Virus record (IMG/VR): IMGVR_UViG_3300017613_002395
Source of the DNA: a virus
Length of the DNA stretch: 64,000 bases
Strand: one strand, 5' to 3'
Part shown: positions 1-64,000 of the stretch, in pieces
Position numbering within the stretch: the first letter of the stretch is position 1
Layout: every line of letters begins with the position of its first letter
The notes under the pieces: generated by a model
Told to the model about the DNA's origin: nothing
Databases searched by the model: none
The model's input: the letters and a program-made list of their open reading frames with translations, nothing else
Position numbers and translations under genes: made by a program

Positions 1-143
1 AGCGGTTACGAAAAGAGCCGCTGGTTATCACAGATAAAAAGAACAGGAAGATCACACCAGCAGGCTTTTTTGGGAAAGATGAGATTGTGCGGAAGAAACA
101 ATCACGGAAAAAAGCCAGAGCGAAACGAGAGGACACGGAATGA
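1..143 (+). CDS. 3' end of an upstream gene (partial, Lys/Arg-rich tail)
   Basis: Frame 3 is open from the window edge. The TGA at 141-143 overlaps the ATG at 140 (ATGA junction). No function can be assigned. Confidence 0.35.
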   Translation, partial: RLRKEPLVITDKKNRKITPAGFFGKDEIVRKKQSRKKARAKREDTE

Positions 144-913
144 GCTATCACGAAAACCCGAAGACTAGGGGATCAGGTATTTTGTGTGCAATACCACAAG
201 ATACCCGCTGCCCATACGAATGTGAGGATTGCTTTTTCCAGTCCGGTCGCAGCTATTTAGAGCCACTAGATAAGAATCTGCCAAACATCCCACCCGATCA
301 ATGGCGTGATTTTGTGGTTCGTGTCAATGATGGGAATGATAGTTCTGTTGATTTCCCAACAGTGATGATGAGAACAATCCGTTTTGCAAATAAGTTCTAC
401 AACACATCAAACCCTGCACGGCTGTTAGATTATGATGCTCCCGTTGTGTTGACAATAAACCCAAGGGAGATGACAGATACGGATTTCTACAAATTAGAAA
501 TGACCCCCCTGAATCTGATGTTTGTCCGATTCCGAACAAACACATGGAATCAAGATCTGCTGAGAAAAGCTGTAGAGTATTATGCGCCATTAGCTGTCCC
601 GATTGTGCTGACTTTTATGGCATATCACGGGACGGCCGATCGGATACCACCAGATCACAGACACCACTATATGAGAAGGATCAGGACAAAAAACCAGTAC
701 ATGGCCATTACGACAGATGCCTGGCGAAGTGTAATGGAGCCATGGATAGAAAATAATTGGGTCTATTCATGTGGAAAGGTGGAAGGAGAACGTGGTAATA
801 CACATTGTGACCGCTGTGGTAATTGCCTGCGAGAGTACTACGTGACGATGGATAGAATCACCCGATTAGAACGTGGTGATCCTGATAAGCCTTACAATAC
901 AAATAGTAGCTGA
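140..913 (+). CDS. Cys-rich protein with a radical-SAM-like CxxxCxxC motif
   Basis: 257-aa ORF. N-terminal CPYECEDC fits CxxxCxxC, and a second cluster CDRCGNC lies near the C-terminus. Family not recognised. Confidence 0.4.
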   Translation: MSYHENPKTRGSGILCAIPQDTRCPYECEDCFFQSGRSYLEPLDKNLPNIPPDQWRDFVVRVNDGNDSSVDFPTVMMRTIRFANKFYNTSNPARLLDYDAPVVLTINPREMTDTDFYKLEMTPLNLMFVRFRTNTWNQDLLRKAVEYYAPLAVPIVLTFMAYHGTADRIPPDHRHHYMRRIRTKNQYMAITTDAWRSVMEPWIENNWVYSCGKVEGERGNTHCDRCGNCLREYYVTMDRITRLERGDPDKPYNTNSS

Positions 914-935
914 TGCAAAAAGAGTGGTAAATAAA

Positions 936-1376
936 ATGCAACCACCCAGCGAATTTCGCACGATCAAGCAGCCAAACGGCTCCCGTTTATGTGGGGTTGC
1001 TGTAGCTGCGATGGCTGTTGGCAAGGGTCTTCGTTATGTGTTAAATCGGATCAACACTGTAAGCTGGCCCGATGGGCTCCAGTATGCACGGACCTGCGAT
1101 GTCCTGGAGTTTCTCGGATCGCACGGGATTTTTTGTGGCCTGATTTGCGAGCCCCAACGCCGATTGCGGTCTGGCGATGGTATGCTGTTTGAGATGACGC
1201 TAGACAGCCGCCCCTGTATTTTCACTGTGCCTAGTGAGACATTTGAAGGTCGTTTTCATTATGTGTTTTGGGATGGCCAGCGAGTTCGTGATCCAAATCC
1301 CACGAAGCCCGAGACAACACGAATTGAGGATTATGATGTTGTTTCTGAGATCATACCCCTCACGTACATAGTCTAA
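936..1376 (+). CDS. papain-fold (C39-like) cysteine peptidase
   Basis: In-frame ATG within ORF 873..1376. QPNGSRLCGVAVAAMA gives a Cys nucleophile context, followed by HYVFWDG...RDPN (His/Asp). Confidence 0.4.
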   Translation: MQPPSEFRTIKQPNGSRLCGVAVAAMAVGKGLRYVLNRINTVSWPDGLQYARTCDVLEFLGSHGIFCGLICEPQRRLRSGDGMLFEMTLDSRPCIFTVPSETFEGRFHYVFWDGQRVRDPNPTKPETTRIEDYDVVSEIIPLTYIV

Positions 1377-1402
1377 GCTGAGCTGATTTTTAACTGAAAG
1401 GT

Positions 1403-1687
1403 ATGACGATGAAAACTCCTCCTTGGATTGGCAAGGCACAACGCTGGTTGGATGAAAATGCCAAACGGATTTTTGCGGTATGGCTTGACACCAAGAATGG
1501 CCAGCAGTGGAAAAGGAAACAAAACAGACGACGCATCAGATATCTGGGTGGACCAGCCCCAAACTCGCCTTATGCTTTCGGTTTTGCTCTGCCTGATTAT
1601 CACTACGATCTGATCGAGGCAGTGGGTAGGGGGGACGAAGAAACAGCCAAGGCAATCATGTTGTACGAAGGATCAGAATACAAATAG
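1403..1687 (+). CDS. hypothetical protein
   Basis: 94-aa ORF that fits the plus-strand gene series. No recognisable motif. Confidence 0.45.
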   Translation: MTMKTPPWIGKAQRWLDENAKRIFAVWLDTKNGQQWKRKQNRRRIRYLGGPAPNSPYAFGFALPDYHYDLIEAVGRGDEETAKAIMLYEGSEYK

Positions 1688-1755
1688 CAGCTGATGCAAA
1701 AAGCTGAGCTGAGCTTTGTTTGTGATACGCATTGAATAGCTTAGGGGTTTTTGAG

Positions 1756-2448
1756 ATGGCTGGAAGTGGCAGACGTAGAAACCCGAAGATCAGAAGAACG
1801 TCGATAATGGTATTGGAGCGACGAAAGCGGGTAAGGCGTGATTGGCTGAATGGGGTGGTGATTCAGGAAGAATTAGCAGCCCGGCATAATGTAAGCCAGC
1901 CGACAATACACCGGGACCTGTGCATGATACTGGAGCAGATGCGGGCGGAAGATAGCCAGCTTGCCCTGGTGGAAAAGAGGACACAGCAACAGCGATTGAT
2001 GCGAGTGGTGATGAAGGCCGCTGATGGGTATGAGAGATCACGACTGGATTCGGAGGAGGTGACGGAGACGGTAACACCTGAGATATGCCCTGATTGCAAA
2101 GGATCAGGTTGGCAGGATGCGGATGAGAGGACGGGGGAATGGTGCGAGCTATGTGGAGGTAGTGGTAGGATAGAGGTGAGGGTAGTGCAGCGACGGGTCA
2201 AGGGGAAGGCCGGCGACCCATCATTTCTGAAAACACAGCTTGAGACACTGAAGGAGATAAACAGGATTTCGGGACTACATCCGCAAAAGACAAAGCAGGG
2301 CGATCATCATGACCACAGCCATGTCCACAACCAGATTGATTTGACAAACGCGACGACGGAGGATTTGCTGCAATTGAAAAAGCTGGCATCCCGCATGAAT
2401 CAGAAAACAATAGATGTAGAAGTGGTTGATGTGGAAGGGTCGGGATGA
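1756..2448 (+). CDS. candidate small terminase: HTH plus DnaJ-type zinc finger
   Basis: HTH (HNVSQPTIHRDL), a coiled-coil stretch, and CPDCKGSGW...CELCGGSG (CxxCxGxG twice). Lies upstream of terL. First ATG of ORF 1732..2448. Confidence 0.4.
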   Translation: MAGSGRRRNPKIRRTSIMVLERRKRVRRDWLNGVVIQEELAARHNVSQPTIHRDLCMILEQMRAEDSQLALVEKRTQQQRLMRVVMKAADGYERSRLDSEEVTETVTPEICPDCKGSGWQDADERTGEWCELCGGSGRIEVRVVQRRVKGKAGDPSFLKTQLETLKEINRISGLHPQKTKQGDHHDHSHVHNQIDLTNATTEDLLQLKKLASRMNQKTIDVEVVDVEGSG

Positions 2449-2633
2449 GCAATAGAACTTATGTGGGCGAAATGGAGCTGGCCTTGGAGGAGGCCAACAT
2501 GGCAAACAATGACCGCAACCCAAATCAGCATGCCCAGGTGTATGGTTGGTTGGAGTATGCCTTGGATGTTGTTATTGCAAAGAGGAGCAGGGAGAAGATG
2601 CCGGAGAGGCCCAATAAAGAAAGCATGATTTGA
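2445..2633 (+). CDS. hypothetical protein
   Basis: 62-aa ORF whose start overlaps the previous stop (ATGA). Confidence 0.4.
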   Translation: MSNRTYVGEMELALEEANMANNDRNPNQHAQVYGWLEYALDVVIAKRSREKMPERPNKESMI

Positions 2634-2647
2634 CGAGGAGAACGAGA

Positions 2648-2986
2648 ATGCCTGTCGAAATCACACGAGTTGCTGAGGTAGGGTGGACTAACATCACCGG
2701 GATAAAATGCGGTGTGCCATTTGTTTGTGTTCAGTTAGGCATCGCCCCAGATAGATTTCCTGTAACACCTGGTGATATTGTGGTTTTTCTGAAACCATGG
2801 TTTGAAATTGGGGATAAATATCACGACAGGCTTGTTTGGATTGTTGAGTTGGATATTGTGTTTCGTGTGAAGAAAACAGATGTGTTTGAAGTGCGGAAAG
2901 CAAGACCGGAAGAATGTCAGAGTGTGAATGTGTTTTGGGGTCCAGATGACCTTGATTGCAAAGAGGGTGTTTTGAAGGGCAGTTAG
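2648..2986 (+). CDS. hypothetical protein
   Basis: ATG preceded by GAGGAGAACGAGA, inside ORF 2630..2986. Confidence 0.45.
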   Translation: MPVEITRVAEVGWTNITGIKCGVPFVCVQLGIAPDRFPVTPGDIVVFLKPWFEIGDKYHDRLVWIVELDIVFRVKKTDVFEVRKARPEECQSVNVFWGPDDLDCKEGVLKGS

Positions 2987-2992
2987 TCCCTG

Positions 2993-3550
2993 GTGGGATC
3001 TGCAGTAGTTTTACTCAGTATACGAGCACGAATGATGCACTTTGACATGAAGCATTTTGGTCGTCGGTACATGGATCAGATTATTGATCTTGAGCGGAAG
3101 GTCCAGAATGAGTGCTACGACGAAAACGATATCCGCCGTTTGTTGACTCCCCACAATGCAGCGTCAGCAGTTTTGTTGCACGGTGATCTGTTGTGTGGTT
3201 TTTGTCTCTACAGCTATAGAGCTGAGAAACAAGCGGGACACAGACGCCGGAATGTTGGGATCGATGTGAATCGGCTGACCACACAGACAATCGATCAAGT
3301 TGGAATCGATAATTTTGTCCGCATAGTCTACGTTATGACGGCTTGGATGTGCAAAAAGCTGATTGATGGTGATTACAGAAAGCTCACAATAGAAGTGCCC
3401 GATCAGCACATCGAGACGATTGGGTGTGTTCTTGGGGAGCTGGGGCTTGTGGCTCGACCTGCATGGGATGGGTCGAGTGTTTTTGTGTTCCTGTCGGATT
3501 GGGAACTAAACAGAATTCCGGTGATTGATAATGCTGAGATTGTCATTTAG
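2993..3550 (+). CDS. hypothetical protein
   Basis: 185-aa ORF with a GTG start (alternative ATG at 3032). No confident motif. Confidence 0.4.
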   Translation: MGSAVVLLSIRARMMHFDMKHFGRRYMDQIIDLERKVQNECYDENDIRRLLTPHNAASAVLLHGDLLCGFCLYSYRAEKQAGHRRRNVGIDVNRLTTQTIDQVGIDNFVRIVYVMTAWMCKKLIDGDYRKLTIEVPDQHIETIGCVLGELGLVARPAWDGSSVFVFLSDWELNRIPVIDNAEIVI

Positions 3551-3570
3551 CCGGGGGGTCGAATGGATGC

Positions 3571-5118
3571 ATGGAGTTAAAACCGGAACTGGTAGATGCA
3601 GCAGAGAAAGAGATTCGACGACGTTCTGAAAATGATCCCCTGCTGTTTCTGCGTAATCTAAGAATAGCATCGGCCCAGGGGCCACAGTTGTTTGATTCGT
3701 GCATTGCGGATTTTCAACTGAAGACCTTCGAGAAGCTGATGCCGTCTCTGGCAGCCGTCCGTCTCGGGAGGATGCCGCCGATCCGTCGATTTTGGATTGA
3801 GCGGACAAAAAAGGCATCTAAAGACGCAGATATTGCGGCTGCCCTTTTGTGGCTGACCGCTTTTCCTACCCGACCTCTTCTGGTCCAGGTCTGCGCAGCC
3901 AACCAAAAGCAGGCTGGCATTATCAAGCGACGAGCCGCCAATTTGCTGCATTACAATGAGTGGTTGATGGGCCACGTTTTCATCCAGCAGAATCGGATTC
4001 TTAGCGCCGATCGAATGGCCGAGGTGGTCATCGAATCCACCGACGCAACAGGAGGCGGGTCACATGGGGACACCCCGGATGTGCTGATTCTCAATGAGCT
4101 GGTCCATGTTGCCCGTTGGCCGGCAATGGAGACGCACATGGCCAACGCTGACGGCGTCCCGAGGGGTGTGGTGGTTGTTTGTACCAATGCTGGCATCAAG
4201 GGCACCAGGGCCCACGTCTGGCGACGGAACGCGATAGCAAACCCGAAGCGGTGGGCTGTGTACACATTTAGTAAAAAGGCCCCCTGGCTGGCTGATGCTG
4301 ATGTTGAGGAGGCTCGGGTCCGTGATCCGGTGGGGGCCGAATTTGCCAGGTTGTGGAAGGGAATATGGGTTAGTGGTACAGGTGGGGCACTGAACGATGC
4401 CGCAATTGATGCTTGTTTTAGGATGCAGGGCTGTTTGAACGGCCCGGAGCAGGGGTGGCATTATGTAGCTGGTCTTGATCTGGGCGTATCACATGACCAT
4501 TCAGGGGTTGTTGTTTTGGGCGTGAACGTAGACGCGCAGATAATCAGAACCGCTCGATTCAAGGCGTGGATGCCGACCGTCCCGAATGACACCGGACAGC
4601 TTGAAGTTGATCTGATAGATGTAGAAAATGCATGCGAAGAGCTGAGCAGTCTTTTTCACATCGAGTGGTTTGGATATGATCCGGCGGCCGGTGGATCATT
4701 TATGGCCCAGCGTTTGAGGAAGAGAAATGTCCCGATGCGGGAGATGGCATTCTCAAAGCCGTCGAATCTGACCGAGATGGCTAAGGCCCTGGTATCATCG
4801 GTGTCGGATGGAAAGTTGGAGTGTTATGACGATTCAGACGGGCGGCTGAGGCGGGACTTTGGGAAGTTTTCTATCACACACAGACCACCGAGCAATTACA
4901 AGCTCGAAGCCGTTTCTGATGAGTTTGGTCATGCTGATGTGGGCACAGCATTGGTGATAGCTTTACCGGAGGCGATCCGCATGATGGGTGGCTGGGCCAG
5001 ATTTGGGGAGGGTGATGTCATAGCTAACAACGATGATGCTCCATTGAGCGATGCCGAGGTAGCAGCCATGCCACAGGAGCTGGCTGATATCTACAATTCG
5101 GGGGACGGCGGTTGCTGA
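3571..5118 (+). CDS. terL: terminase large subunit
   Basis: 515 aa. Walker-A-like WIERTKKASKD, Walker-B-like DVLILNE, RNaseH-like nuclease half (AGLDLGVSHDHSGVVVLG ... DEFGHADVGTALVIAL). Confidence 0.8.
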   Translation: MELKPELVDAAEKEIRRRSENDPLLFLRNLRIASAQGPQLFDSCIADFQLKTFEKLMPSLAAVRLGRMPPIRRFWIERTKKASKDADIAAALLWLTAFPTRPLLVQVCAANQKQAGIIKRRAANLLHYNEWLMGHVFIQQNRILSADRMAEVVIESTDATGGGSHGDTPDVLILNELVHVARWPAMETHMANADGVPRGVVVVCTNAGIKGTRAHVWRRNAIANPKRWAVYTFSKKAPWLADADVEEARVRDPVGAEFARLWKGIWVSGTGGALNDAAIDACFRMQGCLNGPEQGWHYVAGLDLGVSHDHSGVVVLGVNVDAQIIRTARFKAWMPTVPNDTGQLEVDLIDVENACEELSSLFHIEWFGYDPAAGGSFMAQRLRKRNVPMREMAFSKPSNLTEMAKALVSSVSDGKLECYDDSDGRLRRDFGKFSITHRPPSNYKLEAVSDEFGHADVGTALVIALPEAIRMMGGWARFGEGDVIANNDDAPLSDAEVAAMPQELADIYNSGDGGC

Positions 5119-5176
5119 ATGCTGCAGAAGTGACCTATGGATATGCAAACAAATTGGTTATACTTAGGAGCAAGCC

Positions 5177-5455
5177 GTGACCAGAACGAAAGTGATGCAC
5201 GATGCCCTTGAGCAGCAAGAAGATCTTCACAAGTTGGTACCGCCGGATGGGGCATTTAATATCTTCCCGGAAGATTTTCTCGTTGGTCTTCGGTCAGCCC
5301 TTGATGCCGGTCTTAGCTGTGAGCAGATCACGTCGATTCTGATGTTGTCGACTGCGTTGTATTCGATGGGAGATTGTTTTGACAATGACTCACTGTTGGA
5401 GAGAACCAGTCGATTGGTTTCTGTGATGAGGGGATGTAAAACCCGCCGTTTTTAG
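5177..5455 (+). CDS. hypothetical protein
   Basis: GTG start 6 nt after TAGGAG. 92 aa. Confidence 0.45.
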   Translation: MTRTKVMHDALEQQEDLHKLVPPDGAFNIFPEDFLVGLRSALDAGLSCEQITSILMLSTALYSMGDCFDNDSLLERTSRLVSVMRGCKTRRF

Positions 5456-5467
5456 AGGAGAAGTGAG

Positions 5468-5866
5468 ATGGCAGATCGAGAGAAGGTTGAGGGGCTGATT
5501 CAGAATTGGATTCAGAATTGGATTCTGGACAACATGCATGTGATCAAGGACATCTTGATCGAGAAGCTCCGCGATGAGGCTTTCTTCCGTCAGGTGGTGA
5601 CAAGCGTTGTCAACTTCCTGAAAGAGAAAAGCATTCAGACGGAGAACATCATCGACGATGCCTGGATTGCTCTCTGGGAAGAGGCCGTCGAGGACGATGA
5701 CGTGATGAGTGCCCTGCATTCGGCAGTTCTGACAACGATCCTTGGACAGGTGGCTGCTCGTCCCACAAAGATCGATTGGGAGAAGTGGGGAACGATCGTC
5801 AACATCGTCAAGGAGGTCATCGCGTTTGTGGTTGAAGCTGTCAAGAAGTTGCTGGAGAAGGAATAA
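5468..5866 (+). CDS. hypothetical helical/acidic protein
   Basis: ATG preceded by GAGGAG. 132 aa. Confidence 0.5.
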   Translation: MADREKVEGLIQNWIQNWILDNMHVIKDILIEKLRDEAFFRQVVTSVVNFLKEKSIQTENIIDDAWIALWEEAVEDDDVMSALHSAVLTTILGQVAARPTKIDWEKWGTIVNIVKEVIAFVVEAVKKLLEKE

Positions 5867-5903
5867 CGGACCTGGACAGATAACCTCATTTGGAGATACT
5901 GCG

Positions 5904-6962
5904 ATGAGGGAAAGAGCCAGGCGTTCCGTCTACTTTCTGGTGATTGTTGCTGTGGTGGCAGCGCCGTCTGTATCCTCTGGTCAACTGACGATTGAGCCCG
6001 TCCATGGTGACGAGAACCCGGTTGCTGTTGGCCAGAGGATACGTCTTTCAATCACAGGGCTCGAAGACCCATCAATGGGTCGAGTCACAGTTTGGCCCCC
6101 GGCATCCATTCTGCCAATTCTGACAGAAGGCATCAGAGCCAATTCCTGGTATGGGTGGGGCAATGTGCCAGAGATCATTTTCTATGCCGATGCCCCAGGC
6201 AGATATCGGGTCGGTGTGCTGGAAGAGGCATCGGGTGCAGATCAATGGGCTGAGTACATTGTCGAAGTGGGGGACGGACCAGGTCCCAACCCTACAATTC
6301 TGATCAGCCCAGTTGAGCCCTTTTCGTCGGCTGGTGAGATTGGAGGTCCATTTTCACCACGAATCAAAACCTATTCGGTCGCAGCACCCAATCCGGGATG
6401 GGAGGTTACAGCCGATGTGGGTTGGGTCTCGGTTACACCTCACACCGGACAGGATGCCAAGGGCAGTGTGGATGTGATCATAAACCCGGAAGCTGAGAAA
6501 CTGTTGGAGGGCACCCACAAAGGATCTCTTGTTTTTACGTCTGGGACTGCGAGGGGTGTGCGAGAGGTCTATCTGACTGTGGGCAACGATCCTGGGCCCA
6601 ACCCAAACCCCGACCCGCCAACGCCTGGCAAGCTGCACGTTTTGATTGTGTATGAGAGTGATCAAAACGAGGAGACCCAGCCAGATTATCTCACGAGCCT
6701 GATACTTCGGAGGTATCTGGATACCCATTGTGATACTGAATCGCTGATGGGCGGACAGGTGCCTACTTATCGGATGTGGGATATCGACAGTGACGTCTCC
6801 GGACAGCCGGCTGATTGGAGAACAGCATTCAACCGGGCAAGGGATGGGCACACGAGCCTGCCTTGGATCACGGTGAGCAATGGAGTTGATTCGTTTGATG
6901 GGCCCTTGCCGGATGATGTTACTGGTGTGGTTGAACTGCTGCAGAAGTACGGAGGAAAGTGA
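5904..6962 (+). CDS. secreted protein with signal peptide, BACON/Ig-like middle domain and thioredoxin-like C-terminal region
   Basis: In-frame ATG after GGAGA. MRERARRSVYFLVIVAVVAAPSVSSGQ looks like a signal peptide. PGPNP linkers are present. GWEVTADVGWVSVTP...GSVDVIINP is BACON-like. Confidence 0.5.
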   Translation: MRERARRSVYFLVIVAVVAAPSVSSGQLTIEPVHGDENPVAVGQRIRLSITGLEDPSMGRVTVWPPASILPILTEGIRANSWYGWGNVPEIIFYADAPGRYRVGVLEEASGADQWAEYIVEVGDGPGPNPTILISPVEPFSSAGEIGGPFSPRIKTYSVAAPNPGWEVTADVGWVSVTPHTGQDAKGSVDVIINPEAEKLLEGTHKGSLVFTSGTARGVREVYLTVGNDPGPNPNPDPPTPGKLHVLIVYESDQNEETQPDYLTSLILRRYLDTHCDTESLMGGQVPTYRMWDIDSDVSGQPADWRTAFNRARDGHTSLPWITVSNGVDSFDGPLPDDVTGVVELLQKYGGK

Positions 6963-7771
6963 TGACCGAATTGATAATCAACGACGACAATTTCCAGGAT
7001 TTTATCGGGGACGGGCACGTTGTTGATTTCGATGGGCCACGTCTATTGAATGCAATGCCCAGGCGTACTCAGTATGGGCAGTATGTGGGAGCGACCGATT
7101 TCACACCTGACAGGTTGATCCCCCGAGACGAATGGCCTGATTTGATTGCCAAGAAGGACGAGGAGGAAAGCTGGCCCGAGGATCTGATGCGAAATTGCAA
7201 CATCGAGGTTATGGACCAGAATGGGCTCGGCTATTGTCATGCCTATTCTTGCGTCATGGCAATGATGGCTCAGCGGGCAATACAGAACGATCCTTTTGTT
7301 TTGCTGTCGGCAGAATCGATTGGCGGGCCAATCACAAATTGGCAGAATGAGGGGGCTTACCCAGAAGACGATTTGGATCAGGCCATTGAGCAAGGAGCGT
7401 GCCCGGCATCTATGATGGACCGGCCATTGTCTCTGCTGCCCAGTAACTGGCAACAGGGATGGCAAGAGGAGGCGAAGAAGTACCGTGTGGTCGAGTGGTA
7501 CGATGGTGATATCAGGGGGAAGACCTTTGATGTTGCAATGACCTATGCACTGTGCAACATACCTGCTTTTGCCGGTTTTGATTGGTGGGGACACGCAGTG
7601 GCGTATTGCTTGAAGGCCAAACACCTGGGCAGAAACCGATATGCCGTTGGAGGACGCAATAGCTGGGGACCGACTTATGGAGATGACGGCTACTTCTTTT
7701 TGGAGGAAGGAAAGGGCACACCAAGCATCGGCATCTTGGGAATCAGAGCAATGACTGTCACATCAGCATAA
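6962..7771 (+). CDS. papain-like (C1 family) cysteine protease
   Basis: QNGLGYCHAYSC (compare QGxCGSCWAFS), GHAVAY, and NSWGPTYGDDGYFFL (compare NSWGxxWGxxGY). RBS GGAGGA. Confidence 0.65.
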   Translation: MTELIINDDNFQDFIGDGHVVDFDGPRLLNAMPRRTQYGQYVGATDFTPDRLIPRDEWPDLIAKKDEEESWPEDLMRNCNIEVMDQNGLGYCHAYSCVMAMMAQRAIQNDPFVLLSAESIGGPITNWQNEGAYPEDDLDQAIEQGACPASMMDRPLSLLPSNWQQGWQEEAKKYRVVEWYDGDIRGKTFDVAMTYALCNIPAFAGFDWWGHAVAYCLKAKHLGRNRYAVGGRNSWGPTYGDDGYFFLEEGKGTPSIGILGIRAMTVTSA

Positions 7772-7782
7772 AGGAGTGCTCG

Positions 7783-8670
7783 ATGAATATATTGATCGTA
7801 GCTTTGGTGGCTTTGGGGATCTGGCCCGATTTGCCACCCGTAGAGACCGACAACCTGCCGGCCGAGGCGGTTGATAGCTATCAGGGCGTCCGCATTCGCA
7901 AGCTGTTTTGGGGGGTGCCCCACACTGAGGTTTTGTCATCTCCTGCTCTGGGCAAGGCCGGGTGTAATTGTGAGATGTGTATGGGAAATCATCTCATGCA
8001 GGAACATGGCCAGAGTTGGGAATTTCTGAAAGAGCTTGGCTCCAGTCACTGGGCTCAGCTTCACTACAAGCTCCACAACGAGCCTGGGTACAGGGGCAAG
8101 CAGGGGGCTGGGCGACAGCATTTTATCTCTCACGGTGAGTATGTGTCAGACACGGGCTCCATCGACTTCTATAATTCGACGCCGATGCGGGGTGTTGTGC
8201 TGATGCTCAATAAGGCGTACCTGAGAAAGACAGATGTTGTCTGCGATTTGGGGTGTGGTGATGGACGGATTCCCATTATGGCAGCAAAGCTGTATGGGGT
8301 AAAAGCATTGGGTATGGACATCAACCCCAAATGCATCGAGGTTTGTGATTTTAATGCCAGGCTGAATGGGGTCGAGAAAAGCGTGGGTTTTGGTGTTAGG
8401 GACATAACAAAAACAACGATGAAGGATGTTAATGTCTATACGATGTACCTGACACCGGCATTGATGAGCAGTGTCAGAGATAGGTTGTTGAATACAGCAA
8501 CCGGAACACGAATAGTCTCGTTCATGCATCCGATGCCTGGCTGGAGTGCGCAGGGACAGGGGCCCGTTTATGCCTGGGTGATCAAAACACACAATCACCA
8601 GAAAAAGGTTTGTGGGTCAGGTGGGTGTCGGATTGTAAATGAAGTGCGGAAGGTGGCTGTGCCATACTAA
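7783..8670 (+). CDS. class I SAM-dependent methyltransferase with hydrophobic N-terminus
   Basis: Motif I VVCDLGCGDGRI. N-terminal MNILIVALVALGIW looks like a signal or anchor. RBS AAGGAG. Confidence 0.6.
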   Translation: MNILIVALVALGIWPDLPPVETDNLPAEAVDSYQGVRIRKLFWGVPHTEVLSSPALGKAGCNCEMCMGNHLMQEHGQSWEFLKELGSSHWAQLHYKLHNEPGYRGKQGAGRQHFISHGEYVSDTGSIDFYNSTPMRGVVLMLNKAYLRKTDVVCDLGCGDGRIPIMAAKLYGVKALGMDINPKCIEVCDFNARLNGVEKSVGFGVRDITKTTMKDVNVYTMYLTPALMSSVRDRLLNTATGTRIVSFMHPMPGWSAQGQGPVYAWVIKTHNHQKKVCGSGGCRIVNEVRKVAVPY

Positions 8671-8680
8671 GGAGAACAAG

Positions 8681-8983
8681 ATGAGCATTGAATGTTACAA
8701 TGATGTAGTTGTTACTGACAAGGATGTGGCTGACGCCAAACAGTTACTGCGGAAGACGAGCCGGGAGCGTCGTCGACGGGCTCGGTCCATATTCCTGCAG
8801 ACGGCCGATTCGTTAGGAGTTAGGCCAAGACACCTGGCGGCTGCTTTGGCGAGAGAGGATGAGGGTGCATTAGAGGCCGTTCATCTTGTCAAGGAGGTGG
8901 AGTTTCCGGATTGGGACATGGATTGGGGTGAGCTACTGCGGATTATCTTGGCCATTGTCTCGATCTTGTTGAGTTTTCTTTAG
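8681..8983 (+). CDS. tail-anchored membrane protein
   Basis: ATG after GGAGAACAAG. C-terminal LLRIILAIVSILLSFL is a likely TM segment. Confidence 0.45.
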   Translation: MSIECYNDVVVTDKDVADAKQLLRKTSRERRRRARSIFLQTADSLGVRPRHLAAALAREDEGALEAVHLVKEVEFPDWDMDWGELLRIILAIVSILLSFL

Positions 8984-9014
8984 ACGTCCAAATGACAGCA
9001 GCTGTTTTGAAAAC

Positions 9015-9206
9015 ATGATCTGGGTTTTGCTGATACCAACGATTTTCTACTTGATGGGAGCTGTTATCTCATTTGTGGTCTTGTCGTTGCAGGTTGGCAG
9101 ATTGGGGTGGACATGGGGCACTGTTTTCAGAGCCTCATTGATTTGGCCGATCATGTGGCTGGCTGTTATCGTTGTGTACAGAGAGAGGGGCAGCTGGTGG
9201 TGGTAA
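9015..9206 (+). CDS. small two-TM membrane protein (holin-like size)
   Basis: 63 aa, with two hydrophobic segments. Confidence 0.4.
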   Translation: MIWVLLIPTIFYLMGAVISFVVLSLQVGRLGWTWGTVFRASLIWPIMWLAVIVVYRERGSWWW

Positions 9207-9259
9207 ACCCATACAGTTCCGAACCAGTCGAGTACTCATTTCCATTGGAGGACGTAAGA

Positions 9260-9535
9260 ATGTTTCGACGCAAACCATCACCTGCTTGTCGGATCGCCGG
9301 TACTGCGATGAAAGCATTTGCTGGCCATAAGTTCAAGCTGTCGAAGGATGGAAGTACAGCAGTGTTTGGGTTGTTGATTTGGTACAGATCAAGCAGGATT
9401 CTGAGTGTGAAAACGGAGAATGGTCGATATTGGCAGGTGCCACTTGGCTGGGGAAAGCGGAGGATGATTGCCAGAGCCTGTAACAAATGGCTTTTGCAGA
9501 AAACCGCTGATCTGTTGGTGCCGCCAAGTTCCTGA
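9260..9535 (+). CDS. hypothetical protein
   Basis: Internal ATG of ORF 9107..9535, preceded by GGAGGA. Confidence 0.4.
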   Translation: MFRRKPSPACRIAGTAMKAFAGHKFKLSKDGSTAVFGLLIWYRSSRILSVKTENGRYWQVPLGWGKRRMIARACNKWLLQKTADLLVPPSS

Positions 9536-9563
9536 TCAAGACAAACAACTTCCGGGAGGTAGC

Positions 9564-10025
9564 ATGGACCCCAGTGCAGGAACAGATAAGACAACGAGCC
9601 TGGTGCGTTTGCTGGAGGCCCATGGCGTCCCGCTGGTGATTGTGGCAATGCTCTTATTGGGCATTGTTTGGATCACATGGCGCACATTCTGCAACAATGG
9701 CTGGTTGCGCTATTTGATAGATAGTGTAAAGGAGCTTGTCAATCGTTTGATCACGATGCTGCAAGATAACCTCCAGGCACAGAACGAGCAGTTGTGCAAA
9801 TTGGAGGAGTTGGAAAACAAGGCGTTGGAGCGATGTAAAGCACATGCCGAGAGCAGCGTTGAGTTTTTCAGTCATCACGAGATCATTATGGGGCAGAATG
9901 ATCAACTGATAAAAGCAGCTTTGAAAAGCTGTGATATGATGGATCAATTCTTCAGGGACATGGACCGACCGGAGTTGATTGGGAAGATGTCCGAAATTCG
10001 TGATATACTAAAACAGGAGGCTTAG
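9564..10025 (+). CDS. membrane-anchored coiled-coil protein
   Basis: ATG after GGGAGG. One TM segment (VPLVIVAMLLLGIVWITW) followed by coiled-coil. Confidence 0.45.
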   Translation: MDPSAGTDKTTSLVRLLEAHGVPLVIVAMLLLGIVWITWRTFCNNGWLRYLIDSVKELVNRLITMLQDNLQAQNEQLCKLEELENKALERCKAHAESSVEFFSHHEIIMGQNDQLIKAALKSCDMMDQFFRDMDRPELIGKMSEIRDILKQEA

Positions 10026-10075
10026 TCATGAAGGTTGTGATGGCAAAACACTTACTTTGTAAGGAGGAAGAATAG

Positions 10076-10384
10076 ATGGGTTACACGGACATTTACGCGG
10101 CGGCCACGACCGAGGAATCGACCCTGCGGCAGCAAGTCGCGGTGGCAATCCACAAGGCGGCGGTCGACGTGGTGAACGAATCGGCCAGCACGGAAAACCA
10201 CTCCGATCGCCTTTCCTGGGCCCGCAAGGTGTTGAGATCGGTCGAGGGCCCGATAACCGAGAGCGGCGCGTGGGTCTGGAAGGTGCTCGAAAACGCAACC
10301 ATCCAGGCGGCTCCGACAGCGGCCTCGGATAACGACGTGCAGTTCGTCATCAACAGTTTGGTCAACACCATGGCGGAGAAATAA
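10076..10384 (+). CDS. hypothetical protein (in GC-rich block)
   Basis: RBS AAGGAGG. 102 aa. Visibly higher GC than the flanks. Confidence 0.55.
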   Translation: MGYTDIYAAATTEESTLRQQVAVAIHKAAVDVVNESASTENHSDRLSWARKVLRSVEGPITESGAWVWKVLENATIQAAPTAASDNDVQFVINSLVNTMAEK

Positions 10385-10387
10385 GTA

Positions 10388-10963
10388 ATGGCAACCACCG
10401 ACATTTTACTTGCCGTTGGTACGCAGATCCGCTGCTGTGTGGCGGGGAGCCTTTCTCCGGCGGACGACGGCACGAACTTGACGATCGGCACCCCCGATGA
10501 TTACGCGTTGACTTTGGCGGGTGTTGCGGACACAGAGGCGAGGCAGAGTGCCAAGATCGACCTGGGGGAAACCCGCGCAGCGCAGTATGAAGTGCTGGGT
10601 TGCGTGGATTTCACCGGGGAGACTCCCGACGCTGTTGGCCAGATCGACTATTACTGGGCACCGTCGACGCACGCAACGGCAGCTAACGGCAACGTGGCGG
10701 GCAACTCAGGCGGTGATGCGGACTGTCCTGATGGGGCGCTCGGAACTATCACGCTTGCCGAGTTCCTGAAGCTGTGCATCCCGATCGGGTGCCTGTTGAC
10801 CCACGACGGGGCCTGCGTGCAGAACGGCTACGTCGGCCGGTTCAGCCCGCCGGGTCGCTATGGGCAGTTGATCGTCGTCAATAACAGCGGCGATGCGTTC
10901 GAGGATGACGACGTCGAGATGCACCAAGTCCTGAATCCGATTATCGACCAGTTCCAGGCATGA
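10388..10963 (+). CDS. hypothetical virion-type protein (in GC-rich block)
   Basis: 191 aa. Its stop overlaps the next start (ATGA). Confidence 0.55.
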   Translation: MATTDILLAVGTQIRCCVAGSLSPADDGTNLTIGTPDDYALTLAGVADTEARQSAKIDLGETRAAQYEVLGCVDFTGETPDAVGQIDYYWAPSTHATAANGNVAGNSGGDADCPDGALGTITLAEFLKLCIPIGCLLTHDGACVQNGYVGRFSPPGRYGQLIVVNNSGDAFEDDDVEMHQVLNPIIDQFQA

Positions 10964-13098
10964 GCGATCTGATCGTTCCACCTTTTGAAGGCGCGTTCGA
11001 TTACAACCCCGGCTGGGGCGGGCCTGCGCCCGTGCTCTGGCTGCACGCGGGGCATCAGGCGAACGTGGGCAACACGACGGCATTTGACCTGTCACCGCAG
11101 AAGCACCGCCTGACGTGGGCCGGCTCGACGACGGAGCGAAATGTCGTGACGGATCGGGGGCGGACGTACACGTTCGGCGGAACGGGCGTCCAGGACACGC
11201 TGGCCGCCGGCAACATCGGGGTCACGTTTGCAGGCGCGTCGCCCTTCGCGGCGCTCGCGTGGGTGACTACTGCCTCGGCGGACGACGCGAGAATCATCTG
11301 TGGGACGGGCTACGACGACGGCTGGTATTTGCGAATGGAGTCCGACGGCAAGCTCCGCGCGAAACTCGACGACGGCACGAACGACGCCCACGAAGTCACA
11401 AGCGAAACGATCGACGACGGCGAGCCGCATCAAGTGGGACTCGTACTGACCACCACGCGATTGTGGACCATTCTCGATGGGCAGGTGATCAAAGACATCA
11501 GCCGAGGCACGGTCGGCGCGATGGTGAGTGATGTTTCGATCGGATTTTGCAGCGGCGCGAATAGATTTCATAACTATTGGGATGGACAGATTGCGAGCCT
11601 GGCCATCTTTCCCGGTGCGATCACGCCCGCACAGATTTGGCAGCACTACACCTCCAGTCTCGACGGCAGCCCCGGCTGCCTGGCCGCGCCGATTGCGCGG
11701 AGGGTGTTTGCATCGGCTGTGGTGGAGGAGGAGAGTTCCAGTTCGATTAGCACGAGTATCTCATCCCAAAGTAGTCATTCTAGCTTTTCATCATATTCGG
11801 TTACATCTAGTACAAGCTCTATCAGTGGGTACAGCAGCGAGTCATCATCCCCCAGCAGCACATCATCTCCCAGTAGTGCATCGTCACAATCGTCGTTGAG
11901 CAGTTTGTCCAGTCCGTCCTCTTCGTCCATCAGCACAAGTAGCCCATCGTCGAGTAGCTCATCAATTTCGTCCACATCATCCTCTTCGTCAATAAGTACA
12001 AGCAGTGTTTCCAGTACCAGCTCGATTAGTACAAGCAGTGTGTCGTCGGTCAGCAGTCCATCATCCAAAAGCAGTGTTTCCAGTTCCAGTTCTAGTTCGA
12101 TCAGCACAAGCAGTCCATCGTCAACAAGCAGTTCGGTCAGTTCCAGTTCCAGTTCGATTAGTACAAGCAGTCCATCATCTCCAAGCAGCCAATCGTCCCA
12201 AAGCAGTGTTTCCAGTACCAGTTCTAGTTCAATCAGCACAAGCAGCCCATCGTCAACAAGCAGTTCGGTCAGTTCCAGTTCCAGCTCGATTAGTACAAGC
12301 AGCCCATCATCTCTAAGCAGTCCATCATCTCTAAGCAGTCCATCATCCAAAAGCAGTGTTTCCAGTTCCAGTTCGATCAGTACGAGTAGTGTTTCCAGCA
12401 GCCAATCGGCATCATCACAGTCGTCGAGTTCGATAAGCACAAGCAGTTCATCGCAGAGCAGCTTATCCTCAGCGTCATCAACATCTTCTTCGTCAATAAG
12501 CACAAGCAGTGTTTCCAGTTCTAGTTCGATCAGCACAAGCTCAAGCAGCCCATCATCTTTAAGCAGCCCGTCATCACAATCGTCGTTGAGCAGTTTGTCC
12601 AGTACGTCAAGCAGTTTATCATCTTCAAGCAGCCCGTCATCACTATCGTCGTTGAGCAGTTTGTCCAGTACGTCAAGCAGTTTATCATCTTCAAGCAGCC
12701 CATCATCTTCAAGCAGTCAATCAAGCAGTTCATCCAGCCAATCATTATCGCCAAGTAGCACGTCGTCGGTCAGCAGCCTATCGTCTTCAAGCAGCCCGTC
12801 ATCCCAAAGCAGTCAATCAAGTAGCCCATCGTCGTTGAGCAGCTCTATCAGTAGCTTGTCTTCGATGAGCAGTTCCTCCAGCAGCCAACCATCGTCGAGC
12901 AGTTCGGGGGGAACGTCATCATCATCGAGTAGTGAATCATCTAGTTCTAGTTCCAGTCCTGGTGTTGTGGACTGGCCTGATTCTAAATCGGTGACGAAGA
13001 TGGGGCCTTGTTCTGTGGTGGTTGATGGTATGGGGCCATTCAGCAAAACGATATCGGGTTTGGGGCCCGCTTCGGCTACAATATCTAAGGGAGTATGA
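10960..13098 (+). CDS. LamG (concanavalin-A-like lectin) domain protein with a ~400-aa Ser-rich tract; fibre or decoration candidate
   Basis: LamG_3-like pattern (ALAWVTTASADDARIICG...DDGEPHQVGLVL...DGQIASLAIFPGAITPAQIWQHY), followed by SSSISTSS repeats. Confidence 0.7.
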   Translation: MSDLIVPPFEGAFDYNPGWGGPAPVLWLHAGHQANVGNTTAFDLSPQKHRLTWAGSTTERNVVTDRGRTYTFGGTGVQDTLAAGNIGVTFAGASPFAALAWVTTASADDARIICGTGYDDGWYLRMESDGKLRAKLDDGTNDAHEVTSETIDDGEPHQVGLVLTTTRLWTILDGQVIKDISRGTVGAMVSDVSIGFCSGANRFHNYWDGQIASLAIFPGAITPAQIWQHYTSSLDGSPGCLAAPIARRVFASAVVEEESSSSISTSISSQSSHSSFSSYSVTSSTSSISGYSSESSSPSSTSSPSSASSQSSLSSLSSPSSSSISTSSPSSSSSSISSTSSSSSISTSSVSSTSSISTSSVSSVSSPSSKSSVSSSSSSSISTSSPSSTSSSVSSSSSSISTSSPSSPSSQSSQSSVSSTSSSSISTSSPSSTSSSVSSSSSSISTSSPSSLSSPSSLSSPSSKSSVSSSSSISTSSVSSSQSASSQSSSSISTSSSSQSSLSSASSTSSSSISTSSVSSSSSISTSSSSPSSLSSPSSQSSLSSLSSTSSSLSSSSSPSSLSSLSSLSSTSSSLSSSSSPSSSSSQSSSSSSQSLSPSSTSSVSSLSSSSSPSSQSSQSSSPSSLSSSISSLSSMSSSSSSQPSSSSSGGTSSSSSSESSSSSSSPGVVDWPDSKSVTKMGPCSVVVDGMGPFSKTISGLGPASATISKGV
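11734..12957 (+). repeat. Ser-rich tract S1 with higher-order tandem repeats (~126-nt and 66-nt units)
   Basis: Near-pure Ser with a recurring SSISTSS motif. The core agttcgatcagcacaagc is shared with S2 and S3. Confidence 0.9.
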
Positions 13099-13099
13099 T

Positions 13100-13435
13100 A
13101 TGTCCTTGATCTATGCATACAAAGCCAGGGGGATGAAGCGGGCCCTTGCCATCAAGAATGCCGATGGTGAAACCATTACACCGGGATCAAATGACCTGGT
13201 CCGGATTACCATAGGGAGAGAGGGCGAGACGGCTAAGCTCACGGTGACTTCGGGGACGCCCACGTCCAATGGCAGTAGCGTGACAAAGGGGGCGAGCAAC
13301 GTGCTGAGGCTGGATGGTGGAGACCTTGACTTTGATCCGGGCACGTACACGCTCAAGGTTGATTATTTTGACAATGCCGATAGTCAGGAATGGAAAAACG
13401 TAGACCGACAGGTTTTTGTTTTGGAAGGGGAATGA
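13100..13435 (+). CDS. small Ig-like/beta-rich virion protein
   Basis: ATG after AAGGGAG, inside ORF 13022..13435. 111 aa. Confidence 0.5.
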   Translation: MSLIYAYKARGMKRALAIKNADGETITPGSNDLVRITIGREGETAKLTVTSGTPTSNGSSVTKGASNVLRLDGGDLDFDPGTYTLKVDYFDNADSQEWKNVDRQVFVLEGE

Positions 13436-13436
13436 G

Positions 13437-14051
13437 ATGATCACCGAGTTTATGATGGTGGGTGGTTTGTTGTTTTGGGGGTTTTTGTTCCTCATAAGTT
13501 TGACGCTCATTGCTTGTGTGGAATCAGAACAGAGTTGGGGTTGGGGGCTGTTCCTGTTAGTTGTTGTGGGTGCTGTTTTGATGTTGTTTAGTGATGCTTG
13601 GGTATGGGTGAAAGAGAATCCATTGCTTGTTGTGGGGTTGATTGTGGGGTACATGCTGGTTGGGGTTGCGTGGACAATCCCTCGTTGGATCATTTTCCTG
13701 CGACGTGTGCGGACCAAGTTGAAACAAGCCAGAGTGCGTTTCTGTGACAAGAATGGATTAGATTGTGGGCCAGGGGAGCGGTTGCCACAGGAGCACTGGA
13801 AGGCGTGGTCCGATGAGGTGTGTTGGCGTTTTGTGCGGTATGGCATATCGTTCGATGCTGATAAGGGCGAACTGAATCCACCCTCCTTCTCGGTCAACCG
13901 GGATATGATCATTGTCTGGGCACAGCTCTGGCCCTGGAGTGTTTTCTGGACAATCTTCCGTGAGATTGTCATGGAGTTCATTGAGACCGTGGTGGATTGG
14001 TGGGGCCAGTTATACGGCCGACTGTCTGAATGGTTCTTCAAAGACATTTGA
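13437..14051 (+). CDS. multi-pass membrane protein
   Basis: ATG after GGAAGGGG. At least three hydrophobic segments at the N-terminus. Confidence 0.5.
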   Translation: MITEFMMVGGLLFWGFLFLISLTLIACVESEQSWGWGLFLLVVVGAVLMLFSDAWVWVKENPLLVVGLIVGYMLVGVAWTIPRWIIFLRRVRTKLKQARVRFCDKNGLDCGPGERLPQEHWKAWSDEVCWRFVRYGISFDADKGELNPPSFSVNRDMIIVWAQLWPWSVFWTIFREIVMEFIETVVDWWGQLYGRLSEWFFKDI

Positions 14052-14060
14052 GGTTGTGAC

Positions 14061-14861
14061 ATGGGACAGATTGTAGATATCAGCGAAGTGCTACTCCGCC
14101 TCGGTTTATCATCTTCGGTGACTGAAGAGGAGAGGGCCATTGTAGGAGCAGCACTGCAGGAGGCCGAAGGTGAGGTGAAGCGGCATCTGCGATACGATCC
14201 GGCCCAGGCGTCCCGAACCGAATTCTACCCGCAGCAGATGATCGGGGCATCTTCACGAGAGGGTGCGTGGGAATCGACAAACACAGAGGCATACATACGC
14301 CGTGTGAGTGAATCGGCTACAAGTGAGTTGTTTGTGCGTCACCTGCCAATTCGGAGTAGTCCAGCCATTGACCTCCGGATTGATTACGATGGCAAGGCAG
14401 GGGCCAAGACAGGGGCCTTTGCTGTCACCACGAAGAAAGTTGAGGGCACTGATTTTTGGCCCAATTACGACATGCTGGATTCGGATGGGCATGGGGTTTG
14501 TCGTGATGGAATAGTAAGATCCATTGGTTTGTGGCCAACCGAGGCAGGGTCGGTGAAGATTGCCTACACGGCTGGGTACACGGATTCCGAGTTGCATGGA
14601 CAGGATACAATGATAGATGCTTCACCCATCATGGGGGCAATAATTGGAGAAGCCATCCGCCGGGCGAAGATCATATTCACAAACATGAAGACATCTCGTG
14701 GGTGGGCAGCCGGCAATTTGAATAGTGAGAGCTTGGGTGATTACAGCTATTCGACCGATGGTTCTGGGGCCGGTGTCACTCTGAGCAACGCTACGCTGCT
14801 TGGAACCACAAAAGAGAAGCTGGCTGATTTTGTTAATTGGGGGTTTTCCTTGGGAGGCTAA
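14061..14861 (+). CDS. head-tail connector (gp6-like N-terminus) protein
   Basis: N-terminus ISEVLLRLGLSSSVTEEERAIVGAALQEAEGEVKRHL resembles the gp6/QLRG connector family. Confidence 0.4.
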   Translation: MGQIVDISEVLLRLGLSSSVTEEERAIVGAALQEAEGEVKRHLRYDPAQASRTEFYPQQMIGASSREGAWESTNTEAYIRRVSESATSELFVRHLPIRSSPAIDLRIDYDGKAGAKTGAFAVTTKKVEGTDFWPNYDMLDSDGHGVCRDGIVRSIGLWPTEAGSVKIAYTAGYTDSELHGQDTMIDASPIMGAIIGEAIRRAKIIFTNMKTSRGWAAGNLNSESLGDYSYSTDGSGAGVTLSNATLLGTTKEKLADFVNWGFSLGG

Positions 14862-14872
14862 TTGGGAGTTGA

Positions 14873-15235
14873 TTGGTGAGTTTGTTAGACAACCTACCGC
14901 ATCGTTGTACTATAAGACGACGGACCCGTGCAAAGGGCTCGTTGGGTGGCTCCAAGGATTCGTATACGATTGAGCAGACCAGTGTGGAGTGTTGGCAGCA
15001 GCCGGCTGGTGATAGTGAGATTGCTGAATTCCAGAAGGATGGTGTCAGCATTTCGCACAAGGTCTACTTTGTTGCTAACCCTTCGGTTACCAGCAGGCAT
15101 CAGTTGCTGATAACTTATTGGGATGGGGCTGTGGTCAGCACCCCCGTTCCTCTGGATGTGGTAAGTCATTCGGTGCCCGATGCATCTGCTGGGATGGGCG
15201 TCGTTTGGCGGGTTTTTTGCAATGAGGTGAGATGA
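14873..15235 (+). CDS. head closure / head-tail adaptor protein
   Basis: 120 aa. The pattern CTIRRRTR...YTIEQTSVECWQQP...ISHKVYF resembles SPP1 gp16-type head closure proteins. Confidence 0.4.
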   Translation: MVSLLDNLPHRCTIRRRTRAKGSLGGSKDSYTIEQTSVECWQQPAGDSEIAEFQKDGVSISHKVYFVANPSVTSRHQLLITYWDGAVVSTPVPLDVVSHSVPDASAGMGVVWRVFCNEVR

Positions 15236-15594
15236 TGCGTGTTGTGTGTGAGTCATTTGAGGATTTCCTTGCTGATGTTCAATTTCAGATTAAGGAGAAC
15301 GGGCCAAAGGCAGTTGCCGACAAGACAATTCGGTTATCTACGACAAAGCACCCAGTTGGTGAGGGCGAAGGAAAAGAAGCAGTTCGTCTTATGGTTACGA
15401 TGCACTGTTCTGCTATTATTGTGTCGGGAGAGGTGGGATACCTGCTGGAAGCAGGTGAGGAGTGTGGCATTGATTACAATGATGCTACGCAAGAGAAGAA
15501 TGGATCAAAAGCAATGGGTGTTAAAGTTGCTGCCCTGGGCGACTTTTGTGATTCTGCTGGGCTGGTTATTAGACCTGGTGTTATTGAAATGTAG
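15232..15594 (+). CDS. hypothetical protein
   Basis: ATGA junction with the previous gene. 120 aa. Confidence 0.5.
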   Translation: MMRVVCESFEDFLADVQFQIKENGPKAVADKTIRLSTTKHPVGEGEGKEAVRLMVTMHCSAIIVSGEVGYLLEAGEECGIDYNDATQEKNGSKAMGVKVAALGDFCDSAGLVIRPGVIEM

Positions 15595-15605
15595 AGGAGA
15601 ACGCG

Positions 15606-15992
15606 ATGCCGGATGAGACCTACCATGATTCAAATGTTGATGCCAAGAATCATTTCATGGAGAGCTTTGAGAAGGCCACATTGGAGGATGATGGTCGATG
15701 GATGGGGGCTTTGTGGCGAGTGAAGGATGGGAAGATTCAGCTCATTCAGCTCACTACCCACAAATTTCCCAAGGGTGATTTTCTGGCTGCCGTTGCTCAT
15801 TTAAGCAATTCGCTGTTTGAGCGGATTAAGGAAGTTGGATTGACACTGCCCACCAATCCCCTGCCACCCCCGCCCCAGTTCAATTTGGTGGATGGAGATG
15901 GTGAGGATCGGAAACCGACAGTGGCATTGAATCCCTATGAAGAAAAGGACCCGGAGGATGGGGCCGAGGGGCGTGGACCCGATGGTGAATAA
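15606..15992 (+). CDS. hypothetical protein
   Basis: RBS GAGGAGA. 128 aa. Confidence 0.45.
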   Translation: MPDETYHDSNVDAKNHFMESFEKATLEDDGRWMGALWRVKDGKIQLIQLTTHKFPKGDFLAAVAHLSNSLFERIKEVGLTLPTNPLPPPPQFNLVDGDGEDRKPTVALNPYEEKDPEDGAEGRGPDGE

Positions 15993-16368
15993 GCTGCGAT
16001 ACTGGTGGCGGTTTCGTCGGGAGTCACGTCGATTTGCAGCCGATTTTGAGCAGGCCACCAGATGGAAACGAGAAGCGCTTCGATGCTTGCAGGATCTGAG
16101 TCGCAGCACAAAGCGACTGGAGCAGTTGTTGGCACGGGTGCAGGAAGAAGCCGAAGACGTTGCTGAGAAGTTAGCCGACACGGATAAGCTGGTGAAGAGC
16201 TATGATTACGCCGAGGAGGCGTTGAATAACAAGCTCTTGGTGATGGAAGAGGCCCTCAAAGACATGACGTTGCTGAGGGAAATGACCCGAGAGCAGGTCA
16301 AGGCTGATATAGCTGTACATGCAGCTAGACAAGAGGCCCTGGCGCACACTGAGAGGAGGGACGAATGA
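15982..16368 (+). CDS. coiled-coil protein
   Basis: Internal ATG of ORF 15937..16368, chosen to minimise overlap. Start uncertain. Confidence 0.35.
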   Translation: MVNKLRYWWRFRRESRRFAADFEQATRWKREALRCLQDLSRSTKRLEQLLARVQEEAEDVAEKLADTDKLVKSYDYAEEALNNKLLVMEEALKDMTLLREMTREQVKADIAVHAARQEALAHTERRDE

Positions 16369-17966
16369 GTGTTTTGAAAAAGGCTTTTGGCTCAAGTCGG
16401 GCTTTGTCAGTTGTGGCACATGATCGATCCTACCGAATCAAGGCCGGCGGTGTGGGCAGCACATTGACCGCACCCACAAACTTCGGTGGGATGACTGATT
16501 GGGCTAATCAGCGTGGGTATTCGGAGAAGTACGGCCTATTTCATTCGTGGTTGTACTCGGCAATCAATGCTGTTGCTTCCGAAGCGGCTGGCCAGCCCGT
16601 CTGTGTTGGTCAGATGAAGGGCAAGGAGACAAAAAAGAAGGAACAGCAGGAGAAGTTGGTCATTGTGAAATCGAAGATGACCACCACGGCAAGGAGTAAG
16701 ACCGCCAACCAGGAGTTGGAGGTGCTTGGGGATTCGCCCCTCCGGGGTGTCTTGGAGAATCCCAATCCCATTCAGGGCAGATGGCAGTTTGTTTATGCAG
16801 CTGTTACTAATCTGTGTTTGACGGGATGGTCATACATTGTCTATGGCAAGACCAAGGAGGGGTTGGAGTTGTATGCTCTGCCAACGACCTGGGTGACCCC
16901 ATGCCACGAAAAGGGCGCCTTTGCCCAATTCAAAGTATCTAATCCCAAGCGACGAGCAGTGGGGGCTGAACCCGTTGTGTTGGGCAGGGACAACGTGGGG
17001 TTCATGCACTTGCCCAATCCCAGCGATCCGCTGAGTGCCATGGCCCCGGCATCGGCTGAGATGATGGCCATTCGGATCAATGATCATATCTGGACTAGCC
17101 GTGAACAGTTTTTCAGCAACGGGATTTTCCCTTCGGTGATCGTGACCATTGGCAAAGAGCCACACCCCGAAGTCGCAGGGGGTATCCGGCCCAGGCTGAC
17201 GGGTTCGCAGCGGAGGCAGGTAAAAGGGGCCATCAGCAAGGTGATGGGAGGTGTGGCCAACTATGGCAACCCAGCGATCGTGGATGGTTTGATCGAGAAG
17301 ATTGAACGGCTGAGCATGACGCAGAATGAGATGGGATGGGACAAGTCTGAGGAGTCAGTCAAACGGTCGATCCTCTCTGCCTATGGTGTTCATCCCTACA
17401 TTTTGAATGAGGCGCTGAACGTTGGTGGATATGCACAGGCCACAAACATTGAGAAGCGTTTTCACAAACGGGTCAACACGTATTTGGACATGCTTGGCAA
17501 CGTAGTGACAAATTTGGTGGGCAATGCTGAGGAGGACGAGGAAAGCAGTCTGTTGGTTTGGTGGGAGAAGTGTGAGAGTCAAGATCCTCAACAGCGAAAC
17601 TCGATGCTTCGATTTGCCAGGCAGAACAATGACATCAGCCAGAACGAATTTCGGGCTGAGTTGGGGTTTGCTCCTGATGAAGATTGCAACGAGTCGGTAA
17701 TTGACAAATCATCCATTCCTGGCATTGTTAATCTGCTTGGCCAGGTGGGGCAGGGGAGCATCACGCCGGAGCAGGCAAGAGCCGTAATGGAGGGCCTTGG
17801 CATTCCGTCCGATATGGCCAAGAAGATTGCGGGCAAGGCTAAGGAGGTAGCAGCCGTGCAGCAGGCGACTGGTGCATTGCAGGAGGCGACCGAGGAGCTT
17901 CGGCAGACACCGGAGGAGGAAGTTGAGAAGTTGGCGAATCTGATATTGAAGGCCGCCCAAAGCTGA
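16365..17966 (+). CDS. portal protein
   Basis: 533 aa. Size and position fit (upstream of MuF, protease and capsid), with an HK97-type portal-like central region. Confidence 0.7.
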   Translation: MSVLKKAFGSSRALSVVAHDRSYRIKAGGVGSTLTAPTNFGGMTDWANQRGYSEKYGLFHSWLYSAINAVASEAAGQPVCVGQMKGKETKKKEQQEKLVIVKSKMTTTARSKTANQELEVLGDSPLRGVLENPNPIQGRWQFVYAAVTNLCLTGWSYIVYGKTKEGLELYALPTTWVTPCHEKGAFAQFKVSNPKRRAVGAEPVVLGRDNVGFMHLPNPSDPLSAMAPASAEMMAIRINDHIWTSREQFFSNGIFPSVIVTIGKEPHPEVAGGIRPRLTGSQRRQVKGAISKVMGGVANYGNPAIVDGLIEKIERLSMTQNEMGWDKSEESVKRSILSAYGVHPYILNEALNVGGYAQATNIEKRFHKRVNTYLDMLGNVVTNLVGNAEEDEESSLLVWWEKCESQDPQQRNSMLRFARQNNDISQNEFRAELGFAPDEDCNESVIDKSSIPGIVNLLGQVGQGSITPEQARAVMEGLGIPSDMAKKIAGKAKEVAAVQQATGALQEATEELRQTPEEEVEKLANLILKAAQS

Positions 17967-17978
17967 TAAGGATTTGAT

Positions 17979-19061
17979 ATGCCCGTGATCGAAGACAACA
18001 AGCTGGAAGTCACTTGTGGCCTGGTTACGGTTGCAAAAGATCTGGTGAAGATGAAGCGGGATGTGATGCTGGTCCAGATGCGACGAGCCGTTGCCCGGAG
18101 TGTGCATTTGAAGCAGGTCAACAAGTTGGAGGGGAATTTGGTTGATGTGATTGCCCCAGTGATTGAGCAGCAGGTAAAAACGATAGCAAGCGGGTTGGCT
18201 GAATTGGATGGGCCAGAATCCAAATCTGTGACATTGGAAAAGTCACACGCCGATACGGCTCATGCCCTGGTCCAGCACTCGTTTGATGCTAAGGGGGAGA
18301 AGGACAAGCTGGTGGATGAGATGCTGCCCGTCTTGGCGGCACAGATGGCTGAGTCGGCCATTGCCCATTTTTTGCAGATGGGTGTTGTTATTCGGAGGAA
18401 GAAATCAGTATCGGAGAAGTTCAATCCACATCATGGACCAGACGGACGGTTTTCATCGGGATCGGGTAGTGGGGGTGGTCATTATGCTGATACATCTCAG
18501 GGCGTTGATACACAAACTGCTAGTGCGTTTGCGGCAGCTACTGCAAAGACAGGTGAGGCGTTCGAGGCCACTTGTTACAGAGGCACGGGTTTGTCCGGAG
18601 CAGAAGCTGCTCGGACCCGCATCCCAAGTCAGTATGCACAGGGGGAGTACTGGTCGCCATTTCCGGAGGTGGCATCAACGTATGGCCCTGACGTTTTGTC
18701 GCAGAAGGTGACGCTTCAGAATCCAAGGGTGTTTAGATTGCCAGGTAAGAGACCCTATTTTGCTGAATTGCAGAGAGAGTTCGGGACAAAAAACCCAGTG
18801 GAGATTACACAGAAGCTGAAGAGTGATGGTCATGATGGTTTGATTGTGCAGAATGTTCCGGTTAATAGACGCTCTCCTGATGGGGAGGGCGTTTCCATGG
18901 GGGATTCGGTTGAAGTTATTTTGTTCAACAAGACAAAGAGCTTTGAGAAGTTCAATCCATATCACGGACCAGATGGACGGTTTTCATCGGGATCAGGTTC
19001 TGGTGCTCACATGGCCCCAGATACAGGTGGTGGAGCAGGTGGCGGTTCTGGGGGAGCATAA
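17979..19061 (+). CDS. polyvalent virion protein: N-terminal helical domain, linker, ~150-aa possible ART-like effector domain, linker
   Basis: Two copies of the EKFNP(H/Y)HGPDGRFSSGSGSG linker. The middle domain has CYRGTG ... ASTYG ... SVEVILF, a weak R-S-E pattern. Confidence 0.55.
   Translation: MPVIEDNKLEVTCGLVTVAKDLVKMKRDVMLVQMRRAVARSVHLKQVNKLEGNLVDVIAPVIEQQVKTIASGLAELDGPESKSVTLEKSHADTAHALVQHSFDAKGEKDKLVDEMLPVLAAQMAESAIAHFLQMGVVIRRKKSVSEKFNPHHGPDGRFSSGSGSGGGHYADTSQGVDTQTASAFAAATAKTGEAFEATCYRGTGLSGAEAARTRIPSQYAQGEYWSPFPEVASTYGPDVLSQKVTLQNPRVFRLPGKRPYFAELQREFGTKNPVEITQKLKSDGHDGLIVQNVPVNRRSPDGEGVSMGDSVEVILFNKTKSFEKFNPYHGPDGRFSSGSGSGAHMAPDTGGGAGGGSGGA
18405..18479 (+). repeat. linker repeat L1 (SVSEKFNPHHGPDGRFSSGSGSGGG)
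   Basis: DNA- and protein-level repeat shared with L2-L5. Confidence 0.85.
18939..19058 (+). repeat. linker repeat L2 (SFEKFNPYHGPDGRFSSGSGSGAHMAPDTGGGAGGGSGGA)
   Basis: Forms the last 40 codons of the ORF, immediately before the TAA stop. Confidence 0.85.
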
Positions 19062-19082
19062 ACACCACATCCAGGATGGAGG

Positions 19083-19250
19083 ATGGTTGGTGTCTTTGCA
19101 AATTTGGTTGATGAGCTTATGGATATTGAGCTGATGGCCCAACAGGATGATGTGAGTCAGGAAGATTGGGGATGGCAGGTGGATGCACTGTTTCAAAAAT
19201 ACGCTCTATTGTTGGTTGGGGTAGATCCCCCAGCCCAATCATTGATGTGA
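19083..19250 (+). CDS. small acidic ORF (55 aa) between the two polyvalent genes
   Basis: Same frame as 17979..19061, after its TAA. The peptide MVGVFANLVDELMDIELMAQQDDVSQEDWGWQVDALFQKY... looks protein-like. Below the ORF-track length cut-off. Confidence 0.3.
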   Translation: MVGVFANLVDELMDIELMAQQDDVSQEDWGWQVDALFQKYALLLVGVDPPAQSLM

Positions 19251-19258
19251 GACTGCCT

Positions 19259-22009
19259 ATGCCCACTACAGCGTCAGAATGGCTGGCTGAGCATCCGGAG
19301 GATGTTGGAGCCCTAACGGAGATGCTCGCAGGGCTGGATGGCTTTCCCATTCAGGTGTGGACGGAGATGCCTGAAGACATGAAGCGGATCATAGCTGAGC
19401 AATTAGTGGAATCGTTCGCTCAGCCGTACTGGGATGATATCTCTGCTGTGACTGCTGGTCATGCGGAAGAATATTTGGTGAAGGGACTTCAAGAAGGGTG
19501 GTCCATCCGCAGGATTGCCAGCACGATGGCTGAGAGCTTTCAGGGTGGGACGAGCAAATATGCAATGATGCGAGCCACCAGAATAGCCCGCACAGAAAGC
19601 GGACATGCGCTGAATGCAGCCCGCAAGGCTCCCATAGACCAATTGATGGCTGAATTGGGCCCACAGGTGCCCATGCAGCCCGTGTGGCTGAGTGTGTTGG
19701 GGAACACGACGAGGGATTCCCATGCCAACCTGGATGGTGTGCCGGCCGACGAAAATGGTGAGTGGGAATTGGGTGGTGTTAAGATCCCATGGCCAGGACA
19801 CATCAGTTTACCAGCTTCAGAGCGGTGCAATTGTTTTCCAGCCGGAACTTTAGTTGAAGGCGACTTTGTCGGGTCGCAGCGTGCGTGGTACGAGGGGGAG
19901 TTTGCCAAAATCGTGACCGCGTCTGGAAGACGTCTCACCGTGACCAAAAATCACCCAATAGTAACCTCTAAGGGACTTGTTGCTGCAAGCATGTTGCAGC
20001 CAGGTGATAAGGTCCTTGCCTACAATTCCAAGATCAATAGCAGGCATTGTTCCCCCGTTGGTGTGGACAAATTTGCCATTGATACATTTGCGAGTCACCT
20101 TCTTTCGAGCGGCAATCAAAAACAGGACAAACCAGCCCCTATCGAGCAAGTATGCCAAGCGTTCTTTTCCGGGTTTATTTCCAGTTTGGGGACGGGGTTG
20201 GTTGAAATCCGCGACACTCAGATGGACGATTTCTATGGCGACGGAAAATTCATCAAGGGCAAGATCGAGATTGTAAGGGCCAACTGGAAATTGCTGCAAG
20301 ACGGGAAATTTGGCCAATTTGAGAAATGTGGCGATTCGATCTTCGTCCTTGAACCTGCCGAGTTGTCGGTGAAATTTGGTGATGGCTCTAGCAGATTTTG
20401 TGGCGTCGGAGTCTCGGGAGCCGCGACGTGCTTTCCATGCTGCACCGAGAGTCTTTTGGATGTACGAGGGCGATTTGAAATTACGCCATCGGGCTCGTTG
20501 GCTGTCGGAGTAGCTGCGGATTTTAATACCAGCCTCAAGGAATCGGCGGCGAAGGAGGGGGCGGGAGTGTCCAGTTTCCTTCGAGATTCGCTGCAGCGAT
20601 ACCCCGGAGTTGTATTGTTCGATGAGATCACCGAGGTTCAAAATTTCTATGCGTCTCATTATGTGTATGATCTCCAATCGAGTTATGGGTTAATTGTTGC
20701 GTTTGATCCTGATTCTACAGGGTTGGGGGGCATTGTCAATAGTAACTGCCAATGCACCATTGTTACCCAGTTTGGTATGCAGGAGGGTGATGCCCAGCAG
20801 TTGATCCAGCAGTACTTCGACCGCAAGCTGGATTATGAAGGGGGCAAATCCGTATCGGAGAAGTTCAATCCCTACCACGGACCAGACGGACGGTTTTCGT
20901 CAGGATCAGGTGGTGGAGCCCACATGGCTCCAGATACAGGAGGTGGAGCAGGTGGGGGTGGGGGTGCTGGGATTGGTTCTTTCAAAGTGGGCACGAAAAA
21001 CAGCAAGAGCGAGCGGAGGCTGCATAAGACGTGTGCTAAGTTTTCAAGAGATGATCAGATGCTTGATGAGGACTTTAACACACCAGCTAGAAGGATAAAC
21101 GAGCAGGCTGCTCAGGCTAATGGCGTACGTGAACGGTTTAAGAAGCCGAAGGCTGATTTTGAGATTCGGGTAGTAAGAACAAAGGATGTTACACCGAGCC
21201 AGGATTACGATGATTGGATGGATGATCACGCTAAAAATATGGCTGGTTTGTTGAGAAAATTCAACGGCCCACAGGCTACCGACATGATGGAGGGAGAGGT
21301 TATTAATGTGGTCACGCCCATAGCAATCGAGAAGGGCGGAAAGCTCATCGATGGGAACCATAGGCACGCAGCACACGTCATCAATGGGGAAGATCATATT
21401 GTGGCTATTGTTGCTTTGGAAAGGCCCCAAGCTACTGGAAAAGTGGTAAATATGACGGAGGCTCTGCAGGCTTTGAGGCATATGAAGTCGGCTGAGTTAC
21501 TGGAGAAGTTCAATCCACATCATGGATCAGATGGACGGTTTTCGTCAGGATCAGGTGGTGGCGCTCACATGGCCCCAGATACAGGAGGTGGAGCAGGTGG
21601 GTCAGCGGCTGGTGGGGGGAGCACACGCAGTTCCAGAGCCAAGCGAACACACAAACCAAGCACAAAAGAAAAGCAGCAGAGAGCGGAATCTGAGCAGGCC
21701 CGATTGGCAAAACTGATTAGGGGCACAAATACCGACGACAATGATGCTTTCGATGTGTTGGGATCGGGTTGGGCCGTCGAGGTCAAAACCATAATGGACA
21801 ATAACAACAACAAGATAACGATGCACCCGAAAAGTCGACGGAGGAAGGAATCTTATGCAGAGGAGCATGGGGTAACAAAACACACGGTTGTGATTGATGT
21901 GAGGGGCAGCAAGCGTAGTTATTACCACAAGGCAGGAGTCGGGGCTTATCGTTTGTCGTCTATGAGCAGGATTTCTGTTTCTGAAATCAGAGAAAGGCTG
22001 GGGGCATGA
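19259..22009 (+). CDS. MuF/SPP1-gp7-family head morphogenesis protein (intein-containing) fused to a ParB-like nuclease domain and a PD-(D/E)XK domain
   Basis: MuF-like RTESGHALNAAR...TTRDSHANLDGV...ERCN|intein|CQCT. ParB-like KLIDGNHRHAAHVINGEDHIVAIV. REase-like DAFDVLGSGWAVEVKT. ATG at 19259 is preferred over the TTG at 19166. Confidence 0.8.
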   Translation: MPTTASEWLAEHPEDVGALTEMLAGLDGFPIQVWTEMPEDMKRIIAEQLVESFAQPYWDDISAVTAGHAEEYLVKGLQEGWSIRRIASTMAESFQGGTSKYAMMRATRIARTESGHALNAARKAPIDQLMAELGPQVPMQPVWLSVLGNTTRDSHANLDGVPADENGEWELGGVKIPWPGHISLPASERCNCFPAGTLVEGDFVGSQRAWYEGEFAKIVTASGRRLTVTKNHPIVTSKGLVAASMLQPGDKVLAYNSKINSRHCSPVGVDKFAIDTFASHLLSSGNQKQDKPAPIEQVCQAFFSGFISSLGTGLVEIRDTQMDDFYGDGKFIKGKIEIVRANWKLLQDGKFGQFEKCGDSIFVLEPAELSVKFGDGSSRFCGVGVSGAATCFPCCTESLLDVRGRFEITPSGSLAVGVAADFNTSLKESAAKEGAGVSSFLRDSLQRYPGVVLFDEITEVQNFYASHYVYDLQSSYGLIVAFDPDSTGLGGIVNSNCQCTIVTQFGMQEGDAQQLIQQYFDRKLDYEGGKSVSEKFNPYHGPDGRFSSGSGGGAHMAPDTGGGAGGGGGAGIGSFKVGTKNSKSERRLHKTCAKFSRDDQMLDEDFNTPARRINEQAAQANGVRERFKKPKADFEIRVVRTKDVTPSQDYDDWMDDHAKNMAGLLRKFNGPQATDMMEGEVINVVTPIAIEKGGKLIDGNHRHAAHVINGEDHIVAIVALERPQATGKVVNMTEALQALRHMKSAELLEKFNPHHGSDGRFSSGSGGGAHMAPDTGGGAGGSAAGGGSTRSSRAKRTHKPSTKEKQQRAESEQARLAKLIRGTNTDDNDAFDVLGSGWAVEVKTIMDNNNNKITMHPKSRRRKESYAEEHGVTKHTVVIDVRGSKRSYYHKAGVGAYRLSSMSRISVSEIRERLGA
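19832..20746 (+). mobile_element. intein (305 codons) inserted in the NC(R/Q)CT motif of MuF
   Basis: Cys1 in CFPAGTLVEGD, block B TVTKNHPIVT, blocks F/G HYVYDLQSSYGLIVA...GGIVNSN, and a +1 Cys. Excision gives ERCN-CQCT. Confidence 0.75.
19850..20659 (-). CDS. HTH plus Vsr/DUF559-type PD-(D/E)XK endonuclease (homing endonuclease candidate), antisense within the intein
   Basis: Minus-strand ORF open from 19850 to 20677 (TTG). ATG at 20659 lies 11 nt after GGAGA. Motifs: GVSLQRISKETGHSRPLLRRRF, PVGPYNLDLALDEFSVAIEIVH, ERLAYLLDRGWFVLF. Confidence 0.7.
   Translation of the reverse strand: MRRIEILNLGDLIEQYNSGVSLQRISKETGHSRPLLRRRFLEAGIKIRSYSDSQRARWRNFKSPSYIQKTLGAAWKARRGSRDSDATKSARAITKFHRQLGRFKDEDRIATFLKLAKFPVLQQFPVGPYNLDLALDEFSVAIEIVHLSVADFNQPRPQTGNKPGKERLAYLLDRGWFVLFLIAARKKVTRKCINGKFVHTNGGTMPAIDLGIVGKDLITWLQHACSNKSLRGYYWVIFGHGETSSRRGHDFGKLPLVPRTLRPDKVAFN
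20849..20971 (+). repeat. linker repeat L3 (SVSEKFNPYHGPDGRFSSGSGGGAHMAPDTGGGAGGGGGAG)
   Basis: Separates the MuF domain from the ParB-like domain. Confidence 0.85.
21497..21619 (+). repeat. linker repeat L4 (LLEKFNPHHGSDGRFSSGSGGGAHMAPDTGGGAGGSAAGGG)
   Basis: Separates the ParB-like domain from the PD-(D/E)XK domain. Confidence 0.85.
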
Positions 22010-22278
22010 GTTACTGGCTCGAAGACGAATCTGGTGATTTCCTTGGTGATTTTGCTACAAATCATGGAATCATCACAATGCGGGAGAGAGCTGGCCCATT
22101 GCTGATGGAGTTGCTTGATAATGGGGAATTGCCTGCAAACAAGCTAAGGGGCTTGGGGGATGAGGTGAAGGAATCACCCGAGCTTGTCTACATTTCAGAT
22201 CTTGTCGTGGGAGCTGAAGGATCAGTTTTTATTACGGATGGTTGTGGTAGTGCAGATATGGGAGAACAAGATGTCTAA
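22006..22278 (+). CDS. hypothetical acidic protein
   Basis: ATGA junction. 90 aa. Confidence 0.45.
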   Translation: MSYWLEDESGDFLGDFATNHGIITMRERAGPLLMELLDNGELPANKLRGLGDEVKESPELVYISDLVVGAEGSVFITDGCGSADMGEQDV

Positions 22279-22612
22279 TCGGAATGGTAGGGTTCGGAGA
22301 TCGTCACCAGATCGGCTAACCATAAGCGATGCTGATACAATTGCCCTTAGTGATGCCGTCCACGATCGGTTTGTGCGGGTGGCTGATGAGTGGTTGCGAT
22401 CATGCAAGGAGCAGCTCCCAATACCGAAGGAGATCGACCAGGATCTTCTTCGATGGAGAACAATGGTTGTTCGATTCAAAAGTGGTGATTTCCGCAACAC
22501 AGAGAGTGAATTGATGGCTTTAAAAACCATCGCCCAATGGACCGTTGATGTGAATAACCAGTTGAGGAATCAGCCGGATAAAAGGGTCAAGTGGAAGGAG
22601 GGCTCGGGATGA
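22271..22612 (+). CDS. hypothetical protein
   Basis: ATG after GGAGAACAAG, inside ORF 22184..22612. Confidence 0.45.
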   Translation: MSNRNGRVRRSSPDRLTISDADTIALSDAVHDRFVRVADEWLRSCKEQLPIPKEIDQDLLRWRTMVVRFKSGDFRNTESELMALKTIAQWTVDVNNQLRNQPDKRVKWKEGSG

Positions 22613-22821
22613 GTGTGCTTTATTTGTTGCTGGGTATGGTGTTGGGTTTTCTGTTGGGAATGGCGCTGGGAGCAGCATCAATCAAGGCCAATTTATCAGA
22701 CACCGTTTTAGCTCGGTTGGGGGAGCGGCTTGGAGAGGGACGTGAATTTACTCTGACAGTTACCAAGCCCCAACAGAACAAAAAACAGGAACGAAAAAAC
22801 CAGTTAGCGGAGCTCAATTGA
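22609..22821 (+). CDS. small membrane protein
   Basis: ATGA junction. MSVLYLLLGMVLGFLLGMALGAA is a likely TM segment. Confidence 0.4.
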   Translation: MSVLYLLLGMVLGFLLGMALGAASIKANLSDTVLARLGERLGEGREFTLTVTKPQQNKKQERKNQLAELN

Positions 22822-23045
22822 TGGCCCATCTTTTGAGGCATCCCAGGCCCAGGATTGCCGACGTCCAGTGCTCCCGTCTCCAATTCCAGCCGGGTGATCG
22901 TGTGCTTGTTCGGGTGTTTGGCAAGTTGGAAAAGGCTGCCAAAAAGAAGCTGAGCAAATCCATTCAGAAATGGGCTGGGTGTGATGTGGAGGTCTTGATC
23001 ATAAACAATTTAGAGATGGAGCTTACTGTTGACCAATCGCACTAA
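22821..23045 (+). CDS. hypothetical protein
   Basis: ATG overlapping the previous stop. 74 aa. Confidence 0.4.
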   Translation: MAHLLRHPRPRIADVQCSRLQFQPGDRVLVRVFGKLEKAAKKKLSKSIQKWAGCDVEVLIINNLEMELTVDQSH

Positions 23046-23301
23046 CGGCAATGGCTATGCGGAAATACTCAAGGATGAGGAATCGTTGGGCATCTTTCTG
23101 AAAAACCTGGCAAAGTTTGATCAGTTGTTTTGTGCGGAGATGATGTCGGGGCGTGAATTCTCTCTTAAAATGGAAGTTCATGCCAACAAGGGGGAGTTGA
23201 TTCATTGCAGGGTGGACAGCACATCCTTTGATCGGCCGCATGGCGTGGAAAAAAGGGTTTCCTCTAAACAGAAGCGGCAGATTACCAAAACTAACCTTTG
23301 A
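23029..23301 (+). CDS. hypothetical protein
   Basis: TTG start. 90 aa. Confidence 0.3.
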   Translation: MTNRTNGNGYAEILKDEESLGIFLKNLAKFDQLFCAEMMSGREFSLKMEVHANKGELIHCRVDSTSFDRPHGVEKRVSSKQKRQITKTNL

Positions 23302-23361
23302 GGTAATCTGCAAATAGGTTATATTTGGGATCGTAAGACGTCTAGGCTCTTCGTTGATGCT

Positions 23362-23396
23362 GCGGCGTGTTGTTCCAGGAACACACGTCGCTTTTT
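23362..23396 (+). terminator. intrinsic terminator-like hairpin plus T-run
   Basis: gcggcgtgttgttcc-agg-aacacacgtcgc followed by ttttt. Lies just upstream of RBS GGAG and the ATG at 23411. Confidence 0.5.
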
Positions 23397-23410
23397 ATTG
23401 GAGTCATGAG

Positions 23411-24166
23411 ATGGGAAAGAATGTCACTTTTTACCTGGGACCGGGCGGCACTCACTTGGCGAGTCGTAGCTTGGTGGTCACCCGGATGCGAAGAGCCGGT
23501 GATGATTCAGCTCTGGCGGCTGCATACACAAATGCAGGTATTGTGAACACGACGGAAATACAGACGGTTCCCCTAGCTGATAGCACAATCTATCAGGCTG
23601 TGGGGGTGGATACCTTGGCGGATGGGTCGACGAGTGTGCCCGACGTTTTGAATTTCCACACGGGATCGTTGCAATTTCCTGGTCCCAGATCACAAGACCG
23701 TTTGTCGATCTTGGGCATGGAGGACTTGTCGAGTAGTTCCTCTAGCAGTTCTTCCAGCAGCGTTTCCAGTGGATCTTCCAGTTCCTGGTCGAGCACGAGC
23801 AACAGCTCTAGCCACAGTAGTTCGAGCAGTTCCAGTTCCAGTAGTTCGAGCAGTTCCAGTTCGGTCAGCACGAGTAGCATCAGCACAAGCTCGGTCAGCT
23901 CCAGCTCCAGTTCGATTAGCACAAGCTCGGTCAGCTCCAGTTCGATCAGCACAAGCTCGGTCAGCTCCAGTTCCAGTAGTCCGAGCAGCTCCAGTTCCAG
24001 TAGTTCGAGCAGTGTAAGCTCCAGTAGTTCGAGTAGCTCCAGTTCGATCAGCACAAGCTCGAATAGCTCCAGTTCCAGCAGTGCGAGCAGTTCTAGTTCC
24101 AGCGGCTCAAGCAGCTCCAGTTCCAGCAGTACGAGCAGTGCATCGTCCAGTAGTTGGTCCACCTAA
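23411..24166 (+). CDS. virion-associated protein: ~105-aa N-domain plus ~145-aa Ser-rich tract
   Basis: In-frame ATG after the terminator and GGAG. The C-terminal two thirds are Ser repeats with SSISTSS. Confidence 0.6.
   Translation: MGKNVTFYLGPGGTHLASRSLVVTRMRRAGDDSALAAAYTNAGIVNTTEIQTVPLADSTIYQAVGVDTLADGSTSVPDVLNFHTGSLQFPGPRSQDRLSILGMEDLSSSSSSSSSSSVSSGSSSSWSSTSNSSSHSSSSSSSSSSSSSSSSVSTSSISTSSVSSSSSSISTSSVSSSSISTSSVSSSSSSPSSSSSSSSSSVSSSSSSSSSSISTSSNSSSSSSASSSSSSGSSSSSSSSTSSASSSSWST
23729..24157 (+). repeat. Ser-rich tract S2
   Basis: Shares ~48 nt of near-identity (atcagcacaagctcggtcagctccag...ttcgat.agcacaagc) with S3. Confidence 0.9.
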
Positions 24167-24173
24167 GATCAAA

Positions 24174-24632
24174 ATGAACGCCATCGTCCAATCATGGAAC
24201 AAGCACCTTGCCAAACCTCGATATGCAGGGGCTGACACTGTTGATGTTGGCGATGGGGTGGTTGTTTTGCAGAATGAGGTTCTAAAACCAGAGGTAAAGA
24301 AAATGGGTCATCCCGACAGAAAAGTTGTGATCAATGAGGGTGCGGTCAAGGAGCTTGCTATGCATGGTCCCCAGGACCGAGCTGAGGCCCTCTACCGCGA
24401 GACAGCCCGCACGTTGGATCGTTTGGGGCTGAAGGTGGGGAAAAAGCAAGCCGGATTCACACGGGTAGGACGGTTCGAGGGTGGTCGTCCTTGCTTGCAT
24501 GATGTGGTTCTCTGGCTCAATGATCTGGAGGTCACACCCAAATACAAGAAGGATCTTGTTTTTCTGAAGAAGCTCCATGCTACTGTTCGTGGTAGGGCTT
24601 ACGAAGAGACAATCGCCGAAGTTGAGGGCTGA
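24174..24632 (+). CDS. hypothetical protein
   Basis: Internal ATG of ORF 24081..24632, placed after the Ser-tract gene's stop. Confidence 0.5.
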   Translation: MNAIVQSWNKHLAKPRYAGADTVDVGDGVVVLQNEVLKPEVKKMGHPDRKVVINEGAVKELAMHGPQDRAEALYRETARTLDRLGLKVGKKQAGFTRVGRFEGGRPCLHDVVLWLNDLEVTPKYKKDLVFLKKLHATVRGRAYEETIAEVEG

Positions 24633-24634
24633 TC

Positions 24635-24922
24635 ATGTTTCTCAGTTACGAGCGGGTGCGTGCAATAGCAACAGTCAGGACCGCTGCTCATTTGACCATC
24701 CCTGCAAATGCTACGTTTGTAGAATTGCAAGCAACCGAGCAAAATGTCCGGTACACGATGGACAATACCACCAACCCTTCCCAAGTAGTGGGCATGGTGC
24801 TTTTGACAACGGAACCACCTCGTCGCTTTGTGATCAGTGACCTGAAACGAATCAGATTCATTCGGGGTGCTGCTGCAGATGCTAGATTGAATCTGCACTA
24901 TGGTTCGATGAGGGATGTGTAG
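24635..24922 (+). CDS. hypothetical protein
   Basis: 95 aa, directly abutting the protease gene. Confidence 0.5.
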   Translation: MFLSYERVRAIATVRTAAHLTIPANATFVELQATEQNVRYTMDNTTNPSQVVGMVLLTTEPPRRFVISDLKRIRFIRGAAADARLNLHYGSMRDV

Positions 24923-26614
24923 ATGCCATTGCCATTGCCAAAACAAGGGGAGGCCAAGGATGCTTTTGTGGCCCGTTGTGTGGCAAGTGATGCAATGGTC
25001 GATGAGTATGGTGACGACAAACAGAGGCTCGCAGTGTGTTTCTCTCAGTGGGAGAGGGCCCAGGAGCAAAAAGATATGTCCGTGAATGATAAGCTGCTCA
25101 AGGTGATTCGGTCTCGGCAGCAGAAGCAAACCGAGTTTGCCTACGGCATTCTGACGGCTGATCGGTACGTCCAGACACTGAGCGACGTTGCTGGTTTTGA
25201 GGTTTGCTATCGTTATGGTTGTCAGGGGCATGTCAGCTTCAATGATGCATTGGAGAAGGCTGCCAAGACCCTGGTCTACAGCAATCCCGACATGGTCTTG
25301 CTTGATAAGGCCAGGGATCAGTACAGCCGACTGTCGGGGGAAAGGGATCTGCCGAAGAACACGTTGATGGTTTTTCGGCATGTGCTTACTACCAGCAGGA
25401 AAGACCGCGATGGGGATGTTCTTCATGCAGATGGCATGGAAACCGACCCGAAGATGCTCCTGCTTTGGCAGCACGTTCACACAATGCCAATCGGTAAAAT
25501 GCTGGCCGAGGTGGATCGGACCAAAGACAAACTGATCCTCGATTCATGCATCATTGACATCAATGATTTGTCCCACGATGCTGCCGTCATGATTGACAAT
25601 GACATGGGCCGCTTTTCGCATGGGTTCCGTGCTTTGGAATTCCAGAAAATCAAAGCCGAGGATGGATCGGATAGTGGCTTTGACATAACGAAGGGCGAGA
25701 TCATGGAGGAGAGCCTGGTATCGGTGCCGGCAAATCCGGATTCTGAAACCGAGCAGGTTCTGCTGTCATTGGTCGAAGGCAAGAAGCTCACAAGCCCGTT
25801 GATGAAAGAAGTAGGGAAAGGTATCCGCGAGAGGTTGCCGGTGACGGTGCCCGTTAAGCTGGATGTCAAGATGACCATCAATGGTCAGGAGGTGGAAGAT
25901 GAGAACAAGTCCGGAGATCGAAAAGAAGAGGGAGGAGGAGAAACAGGCACATCAGAAAAAGCCGATGAGGGTGGTGGAAAAGAAGGCAAGCAAAAGCCAA
26001 AGCCCGAAGACAAGGAAGTGAAATGCCCGAAGTGCGGCAGCACAGACATTGAGGATGGTGTGTGCCAGGACTGTGGTTACAAGATGCCCCCTTCCATTGA
26101 TTCTGGAAAAGATGCCGATGGGCAGGAGAAGGAATCATTTGATTGTGAGTGCCTGGATTGTGGCCATCAGGTGACTTCATCGAAGCACTGCGATGAGTTG
26201 GAGTGCCCTGAATGTGGTGGGGAGATGCGGAGAGCTGAAAGACCCGGTCCTGGCAAAGCCGGCAGGGTCATTTCGGGCACAAACGAGTCGAAGATTCGGG
26301 ATGCCAAAGCTGATATTGATGAGGTGCTGAAGTCGGATCAGCTTGATCGGACGTTGAAGGCCACACTTCGCCAAGCCAGCAGGACACTCGACGCTGTGCT
26401 TGCTTCGTTAGGCACACCAACGCAGAAGGATGAGGGATTGGATGTTGCTGATGTGGCAAACATTGTGTTGCAGAAATTCACAGCTGTTCAAAGGCAGATT
26501 TTGGCCGATGCAATTGGAACCATCCGTGAGGTGGATAAGCAGGAGGCAGAGGCTGCTGCTGTTAATGCATTGATGGGAATCAAATTCAATCCGAATCATG
26601 GGGAAGGCCATTGA
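24923..26614 (+). CDS. prohead protease (HK97 family) fused to a charged region, two zinc ribbons and a scaffold-like C-terminal part
   Basis: VLTTSRKDRDGDVLHADGME...LLWQHVHTMPIGKM (protease core). KCPKCGS...CQDCGY and CECLDCGH...CPECGG (zinc ribbons). Ends in GIKFNPNHGEGH. Confidence 0.7.
   Translation: MPLPLPKQGEAKDAFVARCVASDAMVDEYGDDKQRLAVCFSQWERAQEQKDMSVNDKLLKVIRSRQQKQTEFAYGILTADRYVQTLSDVAGFEVCYRYGCQGHVSFNDALEKAAKTLVYSNPDMVLLDKARDQYSRLSGERDLPKNTLMVFRHVLTTSRKDRDGDVLHADGMETDPKMLLLWQHVHTMPIGKMLAEVDRTKDKLILDSCIIDINDLSHDAAVMIDNDMGRFSHGFRALEFQKIKAEDGSDSGFDITKGEIMEESLVSVPANPDSETEQVLLSLVEGKKLTSPLMKEVGKGIRERLPVTVPVKLDVKMTINGQEVEDENKSGDRKEEGGGETGTSEKADEGGGKEGKQKPKPEDKEVKCPKCGSTDIEDGVCQDCGYKMPPSIDSGKDADGQEKESFDCECLDCGHQVTSSKHCDELECPECGGEMRRAERPGPGKAGRVISGTNESKIRDAKADIDEVLKSDQLDRTLKATLRQASRTLDAVLASLGTPTQKDEGLDVADVANIVLQKFTAVQRQILADAIGTIREVDKQEAEAAAVNALMGIKFNPNHGEGH
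26576..26611 (+). repeat. truncated linker motif L5 (GIKFNPNHGEGH) at the protease C-terminus
   Basis: Same KFNPxHG core as L1-L4. Confidence 0.6.
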
Positions 26615-26711
26615 GATTAGATCTCCCAATCCATTCCCCATCAGGAAAGCGACACGTCGCGGTTTGGTCCGTGATGGTCACAGCGATCGGTCTTAGTTGA
26701 AAGGTTCAAAA

Positions 26712-28352
26712 ATGAAAATGACCGGAGCTCTTAAGAAGTGGCTCGTCGAGAACTGCGACGTGAAGACGGACGCCAGTGATGACGAGTTCAAGAAGGCCGC
26801 CAGCGAGGCACTGATGGACGGCAAGTTGTCGACCGAAAAGTTCGCTGAGTTGTCCAAGGATGAGGCGACTGAGAAGGCAAACGAATTTGCCAAGAAGTTT
26901 GATGTCATTGCCGACAACCTGACCAAGGTTGTTGGTCTCCTGACTCCGAATGAGGAAGAGGAAAAGATCAAGGACGGCGAGAAGAAAACCGAGGAGTCCA
27001 AGGAGAAAAAGATCAAGGACGGCGAGAAGAAAACCGAGGAGTCCAAGGAGAAAAAGACCCCCAGCCGGTTGGCCAAGATGGTTGCCGAGCTTGGTGGCAC
27101 CCCGGTCGAGGTCGACGGCAAGGATATTGATGCAAGGGTCAAGGATGCTTCCGAATCCTACGCCACGACGAAGTCGGCCCTCACCTATCCCGATCGGACC
27201 AAGGGCGGAGGCAGACACCCCCTTGCTGGTCAGCGGGTCCAGGTGCAAGGTGTGGGCATCGACAACTCCAGCGAATTGGACAAGGCCCTGAGTGGTGTAT
27301 GGTCCAAATTCCAAATCCTGTCCATTACACCCCGTATTGCCGGCTCGAAGCGGCGGGCGTGGGAGATGATGACAGACCATGAGAAGGGACTGCTTTGTCA
27401 CTTGGTGGAGAATTGTGACTGGGATGCCAGCACCGATGAGCATGTGAAAACGGTCAGGGGTTATGGTGGTGGAATCAAAGCCCTGATCGATGACTCCACC
27501 TCGGGCGGTCTGGAAGCAGCTCCGATTGTGTTTGACAACGAGGTCATCCAGGCTCCGTTGCTCAATGGTGAGTTGTACCCATTGGTGGATGAGAAGCCCC
27601 TGGACCGTGGCCGACGAATCGAGGGCGTCTCGACAGGCACGGTGACCGGGTCTTGGGGCGGCGTAGACGCATCGGCCATTTCGCTGTTCAATACGGCGTC
27701 CTATGTGGCGGCATTCGACACGACGGTCTACCGTTGGGAAGGTGCTGTGCAGGTGGGCCTGGACTTCCTCAGCGATACGCCCATCGATTTCAACTCTCAC
27801 ATCACGTCCCAATACGGACAGCGGTTGCTGGAGGATCTGGACGACGTGATCGCGGTTGGCAACGGAACAACGCAGCCGCAGGGAGTGATGAATGCTTCCG
27901 GTACAACCAGTGTTGCATTCGGTGGCGCAACGAGTATTGGTGCCTACGAGAGCTTGAGGTTCTCGGTTCACAAGCGGGAGCATACCGCAGGTGTGAAGAA
28001 CACGGCCGTCTTCTGCGGCACGGAGACGTCTTATCAGCGGGCAATTGGGCTGCCCGTTGGTGCGGCGGACAACCGCCGTCTGTTCGACACACAGACTGGA
28101 GCCAATTACGATGGCTACAGCTTTATGCAGCGATCGTACAAGATCAACGAGAGCCTGACAAACTCTCAGATCTTCTACGCAATCCTCGGCCGCTATCGGA
28201 TGTACCGACGCAAGGGCTTCACAGTCCGAACGTCGACCGAGGGCGATACGTTGATGCGTAACAACGAGATGCTGATCGTTGTGATGGCTCGGTATGGTGG
28301 ACAGATGGAGCGTGGTGCCTGTGCAGGAGTGACGACAACGGCTCCTGCCTGA
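26712..28352 (+). CDS. major capsid protein (HK97 fold) with N-terminal delta/scaffold-like domain
   Basis: ~546 aa. Charged coiled-coil N-terminus, then an HK97-like body. Follows the protease and is followed by a strong terminator. Confidence 0.8.
   Translation: MKMTGALKKWLVENCDVKTDASDDEFKKAASEALMDGKLSTEKFAELSKDEATEKANEFAKKFDVIADNLTKVVGLLTPNEEEEKIKDGEKKTEESKEKKIKDGEKKTEESKEKKTPSRLAKMVAELGGTPVEVDGKDIDARVKDASESYATTKSALTYPDRTKGGGRHPLAGQRVQVQGVGIDNSSELDKALSGVWSKFQILSITPRIAGSKRRAWEMMTDHEKGLLCHLVENCDWDASTDEHVKTVRGYGGGIKALIDDSTSGGLEAAPIVFDNEVIQAPLLNGELYPLVDEKPLDRGRRIEGVSTGTVTGSWGGVDASAISLFNTASYVAAFDTTVYRWEGAVQVGLDFLSDTPIDFNSHITSQYGQRLLEDLDDVIAVGNGTTQPQGVMNASGTTSVAFGGATSIGAYESLRFSVHKREHTAGVKNTAVFCGTETSYQRAIGLPVGAADNRRLFDTQTGANYDGYSFMQRSYKINESLTNSQIFYAILGRYRMYRRKGFTVRTSTEGDTLMRNNEMLIVVMARYGGQMERGACAGVTTTAPA
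26964..27053 (+). repeat. perfect 45-nt tandem duplication (KIKDGEKKTEESKEK x2)
   Basis: Units 26964-27008 and 27009-27053 are identical and in frame. Confidence 0.95.
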
Positions 28353-28369
28353 TGTAGTTTCCCAGCAGG

Positions 28370-28416
28370 GCCCGGAGTCAGTTTTGTTCTCCGGCTGGCT
28401 CCGGGCTGATTTTTTA
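28370..28416 (+). terminator. intrinsic terminator after the capsid gene
   Basis: gcccggag...ctccgggc stem (with an inner ccggag/ctccgg alternative), followed by tgatttttt. Confidence 0.6.
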
Positions 28417-28441
28417 TGGAGAACATTTCAAGGAGAACGTG

Positions 28442-29047
28442 ATGCCTGTGACTGAAAAGAAAAAACTAGCAGCCGTGAGTCCCTTCGGGATCGAGGCCGA
28501 TCACCCCCGCAATTGTGATCTGCTTCTGGGATCGTTGGCCAACACCCGTCTTCGCAGCACAATCAAGCCGACGAAGATGGTGTTTGACCGAGAAGATGGA
28601 GAGATGATTGAACGGCCGGCTGCTGCTGGGATGATCGATGGACTGCCGGCTGTCATTCCTGGGATGCAGCTACATGTCAATCCAGGGGATTGTACATGCA
28701 CCGTCATCGATCCGCTCTATGAAGATGAAGACACGCTGGAGAAGATCCGCAAAGCCATGAAGCGGAGTGGTGTTTTCATTTCGGTAGCCGATAAGATTCG
28801 GGGGCTGCCAACCAAAAAACACACGTTGAAACAGGACGAGATGAAGACGTTGGTGCGGGAGCTGTTTAATCTGATCGAGGCTCAGGAGGCACGGGTGGTG
28901 CGGGGCACAGCCCCCGCCATGGAAGACATCGAGGATCTGCCCGGTCATTTTCTGACCATCCCGGTCAATTCAGGGGGATGGAAAGTGCCCAGGTATGAGA
29001 AGGACATGGATGCCTGGGTTGACAGTTTGAATCGAATAGGGGGCTAA
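28442..29047 (+). CDS. hypothetical head-associated protein
   Basis: RBS AAGGAGA. 201 aa. Confidence 0.5.
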   Translation: MPVTEKKKLAAVSPFGIEADHPRNCDLLLGSLANTRLRSTIKPTKMVFDREDGEMIERPAAAGMIDGLPAVIPGMQLHVNPGDCTCTVIDPLYEDEDTLEKIRKAMKRSGVFISVADKIRGLPTKKHTLKQDEMKTLVRELFNLIEAQEARVVRGTAPAMEDIEDLPGHFLTIPVNSGGWKVPRYEKDMDAWVDSLNRIGG

Positions 29048-29052
29048 TCGTC

Positions 29053-29523
29053 GTGGCTACGTTCAGAAACCCATCAAAGGCTACACAAAATGCACGCAGC
29101 CGTCGCATTGCGCAGGCTGGGGAGAAAGCCGCCCGTTTTGAATGGTTTCTGAAAGAGGTGAGTGACACGGTGGAGTTGAGCCTTTTGCAGAGGATGAAAG
29201 TAGCCACCGAGTACCTCAAGAGCAAAGTGGTGGTGAACATATCGAGACCCGTGATTAAGGGCAAGGGTCCCCGTGGCGGGAATGTGGTTATTGGCAGAAG
29301 CAAACCGGGCGAATTTCCAAAGGCCGAAACCACCCAATTGATGAAGACCATTTTTCATAAGGTGGTTCGCCCACCTGGGAGTGGTTTTATCGATGGCATT
29401 GTGGGAACACCATTGGATTATGGTGTGATTTTGGAGACAAGAATGTTCCGGTCGTTTCTGGTTCGTACATTGAATGAGGAAAGGATGAACATAACCCGCA
29501 TTTTGACAGGGCCCATTCGATGA
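29053..29523 (+). CDS. HK97 gp10-like head-tail joining protein
   Basis: 156 aa. Position fits, and the GEFPKAETTQLMKTIF pattern matches. Confidence 0.45.
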   Translation: MATFRNPSKATQNARSRRIAQAGEKAARFEWFLKEVSDTVELSLLQRMKVATEYLKSKVVVNISRPVIKGKGPRGGNVVIGRSKPGEFPKAETTQLMKTIFHKVVRPPGSGFIDGIVGTPLDYGVILETRMFRSFLVRTLNEERMNITRILTGPIR

Positions 29524-30020
29524 GTGTGTCCACAGCCGCATTCTATAAGGCCATTGTTACTGCTTGGAAGAACAGCGGCCTGGACGATTTGTTCAAGGCT
29601 TTGTGGAGCGATCCGACCAGTACCGAGTATTTGGTACTGAATGATCAGTTGGCTTTGGGGGGTCAGCCTTTTCCCTTTTGCGTGATGGAGGTTGTTTCCC
29701 CCACTACCACGGACAGAATGTCCGGTGGTGTGCATGCCCTGAGAGAGATTCGGGACATCACTGTCAACTTCAACCTGCATGCCAGGGATGTCGATGGTGA
29801 TACAAGGACAAACAAAGAGATAGCAGCTTACCTGGCTGAAGAGGTGATGAAGGTGTTCGGAGGACATCCTACACAATCGCCTTCTGCAGTGATCCAATTG
29901 GAGAATGGAAATCACCTGATCACGCGCTACGACAACGACTACAGCATTCGCACGGGTGACGAAGAGACGCAATGGGTATTGGTGTTTACTTTTCGTATTG
30001 ATACGCCCGTAGCAGTTTAG
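29520..30020 (+). CDS. tail terminator / tail completion-like protein
   Basis: 166 aa. ATGA junction. Sits before the tail tube. Confidence 0.4.
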   Translation: MSVSTAAFYKAIVTAWKNSGLDDLFKALWSDPTSTEYLVLNDQLALGGQPFPFCVMEVVSPTTTDRMSGGVHALREIRDITVNFNLHARDVDGDTRTNKEIAAYLAEEVMKVFGGHPTQSPSAVIQLENGNHLITRYDNDYSIRTGDEETQWVLVFTFRIDTPVAV

Positions 30021-30029
30021 GAGTAAGCC

Positions 30030-30797
30030 ATGACTCGAAGCATCAGCAGCCCGAAAGTTAATTTCAAGATGTCGGGCAGTCTGCGAAACACTCTGACCGA
30101 CGATTCCAGTGTGAGTGTTGCTCAGCCAAATTTCAACTACTCCCCAACACTGACTAACGGGGTGAGTGCAAATCAAGTCAATCGGGCATGGCAATCTGAG
30201 GGACGCTCCATTGTTGAAGGTGCGCAGGAAACAATCAACGTCAGTACATTCGACGGACTGGATATTGGGGCTGGCGATGGCATGGATGCGTTGGGTCAGG
30301 CGCTAGATCTCGAAGAGATCGTTGCGATTGTGATTCAAAACGACGGGGCCGTAACTGCTGCCGGCCGGCTGGAAATCATCCCGGCAAACTCCCATGGATG
30401 GGACCCGATTGGCAGCCACACAGTGGCAAACGGTGGGGCCCTCCGGGGCCAGGGTGTGTTGATCAAGGCCCAAGTAGCCGAGGCCGGTTTTGACGTTGCA
30501 CCAGGCACCACCGATCGAATCACAATGAGGGCTGTCGGGGGAGCCGTCACATACTCGATTTACATCTTGGGACGTCATGATGATGGTGAATCGAGCAGCT
30601 CTAGTCAGTCCAGTAGTTCGAGCAGCGAATCGTCCAGTAGTTCGAGCAGTGCCAGCAGTTCGGTCAGCACAAGTAGTATCAGCACAAGCTCGGTCAGCTC
30701 CAGTTCCAGTTCGATCAGCACAAGCAGTTCGTCGAGCAGTCAGAGTGATTTGTCTAGCTCTTCGAGTTCTAGCGAGAGTTCCAGCAGCCTGTCGTAA
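30030..30797 (+). CDS. virion protein with C-terminal Ser-rich tract
   Basis: RBS TAGGAG. ~185-aa beta-rich domain followed by SSSSQSSSSSSESS...SISTSS. Confidence 0.55.
   Translation: MTRSISSPKVNFKMSGSLRNTLTDDSSVSVAQPNFNYSPTLTNGVSANQVNRAWQSEGRSIVEGAQETINVSTFDGLDIGAGDGMDALGQALDLEEIVAIVIQNDGAVTAAGRLEIIPANSHGWDPIGSHTVANGGALRGQGVLIKAQVAEAGFDVAPGTTDRITMRAVGGAVTYSIYILGRHDDGESSSSSQSSSSSSESSSSSSSASSSVSTSSISTSSVSSSSSSISTSSSSSSQSDLSSSSSSSESSSSLS
30591..30794 (+). repeat. Ser-rich tract S3
   Basis: Contains the shared agttcgatcagcacaagc core. Confidence 0.9.
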
Positions 30798-30815
30798 GGC
30801 GAGGAGGTTTTACAG

Positions 30816-31247
30816 ATGTCGAGCCTAAACACGCTCACCGGAAGAAATGGGAAGTTCGTCGTTGGCACAACCCGTGTGACACGGACGACCCAATGGGGCG
30901 TTAGTCCTACTTTGGCAACCAAGTCTGAATGGGGTGATTCTGACAGCTCAGGATTTACAAACAGAGCTGCTGGTCGAAAGGACGCAACATTCAACGCCGA
31001 GGGCAAGTACGAGACCTCGACCGAGGTGTTCGATCTGTTTCAACCAGAGGACATCGCAATAGCAGTGCTCTGGATGAATGCTTCTGATCTCTACTGGGAT
31101 TTTCCCAGGGCATTGTGCATGGATTTTGGTCTGACGGTCAACGTCGATACCGAAGAGGTTATTGGCTGGACCAGTTCTTGGGGTGCCGATGGTGTGTTCT
31201 ATCGTCCTGGCGAGGCTGGGGCTACCAACCGGACCCTGCCCTCCTGA
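30816..31247 (+). CDS. major tail tube protein
   Basis: 143 aa. RBS GAGGAGG. GRNGKFVVGTTRVTRTTQWGVSP... pattern. Sits upstream of the chaperone and tape measure genes. Confidence 0.6.
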   Translation: MSSLNTLTGRNGKFVVGTTRVTRTTQWGVSPTLATKSEWGDSDSSGFTNRAAGRKDATFNAEGKYETSTEVFDLFQPEDIAIAVLWMNASDLYWDFPRALCMDFGLTVNVDTEEVIGWTSSWGADGVFYRPGEAGATNRTLPS

Positions 31248-31521
31248 TGCCTGGTGGCAACATGATGCTGGACGACCTGCATAGAGTTGTCAGAGTTGAG
31301 TACCATTACCTACCAACATGCCCCTGTTCAGAGTGCGTCTCAGAACGCGCTCGCAGGGGCATTGACGTCCCTCCTCACCAATCCCACCATGTCCACGTCT
31401 CCCCCGAAGCAGCTTTTCTTTTCCGACTGATTCCAACTCGAAGTCCCTGCGGATCGTTGGCCAGGCAACTGGCCCAGCAGGAAGATTGACATCCCGAACG
31501 TCCCAATTTAGGAGAACTACC

Positions 31522-32166
31522 ATGGGAACCGATCGAGAGGCCCGTGCTATGGCAGCAGGGCAACTGTTTACAGTTGATGGGGTTGAATACCGTCTGCGGC
31601 CCGTCGTCATCCAGAATCTGTGTGATTTGGAGATGGATGCCCTTGACCATTACAAGCGACAGTATTTGAAGACGTTCCGGGACAACACCGATCTGCTGGG
31701 TGATGGCGAAGGAACAAAATTGCTGGTCGAGAAGATGCAAGAAGCAGCCGGCTGGACCATTCAGGATCTGCCGCAGAAGGCTGCTTACGATGTGAGTCGC
31801 ATACCAATCACCGATAAGGTGAAAAAGTGGGCCTTGGCCGAATATGGGATTGAAGAAACAGAGGACGAAGAATCGAGTGAGAGGATGGTCAGGGCTTTGT
31901 TGGCGGCATCTCTGGACATGAGGAAAATCACACCGGAGAAAGTGAAGGCCATCAGCGGCAAGCGTCCCCTGGAGGGACGAGTCCGTTACGACCAATGGTG
32001 GGTGACATCATCGACGGCCGGTATGATTTCCTTCATCCACAATTCTGTGAGAATGGGACATCCAAATGTCACAAAAGAGACCATTGGATCGTGGCCTTAT
32101 GTGAAAATACTGGAGGCAGTCCGTGTGGTAGAGAGTCTCACTTCGGCGTCGTTGGGAAATGGATAG
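31522..32166 (+). CDS. tail assembly chaperone (gpG-like)
   Basis: ATG after AGGAGA. Directly upstream of the tape measure gene. A slippery heptamer sits two codons before its stop. Confidence 0.65.
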   Translation: MGTDREARAMAAGQLFTVDGVEYRLRPVVIQNLCDLEMDALDHYKRQYLKTFRDNTDLLGDGEGTKLLVEKMQEAAGWTIQDLPQKAAYDVSRIPITDKVKKWALAEYGIEETEDEESSERMVRALLAASLDMRKITPEKVKAISGKRPLEGRVRYDQWWVTSSTAGMISFIHNSVRMGHPNVTKETIGSWPYVKILEAVRVVESLTSASLGNG

Positions 32167-32609
32167 GGCTCGCTGCATTGGACCGAGCCTCCGAGGATGA
32201 GGAGGTGATTGAGGACAGCAGCGGGCTAACAGGAGGATTGACAGCCTATCATTTTCGGGTGCTATGTGAATCAGAATGGAATGGAGGGGGTGGTTACACG
32301 CTGCCTGAAGTTGGCCAGATGACGCTGGACCAGGTGTGGTGCCGGCTCTGCGACATGGACATGCTGAGGCGTTCGACAGGAAGATCAAAAAGTATGAGTT
32401 CTCTGGAGGCTCTGCATGCGGTGCCGGTTGGTGATGATGGCAAGGTCGCTGGACGGACAGCAGATGGGCAGCCGTTCCGGGCTCGGATTGGTGGCAAATC
32501 AATGGCGAGGCAGTTGATGGAAGCACAACAGGCAAAGGAAGCCAAAGCTGAAACGAAAACCAAACTCCGGAAACGGAGGAGAAAGAATCGTGGGACTTCA
32601 GCTAGCTAA
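31522..32609 (+). CDS. tail assembly chaperone frameshift product (gpGT-like; -1 shift at 32154-32160)
   Basis: The -1 frame (ORF 31995..32609) is open across the overlap and continues ...GKWIGLAAL... to just inside the tape measure start. Confidence 0.55.
32154..32160 (+). promoter_or_regulatory. -1 programmed frameshift slippery heptamer G GGA AAT
   Basis: X XXY YYZ in the zero frame (codons GGA AAT at 32155-32160), 3 nt before the TAG at 32164. Confidence 0.6.
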
Positions 32610-34746
32610 AGCTTTCGTTTTGATTCGAGCTGACAAGAGTAAATTGGCATCCGATCTCAAGGGTGTGCAAAAGGAAACCGAGTCAGCAATGACGTCCATT
32701 GGCAGCGGGGTGGGTGCCCGCATGACTGCCATGATTGGTGGTCTTGCTGCTGGGTTTGGTGTTCTGAAATCAATGAATCTTGCCGGGCAGTTTGAACAGA
32801 CAACCATTGCCTTCGAGACCATGATCGGGTCCGCCGAAGAAACGAAGAAGACATTGGCTGATCTGTCTGAGTTCGCTGCTTTGACACCATTTGAGATGCC
32901 CGAGATCCTGCAAGCTGCAAGGGGGCTGATTCAGTTTGGTGAGCTCGGCGATGAGATGATGGAGACGCTAGAGATGCTTGGCAATGCCGCCGCAGGCACG
33001 TCGATACCGTTTGGATTTTTGGCATTGGTGTTCAACCAGGTGCGTGGTGTTGGCAAATTACTTACTCAGGACTTCCGCCAGTTGTCTATCCGTGGCATCC
33101 TGTCGCTTCAGGATATAGCCGATCATTTTGATGTGACAAGGGAAGCGGCCCAGAAGATGATTAGTACTGGTAAAATCAGCTTTGAAGATGTGCGGGCAAT
33201 TTTCAAGGGCTTGAGCGAGGAGGGTGGTCGGTTTCACAACTTGATGGAGAGGCAGTCCAGATCGTTGCTCGGTAAGTGGAGTACACTGAAGGACACATTA
33301 AACATAATCTCCCGTACATTGGGAGAGGTGTTGGCTCCTGTAGCGAAGGATTTCTTGACTGGTGTTATTACAATAGCAGAAAACATCAGAGTGTGGGTGG
33401 ATGAAAACGGGAATCTTTTGAAGTCGTTTGGAAAACAAATAGAAACCATGATCAAAGTAGCTGCTGCTATTACGGCTGTGACAGTTGCCCTCAAACTATA
33501 TCGTTTGGGTGTGCAAGCTGCTGCTAGGGCTCAGGCTATTTTCATGGCTCTATCTGGACCGAAGGGGTGGGCCCAGTTGGTTGCTGGATTTACAATTGCT
33601 GCATTTGCTGTTGCTGGAGTTGAGAAGGTTTTCAATACCGCTATGAAGGGTGTGGAAGACGATACGGATGGTGCTAAGAAAAAGACAGATGAGCTGAAGG
33701 ATGCCCTTGATGAAGTGATCGAAACCAAAACGGGCATCGAATCATTGTCGTCGGCTTTTCAGAGTTTGGGCACGTCTGTTGAGAATATACCGTTTGATTC
33801 CCTCAAATCCATGGACCAGATGAGTGCCCGGTTTGGTGAATTAGAAAAGAGAATGTTTGTGCTGAAGGAGCAACTCAAAGCGGAGGACCTTATCGAGTCA
33901 GGCACATTTCGTCCCAGCCTTGAGAACAAGACGTCTATGGCTGTAAAAAGCAAGATGTGGGCCATGCAACCGGAGTTCAAAGAGCTGAAGGGCATCTCTG
34001 ACCTGTTTGGTGGGTTTGAAAACATGGCCAGGGATTTGTCAGATATGTTTGGATCTATCAAATCCCCTATGGAGGATTGGGAGGAATTTGAAAGAAAGGT
34101 CAATGTTTTTCGGGAGCGGGGCATGCTTACAGACGAGCAAGCCAAGAATATTTTGGGTTTGCATTGGGATAAGACAGAGATGGGTCAAATTGGAATACAA
34201 CTTTCGGAGATGGAACAAGAGGCTGATTTGTTATCTGGTAAATTGACCGAGGCCAAAGTCAAGCTGATGGAGTTCAGTAACATTCCCAGTGTGACCGATG
34301 TTCAGATCAGTGCATTCAAGGACCTGCAGAATCATATAGCTGATTTGAAGAAGACGGCCGAATTGAAAGAGTTGGGAAACCAGATCACTGAGTCCCTGGC
34401 AACGCCGGCTGAGAAAGCCCGGAAGGAAGCCAGGGAGCTGTGGGATCTGTACGATGAGGGTTTTATCACACCCGAGAATGCCCTGCGGGGTTTGGATCGC
34501 CTGGAGAAGCAGATGGGTGGGCTGCTGGAGAAAGAATGGGTCATCCAGGGGCGGGTGGGCTTTTCCGAGTTTGGTCAACGAATTCAGGAAGCGTTCCTTC
34601 GACCAGACGATCCGGCCAAGGTCTCGGCTGAAGAATCCAAGAAGCAGACTACACTCTTGGATCAGTTGAACAAGGCTGCTGATAAAATCCAGGAAAAGAT
34701 GGACGAGAACAAAGACAACGACGTCGTTTTGGCCCCGCCTGAATAG
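32590..34746 (+). CDS. tail tape measure protein
   Basis: 718 aa, GTG start after GGAGGAGAAAG. TP901-type N-terminal tape-measure pattern (QFEQTTIAFETMIGSAEETKKTLADLSEFAALTPFE), then a long helical region. Confidence 0.8.
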   Translation: MGLQLAKAFVLIRADKSKLASDLKGVQKETESAMTSIGSGVGARMTAMIGGLAAGFGVLKSMNLAGQFEQTTIAFETMIGSAEETKKTLADLSEFAALTPFEMPEILQAARGLIQFGELGDEMMETLEMLGNAAAGTSIPFGFLALVFNQVRGVGKLLTQDFRQLSIRGILSLQDIADHFDVTREAAQKMISTGKISFEDVRAIFKGLSEEGGRFHNLMERQSRSLLGKWSTLKDTLNIISRTLGEVLAPVAKDFLTGVITIAENIRVWVDENGNLLKSFGKQIETMIKVAAAITAVTVALKLYRLGVQAAARAQAIFMALSGPKGWAQLVAGFTIAAFAVAGVEKVFNTAMKGVEDDTDGAKKKTDELKDALDEVIETKTGIESLSSAFQSLGTSVENIPFDSLKSMDQMSARFGELEKRMFVLKEQLKAEDLIESGTFRPSLENKTSMAVKSKMWAMQPEFKELKGISDLFGGFENMARDLSDMFGSIKSPMEDWEEFERKVNVFRERGMLTDEQAKNILGLHWDKTEMGQIGIQLSEMEQEADLLSGKLTEAKVKLMEFSNIPSVTDVQISAFKDLQNHIADLKKTAELKELGNQITESLATPAEKARKEARELWDLYDEGFITPENALRGLDRLEKQMGGLLEKEWVIQGRVGFSEFGQRIQEAFLRPDDPAKVSAEESKKQTTLLDQLNKAADKIQEKMDENKDNDVVLAPPE

Positions 34747-34755
34747 GAGTGGGTG

Positions 34756-35667
34756 ATGAATGATCCTAGTGAATGGCGGCTGTCCACACCGTGGAACAAC
34801 ATACCATTTCGGGTGGTTTCACGTCAGGGCGTCTTCTCGCCTGAAGAGGCGTCCGCAACTGAGCGGTATATCATTCCAGCCAACAGGCTGCTTGATTTTG
34901 TTCTTGAGGGATTCCCCCTGCCCCTGCAGTTTGGCAATTCGCTGATTTATCCCCAGCCCCACACCTTGCCTGGGCTGGGCACCATGAGACCAATGCGAAT
35001 CAAGTGGAAGGCCCAGGTGGATGGCAAGCCGGTAGATCCGTTTGGCTCTGATCCTGATGCCCCTGATGGCACTTACGGGGAAAATGTGATAGTAGATGTT
35101 GAATTCGCAACGTCACCGGAAAATGATGAGGAACAAGATCCCAATGACCCTTTCACATTTCTAGAAGCATCGATCAATGCATCTGGGGTGTTTCTGGCGG
35201 CACCAATAGGAAACACAGCTAAGTGGGTTGATCCCGATTCGGGTGATAAGGTAAATATCCAGCAGATGAACATACCTTACGCTGTGCCGGAATACATGGT
35301 TGAGTGGAGTGTGAAGTGGCCCCGGATTCCGTTTTCGTTCTGGTCTGATGAGATCATGGATCGTTTGCGGGACAAGCTGGGCCATGTGAACGACGACAGC
35401 ATGTCGTTCTTTCACGATGCACCTGCTAATACCGTTCTGTTTTTGGGATTTTCAGCTAATCAAAGCTTCACCTGGCGACCGGGCAAGTCGGGTCAGCCAC
35501 CGATGAATTTGAGCATGAGTTTTCAGGAGAAAAACTTCAAGGATAAGGATGGTGTTCAGGTCACCCACCAGCATTTTTACAAGCCCGGCATCGGTTGGCG
35601 GGAGCTTCTGATTGATGATGAGAACGTATACCCGTCTGCAGATCTGGGTGGCATTTGGGAAGCGTGA
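34756..35667 (+). CDS. distal tail / minor tail protein
   Basis: 303 aa, immediately after the tape measure gene. Call based on position only. Confidence 0.4.
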   Translation: MNDPSEWRLSTPWNNIPFRVVSRQGVFSPEEASATERYIIPANRLLDFVLEGFPLPLQFGNSLIYPQPHTLPGLGTMRPMRIKWKAQVDGKPVDPFGSDPDAPDGTYGENVIVDVEFATSPENDEEQDPNDPFTFLEASINASGVFLAAPIGNTAKWVDPDSGDKVNIQQMNIPYAVPEYMVEWSVKWPRIPFSFWSDEIMDRLRDKLGHVNDDSMSFFHDAPANTVLFLGFSANQSFTWRPGKSGQPPMNLSMSFQEKNFKDKDGVQVTHQHFYKPGIGWRELLIDDENVYPSADLGGIWEA

Positions 35668-37388
35668 TGAGAGAGAAGATCCCACACAAACGAGCCGGCG
35701 ATAAGTTATCAGCCCGAGGCATGAACAATCGGGCTGATGTGCTAAATCGGTTGTCTGGCTTGAGTATGGGATCTTTTGCCAATCTGCACCATGGCCACTC
35801 AAGTATCTCAGTGTCGGGCATTCCGCCTGGGCATATTTACCCGATGGAGATTACGGATGTAGAGATTAATAGTTCGGATTCGACAGGATCTGGATTGTAC
35901 CTGGCCAGGATTCGGTGTTACGATCCTACGACCGATTCATGGGTTCTGTTGGGTGAAGCCGGGGAAGGTGGAGATGTTCTGGATGATGACTGGGAATTAG
36001 ATTCTCGGGCACTGGGGGATAGGAGTGGCCTTGAGACGGGTGATTTGGTGGCGTGTTTCTGGGATGGCCAACGGGAGATGTTCATCCCCATCCTTGCCGA
36101 CTTTGGCCCGCCTCTGATTGATGTCTCTGCCAGGGAAACTACTATTCAGGGCGTCTCTACTGGCACTGCTGCTATCTGGTTTGCGCTTGAGTTGACGTTA
36201 GATAATGGAAACACCTGGCACATCGTCAACGACCGTACTTATAAGATAAACACAGAGAAGGACTTTGAGGAGTTTGACACCACGGCTGAATGCTCGGCTT
36301 CCGGTTGTGGCATTTACACGTTCCGAGTGCGGAATGATGATAATAACAATCCAAGCATGGTGCGGGTGGTTGTTAGTAACCACATGCTAGATTGTTTTGA
36401 GATAACAGATTGTCGGGTTGGGCTGAGAATGGAGGCGAAGGATCGGGGCGGCATTGCCCATACACAGGGCCGGTTTATGCCCTCTGCTGAAAGTACAATC
36501 ATCGGAACGTCAGCGGGTTGGGATTACGAGGCTAAGATCAACAATGGAGATGGCGGCAAAGTCAAATTCCAATGCAATGATGACTATGGCGAATACATAG
36601 AAATCATCACACCCGACAAGACTGACTGGTGTACGATTGAAGCCGAATTGGTTGTGGTGGCCAGTTATGTCGAGTCCGAATCATCGTCGTCCATTTCAAC
36701 ATCATCCCAGGGCGAATCCTCCATCTCAACATCGTCGCCCTCGTCTATGAGTAGTGCATCCAGTGCATCCAGTGCGTCCAGTGCATCGTCGACTTCTTCA
36801 ACATCGTTGACTTCAGCGTCTTCCATTTCCACGTCTTCCATTTCCACATCCAGCTCTTCCATCTCAACATCCAGCTCGTCCATTTCAACATCGTCCATTT
36901 CCACTTCGAGCAGTGGTGATTGTGTTGATAAAACTTATGGACCCGATACCAATTTGGGGAGTTGGGTCTCCCAGGGCGAGTTTTGCCATGGACCAGCCGG
37001 CTGTTCCGGCAGCATAAGTGGTGGTGTTGCTCGACTAGATACAGTTGATGCAGGCGATTATTCGTTCAGCAAGACATTGGCCGGGCTGCAGGCCGATCGA
37101 TCTTACTACGTGCGTATATCGGCAAAAACTGATGAGGAGGCTGATGCCCCACAAAACTCATTAACAGCATCGATTACAGATGCAGAGTCCACTGTGCTGT
37201 CAATTTCAGTGGATCAGACAGCAGATGGTCCAATGACGCTGCCTACGGTGAAGACGGCAGAGGGCTGGCTCAAAACGGATAACCTTGGCAATTTCACTCT
37301 GCAGGGATCGGCCAATGCTGCTGAGGATTCTCTTGCCAGTCAGCATTGCTTAGTGTACAAAATTGAGGCGTTTTGTGAACAACAGTAG
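35667..37388 (+). CDS. tail tip/fibre-like protein with internal Ser-rich tract and C-terminal CBM-like domain
   Basis: 573 aa. Its ATG overlaps the previous stop. The Ser tract separates two beta-rich domains. Confidence 0.5.
   Translation: MREKIPHKRAGDKLSARGMNNRADVLNRLSGLSMGSFANLHHGHSSISVSGIPPGHIYPMEITDVEINSSDSTGSGLYLARIRCYDPTTDSWVLLGEAGEGGDVLDDDWELDSRALGDRSGLETGDLVACFWDGQREMFIPILADFGPPLIDVSARETTIQGVSTGTAAIWFALELTLDNGNTWHIVNDRTYKINTEKDFEEFDTTAECSASGCGIYTFRVRNDDNNNPSMVRVVVSNHMLDCFEITDCRVGLRMEAKDRGGIAHTQGRFMPSAESTIIGTSAGWDYEAKINNGDGGKVKFQCNDDYGEYIEIITPDKTDWCTIEAELVVVASYVESESSSSISTSSQGESSISTSSPSSMSSASSASSASSASSTSSTSLTSASSISTSSISTSSSSISTSSSSISTSSISTSSSGDCVDKTYGPDTNLGSWVSQGEFCHGPAGCSGSISGGVARLDTVDAGDYSFSKTLAGLQADRSYYVRISAKTDEEADAPQNSLTASITDAESTVLSISVDQTADGPMTLPTVKTAEGWLKTDNLGNFTLQGSANAAEDSLASQHCLVYKIEAFCEQQ
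36672..36914 (+). repeat. Ser-rich tract S4
   Basis: SSSSISTSS...SSISTSSISTSSSSISTSS. Same peptide motif as S1-S3, but different codons (tccatttcaaca). Confidence 0.9.
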
Positions 37389-37407
37389 ATGAAGGGGAAC
37401 ACTTCTA

Positions 37408-38496
37408 ATGGATTGTGTTTATCTCGGATCAAACATATCTGGCACTATTCACAAATGCCTGTTGTACGAGACCTGTGATGTGGAAAAAACAACCCCTGAC
37501 CATGCTTCCTGTGTGGCGTGCCAAGACAAGTTGGGTATTGATGACAAAGACTTTGCAGCCAAGTGGGTTGATCCCCTTGAGGTTTGTGATCGATCAAAAC
37601 TGAAGACCGATAGCCTGCGGAATGTGCTGGTTGGTGGGGACGCGTTTTTGGTTTGTGGTGGCCCTTCCATCAACGATATGCCCCTCCATCTATTGAAGCA
37701 GCGGGGCGTGTGGATCATGGCTGTGAACAATGTAGCAGCCCATCATAGAATCAGGCCACAAGCATTTGTGTGTTCTGATCCCCCCATGAAGTTCTCAAAT
37801 ACTATCTGGGATGATCCTGGTGTCATGAAGTTCGTCCCCACACCCAAGATGTCGGGCCGGCGAGCCAAGTTGCGTCGGAAGATTGGTAAGGTGTTCAAGG
37901 AATCCGACCGTCGTGTTTGTGATTGCCCCAATGTTTGGGGATTCAAGCGGGAGTCATATCTGGTGCCGAATGACGAATTCTTCATGGCTGCAGGGGCTAT
38001 GTGGGGCAATCAGGATGCAGGTGTGGATCGGACGCATGAGAAGAAAACCGTCTGTACTTTCCTGTTGGGGTTGCGGTTGTTGTATTATATGGGTGCAAGA
38101 AGAATCTTTTTGTTGGGGGTGGATTTTCGGATGACCCCAAATTATGGATATGGGTTTGGGCAAAAGAGAACGCCTGGAGCTTCGACTTCCAACAACAGAC
38201 ATTTCGTCGTGGTGAACGATTGGCTTTGTCGATTACAGCAAGGAGGCACATTTGATCGGTTTGGTTTGGAGATATTCAACTGCTTTGAGCGGAGCAGTTT
38301 AAGGGCATTTCCCTATGTGCCCCTCGGCTTTGCTGTGGAGGGTGCTTGCAACCGTGTTGAGCAAAGGCCCGATTTAGAGGGCTGGTACGAAAAGGCAAAT
38401 TGCCCTGAGTGCAATTCATGGAACGTGAGATTTGGGGATGAATGTGAATGCTTGAAGTGCCATCACAAATGGAACCCATACGATACTGACGATTAA
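37408..38496 (+). CDS. Maf/DUF115 (MptE-like) family glycosyltransferase candidate with C-terminal zinc ribbon
   Basis: GGDAFLVCGGPSINDMPLHLLKQRGVWIMAVNNVAAHHRIRPQAFVCSDP matches the DUF115 signature. C-terminal CPECNS...CLKCHH. Confidence 0.5.
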   Translation: MDCVYLGSNISGTIHKCLLYETCDVEKTTPDHASCVACQDKLGIDDKDFAAKWVDPLEVCDRSKLKTDSLRNVLVGGDAFLVCGGPSINDMPLHLLKQRGVWIMAVNNVAAHHRIRPQAFVCSDPPMKFSNTIWDDPGVMKFVPTPKMSGRRAKLRRKIGKVFKESDRRVCDCPNVWGFKRESYLVPNDEFFMAAGAMWGNQDAGVDRTHEKKTVCTFLLGLRLLYYMGARRIFLLGVDFRMTPNYGYGFGQKRTPGASTSNNRHFVVVNDWLCRLQQGGTFDRFGLEIFNCFERSSLRAFPYVPLGFAVEGACNRVEQRPDLEGWYEKANCPECNSWNVRFGDECECLKCHHKWNPYDTDD

Positions 38497-38505
38497 GGAG
38501 ATGTC

Positions 38506-38922
38506 ATGTCGTTTCACCCGTACTGGGAGGACAAATGCTGGGGGCGTGTTCATCATGTGTTTGCCTCCCGCCATGCAGCCGTCAGTCATTTGAAGCTCGA
38601 CGAGGGGTTTCGGTGCAGTATGCATCGTCACGATGAACGAGCTAATCAATTCTGTGTACATGAGGGAGCTGTTGTAATTGAGGTGTGGGATTCCGTTACT
38701 GCTGCGAAGACGATGCACCTGCTCCATCCTGGCGACGTGTTTGTGGTTCCCAGTGGGATTTGGCATCGATTCCGTGTGCTTCAAAATGGCACGATGACGG
38801 AGGTCTATTGGCCCGACCAGGGAGGAGTCGTTCGCATCGCAGATATTGAGCGTGAGGATAATGGTGGGGAGGACAATCTCCAAGAATTGAAGCAAGAGCT
38901 GTCCGATGTTGGTTTGCTTTGA
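38506..38922 (+). CDS. cupin-domain protein (sugar isomerase/epimerase-like)
   Basis: WGRVHHV...LKLDEGFRCSMHRHDERANQFCVHEGAVVIEVWD...PGDVFVVPSGIWHRF. Confidence 0.55.
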   Translation: MSFHPYWEDKCWGRVHHVFASRHAAVSHLKLDEGFRCSMHRHDERANQFCVHEGAVVIEVWDSVTAAKTMHLLHPGDVFVVPSGIWHRFRVLQNGTMTEVYWPDQGGVVRIADIEREDNGGEDNLQELKQELSDVGLL

Positions 38923-38930
38923 GGAGAACA

Positions 38931-39740
38931 ATGGGCATACCTGATTACACGTTGGTCTGTGGCGTTGATGCTTATCATCTGCGGCAGTTGCTGTGGGTGA
39001 TTGCTACCTGGAAAAAGCACAAACCGAGCATGCTGGAAAGGCCTGCTATTGTCTTTTTTGACAGGGATGATTTGGAGTGCCGGGAAGTCAGTCGCCTGCT
39101 CAGACCTTATATGTCTGATTTGTTGTGCGTAGCTTGGCCATTAGATGGTGTGACTTATTCGGGAGGAAACGATAAATGGACAAACCCGCAGCGGTATAAG
39201 ATGCTTGCTGGTTTTGTCCATGTGGCTGCTTCGTTGGTGAGCACCAAGTATTGGCTCAAGATGGATACCGATGTGGTGGCAAAAGACCGCGATGATTGGA
39301 TAGACCCCAATTGGTTCGTCGATGATCCAGCAATCGTTTCGCACCGCTGGACTTTTACGAGACCGGCCAACCAACTAGAAGTACTGGACCAGTGGGTCGA
39401 GGACAACAAGAAGCATCTGCCAGAGTTTGATGGGCACCCACCCCTCGATATGCATCCCAAGCCTGGTGCAGATCGGATTGGGCACAGGAGAATTATTTCT
39501 TGGTGTGCGTTCTTCCGTCAGGATTACACGGCAGAGTGCGCTGCTATGGCAAATCGTGTTTGTGGCTGTGCTCAGCTTCCGGTCCCCAGCCAGGATGGCT
39601 ATATGTGGTATGTTGCTAAGCGGAGGCGGGAGGACATCCGCCTGACCAACATGAAGAGTCGGGGATGGCAGCAGTGGCACACCAACAAGAATATTCGCAA
39701 GTCTGTACTTGAATCGTTAGGAGAACCTGCTGATGGCTAG
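38931..39740 (+). CDS. GT-A-type glycosyltransferase candidate
   Basis: ATG after GAGGAGAACA. DxD-like KYWLKMDTDVVAKD. Confidence 0.35.
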   Translation: MGIPDYTLVCGVDAYHLRQLLWVIATWKKHKPSMLERPAIVFFDRDDLECREVSRLLRPYMSDLLCVAWPLDGVTYSGGNDKWTNPQRYKMLAGFVHVAASLVSTKYWLKMDTDVVAKDRDDWIDPNWFVDDPAIVSHRWTFTRPANQLEVLDQWVEDNKKHLPEFDGHPPLDMHPKPGADRIGHRRIISWCAFFRQDYTAECAAMANRVCGCAQLPVPSQDGYMWYVAKRRREDIRLTNMKSRGWQQWHTNKNIRKSVLESLGEPADG

Positions 39741-40458
39741 TCTATTGCTGAGAAGGAGCGGTGTGGCCGTTGGGCAAATAGCTGAGAGGCTCAATAATTG
39801 GCAAGCCGATCTGATGGTGCAAGTGGGTGTTGGCCTGCATCACGAAGAGATGGAGGTATTGAAGCACGAGTGGCCCGACATGCTCGTCCATGGTTTTGAG
39901 GCACACCCGGATATTGCTAAGTCAGTCCGCAAAACATATCCGGGCACCATTCATTCTGTTGCATTGAGAGATTCCGTAGGAAGTGCCCCCTTGTTTGTCA
40001 AACGCAGGCACAAGGATGGATCGTCCCTGTTTCCGCATCACATCCGAGGCGACGAGAAGTACCGCAGTTTCATGGTGGATTGCTCAACTCTGGATAGTTA
40101 CCAGCAAGAGGTCTACTACGATTACGATCCATTGCCCAAGCGGGTGCTGCTTTGGTTGGATTGTGAGGGCAGTGAACTGAATGTTTTGCGGGGTGGCTGG
40201 AATTTCTTATCCCATGTGGATGTGGTTAATGTTGAGATGACCGCAAAGCCACCAGGGGATGGGTGGTGTGATCCTGTCGAGGTTCACGATTTGTTGAGGA
40301 AGCGTGGGTTTTGGTTGCAGTGGATACATACACAACGAAATGTCAACGGGCAGTCTGATCTGGTCTACGTGCAAAGCCAGTTGTTCAACCCCGACTATTG
40401 TTGTTGCCCTGTGTCGATAAAGGAGTGGAGAAGGTCAACATGTCCGGAACCCAAGTAA
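39733..40458 (+). CDS. FkbM-family methyltransferase
   Basis: VQVGVGLHHEEMEVL...HGFEAHPD...LLWLDCEGSELNVLRGG. Confidence 0.55.
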   Translation: MASLLLRRSGVAVGQIAERLNNWQADLMVQVGVGLHHEEMEVLKHEWPDMLVHGFEAHPDIAKSVRKTYPGTIHSVALRDSVGSAPLFVKRRHKDGSSLFPHHIRGDEKYRSFMVDCSTLDSYQQEVYYDYDPLPKRVLLWLDCEGSELNVLRGGWNFLSHVDVVNVEMTAKPPGDGWCDPVEVHDLLRKRGFWLQWIHTQRNVNGQSDLVYVQSQLFNPDYCCCPVSIKEWRRSTCPEPK

Positions 40459-41333
40459 CATATCTGATTTCTGGTCCAGCCCATCTGCCTTATCTTGTAT
40501 GCTCACTGCACACATTGAGGCAGCACTATTTTGGCAATGTAGAGGTCTTTTCCTGGCCTGAATCAGTCCAATACGTGGAGAGGATTGCTAAAGACCCCAG
40601 ATTGGGTGTTGTTTGCCATGAGAGAGAACCCGTCTTGCGAAAAAGAGATGGAGTTGGGGGTAACAGCCAATTCATTGACAAGATCCGGACGACGATGGGA
40701 TTGGCCGGCAGTATTGGGAAAGATGGCGTGTCGCTTTATCTCGATGCTGACACGACAATTCATGGCAATTTAATGCCGCTGATCAATACGGCATCCAACC
40801 GGGGATTTGTGGCAACACAGTGGAACGATTGGAGCACGGCCGGCTGCAAAGTGAGACGTCGCATCAAGGCATTGCTCGATGTGGAAGGGGTGCCATCCTT
40901 TGAGGTTGCCAGTGCTCTGTCGTATGCGTGGCCTAGTGTGAATGGGGGAGTGTGGGCAGCAAAGCCAGGCTCCCCTGTGCTGCCCCTATGGCTGGAGTGG
41001 ACGCTGGCGTGTGGCTCGATGTTTATCTCTGATGAGCGTGTGCTTCATTTGATGGCCCCTCATTTCCCAGAAGATGTCGGGATTATTGGATCAAATGGAA
41101 TCTACAATTCCAGTCCCATCTACAGATCGAAATTGATCGATGACGACGACGTGGTTGTCTGGCATTACCACGGGGACTGCAACGTGAGGCCGAAAAAGTC
41201 TATGAGGGCTGTTGAGCTGTGGTGGCCCATTTACCAAGAGTGCCTGGAGTCGAATGTTGGTGGATTGGCTGAATGGCGGGGCGAGATTCACAATCGCCAC
41301 CTTGATAAGCTGGAGAAAGAGTTGGCAGCATGA
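40440..41333 (+). CDS. GT8-like nucleotide-sugar glycosyltransferase
   Basis: VSLYLDADTTIHGNLMPL (DxD). Internal ATG of ORF 40398..41333. Confidence 0.5.
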   Translation: MSGTQVTYLISGPAHLPYLVCSLHTLRQHYFGNVEVFSWPESVQYVERIAKDPRLGVVCHEREPVLRKRDGVGGNSQFIDKIRTTMGLAGSIGKDGVSLYLDADTTIHGNLMPLINTASNRGFVATQWNDWSTAGCKVRRRIKALLDVEGVPSFEVASALSYAWPSVNGGVWAAKPGSPVLPLWLEWTLACGSMFISDERVLHLMAPHFPEDVGIIGSNGIYNSSPIYRSKLIDDDDVVVWHYHGDCNVRPKKSMRAVELWWPIYQECLESNVGGLAEWRGEIHNRHLDKLEKELAA

Positions 41334-42079
41334 AATACATTCGTGTGCTATACAACGAGTGTTTGGCCGAGGGGAGACCAAAACTACTCCGAGAAATCAA
41401 GCGGAATTTTCAGAGTCCCAAGACCAAAAGATGGCGGGGCTTCCATCAGCGTAGAATCCATTATTACACGATGGGCAGAGAAGCCACCAATCTGCTTCGT
41501 GATAATGGAGCACAGCACATCACCCAGGTCTGTGATGAGCCCATGTTGAAAAGATCAGGTGGGGTATTTTCCTGGAACAAACTATACCTGATCCGCGAGG
41601 CCGTGAGGGAGCATGGGGAAGTCATCTACACAGACCTTGATATCTTGCCAAGACCCGGATTTGATCCCGATAGGTTGTGGGATGAGGTTCGGTCCCATCC
41701 AGGGATGGGGCGGGTTCTTCAGATGCCCATCATCTCATACAGGAGACACAGTGGGTATTTTTGGTTTCGCCCCCGCCTGGGTAGTGGATGGGATGCTGTG
41801 ACCCCCTGTGTTGGGTTCTATGGCTGCTTCATCTATGTGACGAGTGAGAAGCTGCTGGATTGCTTCTTCGATGATTACGAGGAAATGATGGATCGTTTCA
41901 ATGGGAGAAGAACGGGGGACGAGCAGCTCATCACCTACAGCTTAGATAAGCGGTTCGGTCCTTTGACCATTCGTCAGATGCACGAGAACTTCAGCCCGAC
42001 GTGTGTATCGCCCAGATACTCGTTTTTGAGACGGAATGCAAACATGGACACATCAAAGTTTGTATTGAGGCACAAATGA
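41330..42079 (+). CDS. glycosyltransferase candidate (DxD)
   Basis: GEVIYTDLDILPRPGF. ATGA junctions on both sides. Confidence 0.35.
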   Translation: MKYIRVLYNECLAEGRPKLLREIKRNFQSPKTKRWRGFHQRRIHYYTMGREATNLLRDNGAQHITQVCDEPMLKRSGGVFSWNKLYLIREAVREHGEVIYTDLDILPRPGFDPDRLWDEVRSHPGMGRVLQMPIISYRRHSGYFWFRPRLGSGWDAVTPCVGFYGCFIYVTSEKLLDCFFDDYEEMMDRFNGRRTGDEQLITYSLDKRFGPLTIRQMHENFSPTCVSPRYSFLRRNANMDTSKFVLRHK

Positions 42080-42759
42080 GCAAAAAAGAACGGATCAAAC
42101 CTTGGGCATGCGATTATCACCGTGGCAAAATAGACGGATCATTTCGGTGCAAGTACTTCGAGATTGGTTTGGGTCGGTCAGGTACTCGAAGTGTTTTTCG
42201 GGCTGTCAAGTTGTTGGGCTTGTCAGCTATGCATGGTACTGGGGGGTGTTTGCAGTGTCTTGACGATTTGGTTTTCAAGATGAAGGTGGACTGTTGGGAC
42301 CTTGATATATACCGAGGCTACGAGTATTCAGGCCACGTTGCATCGGTCCATTGGCAGCAGTTGGCAGAGGCTCGTCCCGATGCAAAATTCATCTTGCCAA
42401 CAAGGGAATTATCTGGTTGGAGCCGTTCTGCCAGAAAGCATCTTCGGACTGTGAGATCTCTTCCACAACGAGCCGAGTTGCTTCACACCAAGCTGTACGG
42501 ATCTCCCTATCCGAAGAAGGTCGATCTGATTGATGGCTACAATCGGCACATCCAGACTGCAATAAAGGAGTTGACACCAACGGGGCGTCTACTTGTGCTA
42601 GATGTATTTTCAATGTCCGATGATTATCTGTGGGGAGAGCTTGCTGGTTTTGTGGGCAGAAAAGCACCACAAGGGGGAACCAAGTTTCCGTGGAAGCAGA
42701 CGGTGGTGAGGGTATATCAACCGAAGAATAGGGTACAGCAGGAGCGTGGACATGAGTAA
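42076..42759 (+). CDS. sulfotransferase (Sulfotransfer_4-like)
   Basis: FEIGLGRSGTRSVFRAVKLLGLSAMHG is a PAPS 5'-phosphosulfate-binding loop context. Confidence 0.55.
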   Translation: MSKKERIKPWACDYHRGKIDGSFRCKYFEIGLGRSGTRSVFRAVKLLGLSAMHGTGGCLQCLDDLVFKMKVDCWDLDIYRGYEYSGHVASVHWQQLAEARPDAKFILPTRELSGWSRSARKHLRTVRSLPQRAELLHTKLYGSPYPKKVDLIDGYNRHIQTAIKELTPTGRLLVLDVFSMSDDYLWGELAGFVGRKAPQGGTKFPWKQTVVRVYQPKNRVQQERGHE

Positions 42760-43315
42760 GGCCATAGGTGGCTTCGACGCCGAAACTGTGAGCAGGCGAG
42801 TGAAAAAGAGGAAAATAAACAAATCTCTTTTGGTTGCTCTAATCAAAACGATTCCCAGTAATGAAACCATCATTGATATGGGGGCTGGGGTAGGTACTTG
42901 TCAGGACGCACTAACGGCTCTTGGATACACGGTCAAATCGGTTGATGGTGGGGAAAACATAGAGGAATTGACTGGTGGCAAAGTGGAGTGGGCGGATCTC
43001 ACCCGTGACTGCAGTCATCTGTACGGCAAATGGGATTGGGGGCTTTTCATTGATGTGGGTGAGCACATACCAGCCGAGTTGGAAGGAAGGCTGTTTGCGG
43101 AAATCTGCCAGATTCCGAAGAAGGGCTTGATCGTATCATGGGGATCACCAGGTCAGCGGGGCAATGGTCATGTCAATTGCAAGACCACCGTCTACATAGC
43201 AAATATGTTTGCTCGTTTTGGATGGGATATTGATGATCTGCTGTCAAAGCGGATTCAGTCCAGGGCCGGCTCCTTTTTCAAACGACGCATCATGGTTTTA
43301 AGGCGTGTTTCATGA
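42752..43315 (+). CDS. class I SAM-dependent methyltransferase
   Basis: Motif I IIDMGAGVGTCQDAL. Confidence 0.6.
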   Translation: MSKAIGGFDAETVSRRVKKRKINKSLLVALIKTIPSNETIIDMGAGVGTCQDALTALGYTVKSVDGGENIEELTGGKVEWADLTRDCSHLYGKWDWGLFIDVGEHIPAELEGRLFAEICQIPKKGLIVSWGSPGQRGNGHVNCKTTVYIANMFARFGWDIDDLLSKRIQSRAGSFFKRRIMVLRRVS

Positions 43316-43974
43316 GTATTGATTTTGATAATCCAAGACAGGTGATTTTTATACACATTCCCCGAACGGCTGGGACATCTATTGAGTTGTGGTTCCAATG
43401 CCACTATCCAACCACACAAAGGTCGGGCCCTCGCAGGTGGAAAAGGGATAGTGCATTCACTACCACACGACACATGTCAACAGTTTCCCTGCTGCGAAGC
43501 AAATGCATCACGAGGGAATGGTGGGACAGCAGTTTCAAGTTTGCTATAGTCCGTAATCCATGGGATAGACTTGTTTCTCTGTACGAGTACCTTCGTGGTT
43601 TCCGGTTGCGGCGTGCAAATAGAAGATCAAACAAGGTGTTACATCGGTTTAAGGACTTCGCAAGCAATATATCGTCTGGGAGTTCCAGTTTTGTAAAACC
43701 TCTGGGGCTTCGGAATGTGCGTGTGTTTTCCCAGGTGCAGCCTCAAGTTGAATGGCTTCGGGAGGAACTGGATTTTATCGGTCGGTATGAGCAGTTGGAT
43801 AAAAGCTGGGATAAAGTACTGGAGCAAATCGGCTCTGTGCCTTGTCCAATACCACACAAGCACAACAACAAACGTCGCCGGAAAGATTACCGTACCTATT
43901 ACACGGATGATCTGGCTGAGAAGGTGGGTGAGTACTATTCGGAGGACATCGAGCGGTTTGGTTACAAATTCTGA
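43312..43974 (+). CDS. sulfotransferase family 2 (carbohydrate sulfotransferase-like)
   Basis: FIHIPRTAGTSI (5'-PSB), VRNPWDRLVSLYEY (3'-PB), and a C-terminal YYSEDIERFGYKF. Confidence 0.75.
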   Translation: MSIDFDNPRQVIFIHIPRTAGTSIELWFQCHYPTTQRSGPRRWKRDSAFTTTRHMSTVSLLRSKCITREWWDSSFKFAIVRNPWDRLVSLYEYLRGFRLRRANRRSNKVLHRFKDFASNISSGSSSFVKPLGLRNVRVFSQVQPQVEWLREELDFIGRYEQLDKSWDKVLEQIGSVPCPIPHKHNNKRRRKDYRTYYTDDLAEKVGEYYSEDIERFGYKF

Positions 43975-43982
43975 GGTGGAAC

Positions 43983-44534
43983 ATGCCCAATTACATACCC
44001 AAGCGACTGTTTAGAATCATTGATAGTGTTCTCGGGGACGATTTTGTTGTTGGTGCAGAGGTGGGTGTGGAGAGGGGACGAACTAGTCGACGGCTACTGT
44101 TGAGGTATCCGAAGCTGCACATGGTGCTTGTTGATTTGTGGGAGCAGGGTGATGGGGGAGGCACCACGAGCAAATCTAAGAAGCAGCTGATGGCTTGTCA
44201 TCAGGAAGCCCTGGACAACATGCGGGGATTCGAGCCCAGCCGTTGGTCCGTACTGCAGGGCGTGAGCTGGGAGATGGCAAACCAGATCAAGGACGGGTCG
44301 CTGGATTTGGTGTTTATCGATGCATCCCATACCTACGAAGATGTCACGAGGGATCTTCGTGCCTGGTACAATAAGGTCAGGAGTGGGGGTGTTGTGTCTG
44401 GGCATGATTATTTGGGTCGCTGGGAGCCCGTGCCTGGACTGGTCAAGAAGGCCGTTGATGAGTTTGCTGTTGAGTACGGCTATCAGGTGGAATACAAGCA
44501 TCGTGCAGACATTTGGTGGTTTCAGAAGCACTGA
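43983..44534 (+). CDS. class I SAM-dependent methyltransferase (Methyltransf_24/CmcI-like)
   Basis: VVGAEVGVERGRTS...LDLVFIDASHTYEDVTRDLRAWYNKVRSGGVVSGHDY. Confidence 0.6.
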   Translation: MPNYIPKRLFRIIDSVLGDDFVVGAEVGVERGRTSRRLLLRYPKLHMVLVDLWEQGDGGGTTSKSKKQLMACHQEALDNMRGFEPSRWSVLQGVSWEMANQIKDGSLDLVFIDASHTYEDVTRDLRAWYNKVRSGGVVSGHDYLGRWEPVPGLVKKAVDEFAVEYGYQVEYKHRADIWWFQKH

Positions 44535-44558
44535 TTGTTGGGGAACAGGAGAACAACA

Positions 44559-45101
44559 GTGATCGATTATGGTCATTTTCAATTTGCATGTCCCCCTTGT
44601 GTAGGAGGCCGCTGGTTCCAGGGGGTGATGGCAGATTATGCAGAGAGATTTCACTTCGGGTTCAATAGCCGGCGACAGGCTCGTCCCGTGTTCCCAGACC
44701 GAAAAGGCCCCAACACCTTGCGGGTCTCATTGGTTAGCCATCCCGTTGATTGGCTTCTGAGATACCATGCTGCTGCCTCGTCAGGATTGCCGTTTGATGA
44801 CGTTTTTGGTGAACCCGTTCCCAAGGAATTCAACACATTTGCCTGCGAGTTCCTTTTTGAAAAAGCAGGTAGAATTGGTCGGATGTTTGCTGAATACGAT
44901 GCCGATGTTGTGTGGCGGTTGGAAGATTTGCCCCATGCCCTGTTTGAATTTATGAGGACGTTGGGGATGGAGCCTCCCCCAAGAGTTGCTGACAGCCCAG
45001 GGTTTATTGAAGCTGCCTCACCTGCGTTGCACAACCATCAGACCCGACGCATGCTGATGAAAGCCGAAGAGGGGTTTTGTGAACGGTACGAGTACTATTG
45101 A
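44559..45101 (+). CDS. hypothetical protein (possibly a degenerate sulfotransferase)
   Basis: GTG after AGGAGAACAACA. LVSHPVDWLLRYH weakly resembles a 3'-PB motif. Confidence 0.25.
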   Translation: MIDYGHFQFACPPCVGGRWFQGVMADYAERFHFGFNSRRQARPVFPDRKGPNTLRVSLVSHPVDWLLRYHAAASSGLPFDDVFGEPVPKEFNTFACEFLFEKAGRIGRMFAEYDADVVWRLEDLPHALFEFMRTLGMEPPPRVADSPGFIEAASPALHNHQTRRMLMKAEEGFCERYEYY

Positions 45102-45113
45102 GGAGAACAAGTC

Positions 45114-45848
45114 ATGAGCAAAACAATCGCAATCATACCTGCCAGGTTGGGCAGCAGCCGTCTGAGAAATAAGCCCCTGCTCATGTTTGGTGGACGCACT
45201 CTACTTGAATGGACCTACATTCAGGCTCGTGCGGCTGAAGTTGATAATGTGCTGGTCACGTCCCCTGATAAAGCCGTGTGTGAGAAATGCCGAGATTTGG
45301 GCATTCCTTGGTTTCCGTCTAGCATTGATTGCCAATCTGGAACACACAGATGCCTCGAAGTCTATGATCGGATGAGGGGCACTAGTAAGGATGATATAGT
45401 GATCAACTGGCAGTGTGATGAGCCACTACTTCATTCCACCTATGTTGATCAAGCCATCAAACGCATCAAATCGGATTACGATAAGAGCATTCACACATTC
45501 GTGAGCAATTTGACTGGGGATGGACTTGATAATCCGGACGTTGTCAAAGTGGCTGTGCGAATGCGTGATTCATGGACGGCATCTTGTTTTTGGTTCACCA
45601 GAGCCCCCATAGCTCGACCATTGGTCCATTGTGGTGTTTACGTGTTCCCTGCAAAGGAGCTGTATAAATACGGATCAGAGGATCTTAGTGACAATGCAAG
45701 GGCCGAATCGTTGGAGCAATTGACCTGGATTGAAAACGGAGCAGTCATTCGGGCGCTGCTTTTGCCCATGCCCCCACTATCAATCAATTCCCCAGAAGAT
45801 GCCATCAATTTTGTTTGTGTGTTACAAGGGGCCCCCGATGCAAATTGA
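45114..45848 (+). CDS. KdsB/NeuA-type acylneuraminate/KDO cytidylyltransferase (CMP-sugar synthetase)
   Basis: KTIAIIPARLGSSRLRNKPLLMFGGRTLLEWTY...VDNVLVTSPD. Confidence 0.75.
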   Translation: MSKTIAIIPARLGSSRLRNKPLLMFGGRTLLEWTYIQARAAEVDNVLVTSPDKAVCEKCRDLGIPWFPSSIDCQSGTHRCLEVYDRMRGTSKDDIVINWQCDEPLLHSTYVDQAIKRIKSDYDKSIHTFVSNLTGDGLDNPDVVKVAVRMRDSWTASCFWFTRAPIARPLVHCGVYVFPAKELYKYGSEDLSDNARAESLEQLTWIENGAVIRALLLPMPPLSINSPEDAINFVCVLQGAPDAN

Positions 45849-46557
45849 GATCATTAGTCACTGCTTGGCAAATGAGAGGCCCCATTATGCAGGGGCTTTG
45901 TGCTATCAGCTGAGTTCCCTGCTGCTCGATACCCCGAAGATGTGTACGGTAAAGGCAACAATCATTACCACATGGGATGATGAGTTGACACAAAACACCT
46001 TCACCTGGTTTATCAAGCACACACCGATTCGGGCCCGGTTAATAGTGCTCCACAAAACTCAATGCACCCGCAGGTCGATCGGCCGGAATAATGCAGCCCT
46101 ATCGTCGACTGGTGATATCGTTTGGTTTGCTGATGTTGATCAAGTCTATCGGGACCGGATATTGGATCGTTTGGCTGATACACCATGGCCACCTGATTCT
46201 GTAATGCTTTTTCCGAAGCAGATCATGATTCATAAGGACCACACAACTGGTCAGGCAGCTACTGACAAGGTCAACCACCAGCCGGCTGTAGTGGATATTG
46301 ATCCAGGTGATTTCAAACCGAAGATTTATCATCGGGCTATTGGCGGAGTGCAAATCGTGCAGGGGGATTTTACCCGTCGCTACGGGTATTTGAACAATCA
46401 TTCTGTCTGGCAGAAGCCCCACGAAAGCGGAAAGCAACTGAAGAATTTTCATGATGATAGACAATACAGGGGCTTTTGTGAGAAGCATGGCATGATCAAG
46501 GGTATTGATCTGCCAGGCATGTATCGGATTCGACACACTTCGAGCAGTTACAAATGA
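45838..46557 (+). CDS. GT2-like glycosyltransferase
   Basis: RRSIGRNNAALSSTGDIVWFADVDQVY. Internal ATG of ORF 45730..46557, overlapping the previous stop. Confidence 0.5.
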   Translation: MQIEIISHCLANERPHYAGALCYQLSSLLLDTPKMCTVKATIITTWDDELTQNTFTWFIKHTPIRARLIVLHKTQCTRRSIGRNNAALSSTGDIVWFADVDQVYRDRILDRLADTPWPPDSVMLFPKQIMIHKDHTTGQAATDKVNHQPAVVDIDPGDFKPKIYHRAIGGVQIVQGDFTRRYGYLNNHSVWQKPHESGKQLKNFHDDRQYRGFCEKHGMIKGIDLPGMYRIRHTSSSYK

Positions 46558-46566
46558 GGTTGTGGT

Positions 46567-47130
46567 ATGACAATTGGCACCAAAACCATCCTGTTTGGCG
46601 TTCATCAATTTGCAATCCATCCGTGGTTTGTGGCCTGGGGGTGGTGGAAATTATATGGCATACCGTGGGACATTCGTCTGTGGATAGCTTTTTTCCTCCA
46701 TGATTTGGGATACATTGGCAAACCAAATCTTGACGGGCCAGAAGGAGAGGAGCATCCTGAATGGGCTGCGGGGGTGATGGGATGGTTTTTCGGCGAGAAG
46801 TGGGGTTTCTTTTGTCGATATCATTCCCGCTTTCTGGCTAAGCGGGATGGTCAATCGTTTTCTCGCCTGTGCGTTGCTGACAAGCTTGCTATTGGTCTTT
46901 ATCCAAGTTGGTTATACCTACCGTTAGCCCGTTTAAGTGGCGAATTAAATGAGTATATGCAAGGTCAGGGAGCCCGCACACCGGCAGGTGAAAGGGGCCC
47001 TGGCTTGTGGTTTCGGGATGTGCAACGGTACTGTACCGAGTGGGCATTTGAGCATGCTGATGGTCGACAAGATACATGGACTGGAACAAAAAGGGATTTG
47101 GCTGAATGTTTGGACAAGGATGTTTTGTAA
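46567..47130 (+). CDS. HD-like phosphohydrolase candidate
   Basis: FFLHDLGYIGKPN...EEHPEWAA...RYHSRF. Confidence 0.3.
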   Translation: MTIGTKTILFGVHQFAIHPWFVAWGWWKLYGIPWDIRLWIAFFLHDLGYIGKPNLDGPEGEEHPEWAAGVMGWFFGEKWGFFCRYHSRFLAKRDGQSFSRLCVADKLAIGLYPSWLYLPLARLSGELNEYMQGQGARTPAGERGPGLWFRDVQRYCTEWAFEHADGRQDTWTGTKRDLAECLDKDVL

Positions 47131-47144
47131 AGCAAAGGAGAGCC

Positions 47145-47834
47145 ATGACCTTGCCCGACTTCTTGATAATTGGAGTGCAGAAAGCCGGCACAGTTGCGGC
47201 AGCGAAGAACCTTTCATTGCACCCCGACATTTACTGTGATTCAAAGGAGCTGCATTTCTTCGACGAGCATTGGAAGCAGCTGGGTTGGTACAAACGCCAA
47301 ATCCAGAGGAGGGCAAAGAGAAGGCCCAGGGCTGAGTTGATTGGTGAAAAGACCCCATCCTACATAATGTATCCAGACAGAATGGCGGAGGTGGTGCCAA
47401 ACGCCCGTCTGGTCTTGCTCTTGCGAAATCCGGTGGAACGTGCAATTTCCCGATGGTGTTCAGCCAGATCGGATCGTATCAACAGACCTGATGCACTTGA
47501 TTTGATGCACCGAGATATGGTGGGGGATTGGGATAAGCTGCTGACCCGTGGGATCTACTACAAGCAGGTGCGGAGGTTGTTTCATTTTTTCGATCGTCAG
47601 CGGGTGTGTATTTGCATCTCCGAGAGGGTGCAGGAAAACATGGCCGGCGAGTACGGTAGGATCATGGGGTTTTTGGGCGTTGATCCCGTACAGGCTGAAT
47701 TCATGCCCCATCATGAGACAAGCGCCAAGATAAGACCACGGCAGGAGACCGTGGATTTTTTGAAGGATTGGTTTTGGCAAAGCAACTATGCACTTTTTGA
47801 AATGCTCGGTTGGGAAGTGCCAGAGTGGGAGTGA
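47145..47834 (+). CDS. sulfotransferase (Sulfotransfer_1/3-like)
   Basis: PDFLIIGVQKAGTVAAAKNLSLHPDI...ELHFFD and LLLRNPVERAISRW. RBS AAGGAGA. Confidence 0.8.
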   Translation: MTLPDFLIIGVQKAGTVAAAKNLSLHPDIYCDSKELHFFDEHWKQLGWYKRQIQRRAKRRPRAELIGEKTPSYIMYPDRMAEVVPNARLVLLLRNPVERAISRWCSARSDRINRPDALDLMHRDMVGDWDKLLTRGIYYKQVRRLFHFFDRQRVCICISERVQENMAGEYGRIMGFLGVDPVQAEFMPHHETSAKIRPRQETVDFLKDWFWQSNYALFEMLGWEVPEWE

Positions 47835-47836
47835 TC

Positions 47837-48571
47837 ATGGCTCGTCTACTTACAGCGAAGAACCTGTTTTTCCTGCACATGCCTCGGACAGGAGGAACCT
47901 GGATCGAGAAGGCTATCACACTCAGTGGTTTTAGATCTATGAGGTGGCTGCAGAAAAAACAGCCAAAATGGATCTGCCTCAAACATGCATTGCTTGCACA
48001 TGCCAATAAGTTTGAGCGGCTGCATATCAACAACATCTTTTCGGTTGTGCGGCATCCCATCCCCTACTACGAATCGACGTGGAAATGGATCAAGGGCGGA
48101 GGGTGTGTGGAAAAGAGGTGGTCGTGGCATCCGACTGCTGTTCCATGGCAGGAGTTTTGCCGATCCGATGATCTAACATTTAACGATTGGGTGTTTTTGA
48201 TGTTGGAGCATCATCCATTGTGGTACACCCGATTAGTTGAGCAGTACATGGGACCGGCCGGCGGTGAGTTTGTTGATTACATCGGCCGAACAGAAACAGT
48301 CTGCGACGATTTTCTCGATGTTGTTCGGTTGTATGGATACGAGGTGGATGAAAAACTGGAGCAGCAGATCCGGGGCATGGGCAAACAGAATGCAAAAGAC
48401 CTGTCGATTGAATGGTCTGCCGATTTGAAAGCCCGTGTATTGTCCTCCGAGAGATTGATGATCGATCGGTTTTATGGTCCCGAGACAATTGGGAGGCGGC
48501 ATTATGCTCAATTGGCTGCGGAGAATGCTTCGGACCTGGCTGCTGGGCCCGAACAACAGCACGAGACTTGA
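47837..48571 (+). CDS. sulfotransferase family 2-like
   Basis: FFLHMPRTGGTWIEKAI and SVVRHPIPYYES. Confidence 0.65.
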   Translation: MARLLTAKNLFFLHMPRTGGTWIEKAITLSGFRSMRWLQKKQPKWICLKHALLAHANKFERLHINNIFSVVRHPIPYYESTWKWIKGGGCVEKRWSWHPTAVPWQEFCRSDDLTFNDWVFLMLEHHPLWYTRLVEQYMGPAGGEFVDYIGRTETVCDDFLDVVRLYGYEVDEKLEQQIRGMGKQNAKDLSIEWSADLKARVLSSERLMIDRFYGPETIGRRHYAQLAAENASDLAAGPEQQHET

Positions 48572-48794
48572 TGTTGTCCTCCGAGACGGCAACGGGGGAT
48601 CATCTGTGGCGACTGTTGTGGTCGAGGGCACCATGGGCCTGCACCTGATTGGGCAGCCGGCAGGCCAGCAGGTGGGTATGCGAATGTTTGCCGAACGGGA
48701 CGCAATCGATAAAAATGACTTCTGGAGGATTTGGCGGCTGTATAATAGGGATGCGGAGTTCAAATGGGCCGATGAGCCAGATAGTAGGTGTTAA
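48504..48794 (+). CDS. hypothetical protein
   Basis: ATG after GGGAGG, inside ORF 48474..48794. Overlaps the previous gene by 68 nt. Confidence 0.4.
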   Translation: MLNWLRRMLRTWLLGPNNSTRLDVVLRDGNGGSSVATVVVEGTMGLHLIGQPAGQQVGMRMFAERDAIDKNDFWRIWRLYNRDAEFKWADEPDSRC

Positions 48795-49028
48795 ATGCTG
48801 CAATTAGCTACAGAAAACGAATTGAGGGACATCATAGGGGGCCGCATCAGGGAACACAGGGCCCGGCTGGGGTGGACGCAGACCGATCTTGCTGGTGCTG
48901 TGGGGGTGCATCAGGTTACGGTTGCCCTATGGGAGGGGGGCCGACAGCTCCCTACTCGTGTAAATGTCGAGTTACTAGCTGAGGCTTTGGGGATTACAAC
49001 CATCAAACTAATCAGCAAATCTGCCTGA
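48795..49028 (+). CDS. XRE/Cro-CI family HTH transcriptional regulator
   Basis: RARLGWTQTDLAGAVGVHQVTVALWEGGRQLP. Confidence 0.8.
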   Translation: MLQLATENELRDIIGGRIREHRARLGWTQTDLAGAVGVHQVTVALWEGGRQLPTRVNVELLAEALGITTIKLISKSA

Positions 49029-49034
49029 TAAATA

Positions 49035-49061
49035 CCCCGAATCCTGGAATTCGGGGTTTTT
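49035..49061 (+). terminator. intrinsic terminator
   Basis: ccccgaat-cctgga-attcgggg followed by ttttt. Confidence 0.7.
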
Positions 49062-49065
49062 CGTG

Positions 49066-49142
49066 TTGACTTTATAGTGCCAGACGCTATAATAGTAGTA
49101 GATGAGGGAGAGGAAAGGGAACCACGAAAGGAGAACAGCACG
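49066..49142 (+). promoter_or_regulatory. early promoter-operator-leader cassette P1
   Basis: TTGACT (49066-71), TATAAT (49088-93), imperfect palindrome at 49072-49092, AUG at 49102, purine-rich leader ending AAAGGAGAA. Confidence 0.7.
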
Positions 49143-49241
49143 ATGCTCAGTATGGTTTGGATTGTGGTTTTTGCCAGCGTGACCTACGGCTGCTATCGAA
49201 GCCTTTGGGAGATCGGGAGGCTGGAGGGGCATGTGAGATGA
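49143..49241 (+). CDS. 32-aa hydrophobic peptide (MLSMVWIVVFASVTYGCYRSLWEIGRLEGHVR)
   Basis: First SD-led ATG downstream of P1. Below the ORF-track cut-off. Confidence 0.4.
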   Translation: MLSMVWIVVFASVTYGCYRSLWEIGRLEGHVR

Positions 49242-49377
49242 GAATGGGGCCTACGCACCCAACCACGGAATTGCCAACCACCGGAACCCCCAGGTGGGGG
49301 ACAGAAAATACCGACGTGGCAAGACTCCGGGTGGGGACGGGTCATCCAGAAAAGATCAGAATATGGGCCCAGTACCC

Positions 49378-49444
49378 TTGACATTATAGTGCCAGACGCT
49401 ATAATAGTAGTAGATGAGGAAAGGGAACCACGAAAGGAGAAACG
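49378..49444 (+). promoter_or_regulatory. early promoter-operator-leader cassette P2
   Basis: TTGACA (49378-83), TATAAT (49400-05), palindrome at 49384-49404, AUG at 49414. Shares the upstream element catccagaaaagatcagaatatgggccc with P3. Confidence 0.7.
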
Positions 49445-49717
49445 ATGAAGGCCAAAACCCGCAAGCCGAGTGACCACGACATCCGAGTCCGGTTCAATGA
49501 TGGCTACCACGACGCCGCTTGGGAGGTGAAAAACAACCGCCTGAGAAAGCGCGTGATGGACGGACCCCACACCACGACGCAGGTGAGCCACGAGCATTCG
49601 GAAGCCTACTTCTTCGGCCACCAGTTGGGCCAGATGGACACCGAAGCTGGCCGATACAATGGCAGTAGCGAGACCGCCTGGAGGATGGTTGCAGCAAAGG
49701 CCAAATTCGATAACTAA
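49445..49717 (+). CDS. hypothetical early protein
   Basis: 90 aa, downstream of P2. Confidence 0.55.
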   Translation: MKAKTRKPSDHDIRVRFNDGYHDAAWEVKNNRLRKRVMDGPHTTTQVSHEHSEAYFFGHQLGQMDTEAGRYNGSSETAWRMVAAKAKFDN

Positions 49718-49775
49718 CCACCACCACCCACCCCGGGCCCCACGCGGGGCCCGGGGGTTGCAGGAGGCCGAAACG

Positions 49776-49985
49776 ATGCGATTCACCGCAACCCACCACC
49801 CCGGCGGATTCGAGGCACTGCAACACCTGGAGTGCTCGGGCGACGGTGTGGCCGTGATTGTCGACGGTGATCACTACACGATGAAGCAGGCCGAGGCCGA
49901 TCGGATGCAGGCCGCCGGCATCAAGATGGCATACCTGTGCCGCAGGGACAACAAGACCTACACCGTGCCCGTGAACGAGGGCTAG
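49776..49985 (+). CDS. hypothetical early protein
   Basis: ATG after CAGGAGG, inside ORF 49659..49985. Confidence 0.45.
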   Translation: MRFTATHHPGGFEALQHLECSGDGVAVIVDGDHYTMKQAEADRMQAAGIKMAYLCRRDNKTYTVPVNEG

Positions 49986-49988
49986 ACG

Positions 49989-50246
49989 ATGACCAACCTG
50001 GAGGGAGAGACGATGCAGACTTTAGAAGAGCGGATTCAGGGCCACATCACCGGCGCCACAGTGACCGAGGCCCGCCACCTGGGCATCTTCGACCTGATTG
50101 GCGAGGGGGAGGCGCAGGTACATGTCTTCGCCTATCGCACCGATGCCTGCGATTACGAGATGCGGGGCGCGTTCACCAATGGCGATCCCGTGTGGGAAGA
50201 AGATGATCCCGAGGCGTTCGCCCGAATGATCGGCGAGGCTGACTGA
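49989..50246 (+). CDS. hypothetical early protein
   Basis: 85 aa, acidic. Confidence 0.5.
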   Translation: MTNLEGETMQTLEERIQGHITGATVTEARHLGIFDLIGEGEAQVHVFAYRTDACDYEMRGAFTNGDPVWEEDDPEAFARMIGEAD

Positions 50247-50434
50247 TCACCCCAACCACTTCAAGGAGATTGGACAAAGAGCCAAAACGGCATCCCAGGG
50301 GCCACCTGGCGGCCCCTGTCGCCGTTCTGGGGGGTGGGTTGGTATCCTTTGCCTAGTAGGTTAGATGGGCGTCAGACGGCCAACCAACGCCCCAAAGTCC
50401 ATCCAGAAAAGATCAGAATATGGGCCCCGTACCC

Positions 50435-50507
50435 TTGACTTTATAGCGTCAGACGCTATAATAGTAGTAGATGAGGGAGAGGAAAGGGAACCACGAAAGG
50501 AGAAACG
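50435..50507 (+). promoter_or_regulatory. early promoter-operator-leader cassette P3
   Basis: TTGACT (50435-40), TATAAT (50457-62), perfect 21-bp palindrome ttatagcgtcagacgctataa (50441-61), AUG at 50471. Confidence 0.75.
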
Positions 50508-50735
50508 ATGAGAAACGGCACACTGACCGCAGTAGGGGTAGCCAGGACGATTCAAAGGGGAGCAGAGGATGCCTTGACCCCCCAGGGCCAGATGAAGTTT
50601 CTCGAAGATTTGGGCGGCATGCTGCAGGAGATGGCCATGCAAAGAGCCTACACAGGCGGCTATGTGGATGTTCAGAGGGAGAAGGACAGCGACTTCCTCC
50701 AGCGGATGGCCGACGCCTTGCGAGATCGGACATAG
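50508..50735 (+). CDS. hypothetical early protein
   Basis: 75 aa, downstream of P3. Confidence 0.55.
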   Translation: MRNGTLTAVGVARTIQRGAEDALTPQGQMKFLEDLGGMLQEMAMQRAYTGGYVDVQREKDSDFLQRMADALRDRT

Positions 50736-50773
50736 CCCCCCATTTCCCACCAACGGCAACCAAGGAGCTTGGC

Positions 50774-51055
50774 ATGAGACAGACAGTAAAAATCAGGGAT
50801 CTGATCGAACGGGTCAACAGCCGGAACAGGAACAGCACCTGCGAAGCTGACTGCCGTTGGGGGTGGAATAGCCTGCTGGAAGAGGTGCTGATGGCAAACA
50901 ATACCTACGCTGGTTTTCGCTATCTCGAAAAACGTGAGGTTCCAGCCGGGTTCGATCCTGGCCTTTCGGATGTTGGCGACAGGCGGAGGTTCCCTGATCC
51001 TTCACGGGTGGAGTACCTGGTCCACAGCAAACTCAAGACGGCGAAAGGAGCTTGA
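50774..51055 (+). CDS. hypothetical early protein
   Basis: ATG within the junction motif caaggagcttggcATG. Ends ...KGA*. Confidence 0.45.
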   Translation: MRQTVKIRDLIERVNSRNRNSTCEADCRWGWNSLLEEVLMANNTYAGFRYLEKREVPAGFDPGLSDVGDRRRFPDPSRVEYLVHSKLKTAKGA

Positions 51056-51056
51056 C

Positions 51057-51332
51057 ATGACGACTACGATCGAAACAACCAGAGAACAGAGAAAGCGGGC
51101 CCGAATTGCGGCTGGGCTCAACCCCAGGAACACAAGGCCAGTGGAGGTCATTCCCTCCAGCAACCAGACCCCGGAGTTGGTTGGCCGTGGCTACTACCAC
51201 ACGACCCTCAGCGGGCGGACCATAGTTCGGCATCCCAACGCATGCGGCTGGCCGACTTGGTATCATCACAGCACACTCCGAGTGGTTGTGGGCGAGGAGT
51301 GGCTGCGGGATTGTAGCAGCAAAGGAGCTTGA
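51057..51332 (+). CDS. hypothetical early protein
   Basis: Junction aaaggagcttgacATG. Ends ...KGA*. Confidence 0.45.
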   Translation: MTTTIETTREQRKRARIAAGLNPRNTRPVEVIPSSNQTPELVGRGYYHTTLSGRTIVRHPNACGWPTWYHHSTLRVVVGEEWLRDCSSKGA

Positions 51333-51333
51333 C

Positions 51334-51876
51334 ATGGCTAGGGATTCCCAACGCCAAGCCGTTTACAATTGGGGAGTCAGAGTGCGCAGCAAGTTTGGAG
51401 CCCTTACCCTGACCCTGGAGGAGTGTCAGGAGTTGATCAACAAGGTCTACGACGATTACAAGCCTGGTGCAAAACCCCCCAAAGCCGTAAGAAAACAGCA
51501 GCGGCGGGGGCCTGCGAGTTACTACCCCTATGAACACAAAATCGTTCTTCCCCAATGGGCACGAAACGAGCTGACCGTATTGCATGAGGTGGCTCATGCA
51601 ATAGCAGGCCCAAACGACGGCGCTTGGCATGGGCCCGTCTTCGCTGCTTTGCTGATTCAGTTGTGGGTGGAGTATTTGGATTTGCCACGGCCCATATTAG
51701 CTAGATTGGCAATCCCCAATGGGGACAGACAACGCAGAGTCTATTTTGCCGAGGCCGCATCCACCCCACGCAAACCAAGAGCTGCATGGAGGAGATGGAG
51801 ATTCGCCCGAGATAACTTGCGAAGGGAACTGCGGGAGCACGAGAAAGCGGAACCCGATAAGTATGATGCTGGTTGA
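51334..51876 (+). CDS. SprT-like zinc metalloprotease-fold protein
   Basis: Junction aaaggagcttgacATG. LTVLHEVAHAI (HExxH) followed by WHGPVF. Confidence 0.5.
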   Translation: MARDSQRQAVYNWGVRVRSKFGALTLTLEECQELINKVYDDYKPGAKPPKAVRKQQRRGPASYYPYEHKIVLPQWARNELTVLHEVAHAIAGPNDGAWHGPVFAALLIQLWVEYLDLPRPILARLAIPNGDRQRRVYFAEAASTPRKPRAAWRRWRFARDNLRRELREHEKAEPDKYDAG

Positions 51877-51909
51877 TTGTTTTGTCCCCATTACACAAGG
51901 AGAATTGAT

Positions 51910-52254
51910 ATGACACGCAACATGCTAGACCGAGGCGCATGCCGCAAGTTGGAGGATTTGGTGCTGGAGCACAAGGCGGAGTTTGCGGCTGGGAAATGGA
52001 CCGACAAGGCTTTCGCCGAGTTTGCCGGTCGGAGGATCGGGCGGCCGGTGACGGCGGCAAACATTCTTGGGGCCCGCAAAACGATGGACGTTGCCACGAC
52101 GAAGGGCGGCAGCAATGGCCATGGCCCAGCGAGTCTGGTCCAGATGCGAGCGGCCCTGAAGATCGTCACCAACGAGCTGATTCGGCTTGAGGGGGAAATG
52201 GGGCTGACCGCCACCCCAGCCCTGGAGATGCTGAATGATTCTTTCGAGAATTAG
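51910..52254 (+). CDS. hypothetical early protein
   Basis: ATG after AAGGAGA, inside ORF 51877..52254. Confidence 0.5.
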   Translation: MTRNMLDRGACRKLEDLVLEHKAEFAAGKWTDKAFAEFAGRRIGRPVTAANILGARKTMDVATTKGGSNGHGPASLVQMRAALKIVTNELIRLEGEMGLTATPALEMLNDSFEN

Positions 52255-52279
52255 TTTTGCAAGGAGCAGAGAAGGGGCC

Positions 52280-52353
52280 TTGACAATTGTAGTGCCAGAC
52301 ACTATAGTTCAACCATGGAAGCTGAAGCAACCACCACGCAGGAGGATTGAACG
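52280..52353 (+). promoter_or_regulatory. divergent promoter cassette P5
   Basis: TTGACA (52280-85), 17-nt spacer containing agtgccagacac, TATAGT (52303-08), AUG at 52315, SD AGGAGG. Confidence 0.55.
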
Positions 52354-53403
52354 ATGCGACAGGGTTTACAAATCCAGGGGTTGGCCGAGGAGTTGGAACG
52401 GCAAAGGAAGTCCAAACGGGACTACCTGATCGACACCCGGTCGATGCAGTTTGCCCTGGCGAATGACAGCGTCGTGCTGGCCGTCGATCTGCCGGGGGAT
52501 GGTGCCACCGAGATGCCGCTGCGCAAGACGGCGCATCGGCAATTTGGGTTGGCATTGGACATCCCAAAGAAGTACTACGATCGGATGGCAGATCAAGCCC
52601 CCGATCTGCTCGCCCTGAATCTCAACCATTGGCTGCGAGCGGCGCCGAAACGAAAGCTGCTACGGACAATGGATGGGGATGTGCGAGCACTTCTCAGTGA
52701 TCGATACCGCCCCCTCGACAACTACGATCTGGCGGCTGCCGTGCTGCCAAAGCTGGGCGAATTGGATGCCGAGGTGGTGAGCAGCGACATCACGGAGGAT
52801 TGGTTTTACCTGAAGGCGACAACGCCGAAGATCATCGGTGATGTGCAGGAGGGGGACACAATCCAGGCTGGGATTGTGGTGGCAAACAGCGAGGTGGGTG
52901 CCGGGGCCCTCAAGATCGAGGAGATGGATTATCGCCTGGTGTGTATCAATGGAATGATCCGGAGTGTGGCCGTCCGCAAAACCCACCTGGGCAGGGGAAA
53001 CGACCCCATGGACGGGGCCCGTGAGTTTTTCCGCGACGAGACCAGGCGGCTGGAAGACGCGGCATTCTGGAACAAGGTGGTCGACACGACGACATCCTTG
53101 TTTGATCAGGAGCGATTCGACCGGAGATTGCTGGAGTACAAGGATTCGATGGGCCGGGATTTGAGCAACCCCATCAAGGCGGTCGAGGCCGTGGCATCCA
53201 AGCTCGATTTCTCCGAGGGCGAGCAGGACAATGTCCTGAGCCACCTGATCCGAGGCGGTGACCTGACACAGTGGGGCCTGGCCAACGCAGTCACGCGAGC
53301 CTCGCAGGATGTCGAGGATTACAACCGGGCGACGGAAATGGAATCGGCCGGCGGGCAGATCATCGAGCTGCCCCCCGAGGATTGGGCTGGCGTATCCGCT
53401 TAA
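52354..53403 (+). CDS. DUF932-family protein
   Basis: AHRQFGLALDIPKKYYDRM...LNLNHWL...LLRTMDGDVRALLSDRYRPLDNYD...VVANSEVGAGALKIE. Confidence 0.7.
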   Translation: MRQGLQIQGLAEELERQRKSKRDYLIDTRSMQFALANDSVVLAVDLPGDGATEMPLRKTAHRQFGLALDIPKKYYDRMADQAPDLLALNLNHWLRAAPKRKLLRTMDGDVRALLSDRYRPLDNYDLAAAVLPKLGELDAEVVSSDITEDWFYLKATTPKIIGDVQEGDTIQAGIVVANSEVGAGALKIEEMDYRLVCINGMIRSVAVRKTHLGRGNDPMDGAREFFRDETRRLEDAAFWNKVVDTTTSLFDQERFDRRLLEYKDSMGRDLSNPIKAVEAVASKLDFSEGEQDNVLSHLIRGGDLTQWGLANAVTRASQDVEDYNRATEMESAGGQIIELPPEDWAGVSA

Positions 53404-53412
53404 GTTTTGGGG

Positions 53413-53446
53413 ATGGGGGTGGCCCTTTGGGGCTGCCCCCATTTTT
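53413..53446 (+). terminator. intrinsic terminator
   Basis: 13-bp stem atgggggtggccc/gggctgcccccat (two G-U pairs), 4-nt loop, then ttttt. Confidence 0.7.
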
Positions 53447-53457
53447 AGGAGAACGCA

Positions 53458-53988
53458 ATGATCACAAAAGCAGCCGAGCACGATACCGAGCATGACGCTG
53501 TCCTGGAAACATATCGTGATGTGGAAAACATGCTGCGGAAGATTTGCTGGAAGTACATGCGATGCCGCTACGAGGGTGGTGGCAGTTGCGAATTCCTCGA
53601 TCGCATGGGCACAGCCACCGAGATTTTTCTAAGGGCTTATTTGCGATGGGACCCGAAGCAGGGGAGTAGTTTCACCACCTACTTATATCGAGCCGTAGCA
53701 AATGGCCTGCAGAATGAATGCAAGAAGTGCTCCAAAAATAGGTGGATCTACCGAGACCCGAGCAAGTTGGAATGGGTCGCTGATTACCGGGGCCAGGATC
53801 GCTATGAGAATTTGTCGGATGATGCAAGAGCCGTGGTTTCGACGATCTTGGAATCTGGGGAGGAGTTGCGAGCCCTACTGGAAACGACAACCGACAAGCG
53901 TGGTATCATAAGAGCGTATCTGGCAGGGCAGGGCTGGATGATGGGCCGCATCACAGACGCCTTTGTGGAATTGCAGGCCGAGTTATGA
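53458..53988 (+). CDS. sigma-70/ECF-like sigma factor
   Basis: Region-2-like TEIFLRAYLRWDPKQGSSFTTYLYRAVANGLQNECKK, plus a C-terminal region-4-like helix. Confidence 0.55.
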   Translation: MITKAAEHDTEHDAVLETYRDVENMLRKICWKYMRCRYEGGGSCEFLDRMGTATEIFLRAYLRWDPKQGSSFTTYLYRAVANGLQNECKKCSKNRWIYRDPSKLEWVADYRGQDRYENLSDDARAVVSTILESGEELRALLETTTDKRGIIRAYLAGQGWMMGRITDAFVELQAEL

Positions 53989-54173
53989 TGGGAGTCAAGC
54001 TGGTTGTACGGCGGTTGGGCCGGTACTGGTGGATAACAGGAGATGAGGAGGATGGGCCCTACGGACCATTTGAGACGAAGAAAGAGGCCCTCGAAAGTAG
54101 GCGGGATCTGAATCGAACCATGAAGGATGTTGATTTCTCAGATTGTCATTGGCCTTGGGAGGATGAAAAATGA
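53985..54173 (+). CDS. hypothetical protein
   Basis: 62 aa. ATGA junction. Confidence 0.45.
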   Translation: MMGVKLVVRRLGRYWWITGDEEDGPYGPFETKKEALESRRDLNRTMKDVDFSDCHWPWEDEK

Positions 54174-54616
54174 TGTTGAGTAAAGTGTCCCAACAATCGA
54201 AACCATGTCCACGAGGGCAGCTGAACGCAACGTTTGAGCAGCTGTTTCATGCTGGGTGCATCCAAACGGGGGCGGACATACACAACGATTTTCAGATAGC
54301 TCATCATCAGTTTGCAGTGATGTTCGCCGGTTTGCTGGAGGTTACGGGGGGCAACATTTGCGATGGATGTCCGGCATATAGCCAAGGGAAGTGCAGGGCC
54401 TTCCAGCAGTACCACACAGGTGCGCCAAGATACAAAATCAGGACTGATGGCATTACTGGCGACTTGAAAGCCACGAGGCGAAAGCCTGCCCCATCGGATG
54501 CCTGTGTGGCACCTGGAACATCCACGCATCCCGGAATGTCGATCAAACAGATTGCTGAGGAGCTGGGCATTTCCAAGAACGAGGTTCGCAGACGGAAGTT
54601 GCGAGGGGAAATTTGA
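54170..54616 (+). CDS. Cys-rich protein with C-terminal HTH
   Basis: MSIKQIAEELGISKNEVRRRKL. Confidence 0.5.
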   Translation: MMLSKVSQQSKPCPRGQLNATFEQLFHAGCIQTGADIHNDFQIAHHQFAVMFAGLLEVTGGNICDGCPAYSQGKCRAFQQYHTGAPRYKIRTDGITGDLKATRRKPAPSDACVAPGTSTHPGMSIKQIAEELGISKNEVRRRKLRGEI

Positions 54617-54685
54617 ATGACCGAGTTGTTGATTTTGATCTTGGCGGTTTACATTGTTTCGTTGATGGATGACCTTCCCGTATAA
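54617..54685 (+). CDS. 22-aa hydrophobic peptide (MTELLILILAVYIVSLMDDLPV)
   Basis: Its ATG abuts the previous TGA. Very short, so speculative. Confidence 0.25.
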   Translation: MTELLILILAVYIVSLMDDLPV

Positions 54686-54699
54686 GAGAAGTGGAGGTT

Positions 54700-54953
54700 C
54701 TTTAAGAAAGGTGGTGACGCCTATGATTGTGTTGTAAGAGCTACTTGCTCAGAAGACCTCGATTTAATTACCTCTTGGTGCGTAGGAAGCACGGATAAGA
54801 CACAAACGGCGAAGAGCTGAAAGGAAGTGTAAAATGAATCGAGGCGGATGATGAAAGTCCGCCAAAACTCAGCTATCGACACGAGGTAGGAGGGGGCAGT
54901 GGCTGCGACGACAGGCTCACCAACACCTGGGGTTGCTGCCCTCTCCCCTTTTT
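54700..54953 (+). ncRNA. candidate structured non-coding RNA ending in a terminator
   Basis: ~290-nt gap with no credible ORF. Hairpins at 54843-48/54858-63 and 54889-99/54936-46 (11 bp), followed by a T5 run at 54949-53. Confidence 0.25.
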
Positions 54954-54971
54954 CAATCAGGAGATTTCCAG

Positions 54972-55382
54972 ATGAGTATTTACGCCCTACCATTCCCGAC
55001 CCGTGGCATCGACAAGATCAGCCGGAAGGAGATTGTAGAGATCTTCATGTTAGCTGCGAAGTCACAGCCTGGGTTCTACGATGAGCACGATGTGCCCATT
55101 GATCTTCGCTGGCCATACAAGCGGAGCAACAAAACGCCGATGGATGAAGCACGTTGCCTGTTTCTTCGATTGTGGCCCACTATTCCTAATGGTGTGAAGC
55201 TGTCCTTCTTACAAGTGCAGATGCAGCGGGGCATGGATTACATGTGGAAGTGCTTTGATGCTTTTGGAAGTGCTGGTTTTCCATTGGCATTTGACGAAGA
55301 GGACGATCCGTACTTGACAGTGGTTGACGCTGTGGCAGCAGTGCAAGATGCTATAAAAAGGCTGCAGGAGAGTGGATTGTGA
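54972..55382 (+). CDS. hypothetical protein
   Basis: ATG after CAGGAGA, inside ORF 54933..55382. Confidence 0.5.
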   Translation: MSIYALPFPTRGIDKISRKEIVEIFMLAAKSQPGFYDEHDVPIDLRWPYKRSNKTPMDEARCLFLRLWPTIPNGVKLSFLQVQMQRGMDYMWKCFDAFGSAGFPLAFDEEDDPYLTVVDAVAAVQDAIKRLQESGL

Positions 55383-55633
55383 AAGTACCACCAGTGACAT
55401 GGGCTGGCGTCAACATCTTGTTCCTGAAACGCAGCCGGGCTCTGCGGGAAGCCGATGGGTATGGTGAACTGGCTGCTTTGTACCCACCCGATCATCCACA
55501 CCACAAAGCCATGATCCGGAAGGTGCGGGATGTTCTTTTCGAATTCAATAGGTGGAGTCATCCGGAGTGGCCAGCCGATAGGTGTGTCCCGATCATCGTT
55601 GATGGCGGCAAGTCCAATCACTCAGGAGATTAG
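55379..55633 (+). CDS. hypothetical protein
   Basis: GTG start overlapping the previous stop. Confidence 0.4.
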   Translation: MKVPPVTWAGVNILFLKRSRALREADGYGELAALYPPDHPHHKAMIRKVRDVLFEFNRWSHPEWPADRCVPIIVDGGKSNHSGD

Positions 55634-55635
55634 TC

Positions 55636-55827
55636 ATGACAAAGTTAATGGGTCTTTTGCCCACACAAGATCACTGCTGCCGGGAGGTGGGGCTGGATGC
55701 AGCCGGCAAGCCCGTCCGATGCAATGGTCGGGGCTACGTCAGAATGGACGGCAAGCCGTTCTGCCGTCGTCATTTCGGGGAGATGCAGAAGGTGGTTGAG
55801 GTGCTTGTTAGAGGCAAAGGCAAATGA
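55636..55827 (+). CDS. small Cys/His-containing protein
   Basis: RBS AGGAGA. 63 aa. Confidence 0.45.
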   Translation: MTKLMGLLPTQDHCCREVGLDAAGKPVRCNGRGYVRMDGKPFCRRHFGEMQKVVEVLVRGKGK

Positions 55828-57230
55828 GGCCATTCTCATACCAGGATGAGTGCGTGTGTGAGGTCGAGCAATTTGGTGGCCGTGCTTTGCTGGCATGTGA
55901 TCCTGGGTTGGGCAAGACGGCCATGACTCTCTGGTGGTTGCTGAGGAACAACCAGGCATCATTTCCGGCTGTGGTTGTCTGTCCAGCATCGGTCAAATAC
56001 CATTGGGAAGAGCAGGTACGCAGGATATTGGAAATAGAGGCAACAACGGCTGAGGGCCGCATGCCATCAAGGAAGGTCCGTTTTGACATTCTGATAATCA
56101 ATTATGACATCTTATCCGGTTGGGTGGATTACATCCGAGAGGCCGGTGTTCAAACTGTTGTTCTTGATGAGATTCAGTACGTTGCCAACCGCACAAAACG
56201 GACAAAGGCTGCCCAGGCAATTGTGAAGGGAACACCCCATGTCATCGGTCTAAGTGGGACGCCCCTTGTCAACAGGCCTATTGAGTTGTTTAACGGCCTG
56301 CAAATGATCCGACCATCCATATTCCGCAGTCGGCTAAAATACGCCGAGAGGTATTGTGGGCCGAGGTGGACGCCTTGGGGTGTAAAGTATTCGGGGGCTA
56401 CCCATACCGAAGAGCTGCACCGATTGCTGCTTGATAGCTGTATGGTGAGGAGACGCAAGACCGAGGTGCTGCCAGATCTACCTGACAAAATTCGACGGGT
56501 GATAACTCTTCCGATGGATCATGCTGCCGAATACGATCGGGCAAACGAAGACTTTCTGAATTGGTTGGCAGAGAAGGATGTCAAGAAGGCCAACAAAGCT
56601 GCCAGAGCTGAGGGCCTGACAAAAACGGGGTATCTGCTGCGGTTGGCTGCCCGTCTCAAGCTGCGAAATGCCGTGGAATGGATCAATACCTTTCTCCAGG
56701 ACACAGACGAGCAATTGGTGGTCTATTGTGTGCACCGGGCGGCAGCTCGGGCATTGGAGCGGAGGTGCAAGGCCACCTCGGTCGTGGTTGATGGCTCGCT
56801 GACCGGCCGGCGGAGACAGCATGCTGTGGATAGTTTCCAAGGGGGCGCATTGCGGCTGCTGATTGGGAATATCAGAGCTGCGGGGGTGGGCATAACGCTA
56901 ACAGCCAGCTCAAATGTAGTGTTTGTCGAGTTGCCATGGCAGCCGGGGGTGGTGGTGCAGGCTGAGGATCGCATTCACCGGATTGGCACCAAGCAGGAGG
57001 CATGGTGCTGGTATTTGGTGGCCGGGGGATCAATAGAGGAGAAGCTGTGTGGCATTTTGCAATCGAAACAGCAAGTGCTTTCCTCGGTGTTGGATGGGCA
57101 CCCCCTACAGGGTGATCTAGATATCTACAACCAATTGATGCGATCCATGGCTGTTCACACACCCAAAACGGGCCGTCTGGGGCCACAGGAGGGCACAGGG
57201 CAGTCTTTCAGGCAGGGCTTGGTGTCCTAA
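55824..57230 (+). CDS. SNF2-family helicase/ATPase
   Basis: DPGLGKT (motif I), LDEIQY (DExx), GTPLVNRP, QAEDRIHRIGTKQ (motif VI). Confidence 0.85.
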   Translation: MRPFSYQDECVCEVEQFGGRALLACDPGLGKTAMTLWWLLRNNQASFPAVVVCPASVKYHWEEQVRRILEIEATTAEGRMPSRKVRFDILIINYDILSGWVDYIREAGVQTVVLDEIQYVANRTKRTKAAQAIVKGTPHVIGLSGTPLVNRPIELFNGLQMIRPSIFRSRLKYAERYCGPRWTPWGVKYSGATHTEELHRLLLDSCMVRRRKTEVLPDLPDKIRRVITLPMDHAAEYDRANEDFLNWLAEKDVKKANKAARAEGLTKTGYLLRLAARLKLRNAVEWINTFLQDTDEQLVVYCVHRAAARALERRCKATSVVVDGSLTGRRRQHAVDSFQGGALRLLIGNIRAAGVGITLTASSNVVFVELPWQPGVVVQAEDRIHRIGTKQEAWCWYLVAGGSIEEKLCGILQSKQQVLSSVLDGHPLQGDLDIYNQLMRSMAVHTPKTGRLGPQEGTGQSFRQGLVS

Positions 57231-57324
57231 GCCCCTGGGGCATGCGGGGGCTCATACGCGATTTGCGGGGCCCAGGGGGATGGCAAAATTACCAGATTCC
57301 AGTCGGTTTTTGGCCTTTATGCTG

Positions 57325-57392
57325 TTGACTTTATAGCGTCAGACGCTATAATAGTAGTAGATGAAGAAAGGGAACCACGAAAGGAGAAAAAG
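57325..57392 (+). promoter_or_regulatory. early promoter-operator-leader cassette P4
   Basis: TTGACT (57325-30), TATAAT (57347-52), perfect 21-bp palindrome at 57331-51, AUG at 57361. Confidence 0.75.
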
Positions 57393-57650
57393 ATGGACGC
57401 CCGCGAATTGGTAGCCTTCATGGAAAAAGCCACCTCCGACCTGGAGGAATTGGTAGGCTTCCTCAAGGATGAGGTAGAAGGAACGGCCCAGCAGGTCGGG
57501 ACCGCCAGGAAGTTCGGGCTGGGCCCAAACATTCTGGCCCCCGAATTGGCAGAGAAAAACGTGCTTCCCAGGATCGAAGCACTTCGCCGGCTGGTGAATA
57601 GGTACAAAAGCAGCCTGGAGAACGGGATCAAGAAGGGAAGGGAGAGCTGA
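57393..57650 (+). CDS. hypothetical helical protein
   Basis: 85 aa, downstream of P4. Confidence 0.55.
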   Translation: MDARELVAFMEKATSDLEELVGFLKDEVEGTAQQVGTARKFGLGPNILAPELAEKNVLPRIEALRRLVNRYKSSLENGIKKGRES

Positions 57651-57651
57651 A

Positions 57652-57975
57652 ATGACAAATACAGATGTGAAGATTGGCGACTTCGAGATTGTTGACCACG
57701 GAATCATGTATTCCGACTACTTCCAGGGCTGCGGGGTAGCATATACCGACTTCAGCCAGGTGGTAACCGGGATCGGCAACAGCCCGGCTGAGGCTGGCCA
57801 GGATTGCCTGGAGCAGATCGCCTCGATGGGCTACGATGCCGACGATTTGGAGGCCCAGATCGTGGCCGATCGGGGTGGGCATTGGCTGCCGACCGAGCCC
57901 AGTGTTTTGGGGGTTGTTGGCGAGGACGCTCACGATTGTTACTACTACGTTAGCATTCGATTTCGGGAGGGGTGA
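57652..57975 (+). CDS. hypothetical protein
   Basis: 107 aa. Confidence 0.5.
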   Translation: MTNTDVKIGDFEIVDHGIMYSDYFQGCGVAYTDFSQVVTGIGNSPAEAGQDCLEQIASMGYDADDLEAQIVADRGGHWLPTEPSVLGVVGEDAHDCYYYVSIRFREG

Positions 57976-57978
57976 ATA

Positions 57979-58290
57979 ATGGGGACTGAGCAATCAGGGA
58001 ATATTGAAAAGCCTTTTGACCTCGACTCAGAAATTGGCGTAATGATTGGCTGTGCCATGGGCCACGGTTGCATCGGCACCAGGATACTTTGGGGCCGCGT
58101 TGAGCAGCTCACAACCAAGGCCGTTCGGTTGTCGACCGACTATGGTCCAATATGGTTCCCCTGCAAGTCACTACGGCCGATGCAAACTAACGGCATTTAC
58201 CTGCTAGCCCGATGGTTCCGGCCGAACGACTACCAATCACGAATCTTCGATCGGGTTGATGGCAACGTGGTATCAGCCAAACAAGACTAG
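57979..58290 (+). CDS. hypothetical protein
   Basis: 103 aa. Confidence 0.5.
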   Translation: MGTEQSGNIEKPFDLDSEIGVMIGCAMGHGCIGTRILWGRVEQLTTKAVRLSTDYGPIWFPCKSLRPMQTNGIYLLARWFRPNDYQSRIFDRVDGNVVSAKQD

Positions 58291-58353
58291 TTTTGGAACA
58301 GCTGGGCCTTATTGTTGGGGTGTGAATGCCCCACCCACCAAAGGAGAACCCAG

Positions 58354-59052
58354 ATGAAAACCCTACACCACAATCTCGGACAGGATCAGGTCTGCAAGTG
58401 GACCAAGGATGAGCTTCTGGAGGGGCTCGCAAACACGAAACACGGGGGATATGCCCGCAAACAGATGTCGAAACAGGCATTGCTGGACATGGCTATGGAT
58501 GTGCTGGCTGAGAGGAAGAAGAGACACGAGGCCGAGGAAAAGGCCAAGGCGGATCAACGCATGGTCGAATTGGCTCGGGAGTGGGCTGACAAGAGGGTGC
58601 AGCAACTGGTCCGTGAGACCTATATTGCCGTGCTAAGGCATTACAGATCGCGCCGAGCCGTCATCCGCAAGTTCAGGAAGGAGTTGAGCAGCTGTCACAT
58701 CATGGGCTGTGGTCATGTCATGGCCTGGAGCGGTGAGGGGTTGTTTGATGCGGTTGAGGTTGGTCGTGAGATTCGAGTGATGCTCAAGTATGTTTTCAAG
58801 CAGGCCATACACCAGACCGACACCACGGCCGAAATGATCGGGCTGATTGAGGAGAGCACCCTTTCGTTTCTGCGTGACATCACAGAGTACGACGACTACA
58901 GACACAACAGCACCTCGACCATGCACAATATCGAAAACACCAGTCGGTTTCGTGCAAAGCAGTATATGTACAGATTGGGAAACGAATTGGTCAAAGCCAT
59001 GAAACGGTCGCTGGCTAAGGATGAGCCTTTGTACCTGGGAACTTGCATGTGA
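58354..59052 (+). CDS. hypothetical protein
   Basis: ATG after AAGGAGAACCCAG, inside ORF 58312..59052. Confidence 0.5.
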   Translation: MKTLHHNLGQDQVCKWTKDELLEGLANTKHGGYARKQMSKQALLDMAMDVLAERKKRHEAEEKAKADQRMVELAREWADKRVQQLVRETYIAVLRHYRSRRAVIRKFRKELSSCHIMGCGHVMAWSGEGLFDAVEVGREIRVMLKYVFKQAIHQTDTTAEMIGLIEESTLSFLRDITEYDDYRHNSTSTMHNIENTSRFRAKQYMYRLGNELVKAMKRSLAKDEPLYLGTCM

Positions 59053-59101
59053 ATAGTGGAAACCCATTTCCGTTTATGACTACGATTAGGAGCTTGATCC
59101 G

Positions 59102-59458
59102 ATGAAATTTGAAACGCCTGTCTTGACGTTGGGTGGGGGTATTTACGAGGGGAGGGGTGGAGTGGCCCCTGTGTGTGGGGACTTCATTATTGATTTCTTC
59201 GAGCAATGCCCGGAGAGGATCGTGTTGGTGTTCTCGAACCGTCCCAGTAAGGATGCCTTGGAAATCAGCATCCGACCCTTCCAGGGAATAAACCAAACCA
59301 CTTATTTTGAATGGAGGCCGGAAGAGCTGTTAGCATATAGGGGTGCTTGGGATGGCACATACATAGATTTTGACGATTGGCTTCGTAAACAACCCGTTGA
59401 CTGGAAACCAGACAAGATCAGAACATTCCATGTGTCCGTCTACGAGGTCGTACAATGA
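59102..59458 (+). CDS. hypothetical protein
   Basis: 118 aa. Confidence 0.5.
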   Translation: MKFETPVLTLGGGIYEGRGGVAPVCGDFIIDFFEQCPERIVLVFSNRPSKDALEISIRPFQGINQTTYFEWRPEELLAYRGAWDGTYIDFDDWLRKQPVDWKPDKIRTFHVSVYEVVQ

Positions 59459-59925
59459 GTGTGGATTACAGAGATCTCCGAAAAGCTGCCCGTTTGGTGT
59501 TTGTGCTGGAGGGTGGAGATCATGGGCCGAAGCACTGGCATCGGGTGGAACGAAACGGAGTTAGGATTGCCAAAATGGACGGCCGTGTGGATGTGGTTGT
59601 CGTGCGGTTGTTTGCGATTCTGCACGACTGCAAGCGTCAGGGTGAACTGTCTGATCCAGACCACGGCCGGCGGGCCGCCGATTTCGCTTGCGAGTTGTTC
59701 CAATTCATGCACTTACCAATCGATGAGCTTCGATTTCAGAAACTCCACTACGCGCTCGCCATGCACAACGAGGCTCTGGTAACAGAAGACCCTACAATAG
59801 GGGCCTGTTGGGATGCCGACCGACTTGATCTGCCTCGGGTCGGCATCGTGCCAGATCCTGAATTGCTGTCCACCGATGCAGCCAAACGGTTATTACAGCA
59901 GGTTGTTGAGGGCAGAGAACCATGA
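59455..59925 (+). CDS. HD-domain phosphohydrolase-like protein
   Basis: HWHRVERNG...LFAILHDCKR...DPDHGRRAA. Confidence 0.5.
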   Translation: MSVDYRDLRKAARLVFVLEGGDHGPKHWHRVERNGVRIAKMDGRVDVVVVRLFAILHDCKRQGELSDPDHGRRAADFACELFQFMHLPIDELRFQKLHYALAMHNEALVTEDPTIGACWDADRLDLPRVGIVPDPELLSTDAAKRLLQQVVEGREP

Positions 59926-60272
59926 GGGTGCAAAACATGACAGAACGGGATCAAATGGGTCCGCCAGAATCAGGTTGTATTGATCTCAGACCTGATGGCT
60001 GGCCAAAGCCACAAGGCCAACGACGCCTGGGATTGCAGCCACCAAGCTGGGTATGTCCAAGGTGTGGATGCACAGATGTGAGAAAGAGACGCCGCCGGAA
60101 TGGGTGCTTGTGCATTGACTGTATAAGCAGAGTAGCTGAAAGGATGCAGATCGGTGATTGGATCGACCAGGTTTTGCTGGCAGAAGAGGGCCGGCGGGTT
60201 GAATGCGTCGTCCATCGGCCCAATCTTCGCCCACCTACATTTTGCGTGGATAATCAAAGAGGTGGGCAATGA
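59922..60272 (+). CDS. zinc-ribbon protein
   Basis: CPRCGCTD...CLCIDC. Confidence 0.4.
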   Translation: MRVQNMTERDQMGPPESGCIDLRPDGWPKPQGQRRLGLQPPSWVCPRCGCTDVRKRRRRNGCLCIDCISRVAERMQIGDWIDQVLLAEEGRRVECVVHRPNLRPPTFCVDNQRGGQ

Positions 60273-61171
60273 CAATTGAAGAGCTGCTCAAGGAACTGAA
60301 CATCCCCTGCCGAGAAGGCGGGACACATCGGCACGTCCGCCATGGGTGGGTCGGTTTGCAGTGCCCCTGGTGTGGGACGTCGAGTTGGCATCTCGGCATC
60401 CGCCTCAGCGACGGGTTCTGCACCTGCTGGAGATGTGGCAGCCACCGATTGGGTGATGTGGTGATGGAGATCACGGGAAGGGGGTGGCCTGATGTCAAGA
60501 AGCTGATACAAAGCGTGGAATCAGGCCATCTGGGGCCACAGGATGGCCCACGTCGGGACCAATCAGCCGGCAGGATAACCTTGCCCAGTGGCCTGATGCA
60601 GGGCTTAGGGGGGCCACACAGGCGGTATTTGGCCGCCAGGGGGTTTGATCCGAATGAAATAGCATCTGTATGGGGGGTGCGGGGCATTGGATTGGCAGCC
60701 CGGATGGCCTGGCGGTTGTGGATTCCGATAACGGTTCGGGGCAGCGTTGTGAGCTGGACCACAAGAACAATAGGCAGTGCCCAACCCCGGTACATTTCAG
60801 CCAGCCCCGAGCAGGAGGCACTGTCGCACCGAGATGTTTTGTATGGCGCTGACTTGGCATACCATACGGCTGTGGTCTGTGAGGGGCCAATTGATGCATG
60901 GGCAATCGGTCCTGGGGGTGTGGCCGTGTTTGGTCTGATGTACAGCAGGGCCCAGGTGCTCGAAATTGCGTCGTACCCACGGCGGATTGTCTGCCTGGAC
61001 GCTACAGAGGATGGACAAGCACGAGCCGCTAAGTTGGTGGGGGATTTGCGTGGATTCGATGGTGAGACTTTCAACCTGTGCTTGGAGACCGGGAAAGATC
61101 CGGCCGAGGCTGATGCAGAGGAAATCAACCAGTTGAGAAACGACTTTTTGTGTGAAGGGAGAAAGACATGA
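60269..61171 (+). CDS. DNA primase (zinc finger plus Toprim)
   Basis: CPWCGTSSWHLG...CTCWRCG. Toprim motifs VVCEGPIDAWAI and IVCLDATEDGQ. Confidence 0.6.
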   Translation: MTIEELLKELNIPCREGGTHRHVRHGWVGLQCPWCGTSSWHLGIRLSDGFCTCWRCGSHRLGDVVMEITGRGWPDVKKLIQSVESGHLGPQDGPRRDQSAGRITLPSGLMQGLGGPHRRYLAARGFDPNEIASVWGVRGIGLAARMAWRLWIPITVRGSVVSWTTRTIGSAQPRYISASPEQEALSHRDVLYGADLAYHTAVVCEGPIDAWAIGPGGVAVFGLMYSRAQVLEIASYPRRIVCLDATEDGQARAAKLVGDLRGFDGETFNLCLETGKDPAEADAEEINQLRNDFLCEGRKT

Positions 61172-61554
61172 ATACGGCAGCAGCACGACCCAACGTATCC
61201 TTGGGGCGGGTGGGAGTAACAGGCAAGGAGAGCAAGCTGCTTAATGCAGCAGAGCACCTGAAACTCATGGTTTTGATTTTGAGTGGCTTACTGGCATGTG
61301 ATGTTTTTTGGGGATTTCTAATCACCTTCGGACCTGCGGATTTGTTTCAACCGCAAACAACCCTGGTGCTGATGTCCGTTGTTTGGGGGGTGAATGCTTT
61401 AGCTGGCAGCATCACGACCTTGTTTATTTTGATGCTGTTGGCCCATGCAGCCGGGGTGGTTGTGCAGATTGCAACCACGCTGAGAAAGGCCGAAATGGAG
61501 AACCAAAAGTTGCGGCTGCATAACACCCTGTCAGAAAACCGAAAACTGGCCTAG
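61168..61554 (+). CDS. membrane protein
   Basis: Three hydrophobic segments. ATGA junction. Confidence 0.45.
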   Translation: MNTAAARPNVSLGRVGVTGKESKLLNAAEHLKLMVLILSGLLACDVFWGFLITFGPADLFQPQTTLVLMSVVWGVNALAGSITTLFILMLLAHAAGVVVQIATTLRKAEMENQKLRLHNTLSENRKLA

Positions 61555-61676
61555 CTTGCTAGTTGGAAAGTTGGTATCATAAGGCGGAATACCAAACACA
61601 AAACAAAGGGCCGAGGGCATTCGGTTGATGGGCATAGCATATGATACAATCACGACTTTGTGTGTTGTGCCTAAAG

Positions 61677-61710
61677 ACCGGCCCCAAATGCCAAACAGGG
61701 CCGGTTTTTT
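61677..61710 (+). terminator. intrinsic terminator
   Basis: accggccc-(13-nt loop)-gggccggt followed by tttttt. Confidence 0.6.
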
Positions 61711-61733
61711 AATGGCCTTGTCCTGGTGAGAAC

Positions 61734-62024
61734 ATGCACAAGTCGGCAAAAGTCCGTGGGCGAGTCAAGTACACCCATGTCCAATATGGTCGGGGGGCCA
61801 ATAACGCCGTCGAAGTTGCTTTGCAAACAATCGACATGCTGCAGTTGCCACCAGAAACTTCGATGGACTTGATCCGCTTGTTTGGGCGCGTCATGAAGGA
61901 ACGGTTGGCCCTGGAAACTGGCATCAACAAGCTCCGGGAGGATTGGGTCACCCGTGCCATAAACGAGGCTCTCATAGAATTGAACAAGGGCAAACAGAAT
62001 GGACGGCCGGAAATGGTCGGATGA
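61734..62024 (+). CDS. hypothetical protein
   Basis: 96 aa. Overlaps the next ORF by 26 nt. Confidence 0.4.
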   Translation: MHKSAKVRGRVKYTHVQYGRGANNAVEVALQTIDMLQLPPETSMDLIRLFGRVMKERLALETGINKLREDWVTRAINEALIELNKGKQNGRPEMVG

Positions 62025-63051
62025 TCGATTCGACGCTCTGATTACAAATCTGATCAGCCATGCAGGGTGGTTCCCGGTGCATCGAGCACTTGTCGAGCAG
62101 GTTGGTATGGAAGCAGCCTGCATTCTCCACTATCTGATCAACTATTACAGTCGGATCAGGGGATCAATAAGTAGCAAAGCGGATGAGGGCTGGTTCTTTT
62201 GTACTGCTCAGAAAATGGAGCAGGAGCTGTCTATTACGGGCAAGATGCAAACCCGATTGCTCAATCATTTAGCTGATGAGGATTGTCCCCTTATCAGATT
62301 TCGGCGAATGAAAATGCCAGCTCGACGTTATGTGCAGATCAACACAGAATTGGTAGCTCAGATCATTGCGGATTGGGACAAGAAGAACCCCGGTGGCGCC
62401 CGAAAGGGGTCGACCGGTGACGCCCGAAAGGGGTCGACCGGTGACGCCCGAAACGGCGCGACCGGTGACGCCCGAAACGGCGCGACCGGTGGCGCCCGAA
62501 AGGGGTCGATATATAGTAAGAAGAAACAGAGTAAGAAGAAAACTGCAGAGCAGCGGGGCCGAAAACGGCCCCGACCTGCCGGTTTGATTTGTGATGAGTG
62601 GGACGAACAAGCAGGGGGACATCTTCGAGAGGCTTTGGTACTCCTCGATTCGGATCTGATGCATGGAACGAAAGGGAAAAATCCTGTCTCAATTCAATCC
62701 CTCGCAAAGAGCATCTGCCGCATTCGCACAGAGCGAAAGGTTGAAAAATCAGAAATCAAAACAATCATCGTTTGGCTGAAGGCCCACGGCAATGATCAGT
62801 ATGTTCCAAGAATCAGGCGCAGTGATGATCTGTTTTTGAAGTGGACAGCAATCCGAGATGCTAAACTGAATTGGGATCGTGAGCACGAATCTGGCAACGG
62901 TGCTCATGTGAGAAGCGGGGTTGATATTGATGAGCTGAGGTCCAGGTATTTTAACAAGCATGGGCCTGGAGCCGTGCTGCAGAGCCGGGTGGATGCTATT
63001 TTGGTATCGATGGGCTTGGAGCCCGGAACAGTTGATCGGGGGATTCTGTGA
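61999..63051 (+). CDS. replication initiator-like protein (winged-helix N-domain) containing octapeptide/24-bp repeats
   Basis: N-terminal GWFPVHRALVEQVGMEAACILHYLINYY...TAQKMEQELSITGKMQTRLLNHLADE. Sits directly upstream of the DnaB-like helicase. Confidence 0.45.
   Translation: MDGRKWSDDRFDALITNLISHAGWFPVHRALVEQVGMEAACILHYLINYYSRIRGSISSKADEGWFFCTAQKMEQELSITGKMQTRLLNHLADEDCPLIRFRRMKMPARRYVQINTELVAQIIADWDKKNPGGARKGSTGDARKGSTGDARNGATGDARNGATGGARKGSIYSKKKQSKKKTAEQRGRKRPRPAGLICDEWDEQAGGHLREALVLLDSDLMHGTKGKNPVSIQSLAKSICRIRTERKVEKSEIKTIIVWLKAHGNDQYVPRIRRSDDLFLKWTAIRDAKLNWDREHESGNGAHVRSGVDIDELRSRYFNKHGPGAVLQSRVDAILVSMGLEPGTVDRGIL
62391..62510 (+). repeat. five tandem 24-bp iteron-like repeats (candidate origin)
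   Basis: cggtgRcgcccgaaa(ggggt/cggcg)cgaY x5, contiguous, followed by the AT-rich atatatagtaagaagaaacagagtaagaagaaaa. Confidence 0.6.
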
Positions 63052-64000
63052 AGGTTAAGAAGGCCACGGAAGGATCTGATATCAGGCGGGTGCTTGGTTC
63101 GATGGTAGCAGATCCGGTTGTATGTGCCCGTGTGTCTTCGCATTGGGACGTCGGGGGGCTGTTTTCAGGGTCGTGTGAGAATCGACTGGCATCTTGGTGT
63201 GTGCAGCACTTCCGCTCGTATGATAATCCAATAGGAGCTGATCTGGAGTCCCGGTTCGACGAATGGGCAGTCACCAGAAATGGGGATGGTGAGGTCCAGT
63301 TGATGGAAAAGCTGATTCGACATGTGATGTCGGATTATGAAAAGTTGGGGGATGGGGGATCACAGGAATATGTGCTGGACATAGCAGGCCGGCTGTTCAA
63401 TCAGGTCCGCATGGAGAAGCTCATCCGTCAGGTTGAGGCCGATCTGGACAGAAGGCATGTGGTGGATGCTCATGATAAGCTGGCCAGGTATTCTAGGTTG
63501 GAATTGGGTACAGGGAGCATCATCAGGCCAGGATCTGATTTTGAGTGCTGGCAGGATTCGTTTGATCATTCCGATAACAACGTCTTGATCCGGTATCCGG
63601 GGGCCCTTGGCCAATTCGTGGAGGATGAGCTGTCACGGGATTCGTTCGTTGCATTCCTTGGCACAGCGAAGGTGGGGAAAACCTGGTGGCTGATTGATCT
63701 GGCTTATCGAGCTGTGAGACGCCGCAAGCGGGTGGTGTATTGCGAGGCCGGCGACCTGAGCAAGCGGCAGATACTTCGACGGTTGGGGCAGAGATGTCTG
63801 CGTCGTCCTACTAGGGGTGGGGTGTATGTGCGCCCCGTGAGCTTCGGGACAAGAGATGATTTGGTAACCGAAGAGGTTAGTTACCAGGCAATCACAGCAC
63901 AAGACTGCTTCCATGGTTGGCGCAAGGTCACGGCAGGAAAAGATCGTTTCCGGCTGTTGTGCTTCCCGAACAGTAGCCTGACTGTGGACATGATAAGCAG
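63048..64000 (+). CDS. DnaB-like replicative helicase (partial, runs off the window)
   Basis: GTGA junction (alternative ATG at 63102). Walker A FLGTAKVGKTWWLIDLA. Open to the window end. Confidence 0.55.
   Translation, partial: MKVKKATEGSDIRRVLGSMVADPVVCARVSSHWDVGGLFSGSCENRLASWCVQHFRSYDNPIGADLESRFDEWAVTRNGDGEVQLMEKLIRHVMSDYEKLGDGGSQEYVLDIAGRLFNQVRMEKLIRQVEADLDRRHVVDAHDKLARYSRLELGTGSIIRPGSDFECWQDSFDHSDNNVLIRYPGALGQFVEDELSRDSFVAFLGTAKVGKTWWLIDLAYRAVRRRKRVVYCEAGDLSKRQILRRLGQRCLRRPTRGGVYVRPVSFGTRDDLVTEEVSYQAITAQDCFHGWRKVTAGKDRFRLLCFPNSSLTVDMIS

Follow-up and report, generated by a model that had tools for sequence, protein, structure and literature searches.

Long serine tracts in structural-module proteins of an uncultured siphovirus-like phage and an adjoining gene cluster that may glycosylate them

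Serine tracts and their carrier proteins

The window analysed here is the whole 64-kb stretch of DNA (64,000 nucleotides) of IMG/VR record IMGVR_UViG_3300017613_002395, and covers the greater part of an uncultured siphovirus-like phage genome; contigs of its lineage are 78-106 kb long. It encodes four long, nearly pure serine tracts, S1 (about 408 aa), S2 (about 143 aa), S3 (about 68 aa) and S4 (about 81 aa), all of them in frame within long open reading frames of the plus strand, and the coordinates of the four tracts in the initial annotation are accurate. The carrier proteins and their tracts are as follows.

10960-13098, + strand: S1, fibre-like protein of 712 aa with a LamG/ConA-like N-terminal domain, a 408-aa serine tract and a 46-aa C-terminal motif region
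11734-12957, + strand: serine tract of S1, aa 259-666 (aa 249-680 by sliding-window bounds)
12958-13095, + strand: C-terminal region of S1 (PGVVDWPDSKSVTKMGP...), with a motif conserved in loci L217 and L218
23354-24166, + strand: S2, conserved N-terminal domain of about 105 aa followed by a C-terminal serine tail; likely start M20, nucleotide 23411
~23729-24157, + strand: serine tract of S2, four SISTSS copies, ending a few residues short of the C-terminus
30030-30797, + strand: S3, jelly-roll beta-sandwich N-terminal domain (aa 1-185) and a disordered C-terminal serine tail
30591-30794, + strand: serine tract of S3, two SISTSS copies, with the end ...ESSSSLS
35655-37388, + strand: S4, distal tail protein of 577 aa, in which an internal serine hinge separates an N-terminal part from a C-terminal domain (about 155 aa)
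36672-36914, + strand: internal serine tract of S4, seven SISTSS copies, mostly in TCN codons

The portal, a MuF-like protein, the protease, the capsid protein and the tape measure protein are identified by Pfam and PHROGs, and a terminase and a head-tail adaptor are also present in this structural module. The S2 gene is located between the genes of the MuF-like head protein and the prohead protease, the S3 gene between connector genes and the gene of a conserved 143-aa protein (30816-31247) that is probably the tail tube, and the S4 gene after those of the tape measure protein (32590-34746) and of a tail protein of 304 aa. By this gene order, S1-S4 are putative virion proteins, which is a weaker statement than the initial claim that they are virion proteins of head, tail and fibres. 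The serine content of the major capsid protein (26697-28352) is 0.07 and that of the 143-aa protein is 0.08, and neither has a tail.

The region of S1 at aa 81-226 matches Pfam Laminin_G_3 (E=8e-10). Syntenic S1-type proteins of L217 and L218 have the same architecture with other N-terminal domains and tracts of 225-640 aa, and keep the C-terminal motif [DN]WP[DA][SG]K[ST][IV][ST]V.G. The C-terminal region of S1 is predicted to be the probable attachment end, because this motif is conserved while the N-terminal domain is swapped. The N-terminal part of S4 is weakly conserved (25-37% identity in relatives), and no homologue of its C-terminal domain of about 155 aa is found in any of the related loci.

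S2 has 26 homologues, and a serine tail is present in all 10 whose sequences were read; in the homologues it starts after the junction ...LSI(L)SMED(L/E)SSSS. S2 is also found in L001-L007, L010, L011, L013 and L215-L218. The AlphaFold2 model of S3 has pLDDT values above 90 for nearly all of the N-terminal domain and below 50 for most of the tail (residues 188-243), in agreement with the initial description of the tracts as extended and disordered. Foldseek returns weak jelly-roll matches and uncharacterised phage proteins for S3, and nothing else. A tail-tube fold for S3 is rejected by the model and these matches, which indicate a jelly-roll protein. Among the 120 listed of the 133 homologues of S3, 118 have a C-terminal serine tail of 20-142 aa. 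In the listed homologues the tail starts after RHDD(D/E/N)ESSSS, SISTSS is among the two commonest mixed hexamers (91 copies, in 43 of the 120), and 45 of the 60 closest have SSS[L/W]S as their end motif. The S3 domain of L041 is followed by 503 aa of poly-Ser and then by a Gly_rich_2 domain.

More than 100 contigs from independent assemblies (JGI, ENA, NCBI and Logan) carry homologous tracts at the same positions. The relatives that carry them span 33-60% GC, with flanking domains down to 36-65% identity, and an aspartate or glutamate lies at most four residues before the tract in 63 of 66 distinct starts. The serine tracts are thus a trait of the lineage. Antisense open reading frames are often called in place of the tracts, so that tract proteins are under-represented in databases.

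Peptide motif and DNA-level similarity of the tracts

A six-frame translation of the window contains 24 copies of SISTSS, all of them in the four tract frames (11 in S1, 4 in S2, 2 in S3 and 7 in S4). When the residues within each codon-aligned tract, in which the counts are 11, 4, 2 and 6, respectively, are shuffled 20,000 times, the observed count is never reached for S1, S2 and S4 and is reached four times for S3. The peptide motif is therefore common to all four tracts, as initially proposed, and shuffling almost never reproduces its frequency. What makes the four tracts the same module is this motif; their architectural roles are three, namely tail, tether and hinge. Within sliding-window bounds, which include some flanking residues, serine accounts for 293 of 432 residues in S1, 119 of 160 in S2, 54 of 81 in S3 and 52 of 98 in S4. 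In S1, which contains tandem repeats, serine (293) is far above threonine (26) and proline (22). The repeat grammar of the tracts is SS-x-SS / SISTSS.

The DNA core AGTTCGATCAGCACAAGC is found at 12094, 12523, 23939, 24041 and 30708, and TCCATTTCAACATCG is found at 36879, in S4. S2 (23837-23926) and S3 (30633-30725) are 91% identical over 93 nt with an exact core of 33 nt, so that their near-identity is real and extends further than the roughly 48 nt initially given. The 11 SISTSS copies of S1 have 10 different encodings, and its higher-order repeats are a 66-nt unit at 12541-12707, as annotated, and a unit that is 132 nt long, not about 126 nt, present in 2.5 copies at 12009-12339. Ungapped alignment scores were compared with those of synonymous-codon shuffles that leave the peptides unchanged. 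The score is 58 for S2-S3 (shuffle mean 17, maximum 39), 27 for S1-S2 (maximum 26) and 30 for S1-S3 (maximum 24), which indicates that DNA-level identity is common to S1-S3 but is strong only for S2-S3. The similarity of S4 to every other tract never rises above that of the shuffles. Thus, S4 has the peptide but not the DNA in common with the other tracts, as the initial annotation stated.

A separate count in the loci examined, from 16 sources, likewise gives 91 SISTSS copies. These are written in 80 different 18-nt sequences, with 13 of the 16 AGY/TCN patterns that could occur, which argues for selection on the peptide and not just for spread of a DNA repeat. Two genomes that are 99.74% identical differ by a single indel in 12 kb, which is a 9-nt unit in a tract. 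This indel, the tail lengths of 20-142 aa and the 93 nt shared by S2 and S3 bear out the proposal that the tracts are hotspots of length variation and exchange.

Enzyme genes that follow the tail genes

A conserved, putative glycosylation/sulfation/methylation cluster of about 11 kb (37408-48571), which is absent from the initial annotation, begins 20 nt after S4 on the same strand, and no comparably strong terminator-like hairpin occurs before 49034. The serine tracts total about 2 kb of the window and these sugar-related enzymes 11 kb. The cluster consists of the following genes.

37408-38496, + strand: sialyltransferase/Maf-like protein, 362 aa, with a PF01973 MptE-like match and fold matches
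38506-38922, + strand: cupin (Pfam Cupin_2, 3e-8)
38919-39740, + strand: DXD protein, 273 aa, DXD-type motif in the translation
39733-40458, + strand: FkbM methyltransferase (Pfam Methyltransf_21, 1.5e-11)
40398-41333, + strand: GT8-like DXD protein (Pfam GT8 match only E=0.19)
41330-42079, + strand: DXD protein, 249 aa, DXD-type motif in the translation
42001-42759, + strand: Sulfotransfer_4 (Pfam E=6e-16)
42746-43315, + strand: methyltransferase (Pfam E=4e-4)
43312-43974, + strand: Sulfotransfer_2 (Pfam E=6e-14)
43983-44534, + strand: Methyltransf_24 (Pfam E=3e-16)
44535-45101, + strand: 188-aa protein, no family named
45114-45848, + strand: KdsB-like cytidylyltransferase (Pfam CTP_transf_3, E=2e-29)
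45730-46557, + strand: GT2-like DXD protein (weak GT2 match, E=4e-3)
46567-47130, + strand: 187-aa protein, no family named
47106-47834, + strand: Sulfotransfer_1/3 (Pfam)
47810-48571, + strand: sulfotransferase-like protein, PRTGGT motif by eye, no Pfam match

The protein encoded at 37408-38496 is a candidate for the transferase that starts glycosylation of the tracts. Its match to PF01973 (E=6e-5, 23.3 bits) covers only aa 68-127 and is below the cut-off of 34.6, and none of the 120 listed of its 424 homologues, which are 50-62% identical to it, has a precomputed Pfam match. The invariant columns of the family are FL..GPS, NN, DPP and D-F. The AlphaFold2 model (pLDDT 93.8) is matched best by Foldseek to MptE (8sd5, E=1e-3), CstII (1ro7 and 1ro8, E=3e-3, TM 0.33-0.49) and GT29 sialyltransferases, though with modest E-values (about 1e-3 to 1e-2) and TM-scores (0.3-0.5). 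The top 50 matches do not include 5mu5, the solved structure of Maf, and a sequence profile of the family finds no significant relative in the PDB.

The cytidylyltransferase, which is securely identified as KdsB-like and present in many relatives, is predicted to be a CMP-Kdo or CMP-ulosonic acid synthetase. All 13 of its PDB matches are KdsB, and its best match to the NCBIfam KdsB models (E=4e-45) is below the curated cut-offs. The translations of 38506-42079 contain the DXD-type motifs KMDTDVV, YLDADT and YTDLDILP, and the Pfam matches of the four putative DXD glycosyltransferases are weak or absent (GT2 4e-3, GT8 0.19). Relatives share a conserved core of the cluster, made up of the sialyltransferase-like, DXD, cupin and FkbM genes; the cupin, 273-aa DXD, FkbM and GT8-like genes are kept in most of them, the 249-aa DXD protein being the exception. 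The sulfotransferase genes are the variable part, and all genes at 42001-45101 vary in presence except those of Methyltransf_24 and the 188-aa protein.

Co-occurrence of tracts and transferase homologues

Poly-Ser tracts of at least 40 aa were counted around transferase homologues and in random viral loci. Of the loci around close homologues, 35 of 47 contain such a tract (6.7 per 100 kb). The figures are 16 of 33 (6.3 per 100 kb) for distant homologues and 2 of 120 (0.18 per 100 kb) for the random loci, which amounts to an enrichment of about 35 times over random viral DNA. In a high-GC clade that has no structural genes in common with this phage, a Ser-rich gene lies directly downstream of the transferase gene. 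About half of the 12 close-group loci without a tract have little upstream sequence; L046 has an S4-type homologue and 10 kb of upstream sequence, and still no tract. Because most loci of the close group are relatives, the co-occurrence there amounts to approximately one evolutionary event, and independent support for it comes from just a few lineages.

Possible role of the tracts and the cluster

The phage particle may wear a mucin-like sugar coat, because the tract proteins adjoin a conserved cluster of genes with predicted roles in adding and decorating sugars. To our knowledge, such a coat has not been described for phages of this kind. We consider it somewhat better than an even chance (roughly 0.55) that the tracts form disordered stalks or brushes, which enzymes of the adjoining phage cluster probably O-glycosylate in the cytoplasm. 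The initial annotation called the tracts probably O-modified; the enzyme cluster and the enrichment of about 35 times lend this circumstantial support, and we infer glycosylation of the tracts, the sugar used and the role of the coat.

The tracts of S2 and S3 are free C-terminal tails on small beta-rich proteins and, according to this model, would form a hydrophilic brush. S1 would be a 'fishing-line' fibre, in which a tether of about 400 aa connects a swappable N-terminal binding domain (LamG here) to the C-terminal attachment motif, and the S4 tract is a hinge that joins the conserved body of a tail-tip protein to its hypervariable distal domain. Enzymes of the cluster directly after the tail genes would O-glycosylate the tracts, which begin just past acidic residues and carry a selected S-[I/Q/V]-S-T-S-S element; this would take place in the cytoplasm, either ahead of assembly or in the course of it. 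The KdsB-like enzyme would provide a CMP-activated ulosonic acid (Kdo-type), the sialyltransferase/Maf-like enzyme would attach it to serine or to a first sugar, the DXD-type glycosyltransferases would lengthen the glycan, and the sulfotransferases and methyltransferases would decorate it. The product would be stiff, charged, mucin-like stalks that space the binding domains and shield the particle. The tracts would lengthen and shorten through slippage, and gene conversion would swap sequence between S2 and S3 and, less clearly, S1.

If tracts and cluster are coupled in this way, phages could build mucin-like, possibly sulfated stalks and brushes. These would affect how particles adsorb, how they diffuse through polysaccharide matrices, how stable they are and how they are recognised by immune systems or grazers, and a tail of about 70 aa with a few enzymes would be a compact, portable O-glycosylation tag. 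A more specific version, in which the virion glycoproteins of a widespread uncultured phage lineage are truly mucin-like, a Maf/CstII-like enzyme puts a Kdo-type ulosonic acid directly on tract serines, with preference for S-[I/Q/V]-S-T-S-S, and DXD transferases, sulfotransferases and methyltransferases make the glycan acidic, sulfated and methylated, is speculative and on balance doubtful. If true, it would give bacteriophages their first example of a sulfated glycoprotein coat, virion glycosylation would have its first system outside the actinobacteriophages, and the fibres would be bottle brushes, possibly longer than 100 nm, that carry interchangeable binding domains.

Bacterial polyserine linkers are not known to be modified, and the tracts may likewise be unmodified flexible linkers and tails that serve as entropic spacers, with the cluster acting elsewhere, for example on host lipopolysaccharide or capsule. 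We regard this explanation as unlikely, but as one to be taken seriously. Polyserine interdomain linkers are established in bacterial carbohydrate-active enzymes, where they are not described as glycosylated (PMC2386152), and S1 and S4 have exactly this inter-domain architecture. KdsB is an enzyme of the lipopolysaccharide and capsule pathway, and a KdsB-type enzyme and sulfotransferases would be just as consistent with a cluster that remodels the host envelope. For viral glycosyltransferases, changes of host serotype and modification of DNA are known (PMC12619734), and among the relatives the presence of SISTSS correlates with no gene of the cluster. A role at the host envelope could be superinfection exclusion, or escape of the progeny from debris. 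Unmodified linkers, however, leave the enrichment unexplained, including that in the structurally unrelated high-GC clade with its adjacent genes, and a free tail with a conserved hexapeptide, an acidic start and an end motif exceeds the needs of a neutral spacer. The cluster closes the late structural block and does not lie with the early genes, which also argues weakly against unmodified linkers.

It is improbable that the serines carry another modification, such as phosphorylation or direct O-sulfation, with SISTSS as the recognition site of the enzyme. The selection of SISTSS at the peptide level would fit such a site, and the cluster encodes three confident sulfotransferase domains and one sulfotransferase-like protein. 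However, the Pfam families matched are mostly carbohydrate or small-molecule sulfotransferases, the sulfotransferase genes belong to the variable part of the cluster and not to its conserved core, relatives without them still carry tracts, and no kinase is found among the proteins scanned. Still less probable is that the tracts are functionless, selectively neutral low-complexity expansions that arose when AGY/TCN repeats slipped in replication. The strong tandem repeats and fast length change of the tracts would fit this, and C-termini and domain boundaries are where insertions are tolerated best, but the more than 100 homologues retain the tract positions across 33-60% GC while the flanks diverge, the hexapeptide survives changes of codon family, the start and end motifs are conserved, and tracts of 400-640 aa are very costly for a small genome. 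Assembly artefacts, in which repeats are collapsed or expanded, can be dismissed: repeats of this type are difficult to assemble from short reads, so that exact lengths may be wrong, but the S1 frame stays open through 1.2 kb of repeat and on into conserved C-terminal sequence, and the same architecture recurs in more than 100 independent assemblies from four sources.

Comparison with known systems

The usual picture of a phage particle is one of bare protein, and the one well-studied exception that we found cited is a small glycan of some mycobacteriophages: phage-encoded enzymes glycosylate the C-termini of the capsid and tail-tube proteins of Che8 (Freeman 2023, as cited in PMC11256854 and PMC12619734). 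The cluster F1 mycobacteriophages Che8 and Rita, as these citing papers present them, are siphoviruses with their own glycosyltransferases, C-terminal O-glycosylation and a glycan shield. The phage analysed here would resemble them in its C-terminal extensions and phage-encoded candidate glycosyltransferases, the modification itself being a prediction. The carriers in Che8 are capsid and tail-tube subunits with the short C-termini ...VVFNKTGS and ...EQYSDGS, whereas here they are accessory proteins with serine tracts of 70-400 aa, and the capsid and the probable tail tube have none. The enzyme set is also different and much larger, with a putative CMP-ulosonic acid route, sulfotransferases and methyltransferases.

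Polyserine linkers are found in carbohydrate-active enzymes of Saccharophagus degradans, Cellvibrio japonicus and Teredinibacter (Howard et al. 2004; PMC2386152, PMC2699552). As in the phage, mostly-serine runs separate functional domains, often including a binding module, and both kinds of serine codon are used. S1 (LamG - poly-Ser - anchor) and S4 match this architecture, but S2 and S3 do not, as their tracts run to or nearly to the stop codon and link nothing. Bacterial linkers are tens of residues long and belong to secreted enzymes, whereas the phage tracts reach 400-640 aa in structural-module proteins, and the linkers have neither a conserved SISTSS element nor an adjacent glycosylation cluster. 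The Pfam/PHROGs scan finds no glycoside hydrolase or CBM family in the tract carriers, and only LamG_3 in S1. The largest low-complexity region in a survey of 102 phage proteomes is 115 aa long, which the phage tracts, modified or not, far exceed (PMC6821194).

Maf (PF01973) systems carry out cytoplasmic Ser/Thr O-glycosylation of a self-assembling structural protein (PMC11339370, PMC4065374). The Maf domain has a CstII-like fold, and Maf enzymes put Neu5Ac or Kdo from CMP donors directly on flagellin Ser/Thr (bioRxiv 10.1101/2020.06.03.131540), before export through the flagellar secretion system (PMC4065374). The phage system would resemble them in the modified GT-A, CstII-like fold, in a CMP-ulosonic acid donor (Kdo being accepted) and in a cytidylyltransferase encoded nearby, the predicted CMP-ulosonic acid synthetase at 45114-45848 being in the same locus. 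The phage transferase differs from Maf in that it is at most half as large, has a score under the Pfam cut-off and carries Cys-rich N- and C-terminal segments. The candidate acceptor here is a low-complexity tract, whereas that of Maf is the folded domains of flagellin.

The serine-rich repeat adhesins of Gram-positive bacteria, Fap1, GspB and SraP, have long Ser-rich stalks that are densely O-glycosylated in the cytoplasm by dedicated transferases. The likeness lies in a long Ser-rich repeat stalk that projects a binding domain, with glycosylation predicted for the phage. The adhesins differ in that they are anchored to the cell wall, consist of (S-x)n dipeptide repeats, are exported by accessory Sec and are glycosylated by GtfA/GtfB; the phage proteins scanned match no GtfA/GtfB-type enzyme or accessory Sec family. 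In the Megavirinae giant viruses, virus-encoded sugar-nucleotide synthesis and glycosyltransferases glycosylate surface fibrils; these are eukaryotic viruses with unrelated proteins and sugars, and poly-Ser carriers are not described there (PMC10117803). The resemblance is that of virus-encoded glycan machinery for surface proteins, which in the phage is predicted from its genes. Mucin-like domains, finally, are densely O-glycosylated, Pro/Thr/Ser-rich tandem repeats; the phage tracts are repetitive as well, but are dominated by serine.

Four Ser-tract genes in a siphovirus-like genome

The window is a siphovirus-like phage genome with almost all of its long ORFs on the + strand. The genes to which the analysis refers are as follows.

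Features of the window
3571-5118, terminase large subunit (Pfam/PHROGs set)
10960-13098, +, S1, 712 aa, Ser tract at aa 259-666 (nt 11734-12957)
14061-14861, head-tail adaptor (Pfam/PHROGs set)
16365-17966, portal (Pfam/PHROGs set)
19166-22009, MuF-like head protein (Pfam/PHROGs set)
23354-24166, +, S2, C-terminal Ser tract
24923-26614, prohead protease (Pfam/PHROGs set)
26697-28352, HK97-type major capsid protein (Pfam/PHROGs set)
30030-30797, +, S3, C-terminal Ser tract
32590-34746, tape measure protein (Pfam/PHROGs set)
35655-37388, +, S4, internal Ser tract
37408-38496, +, 362-aa sialyltransferase/Maf-like protein (transferase), sub-threshold PF01973 (MptE/Maf) match
55824-57230, SNF2 helicase, in the replication block starting at ~49 kb

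The translations of the four Ser-tract ORFs match their description in the initial annotation. S1 contains a Laminin_G_3 domain at aa 81-226 (Pfam E=8e-10) and ends with 46 non-Ser residues after the tract, and S2, S3 and S4 have no match in PHROGs, NCBIfam or Pfam. Translation of the window in six frames gives 24 copies of the hexapeptide SISTSS, all of them in the frames of S1-S4. The codon-aligned tracts of S1, S2, S3 and S4 contain 11, 4, 2 and 6 copies respectively. When the residues were shuffled 20,000 times inside each of these tracts, the observed count was reached by none of the shuffles for S1, S2 and S4 and by four for S3.

A tblastn search of GenBank phages with the capsid protein gave no match, and therefore no cultured relative is available; relatives of this protein, at 51-58% identity, are found in IMG/VR and other metagenome assemblies. 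An initial scan of genome contigs for the host gave no match. A search with the capsid alignment gave two short contigs from Pirellulaceae and Georgfuchsia MAG bins, and further homologues carry Pacearchaeota or Bacteroidales MAG labels. The host is not assignable from these labels, because they contradict one another. The window contains no tRNA genes.

Several other genes were noted. The MuF-like minor head protein (947 aa; 428 aa in the relative L011) has a weak Intein_splicing match at aa 242-504, and this head-morphogenesis gene may contain an intein. The 563-aa prohead protease ORF has zinc-ribbon matches C-terminal to its Peptidase_S78 region, which is an unusual fusion. A 45-nt tandem repeat at 26958-27057 (2.2 copies, 98% matches) encodes a Lys/Glu-rich repeat within the N-terminal extension of the capsid protein, and a 24-nt repeat at 62390-62509 (5 copies) codes for (GDARKGST)-like units within the product of ORF 61999-63051, for which Pfam gives no match. 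The relatives L010 (11283-12065) and L215 (10605-11218) carry GIY-YIG / NUMOD3 homing-endonuclease-like genes between the probable tail tube and tape measure genes; no counterpart was noticed in the window.

Selection on the tract peptide

The N-domain of S3 has 133 homologues, all metagenomic. At the C-terminus, 118 of the 120 listed carry a Ser tail with a length of 20-142 aa (median 71), which follows directly on the conserved junction RHDD(D/E/N)E; the tail ends with SSS[L/W]S in 45 of the 60 closest homologues. Only 26 homologues of S2 are detected, and a Ser tail follows ...SMED(L/E) in all 10 sequences read. In public gene calls, antisense ORFs cover S2-type tracts (L010 2164-3507, L011 3773-4224) and the true + strand gene is missed, so that protein databases under-represent these proteins relative to those of S3; the real number is probably higher. 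Asp or Glu lies within four residues before the tract at 63 of 66 distinct starts.

The tracts occupy the same positions in related contigs of 33-60% GC. SISTSS is one of the two commonest mixed hexamers in the S3-family tails (91 copies, in 43 of the 120 homologues), with SQSTSS ranking next. A separate count on the fetched DNA also gives 91 SISTSS copies, from 16 sources, in 80 different 18-nt encodings that use 13 of the 16 possible AGY/TCN patterns. A switch between the AGY and TCN codons of serine requires at least two substitutions and passes through a non-serine codon. Persistence of SISTSS in so many encodings across such switches is therefore good evidence that selection acts on the tract peptide, as the initial annotation had claimed.

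DNA-level identity and variability

The DNA cores that were initially reported are present in the window, with two lengths to be corrected: the stretch common to S2 and S3 is 93 nt long, rather than ~48 nt, and is 91% identical with an exact core of 33 nt; the large repeat unit of S1 is 132 nt, rather than ~126 nt. When synonymous codons were shuffled with each peptide kept fixed, the S2-S3 score of 58 compares with a shuffle mean of 17 and a maximum of 39. The S1-S2 and S1-S3 scores are just above the shuffle maxima, and the score of S4 against any other tract is not above the shuffles. These scores uphold the central claim, that S1-S3 share identity at the DNA level and S4 shares the peptide only, with the identity strong only between S2 and S3. 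The shared core used as a probe finds only two viral contigs, the relative L009 and an unrelated one.

Two related contigs, L001 and L002, are 99.74% identical across 12 kb. Their sole indel is one 9-nt SAS unit in the S2-type tract, and 5 of their 22 mismatches fall within the 267-nt S3-type tract. These differences, the spread in tail length and the near-identity of S2 and S3 support the view that slippage and gene conversion shape the tracts, and agree with their proposed role as variation hotspots.

Architectures of the tract proteins

In the AlphaFold2 model of S3, the jelly-roll N-domain has pLDDT above 90 and the tail mostly below 50, consistent with the predicted disorder of the tracts. 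Foldseek gives only weak jelly-roll matches in the PDB, to coat proteins of plant viruses, and in BFVD phage proteins that are uncharacterised. Assignment of S3 as the major tail protein is rejected, because the model is a jelly roll and no tail-tube structure is among the Foldseek matches shown; as modelled, S3 is an accessory protein and not the tube. Among the structural proteins that were compared with those of relatives, the 143-aa protein encoded after S3 (30816-31247) shows the highest conservation, with identities up to 83%, and is the likelier candidate for the tail tube.

Relatives with the S1 architecture were found through portal-centred loci. The S1-type proteins of L217 and L218 are encoded at the same place upstream of the portal gene. 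Their N-terminal domains are quite different, their tracts are 225 and about 640 aa long, and they have a C-terminal motif in common with S1, [DN]WP[DA][SG]K[ST][IV][ST]V.G. Because the short end is conserved and the far end is swappable, this pattern suggests a fibre anchored by its C-terminus, with the tract as a tether. A search of viral contigs gave no relatives of the S1 LamG domain. A small gene directly after S1 (13100-13435, ~111 aa, MSLIYAYKARG...) has a clear homologue directly after the S1-type gene of L218 and probably belongs with the fibre; an overlapping antisense ORF (13187-14140) is wrongly favoured by a greedy ORF map.

S4 shows weak conservation in its N-terminal part, with 25-37% identity in relatives, and none of the related loci contains a homologue of its C-terminal 155 aa. 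The tract between the two parts would be classed as a hinge. Among other relatives, L041 encodes a protein in which 503 aa of poly-Ser lead from an S3 domain to a Gly_rich_2 domain, L039 has a 427-aa tract, and L062 has a tail-protein ORF of 1846 codons with four tracts.

Enzyme cluster downstream of S4

An 11-kb run of + strand genes (37408-48571) starts 20 nt after S4 with the transferase gene. It also encodes a cupin, an FkbM methyltransferase and two more SAM methyltransferases, four proteins with DXD-type motifs (two with weak GT8 and GT2 matches, the others with none), Sulfotransfer_4, Sulfotransfer_2 and Sulfotransfer_1/3 proteins with a fourth sulfotransferase-like protein, and a KdsB-like cytidylyltransferase (CTP_transf_3 E=2e-29). 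The last has NCBIfam KdsB matches with E as low as 4e-45, which do not reach the curated cut-offs, and all 13 of its PDB matches are KdsB. The core conserved in relatives consists of the transferase, cupin, 273-aa DXD, FkbM, GT8-like, Methyltransf_24, 188-aa and GT2-like proteins, often with the KdsB-like one; the sulfotransferases vary.

The best terminator-like hairpin of a consensus scan (49034-49057, 9 pairs and a T run) is directly followed by the best sigma-70-like promoter match (49066-49093, 11/12). These sites appear to mark the border between a structural-plus-modification block and the replication block, and their position weakly suggests that the cluster is part of the late structural block.

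The transferase has 424 homologues, of which 120 are listed at 50-62% identity, and is more conserved than most structural proteins. Its invariant columns include FL..GPS and NN, a pattern similar to the GNGPSL donor-binding motif of CstII. By sequence it has no significant match in the PDB, either singly or as a profile. The best PDB folds for its model (pLDDT 93.8) are archaeal MptE (8sd5), the CMP-Neu5Ac sialyltransferase CstII (1ro7, 1ro8) and mammalian GT29 sialyltransferases, with E of about 1e-3 to 1e-1 and TM of 0.3-0.5. On these matches the transferase is a Maf-like candidate rather than an established member of the Maf family. Both ends are Cys-rich, with a CxxC-type motif in which C35 and C38 are nearly invariant and a C-terminus CPECNSW...CLKCHHKW, and suggest zinc-binding modules, which are not known from CstII or Maf.

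The fold of the Maf domain (PF01973) is a modified GT-A fold that strikingly resembles CstII 1ro7. Flagellin receives Neu5Ac and Kdo directly on Ser/Thr from Maf enzymes, which use CMP-activated donors (bioRxiv 10.1101/2020.06.03.131540), and the transfer precedes export (PMC4065374). Because of this fold, donor and acceptor, the KdsB-like enzyme and the transferase would form a coherent pair, which by analogy may put an ulosonic acid on serine.

Co-occurrence of transferase genes and Ser tracts

Tracts with a minimum length of 40 aa and a Ser content of 56% or more were counted in 80 viral loci around transferase homologues (29-61% identity, 32-70% GC) and in 120 control viral loci picked via an arbitrary 14-mer.

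Ser tracts in transferase and control loci
Close transferase homologues: tract in 35/47 loci, 6.7 tracts per 100 kb
Distant transferase homologues: tract in 16/33 loci, 6.3 tracts per 100 kb
Random viral loci: tract in 2/120 loci, 0.18 tracts per 100 kb

The loci of the close group belong to a single lineage and amount to about one evolutionary event. In the high-GC clade of the distant group, no homologue of the structural genes of the window phage is detectable within 10 kb, and the gene directly downstream of the transferase gene encodes a protein rich in Ser and Gly, whose Hint-domain match is weak and sub-threshold. In L073 (9863-12237), a locus of this type, the order is methyltransferase, transferase homologue, Ser/Gly-rich protein and an ORF that by eye looks like a type I restriction-modification methylase; the same order is seen in L072, L074, L078, L081, L083, L086, L088 and L089. 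Some transferase loci without a tract have too short a flanking sequence, and L046 has an S4-type homologue that lacks the tract. Comparison of gene presence across relatives reveals no cluster gene that tracks SISTSS.

Comparison with known systems

The initial annotation interpreted the tracts as extended, probably O-modified regions of virion proteins. This interpretation is supported in part: disorder, peptide selection and variation hotspots are borne out, and the location of S1-S4 in the virion is predicted from gene order. O-modification of the tracts is suggested by a specific candidate machinery and the co-occurrence signal.

The literature searches gave nothing relevant on polyserine or serine-rich phage virion proteins. 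Low-complexity regions in 102 surveyed phage proteomes are at most 115 aa and Ala/Gly/Pro-enriched (PMC6821194). Among phages, Ser tracts as long as 400-640 aa are unusual. The nearest functional precedent for the proposed modification is virion glycosylation of the Che8 type (PMC11256854, PMC12619734). In Che8 the capsid and tail-tube subunits serve as carriers, and their C-termini are short as read directly from the genes, whereas the capsid protein and probable tube of the window have no tract. The architecture of S1 and S4 is like that of the polyserine linkers of Saccharophagus/Cellvibrio enzymes (PMC2386152), but the free tails, the lengths and the phage context differ.

Follow-up and report, generated by a model that had tools for sequence, protein, structure and literature searches.

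The opening minutes of an infection are decided by effectors that phages package, which include toxins, nucleases and enzymes directed against restriction and CBASS. To our knowledge, how such effectors are chosen for packaging is not understood outside T4-like and giant phages. The viral DNA analysed here (the window, 64,000 nt at its full length) bears on this question. Behind its portal gene lie two large open reading frames, ORF1 and ORF2, in which the parts of a head-morphogenesis protein and several putative cargo domains are strung together by one recurring peptide (Table 1). Is this peptide a spacer, a trace of domain shuffling, or a signal, and if it is a signal, what might it do?

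Table 1. Features of the window that are discussed in the text (position 1 is the first nucleotide of the window; slashes mark the intein borders).
Feature	Position	Strand	Description
Portal protein	16365..17966	+	Pfam Phage_portal, E 1e-25; no motif
ORF1	17979..19061	+	360 aa; helical N-terminal part of MuF, then linker 1, orphan cargo of ~150 aa, linker 2, stop
Linker copy 1	18414..18515	+	EKFNPHHGPDGRFSSGSGSGGGHYADT; repeat 18413-18527
Cargo domain 1	18480..18940	+	Predicted; no assigned family; one homologue (P0046)
Linker copy 2	18945..19058	+	EKFNPYHGPDGRFSSGSGSGAHMAPDTGGGAGGG; repeat 18944-19058; extreme C-terminus of ORF1
Acidic ORF	19083..19250	+	55 aa; between the two large ORFs, in the frame of ORF1, after the TAA stop
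ORF2	19259..22009	+	916 aa (public entry P0008); intein-bearing MuF core, then linker 3, cargo 2, linker 4 and cargo 3
Intein	19832..20746	+	305 aa, in the MuF core; SERCN/CFPAGTLV...GIVNSN/CQCTIV
Antisense ORF	19850..20677	-	275 aa, antisense to mid-intein; candidate homing endonuclease (HTH and LDLAL..VAIEI motif)
Linker copy 3	20858..20971	+	EKFNPYHGPDGRFSSGSGGGAHMAPDTGGGAGGG; repeat 20857-20971
Cargo domain 2	20972..21496	+	Predicted; ParB/Srx-like KLIDGNHRHAAH motif
Linker copy 4	21503..21616	+	EKFNPHHGSDGRFSSGSGGGAHMAPDTGGGAGGS; repeat 21502-21616
Cargo domain 3	21620..22006	+	Predicted PD-(D/E)XK-fold nuclease-like domain (D..EVK)
Small ORF	22006-22278		90 aa; overlaps the stop codon of ORF2
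Prohead protease	24923..26614	+	HK97-type, 563 aa; zinc ribbons, scaffold-like tail
Truncated linker copy	26582..26611	+	KFNPNHGEGH, C-terminus of the protease; KFNPxHG match 26582-26601
Major capsid protein	26697..28352	+	Pfam Phage_capsid, E 6.6e-14; long N-terminal extension; no motif

A linker peptide repeated at domain borders

A repeat search of the window yielded one repeat family with four 115-nt copies, which correspond to the four linkers. The back-translated motif KFNPxHG matches the window five times, in these linkers and at the end of the prohead protease, against an expectation of 0.00 (0 matches in 100 dinucleotide-preserving shuffles of the window), and a six-frame scan of the window found no KFNPxHG copies beyond these five. 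Thus, an earlier reading of this DNA from its sequence alone (the sequence-only reading) was right to see a linker repeated four times at domain borders, with a truncated fifth copy. The linkers join the MuF N-terminus, an orphan domain, the MuF core, a domain with a DGNHR motif, and a PD-(D/E)XK-fold domain. In AF2 models the pLDDT across the linker is about 50-60, so that it is in effect disordered beside well-folded cargo, as would be expected of a docking or cleavage peptide.

At the DNA level, copies 2-4 share 87-88% identity with each other and 64-67% with copy 1, while the 60 nt on each side of the copies show 18-43% identity, which is the random level. Over 34 codons, copies 2 and 3 are separated by 10 synonymous substitutions and 1 non-synonymous one. 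The codon differences between linker copies are mainly synonymous, which argues that selection acts on the peptide. A DNA comparison with GenBank phages gave no match.

A split MuF protein with an intein

ORF1 has no match in Pfam, PHROG or NCBIfam. Its first 150 aa match the N-termini of four proteins, P0009-P0012 (E 7e-21 to 3e-14), and in P0009, P0011 and P0012 the same polypeptide runs on into the MuF core. What had been listed as a separate N-terminal helical domain is thus the N-terminal part of MuF proteins, and in the window a cargo domain has been inserted between this N-terminus and the MuF core. The core itself lies in ORF2, which matches the Pfam family Phage_Mu_F (PF04233) with E 3.9e-6 and 28.0 bits, just below the cut-off of 29.6, PHROG head-morphogenesis families with E 1e-20 to 2e-19, and the PF04233-bearing P0009 with E 1.5e-81 in phmmer. 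By these matches ORF2, whose N-terminal part is supplied by ORF1, is assigned to the MuF / SPP1 gp7 head-morphogenesis family, in agreement with the MuF domain named in the sequence-only reading. The portal gene ends directly upstream of the start of ORF1, as expected for this family. With at least two distinct putative effector or enzyme domains ORF2 also counts as a polyvalent protein in the sense of Iyer et al., 2017, in which only the PD-(D/E)XK-fold domain is confidently assigned. The short acidic ORF between the two large ones has no family match. A frameshift that would join it to ORF2 was rejected because the MuF core of relatives starts at an equivalent MP(T/S)TASEWL; P0017, a relative of P0008, begins at the equivalent MPSTASEWL.

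The MuF core of ORF2 is interrupted by an intein, which the sequence-only reading had overlooked, as it had the 55-aa acidic ORF and the cargo-less linker at the end of ORF1. The insert begins with Cys1, ends with Asn and is followed by a +1 Cys, and its excision restores the host sequence exactly: the resulting SERCNCQC is that of the uninterrupted relatives P0009, P0012 and P0017. The matches to the profiles Intein_splicing (Pfam, E 1.3e-4) and intein_Nterm (NCBIfam, E 1.3e-3) are both below the cut-offs. On the strand opposite the middle of the intein, the 275-aa ORF gave only a weak HTH match; the MuF intein of another locus, L022, is likewise overlain by an antisense ORF (296 aa), which matches DUF559/Vsr with E 3.3e-12.

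The cargo domains

Cargo domain 1 has no match in Pfam or the PDB and a single homologue among 5.8 billion proteins (P0046, 70% identity), where the domain stands behind a cousin leader, KYDPSQPRVPSGDSRGGQW. The sequence-only reading had considered a domain like ADP-ribosyltransferases here. This call finds no support, given the missing Pfam and PDB matches, the lone homologue, and a probability of 0.9% in hhalign comparisons with 10 ART-PolyVal domains. Cargo domain 2 contains the DGNHR string from which a ParB-like nuclease had been proposed, and no profile match backs that call: Pfam, NCBIfam and the PDB contain no match even at E<=10. Almost no homologues of this domain exist in 1.84 billion representative proteins, where the matches span query positions 160-345 only.

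Cargo domain 3 is different in that it belongs to a large family, with 854 homologues at E<=1e-3 among the same 1.84 billion representatives, for which there is no Pfam model. Residues D92, E101 and K103 are invariant across 41 sequences. The AF2 model has a pLDDT of 84-98 (mostly 93-98, in 10-residue blocks) and the secondary structure H-H-E-E-H-E-E, and Foldseek places Hjc Holliday-junction resolvases on top (probability 1.0, target TM 0.55-0.64), with a SPARDA nuclease and HincII also among the matches. According to the model, cargo domain 3 is a PD-(D/E)XK nuclease fold with the D ... (D/E)xK triad, and the earlier assignment of this domain is confirmed at the level of the predicted structure. 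When homologues were chosen by the nuclease-fold domain alone, 33 of 49 carried the motif or a cousin of it, 52-98 aa upstream of the catalytic core, and the carriers were again portal and MuF proteins.

Distribution, position and carriers of the motif

At least 120 IMG/VR stretches contain the motif K[FY]NPxH[DG]xxGRF, as do 99 stretches of GTDB species genomes, archaea included. Its range extends from Alphaproteobacteria, Clostridia and Bacteroidota to proviruses of Nitrososphaera and Nitrosopumilus. A tblastn search of 50,697 GenBank phage records with three leader variants found it only in MW202897, a metagenome-assembled phage genome, and in Pro-Nvie1, a Nitrososphaera provirus, and thus in no cultured phage of that collection; the leader was seen in none of 72,556 plasmids, which make no capsid, and a comparison with PDB sequences gave chance matches to antibody light chains only. 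The conserved unit comprises about 30 residues centred on K[FY]NPxH[DG]x2-3G[RK]F, in which K, N, H, G and F are nearly invariant; it often follows (A)K[ST]FxEI and leads into a Gly/Ser-rich stretch. Cousin motifs are [YW][DN]PxQPRDxxGRW, KHLPGxHDQSxHGRGGGG and GSGNxGHxGRPGxxGGS. One apparent variant, KFNPNHDE(stop)GRF at locus L073, was considered as a case of read-through and discarded, as it lies in a decayed portal gene that is also frameshifted. The motif is not described in Pfam, PHROGs or NCBIfam, nor in the literature consulted on phage polyvalent proteins and MuF toxins, and it appears to have no published description that we could find.

The unit stands either behind a head-internal carrier or, in small stand-alone genes, 10-30 residues from the Met. 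A set of 37 relatives has on average 2.6 copies with a median spacing of 228 aa, and 29 of these proteins have a copy no more than 45 aa from the N-terminus. In all 37, a further 119 aa or more come after the last copy, so that linker 2, which ends ORF1 with no cargo behind it, is atypical. Among 78 segments upstream of the motif, Phage_portal was found 39 times, Portal_Mu 5 times, an XkdF-type protease 7 times, MuF 3 times and an S78 protease once. The segments downstream are domains typical of polymorphic toxins and effectors (CdiA-CT RNase A, Zeta toxin, Gln deamidase, DddA-like and MafB19 deaminases, WHH, colicin DNase and E5, ART-PolyVal, TopoIB, CHAP). Many polyproteins contain an embedded XkdF prohead-protease domain and carry the motif at each junction. 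At three loci (L001, L017, L023) it follows immediately behind the protease domain. A recognisable head gene is present at 121 of 165 motif loci (those of at least 6 kb). The conservation of the motif as a peptide, its position, its carriers and its cargo are established by these data.

The linker recurs at the borders of unrelated cargo in many unrelated phages and is thus best seen as a selected functional signal and not as a mere spacer, as had been suspected from the window; its presence at these borders is the reverse of the outcome that would have counted against that suspicion. It is very improbable that the unit is nothing but a recombination junction, whose DNA homology serves cassette swaps, or a Gly-rich flexible spacer. 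A role of DNA homology in cassette swapping has been proposed for the VENN junction of CDI systems, and the high identity of copies 2-4 between random flanks, the great diversity of cargo behind the same unit, and two apparent scars, the terminal copy of ORF1 and the truncated protease copy that is found in no homologue, would all suit such a role. However, the substitutions between the copies are mostly synonymous, the amino-acid motif is kept across phyla with unrelated DNA, and a spacer would not hold its key residues nearly invariant. A peptide that is conserved across phyla while its codons change synonymously indicates that the constraint acts on the protein. The proposal that the DNA repeats offer recombination points therefore stays plausible, but recombination is not the main cause of the conservation, since what is constrained is the peptide, in bacteria and archaea alike. 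It is probably a by-product rather than the function.

A signal could also act on its own chain. The string NPxH resembles the N/PTH autocleavage loop of FlhB, YscU and EscU, which is cut at the slash, between Asn and Pro. A self-cleaving module of this type would fit the presence of N, P and H in most copies and would be independent of the type of carrier or protease. It is nevertheless improbable in the extreme: some genuine copies have H, M, A, R, I, Q or K in place of Pro (KYNHNHD, KYNMNHG, KYNANHD, KFNRNHD), the spacing to GRF varies, and the cousins QPRDxxGRW and HDQSxHGRG are entirely without N-P. NPTH cleavage also needs a strained loop within a folded domain, whereas no folded context is predicted round the motif. 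With a variable Pro in a region modelled as disordered, this candidate was rejected and the resemblance judged to be chance.

The prohead protease and the capsid protein

The HK97-type prohead protease of the window scores 24.8 bits against Pfam Peptidase_S78, above the cut-off of 21, and E 5.5e-6 against TIGR01543, below the cut-off. The truncated linker copy at its C-terminus had been taken to fit a role of the linker as a maturation-protease cleavage site or as a capsid-targeting tag. None of 18 protease homologues from IMG/VR has such a copy; they share a different conserved C-terminal tail, ..KQYRxLV... Judged by this comparison, the truncated copy looks like a scar specific to the window, outside any signal mechanism. 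In phages of this kind the protease typically trims the capsid precursor, and both the major capsid protein and the portal protein of the window are without the motif. Thus, the motif would not be the only recognition site of the protease.

In the multi-gene cases seen, namely L124/L135 with three consecutive genes and the window, each phage uses one motif class, which fits recognition by a phage-encoded partner. As for the link between motif class and protease family, classes A and C, which are perhaps mutually alignable, both occur alongside related proteases. Homologous proteases (42-62% identity) occur with different classes, KHLPGxHDQSxHGRGGGG in L135, L136 and L139 and NPYHD in L142.

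A possible leader for head cargo

The reading that we favour, and to which we give slightly less than an even chance, is that the unit is a leader resembling the capsid targeting sequence (CTS) of phage T4, which would serve both as a docking signal and as a processing site for head cargo. The leader, or junction peptide, would mark the N-terminal border of every protein cargo inside the head. Cassettes of leader and enzyme domain would come in two forms, either fused behind proteins of the procapsid interior (portal, MuF, prohead protease) or as separate small genes. During head assembly, a trans-acting head component, most likely the HK97-type prohead protease or its scaffold, would recognise the leader and so draw free cargo into the procapsid. 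A cut in or beside the leader would then part the domains of a polyprotein from one another and from their carrier, and the freed domains could exit with the DNA upon infection. We infer recognition in trans, docking and cleavage from the arrangement of carriers and cargo. Portal-fused cargo, fixed at the vertex in 12 copies, could be delivered only if it were cut off, while stand-alone cargo would require a loading signal; one signal for both jobs is how the T4 CTS behaves. The polyproteins with an XkdF domain, where the motif is found at all junctions, have the layout of self-processing viral polyproteins. A few observations speak against this mechanism. At 12 residues, the strictly conserved core exceeds the length expected of a protease site, homologous proteases are paired with visibly different motif classes, and two copies in the window, at the ends of ORF1 and of the protease, have nothing behind them. 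The Novosphingobium pair described below, which lies apart from phage genes, also fits poorly. An AF2 model of an XkdF protease domain with its downstream leader (12 sequences only) reached a pLDDT of 45 and gave no usable cis-docking model.

If the carrier alone were responsible for loading, the motif could be purely a cleavage site, for the HK97/XkdF-type prohead protease or for a zincin-like peptidase of the same polyprotein. The motif at all junctions of polyproteins with an embedded XkdF protease, its place right behind the protease domain in three of the loci, and its context, modelled as disordered, agree with this, and proteolytic processing of polyvalent proteins has already been proposed by Iyer et al., 2017 (PMC5512222). 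We regard this explanation as unlikely, however. It leaves unexplained why stand-alone cargo should carry the unit just after Met, where a cut would remove some 10 residues, and how stand-alone or chromosomally encoded proteins would enter the capsid; in addition, the capsid protein lacks the motif and the conserved core is unusually long.

Conversely, the unit might be purely a docking peptide, comparable to an encapsulin tag, that binds the inner surface of the capsid, the scaffold or the portal and is never cut, so that polyproteins would stay intact. Its N-terminal placement in stand-alone cargo, the long conserved core with alternating aromatic residues, the use of a single motif class by each phage for which several genes were seen, and loci where cargo is encoded apart from head genes are in line with this. 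Among such loci, a conserved chromosomal toxin/immunity-like pair of Novosphingobium bears the leader although the surrounding 4 kb or so contain no phage gene, which suggests either loading in trans from another locus or a signal that is not capsid-specific. Four Novosphingobium strains, sp. JCM 18896, N. aerophilum 4Y4, N. anseongense PS1R-30 and sp. APW14 (L059, L068, L071, L086), were the only cultured strains in which the motif was found, there at the head of a chromosomal toxin-like gene. A peptide that only docks is yet less probable than one that is only cut, because cargo fused to portal, MuF or protease is already inside and would need no tag, although this is the commonest arrangement. 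Furthermore, enzymes tethered to the portal would be unable to leave the capsid, and a tag ahead of each of 3-4 domains in one chain would be redundant.

The combined docking and processing leader could be extended to a general cargo code, in which KFNPxH[DG]xxGRF and its cousins are lineage dialects. In this wider form, which we consider rather doubtful, the leader of about 30 residues would be necessary and sufficient for loading and would set the cut site, even for proteins encoded elsewhere in the genome. Each phage lineage would have a dialect matched to its own head machinery, and the code might apply to HK97-like tailed phages, archaeal proviruses and perhaps gene transfer agents. If the tag predicts capsid cargo, such cargo, including many orphan domains, could be read straight from metagenomes; the large PD-(D/E)XK-fold family without a Pfam model is an example. 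If the tag is real, the old idea that toxins fused to MuF or portal proteins enter the capsid and are later set free would become directly testable, and phage engineers would gain a small handle for bringing foreign proteins into HK97-type capsids.

Comparison with known systems

The closest functional counterpart is the CTS of T4, a short conserved leader on the unrelated, fast-evolving effectors IPI-III and Alt. It steers these proteins to the scaffolding core within the prohead, whose protease then cuts it off, and the internal proteins are delivered along with the DNA; the T4 propeptides have 10-19 residues and are cut by gp21 (PMC3012670, PMC9026906). The likeness to the motif is one of proposed function only. 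While the CTS is exclusively N-terminal, the motif is also found between domains and behind portal, MuF and protease. The CTS is experimentally proven and confined to T4-like phages, whereas the phages with the motif have HK97-type or XkdF-type proteases and its role is predicted from sequence.

MuF toxins and polyvalent proteins combine a MuF head protein, encoded beside the portal gene, with variable toxin domains, and for chains with ART, nuclease, peptidase and similar domains both packaging and processing have been predicted (PMC3482391, PMC5576092, PMC5512222). ORF1 and ORF2 resemble the MuF toxins (Zhang et al., 2012; Jamet et al., 2017) in the fusion of MuF and cargo beside the portal gene. 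Term searches of Iyer et al., 2017 and Jamet et al., 2017 turned up no junction motif. Different from these systems, the commonest carrier of the motif is the portal protein and not MuF, cargo can be inserted between MuF N-terminus and core, as in the window, and the same leader also heads free-standing cargo genes. The tag would thereby carry the logic of polymorphic toxins, a conserved junction before a variable toxin, over to portal and prohead-protease carriers.

Pre-toxin junctions are also known from other delivery systems: VENN in CdiA and PxxxxDPxGL in Rhs proteins are short conserved motifs at the start of the variable toxin, and the Rhs motif is an (auto)proteolytic site within a folded aspartyl-protease plug. 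They share with the phage motif the principle of a junction before the toxin, but sequence and delivery machine are unrelated, and the folded Rhs junction contrasts with the modelled disorder of the phage motif. The FlhB/YscU/EscU loop has only the N-P-x-H string in common with the motif, whose Pro varies and which has no folded domain around it. Finally, the cargo-loading peptides of encapsulins are short terminal peptides that load diverse enzymes into a shell of the HK97 fold; they are usually C-terminal and uncleaved and are not known to lie between domains. The phage motif would be like them as a short loading peptide and differs in sequence and in position.

Linker Copies and Gene Layout

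The linkers of the window are four direct repeats of 115 nt, a single family, and encode EKFNP(H/Y)HG(P/S)DGRFSSGSG, followed in copies 2-4 by (S/G)GAHMAPDTGGGAGG. Repeat search and pattern matching both confirmed the four similar copies described in the sequence-only reading: the back-translated KFNPxHG pattern matched the 64-kb window five times, at the four linkers and at one further site, and 100 dinucleotide-preserving shuffles not at all. A six-frame regular-expression scan of the window, including the portal and major capsid protein genes, found no other copy. Copies 2-4 share 87-88% DNA identity and copy 1 is 64-67% identical to them; the 60-nt flanks on each side are at the random level (18-43%). 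Between copies 2 and 3 there are 10 synonymous changes and one non-synonymous change in 34 codons, and every pair differs in the 17-codon core by 3-5 synonymous versus 0-2 non-synonymous changes. Because these differences are mostly synonymous, the linker peptide is under purifying selection, and on this sequence evidence the repeats are more than a recent duplication.

Residues 1-150 of ORF1 match the N-termini of the relative proteins P0009-P0012 (E 7e-21 to 3e-14), so that the helical region previously taken for a separate domain is rather the MuF N-terminus. In P0009, P0011, and P0012 it continues to the MuF core within one polypeptide, with leader and cargo cassettes (TopoIB in P0012) in between, an arrangement that occupies two separate genes in the window. 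ORF1, with its two motif copies, had no match in Pfam, PHROGs, or NCBIfam. The MuF domain proposed earlier was recovered in ORF2 (Pfam E 3.9e-6; PHROG head-morphogenesis families E 1e-20 to 2e-19), and no frameshift is needed before this gene because the relative P0017 begins at the equivalent MPSTASEWL. The TAA stop of ORF1 comes right after a complete linker, and the 55-aa ORF beyond the stop (region 19059-19250), which matched no family, ends 8 nt upstream of where the MuF core starts; this ORF might be left over from a cargo, encode an immunity-like protein, or extend ORF1 by read-through. Removal of the intein restores SERCNCQC as found in P0009, P0012, and P0017. The antisense ORFs in this intein and in that of the stretch L022 look, from their sequences, like homing endonucleases within inteins whose sense frame is open, an unusual arrangement. 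Between the MuF and protease genes lies an ORF of nearly all serine runs with 15- and 24-nt repeats.

Coordinates of features in the window and in other stretches
Sequence	Feature	Position	Strand	Remarks
Window	Portal	16365-17966		Pfam Phage_portal, E 1e-25; ORF1 follows
Window	ORF1	17979-19061		360 aa
Window	Linkers 1-4	18413-18527, 18944-19058, 20857-20971, 21502-21616
Window	Acidic ORF	19083-19250		55 aa; in ORF1 frame past its stop; MVGVFANLVDELMD...
Window	ORF2 (P0008)	from 19259		916 aa; start from public gene calls
Window	Intein in MuF core	19832-20746	+	305 aa; contiguous; SERCN/CFPAGTLV...GIVNSN/CQCTIV
Window	ORF antisense to intein middle	19850-20677	-	275 aa; HTH, LDLAL..VAIEI motif
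Window	Cargo 3	21620-22006		129 aa; RAKxTHKPST...FDV...EVKT...KITMHP...
Window	Serine-rich ORF	23354-24166		270 aa
Window	Prohead protease	24923-26614		Above Peptidase_S78 cut-off; zinc-ribbon inserts
Window	Fifth KFNPxHG match	26582-26601
Window	Major capsid protein	26697-28352
Window	45-nt tandem duplication	26958-27047		Near-exact (98%); EEKIKDGEKKTEESK twice
L022	Second MuF intein	3715-4887	+	Contains antisense ORF
L022	Antisense ORF	3919-4806	-	296 aa; zinc fingers, DUF559/Vsr endonuclease domain (E 3.3e-12)
L017	Leader-adjacent cargo	1-1935
L021	Leader-adjacent cargo	4828-6243
L059	Novosphingobium gene pair	4663-6218
L073	Portal gene with interrupted motif	896-1477	-
L124	Other junction peptides	8001-13355

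In the HK97-type prohead protease, two inserts resembling zinc ribbons or rubredoxin (aa 355-440) separate the protease domain from the scaffold-like tail, and the major capsid protein has a long N-terminal extension with a tandem duplication. The truncated copy KFNPNHGEGH at the protease C-terminus had been thought to fit a signal role. However, the motif was missing from the C-terminus of all 18 homologous protease-scaffold proteins (42-62% identity), whose common tail is ..KQYRxLV.., and the copy is thus lineage-specific. The most plausible interpretation is a scar of recombination or what is left of a cargo fusion since lost, and the same applies to the linker without cargo that ends ORF1. 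Both of these copies would fit cassette turnover at the repeats as a secondary consequence of a conserved junction, and to this extent the earlier idea of swap points stays plausible. That the unit is mainly a recombination junction or spacer is nevertheless very unlikely, being contradicted by the synonymous-substitution pattern and by conservation of the peptide across phyla, the same evidence that supports its interpretation as a functional signal.

Distribution and Partners of the Motif

The strict pattern KFNPxHGxDGRF occurs in 22 stretches of IMG/VR, with negligible chance expectation, and the looser K[FY]NPxH[D/G/E]xxGRF in at least 120 stretches of IMG/VR and 99 of GTDB (one genome per species). 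The GTDB hosts are mostly Alphaproteobacteria, above all Hyphomicrobiaceae and Novosphingobium, and include Clostridia, Bacteroidota, Sphaerochaeta, Acidimicrobiia, Vicinamibacteria, and Nitrosopumilus. The motif is nearly absent from GenBank phages, with the Nitrososphaera provirus Pro-Nvie1 and a single phage genome assembled from a metagenome as the only carriers, and none was found in plasmids. In an Acidimicrobiaceae MAG (L073) an in-frame stop falls within the motif (KFNPNHDE(stop)GRF); read-through was rejected, since the portal gene is also frameshifted in what is a decaying prophage.

The extended consensus of 158 distinct motif-bearing ORFs is (S/T)FxEIxKFNPYH[GD]xxG[RK]F[TSA][ST]xGG. 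One branch continues it with AxSFTYxPGxSxAHDxAIxREKER, and the branch of the window with (A)(H)MAPDTGGGxGG, which is common to P0010, P0014, P0017, and P0024 and looser in P0009 and P0066. A local profile search revealed variable spacing ahead of G[RK]F and a variable Pro (KYNHNHD, KYNMNHG, KYNANHD, KFNRNHD). With a pLDDT of about 50-60 in the AF2 model of cargo 3, the linker is in effect disordered. Self-cleavage of the NPTH-like kind is contradicted by the variable Pro and this disordered context, and is the least probable function.

Of 78 segments of 80 aa or more upstream of the motif, 39 matched Phage_portal, five Portal_Mu, seven the XkdF-type prohead protease, one the S78 protease, and three MuF; a few of the remaining segments matched Pfam effector domains (NUDIX, 2H/Acb1-like phosphoesterase, ART). 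The 146 downstream segments included CdiA-CT RNase A, Zeta toxin, Gln deamidase, DddA-like and MafB19 deaminases, WHH and colicin nucleases, colicin E5, ART-PolyVal, exotoxin-type ART, CHAP, glucosaminidase, lethal-factor-like peptidase, and TopoIB. Other phages thus yielded what the sequence-only reading had proposed to look for, the motif before varied cargo. It joins a PARP-like domain to TopoIB (L015) and a 2H phosphoesterase to an ART (L021), precedes both an XkdF protease and the Zeta toxin behind it (L023), and stands between a portal and its 270-aa extension, with two more copies in the protease-scaffold protein (L001). Most Firmicutes-type chains embed an XkdF protease domain and have the motif at each junction, and many loci contain consecutive small genes, each with the unit starting 10-30 residues from the Met. 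We counted a mean of 2.6 copies per protein in 37 relatives of the window proteins (median spacing 228 aa), the first at most 45 aa from the N-terminus in 29 and the last followed by at least 119 aa in all. Leader-adjacent cargo also includes 2H phosphoesterases matching the profile of anti-CBASS Acb1 (L017, L021, P0030, P0035), NUDIX, and GNAT domains; the packaged set therefore likely has anti-defence enzymes besides toxins.

Cargo Domains and Cousin Junction Peptides

Cargo 1, the domain enclosed by linkers 1 and 2, has a sole homologue among 5.8 billion proteins (P0046, 70% identity). The suggested ADP-ribosyltransferase likeness found no support in Pfam, the PDB, or hhalign comparison with ART-PolyVal domains, which was not significant. 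Likewise, the 175-aa cargo 2, which follows linker 3, contains the KLIDGNHRHAAH string that had suggested a ParB-like nuclease, but matched no profile. The PD-(D/E)XK assignment of cargo 3 held: all 41 sequences compared retain D92, E101, and K103, the AF2 model reaches pLDDT 84-98 (10-residue blocks across the domain), and its Foldseek neighbours, Hjc Holliday-junction resolvases, the SPARDA nuclease domain, and HincII, have this fold. Cargo 3, which follows linker 4, belongs to a large family without a Pfam model (854 representative homologues at E<=1e-3), typically C-terminal in portal or MuF proteins.

For an unbiased test, cargo 3 homologues were picked by the nuclease-fold domain alone. 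Some are free-standing and others end portal-sized or MuF proteins, and 33 of 49 have a recognisable junction peptide 52-98 aa upstream of the D..EVK core: class B, [YW][DN]PxQPRDxxGRW, in 19; class C, KHLPGxHDQSxHGRGGGG, in six; class D, GSGNYGHAGRPGxxGGS, in four; and class A or A2, NPxH or NPYRD, in four. Several of the others have degenerate forms. Wherever more than one gene was seen, a phage keeps to one class (class C in three consecutive genes of L124/L135, class A throughout the window). A class-B copy in P0019 is embedded in the AKTFDEIMK... frame that elsewhere surrounds class-A copies, which makes the classes look like versions of a single device. In P0047-P0100, L124, L135, L136, and L139 the position ahead of this cargo is taken by other junction peptides, namely those of classes B, C, and D and FCPTGxGGGxDPSCSP.

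Possible Function of the Leader

In T4, the capsid targeting sequence (CTS), a 10-19-residue N-terminal propeptide on otherwise unrelated internal proteins, docks these proteins to the scaffolding core, after which the prohead protease cuts it off (PMC9026906, PMC3012670). The position, conservation, and partners of the motif, observed directly in the genomes, may reflect a CTS-like leader for docking plus processing. We favour this reading, tentatively, because one leader precedes both carrier-fused and free cargo and the T4 CTS does both jobs. Cargo fused to portal, MuF, or protease would already be in the procapsid and deliverable only once cut off, and cleavage at the leader would free it. 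A leader for cleavage only is unlikely; free cargo would need a way in. Free cargo could enter with the leader as docking signal, although docking only, which would leave fused cargo attached, is less likely still.

Several observations speak against the CTS-like reading. The major capsid protein is without the motif, the conserved core is longer than expected of a protease site, different motif classes accompany related proteases, and the AF2 model built to look for cis-docking of the leader on an XkdF protease was of low confidence (pLDDT 45). Moreover, while 121 of 165 motif loci of at least 6 kb have a head gene, cultured Novosphingobium strains bear the leader in a conserved chromosomal pair (L059, L068, L071, L074, L086) that in L059 adjoins FGGY-kinase and metallo-beta-lactamase genes and lies about 4 kb or more from any phage gene. 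The pair comprises a ~375-aa protein, in which about 45 residues precede the leader, and a ~144-aa immunity-like ORF, duplicated in L074.

MuF-borne polymorphic toxins and polyvalent proteins are already known (PMC3482391, PMC5576092, PMC5512222); term searches of these papers revealed no junction motif, and literature string searches for it returned nothing relevant. No earlier description appears to cover the motif family, its placement behind portals and proteases, or its breadth, and the concept has precedents both in conserved leaders on packaged proteins and in conserved junctions ahead of toxins.
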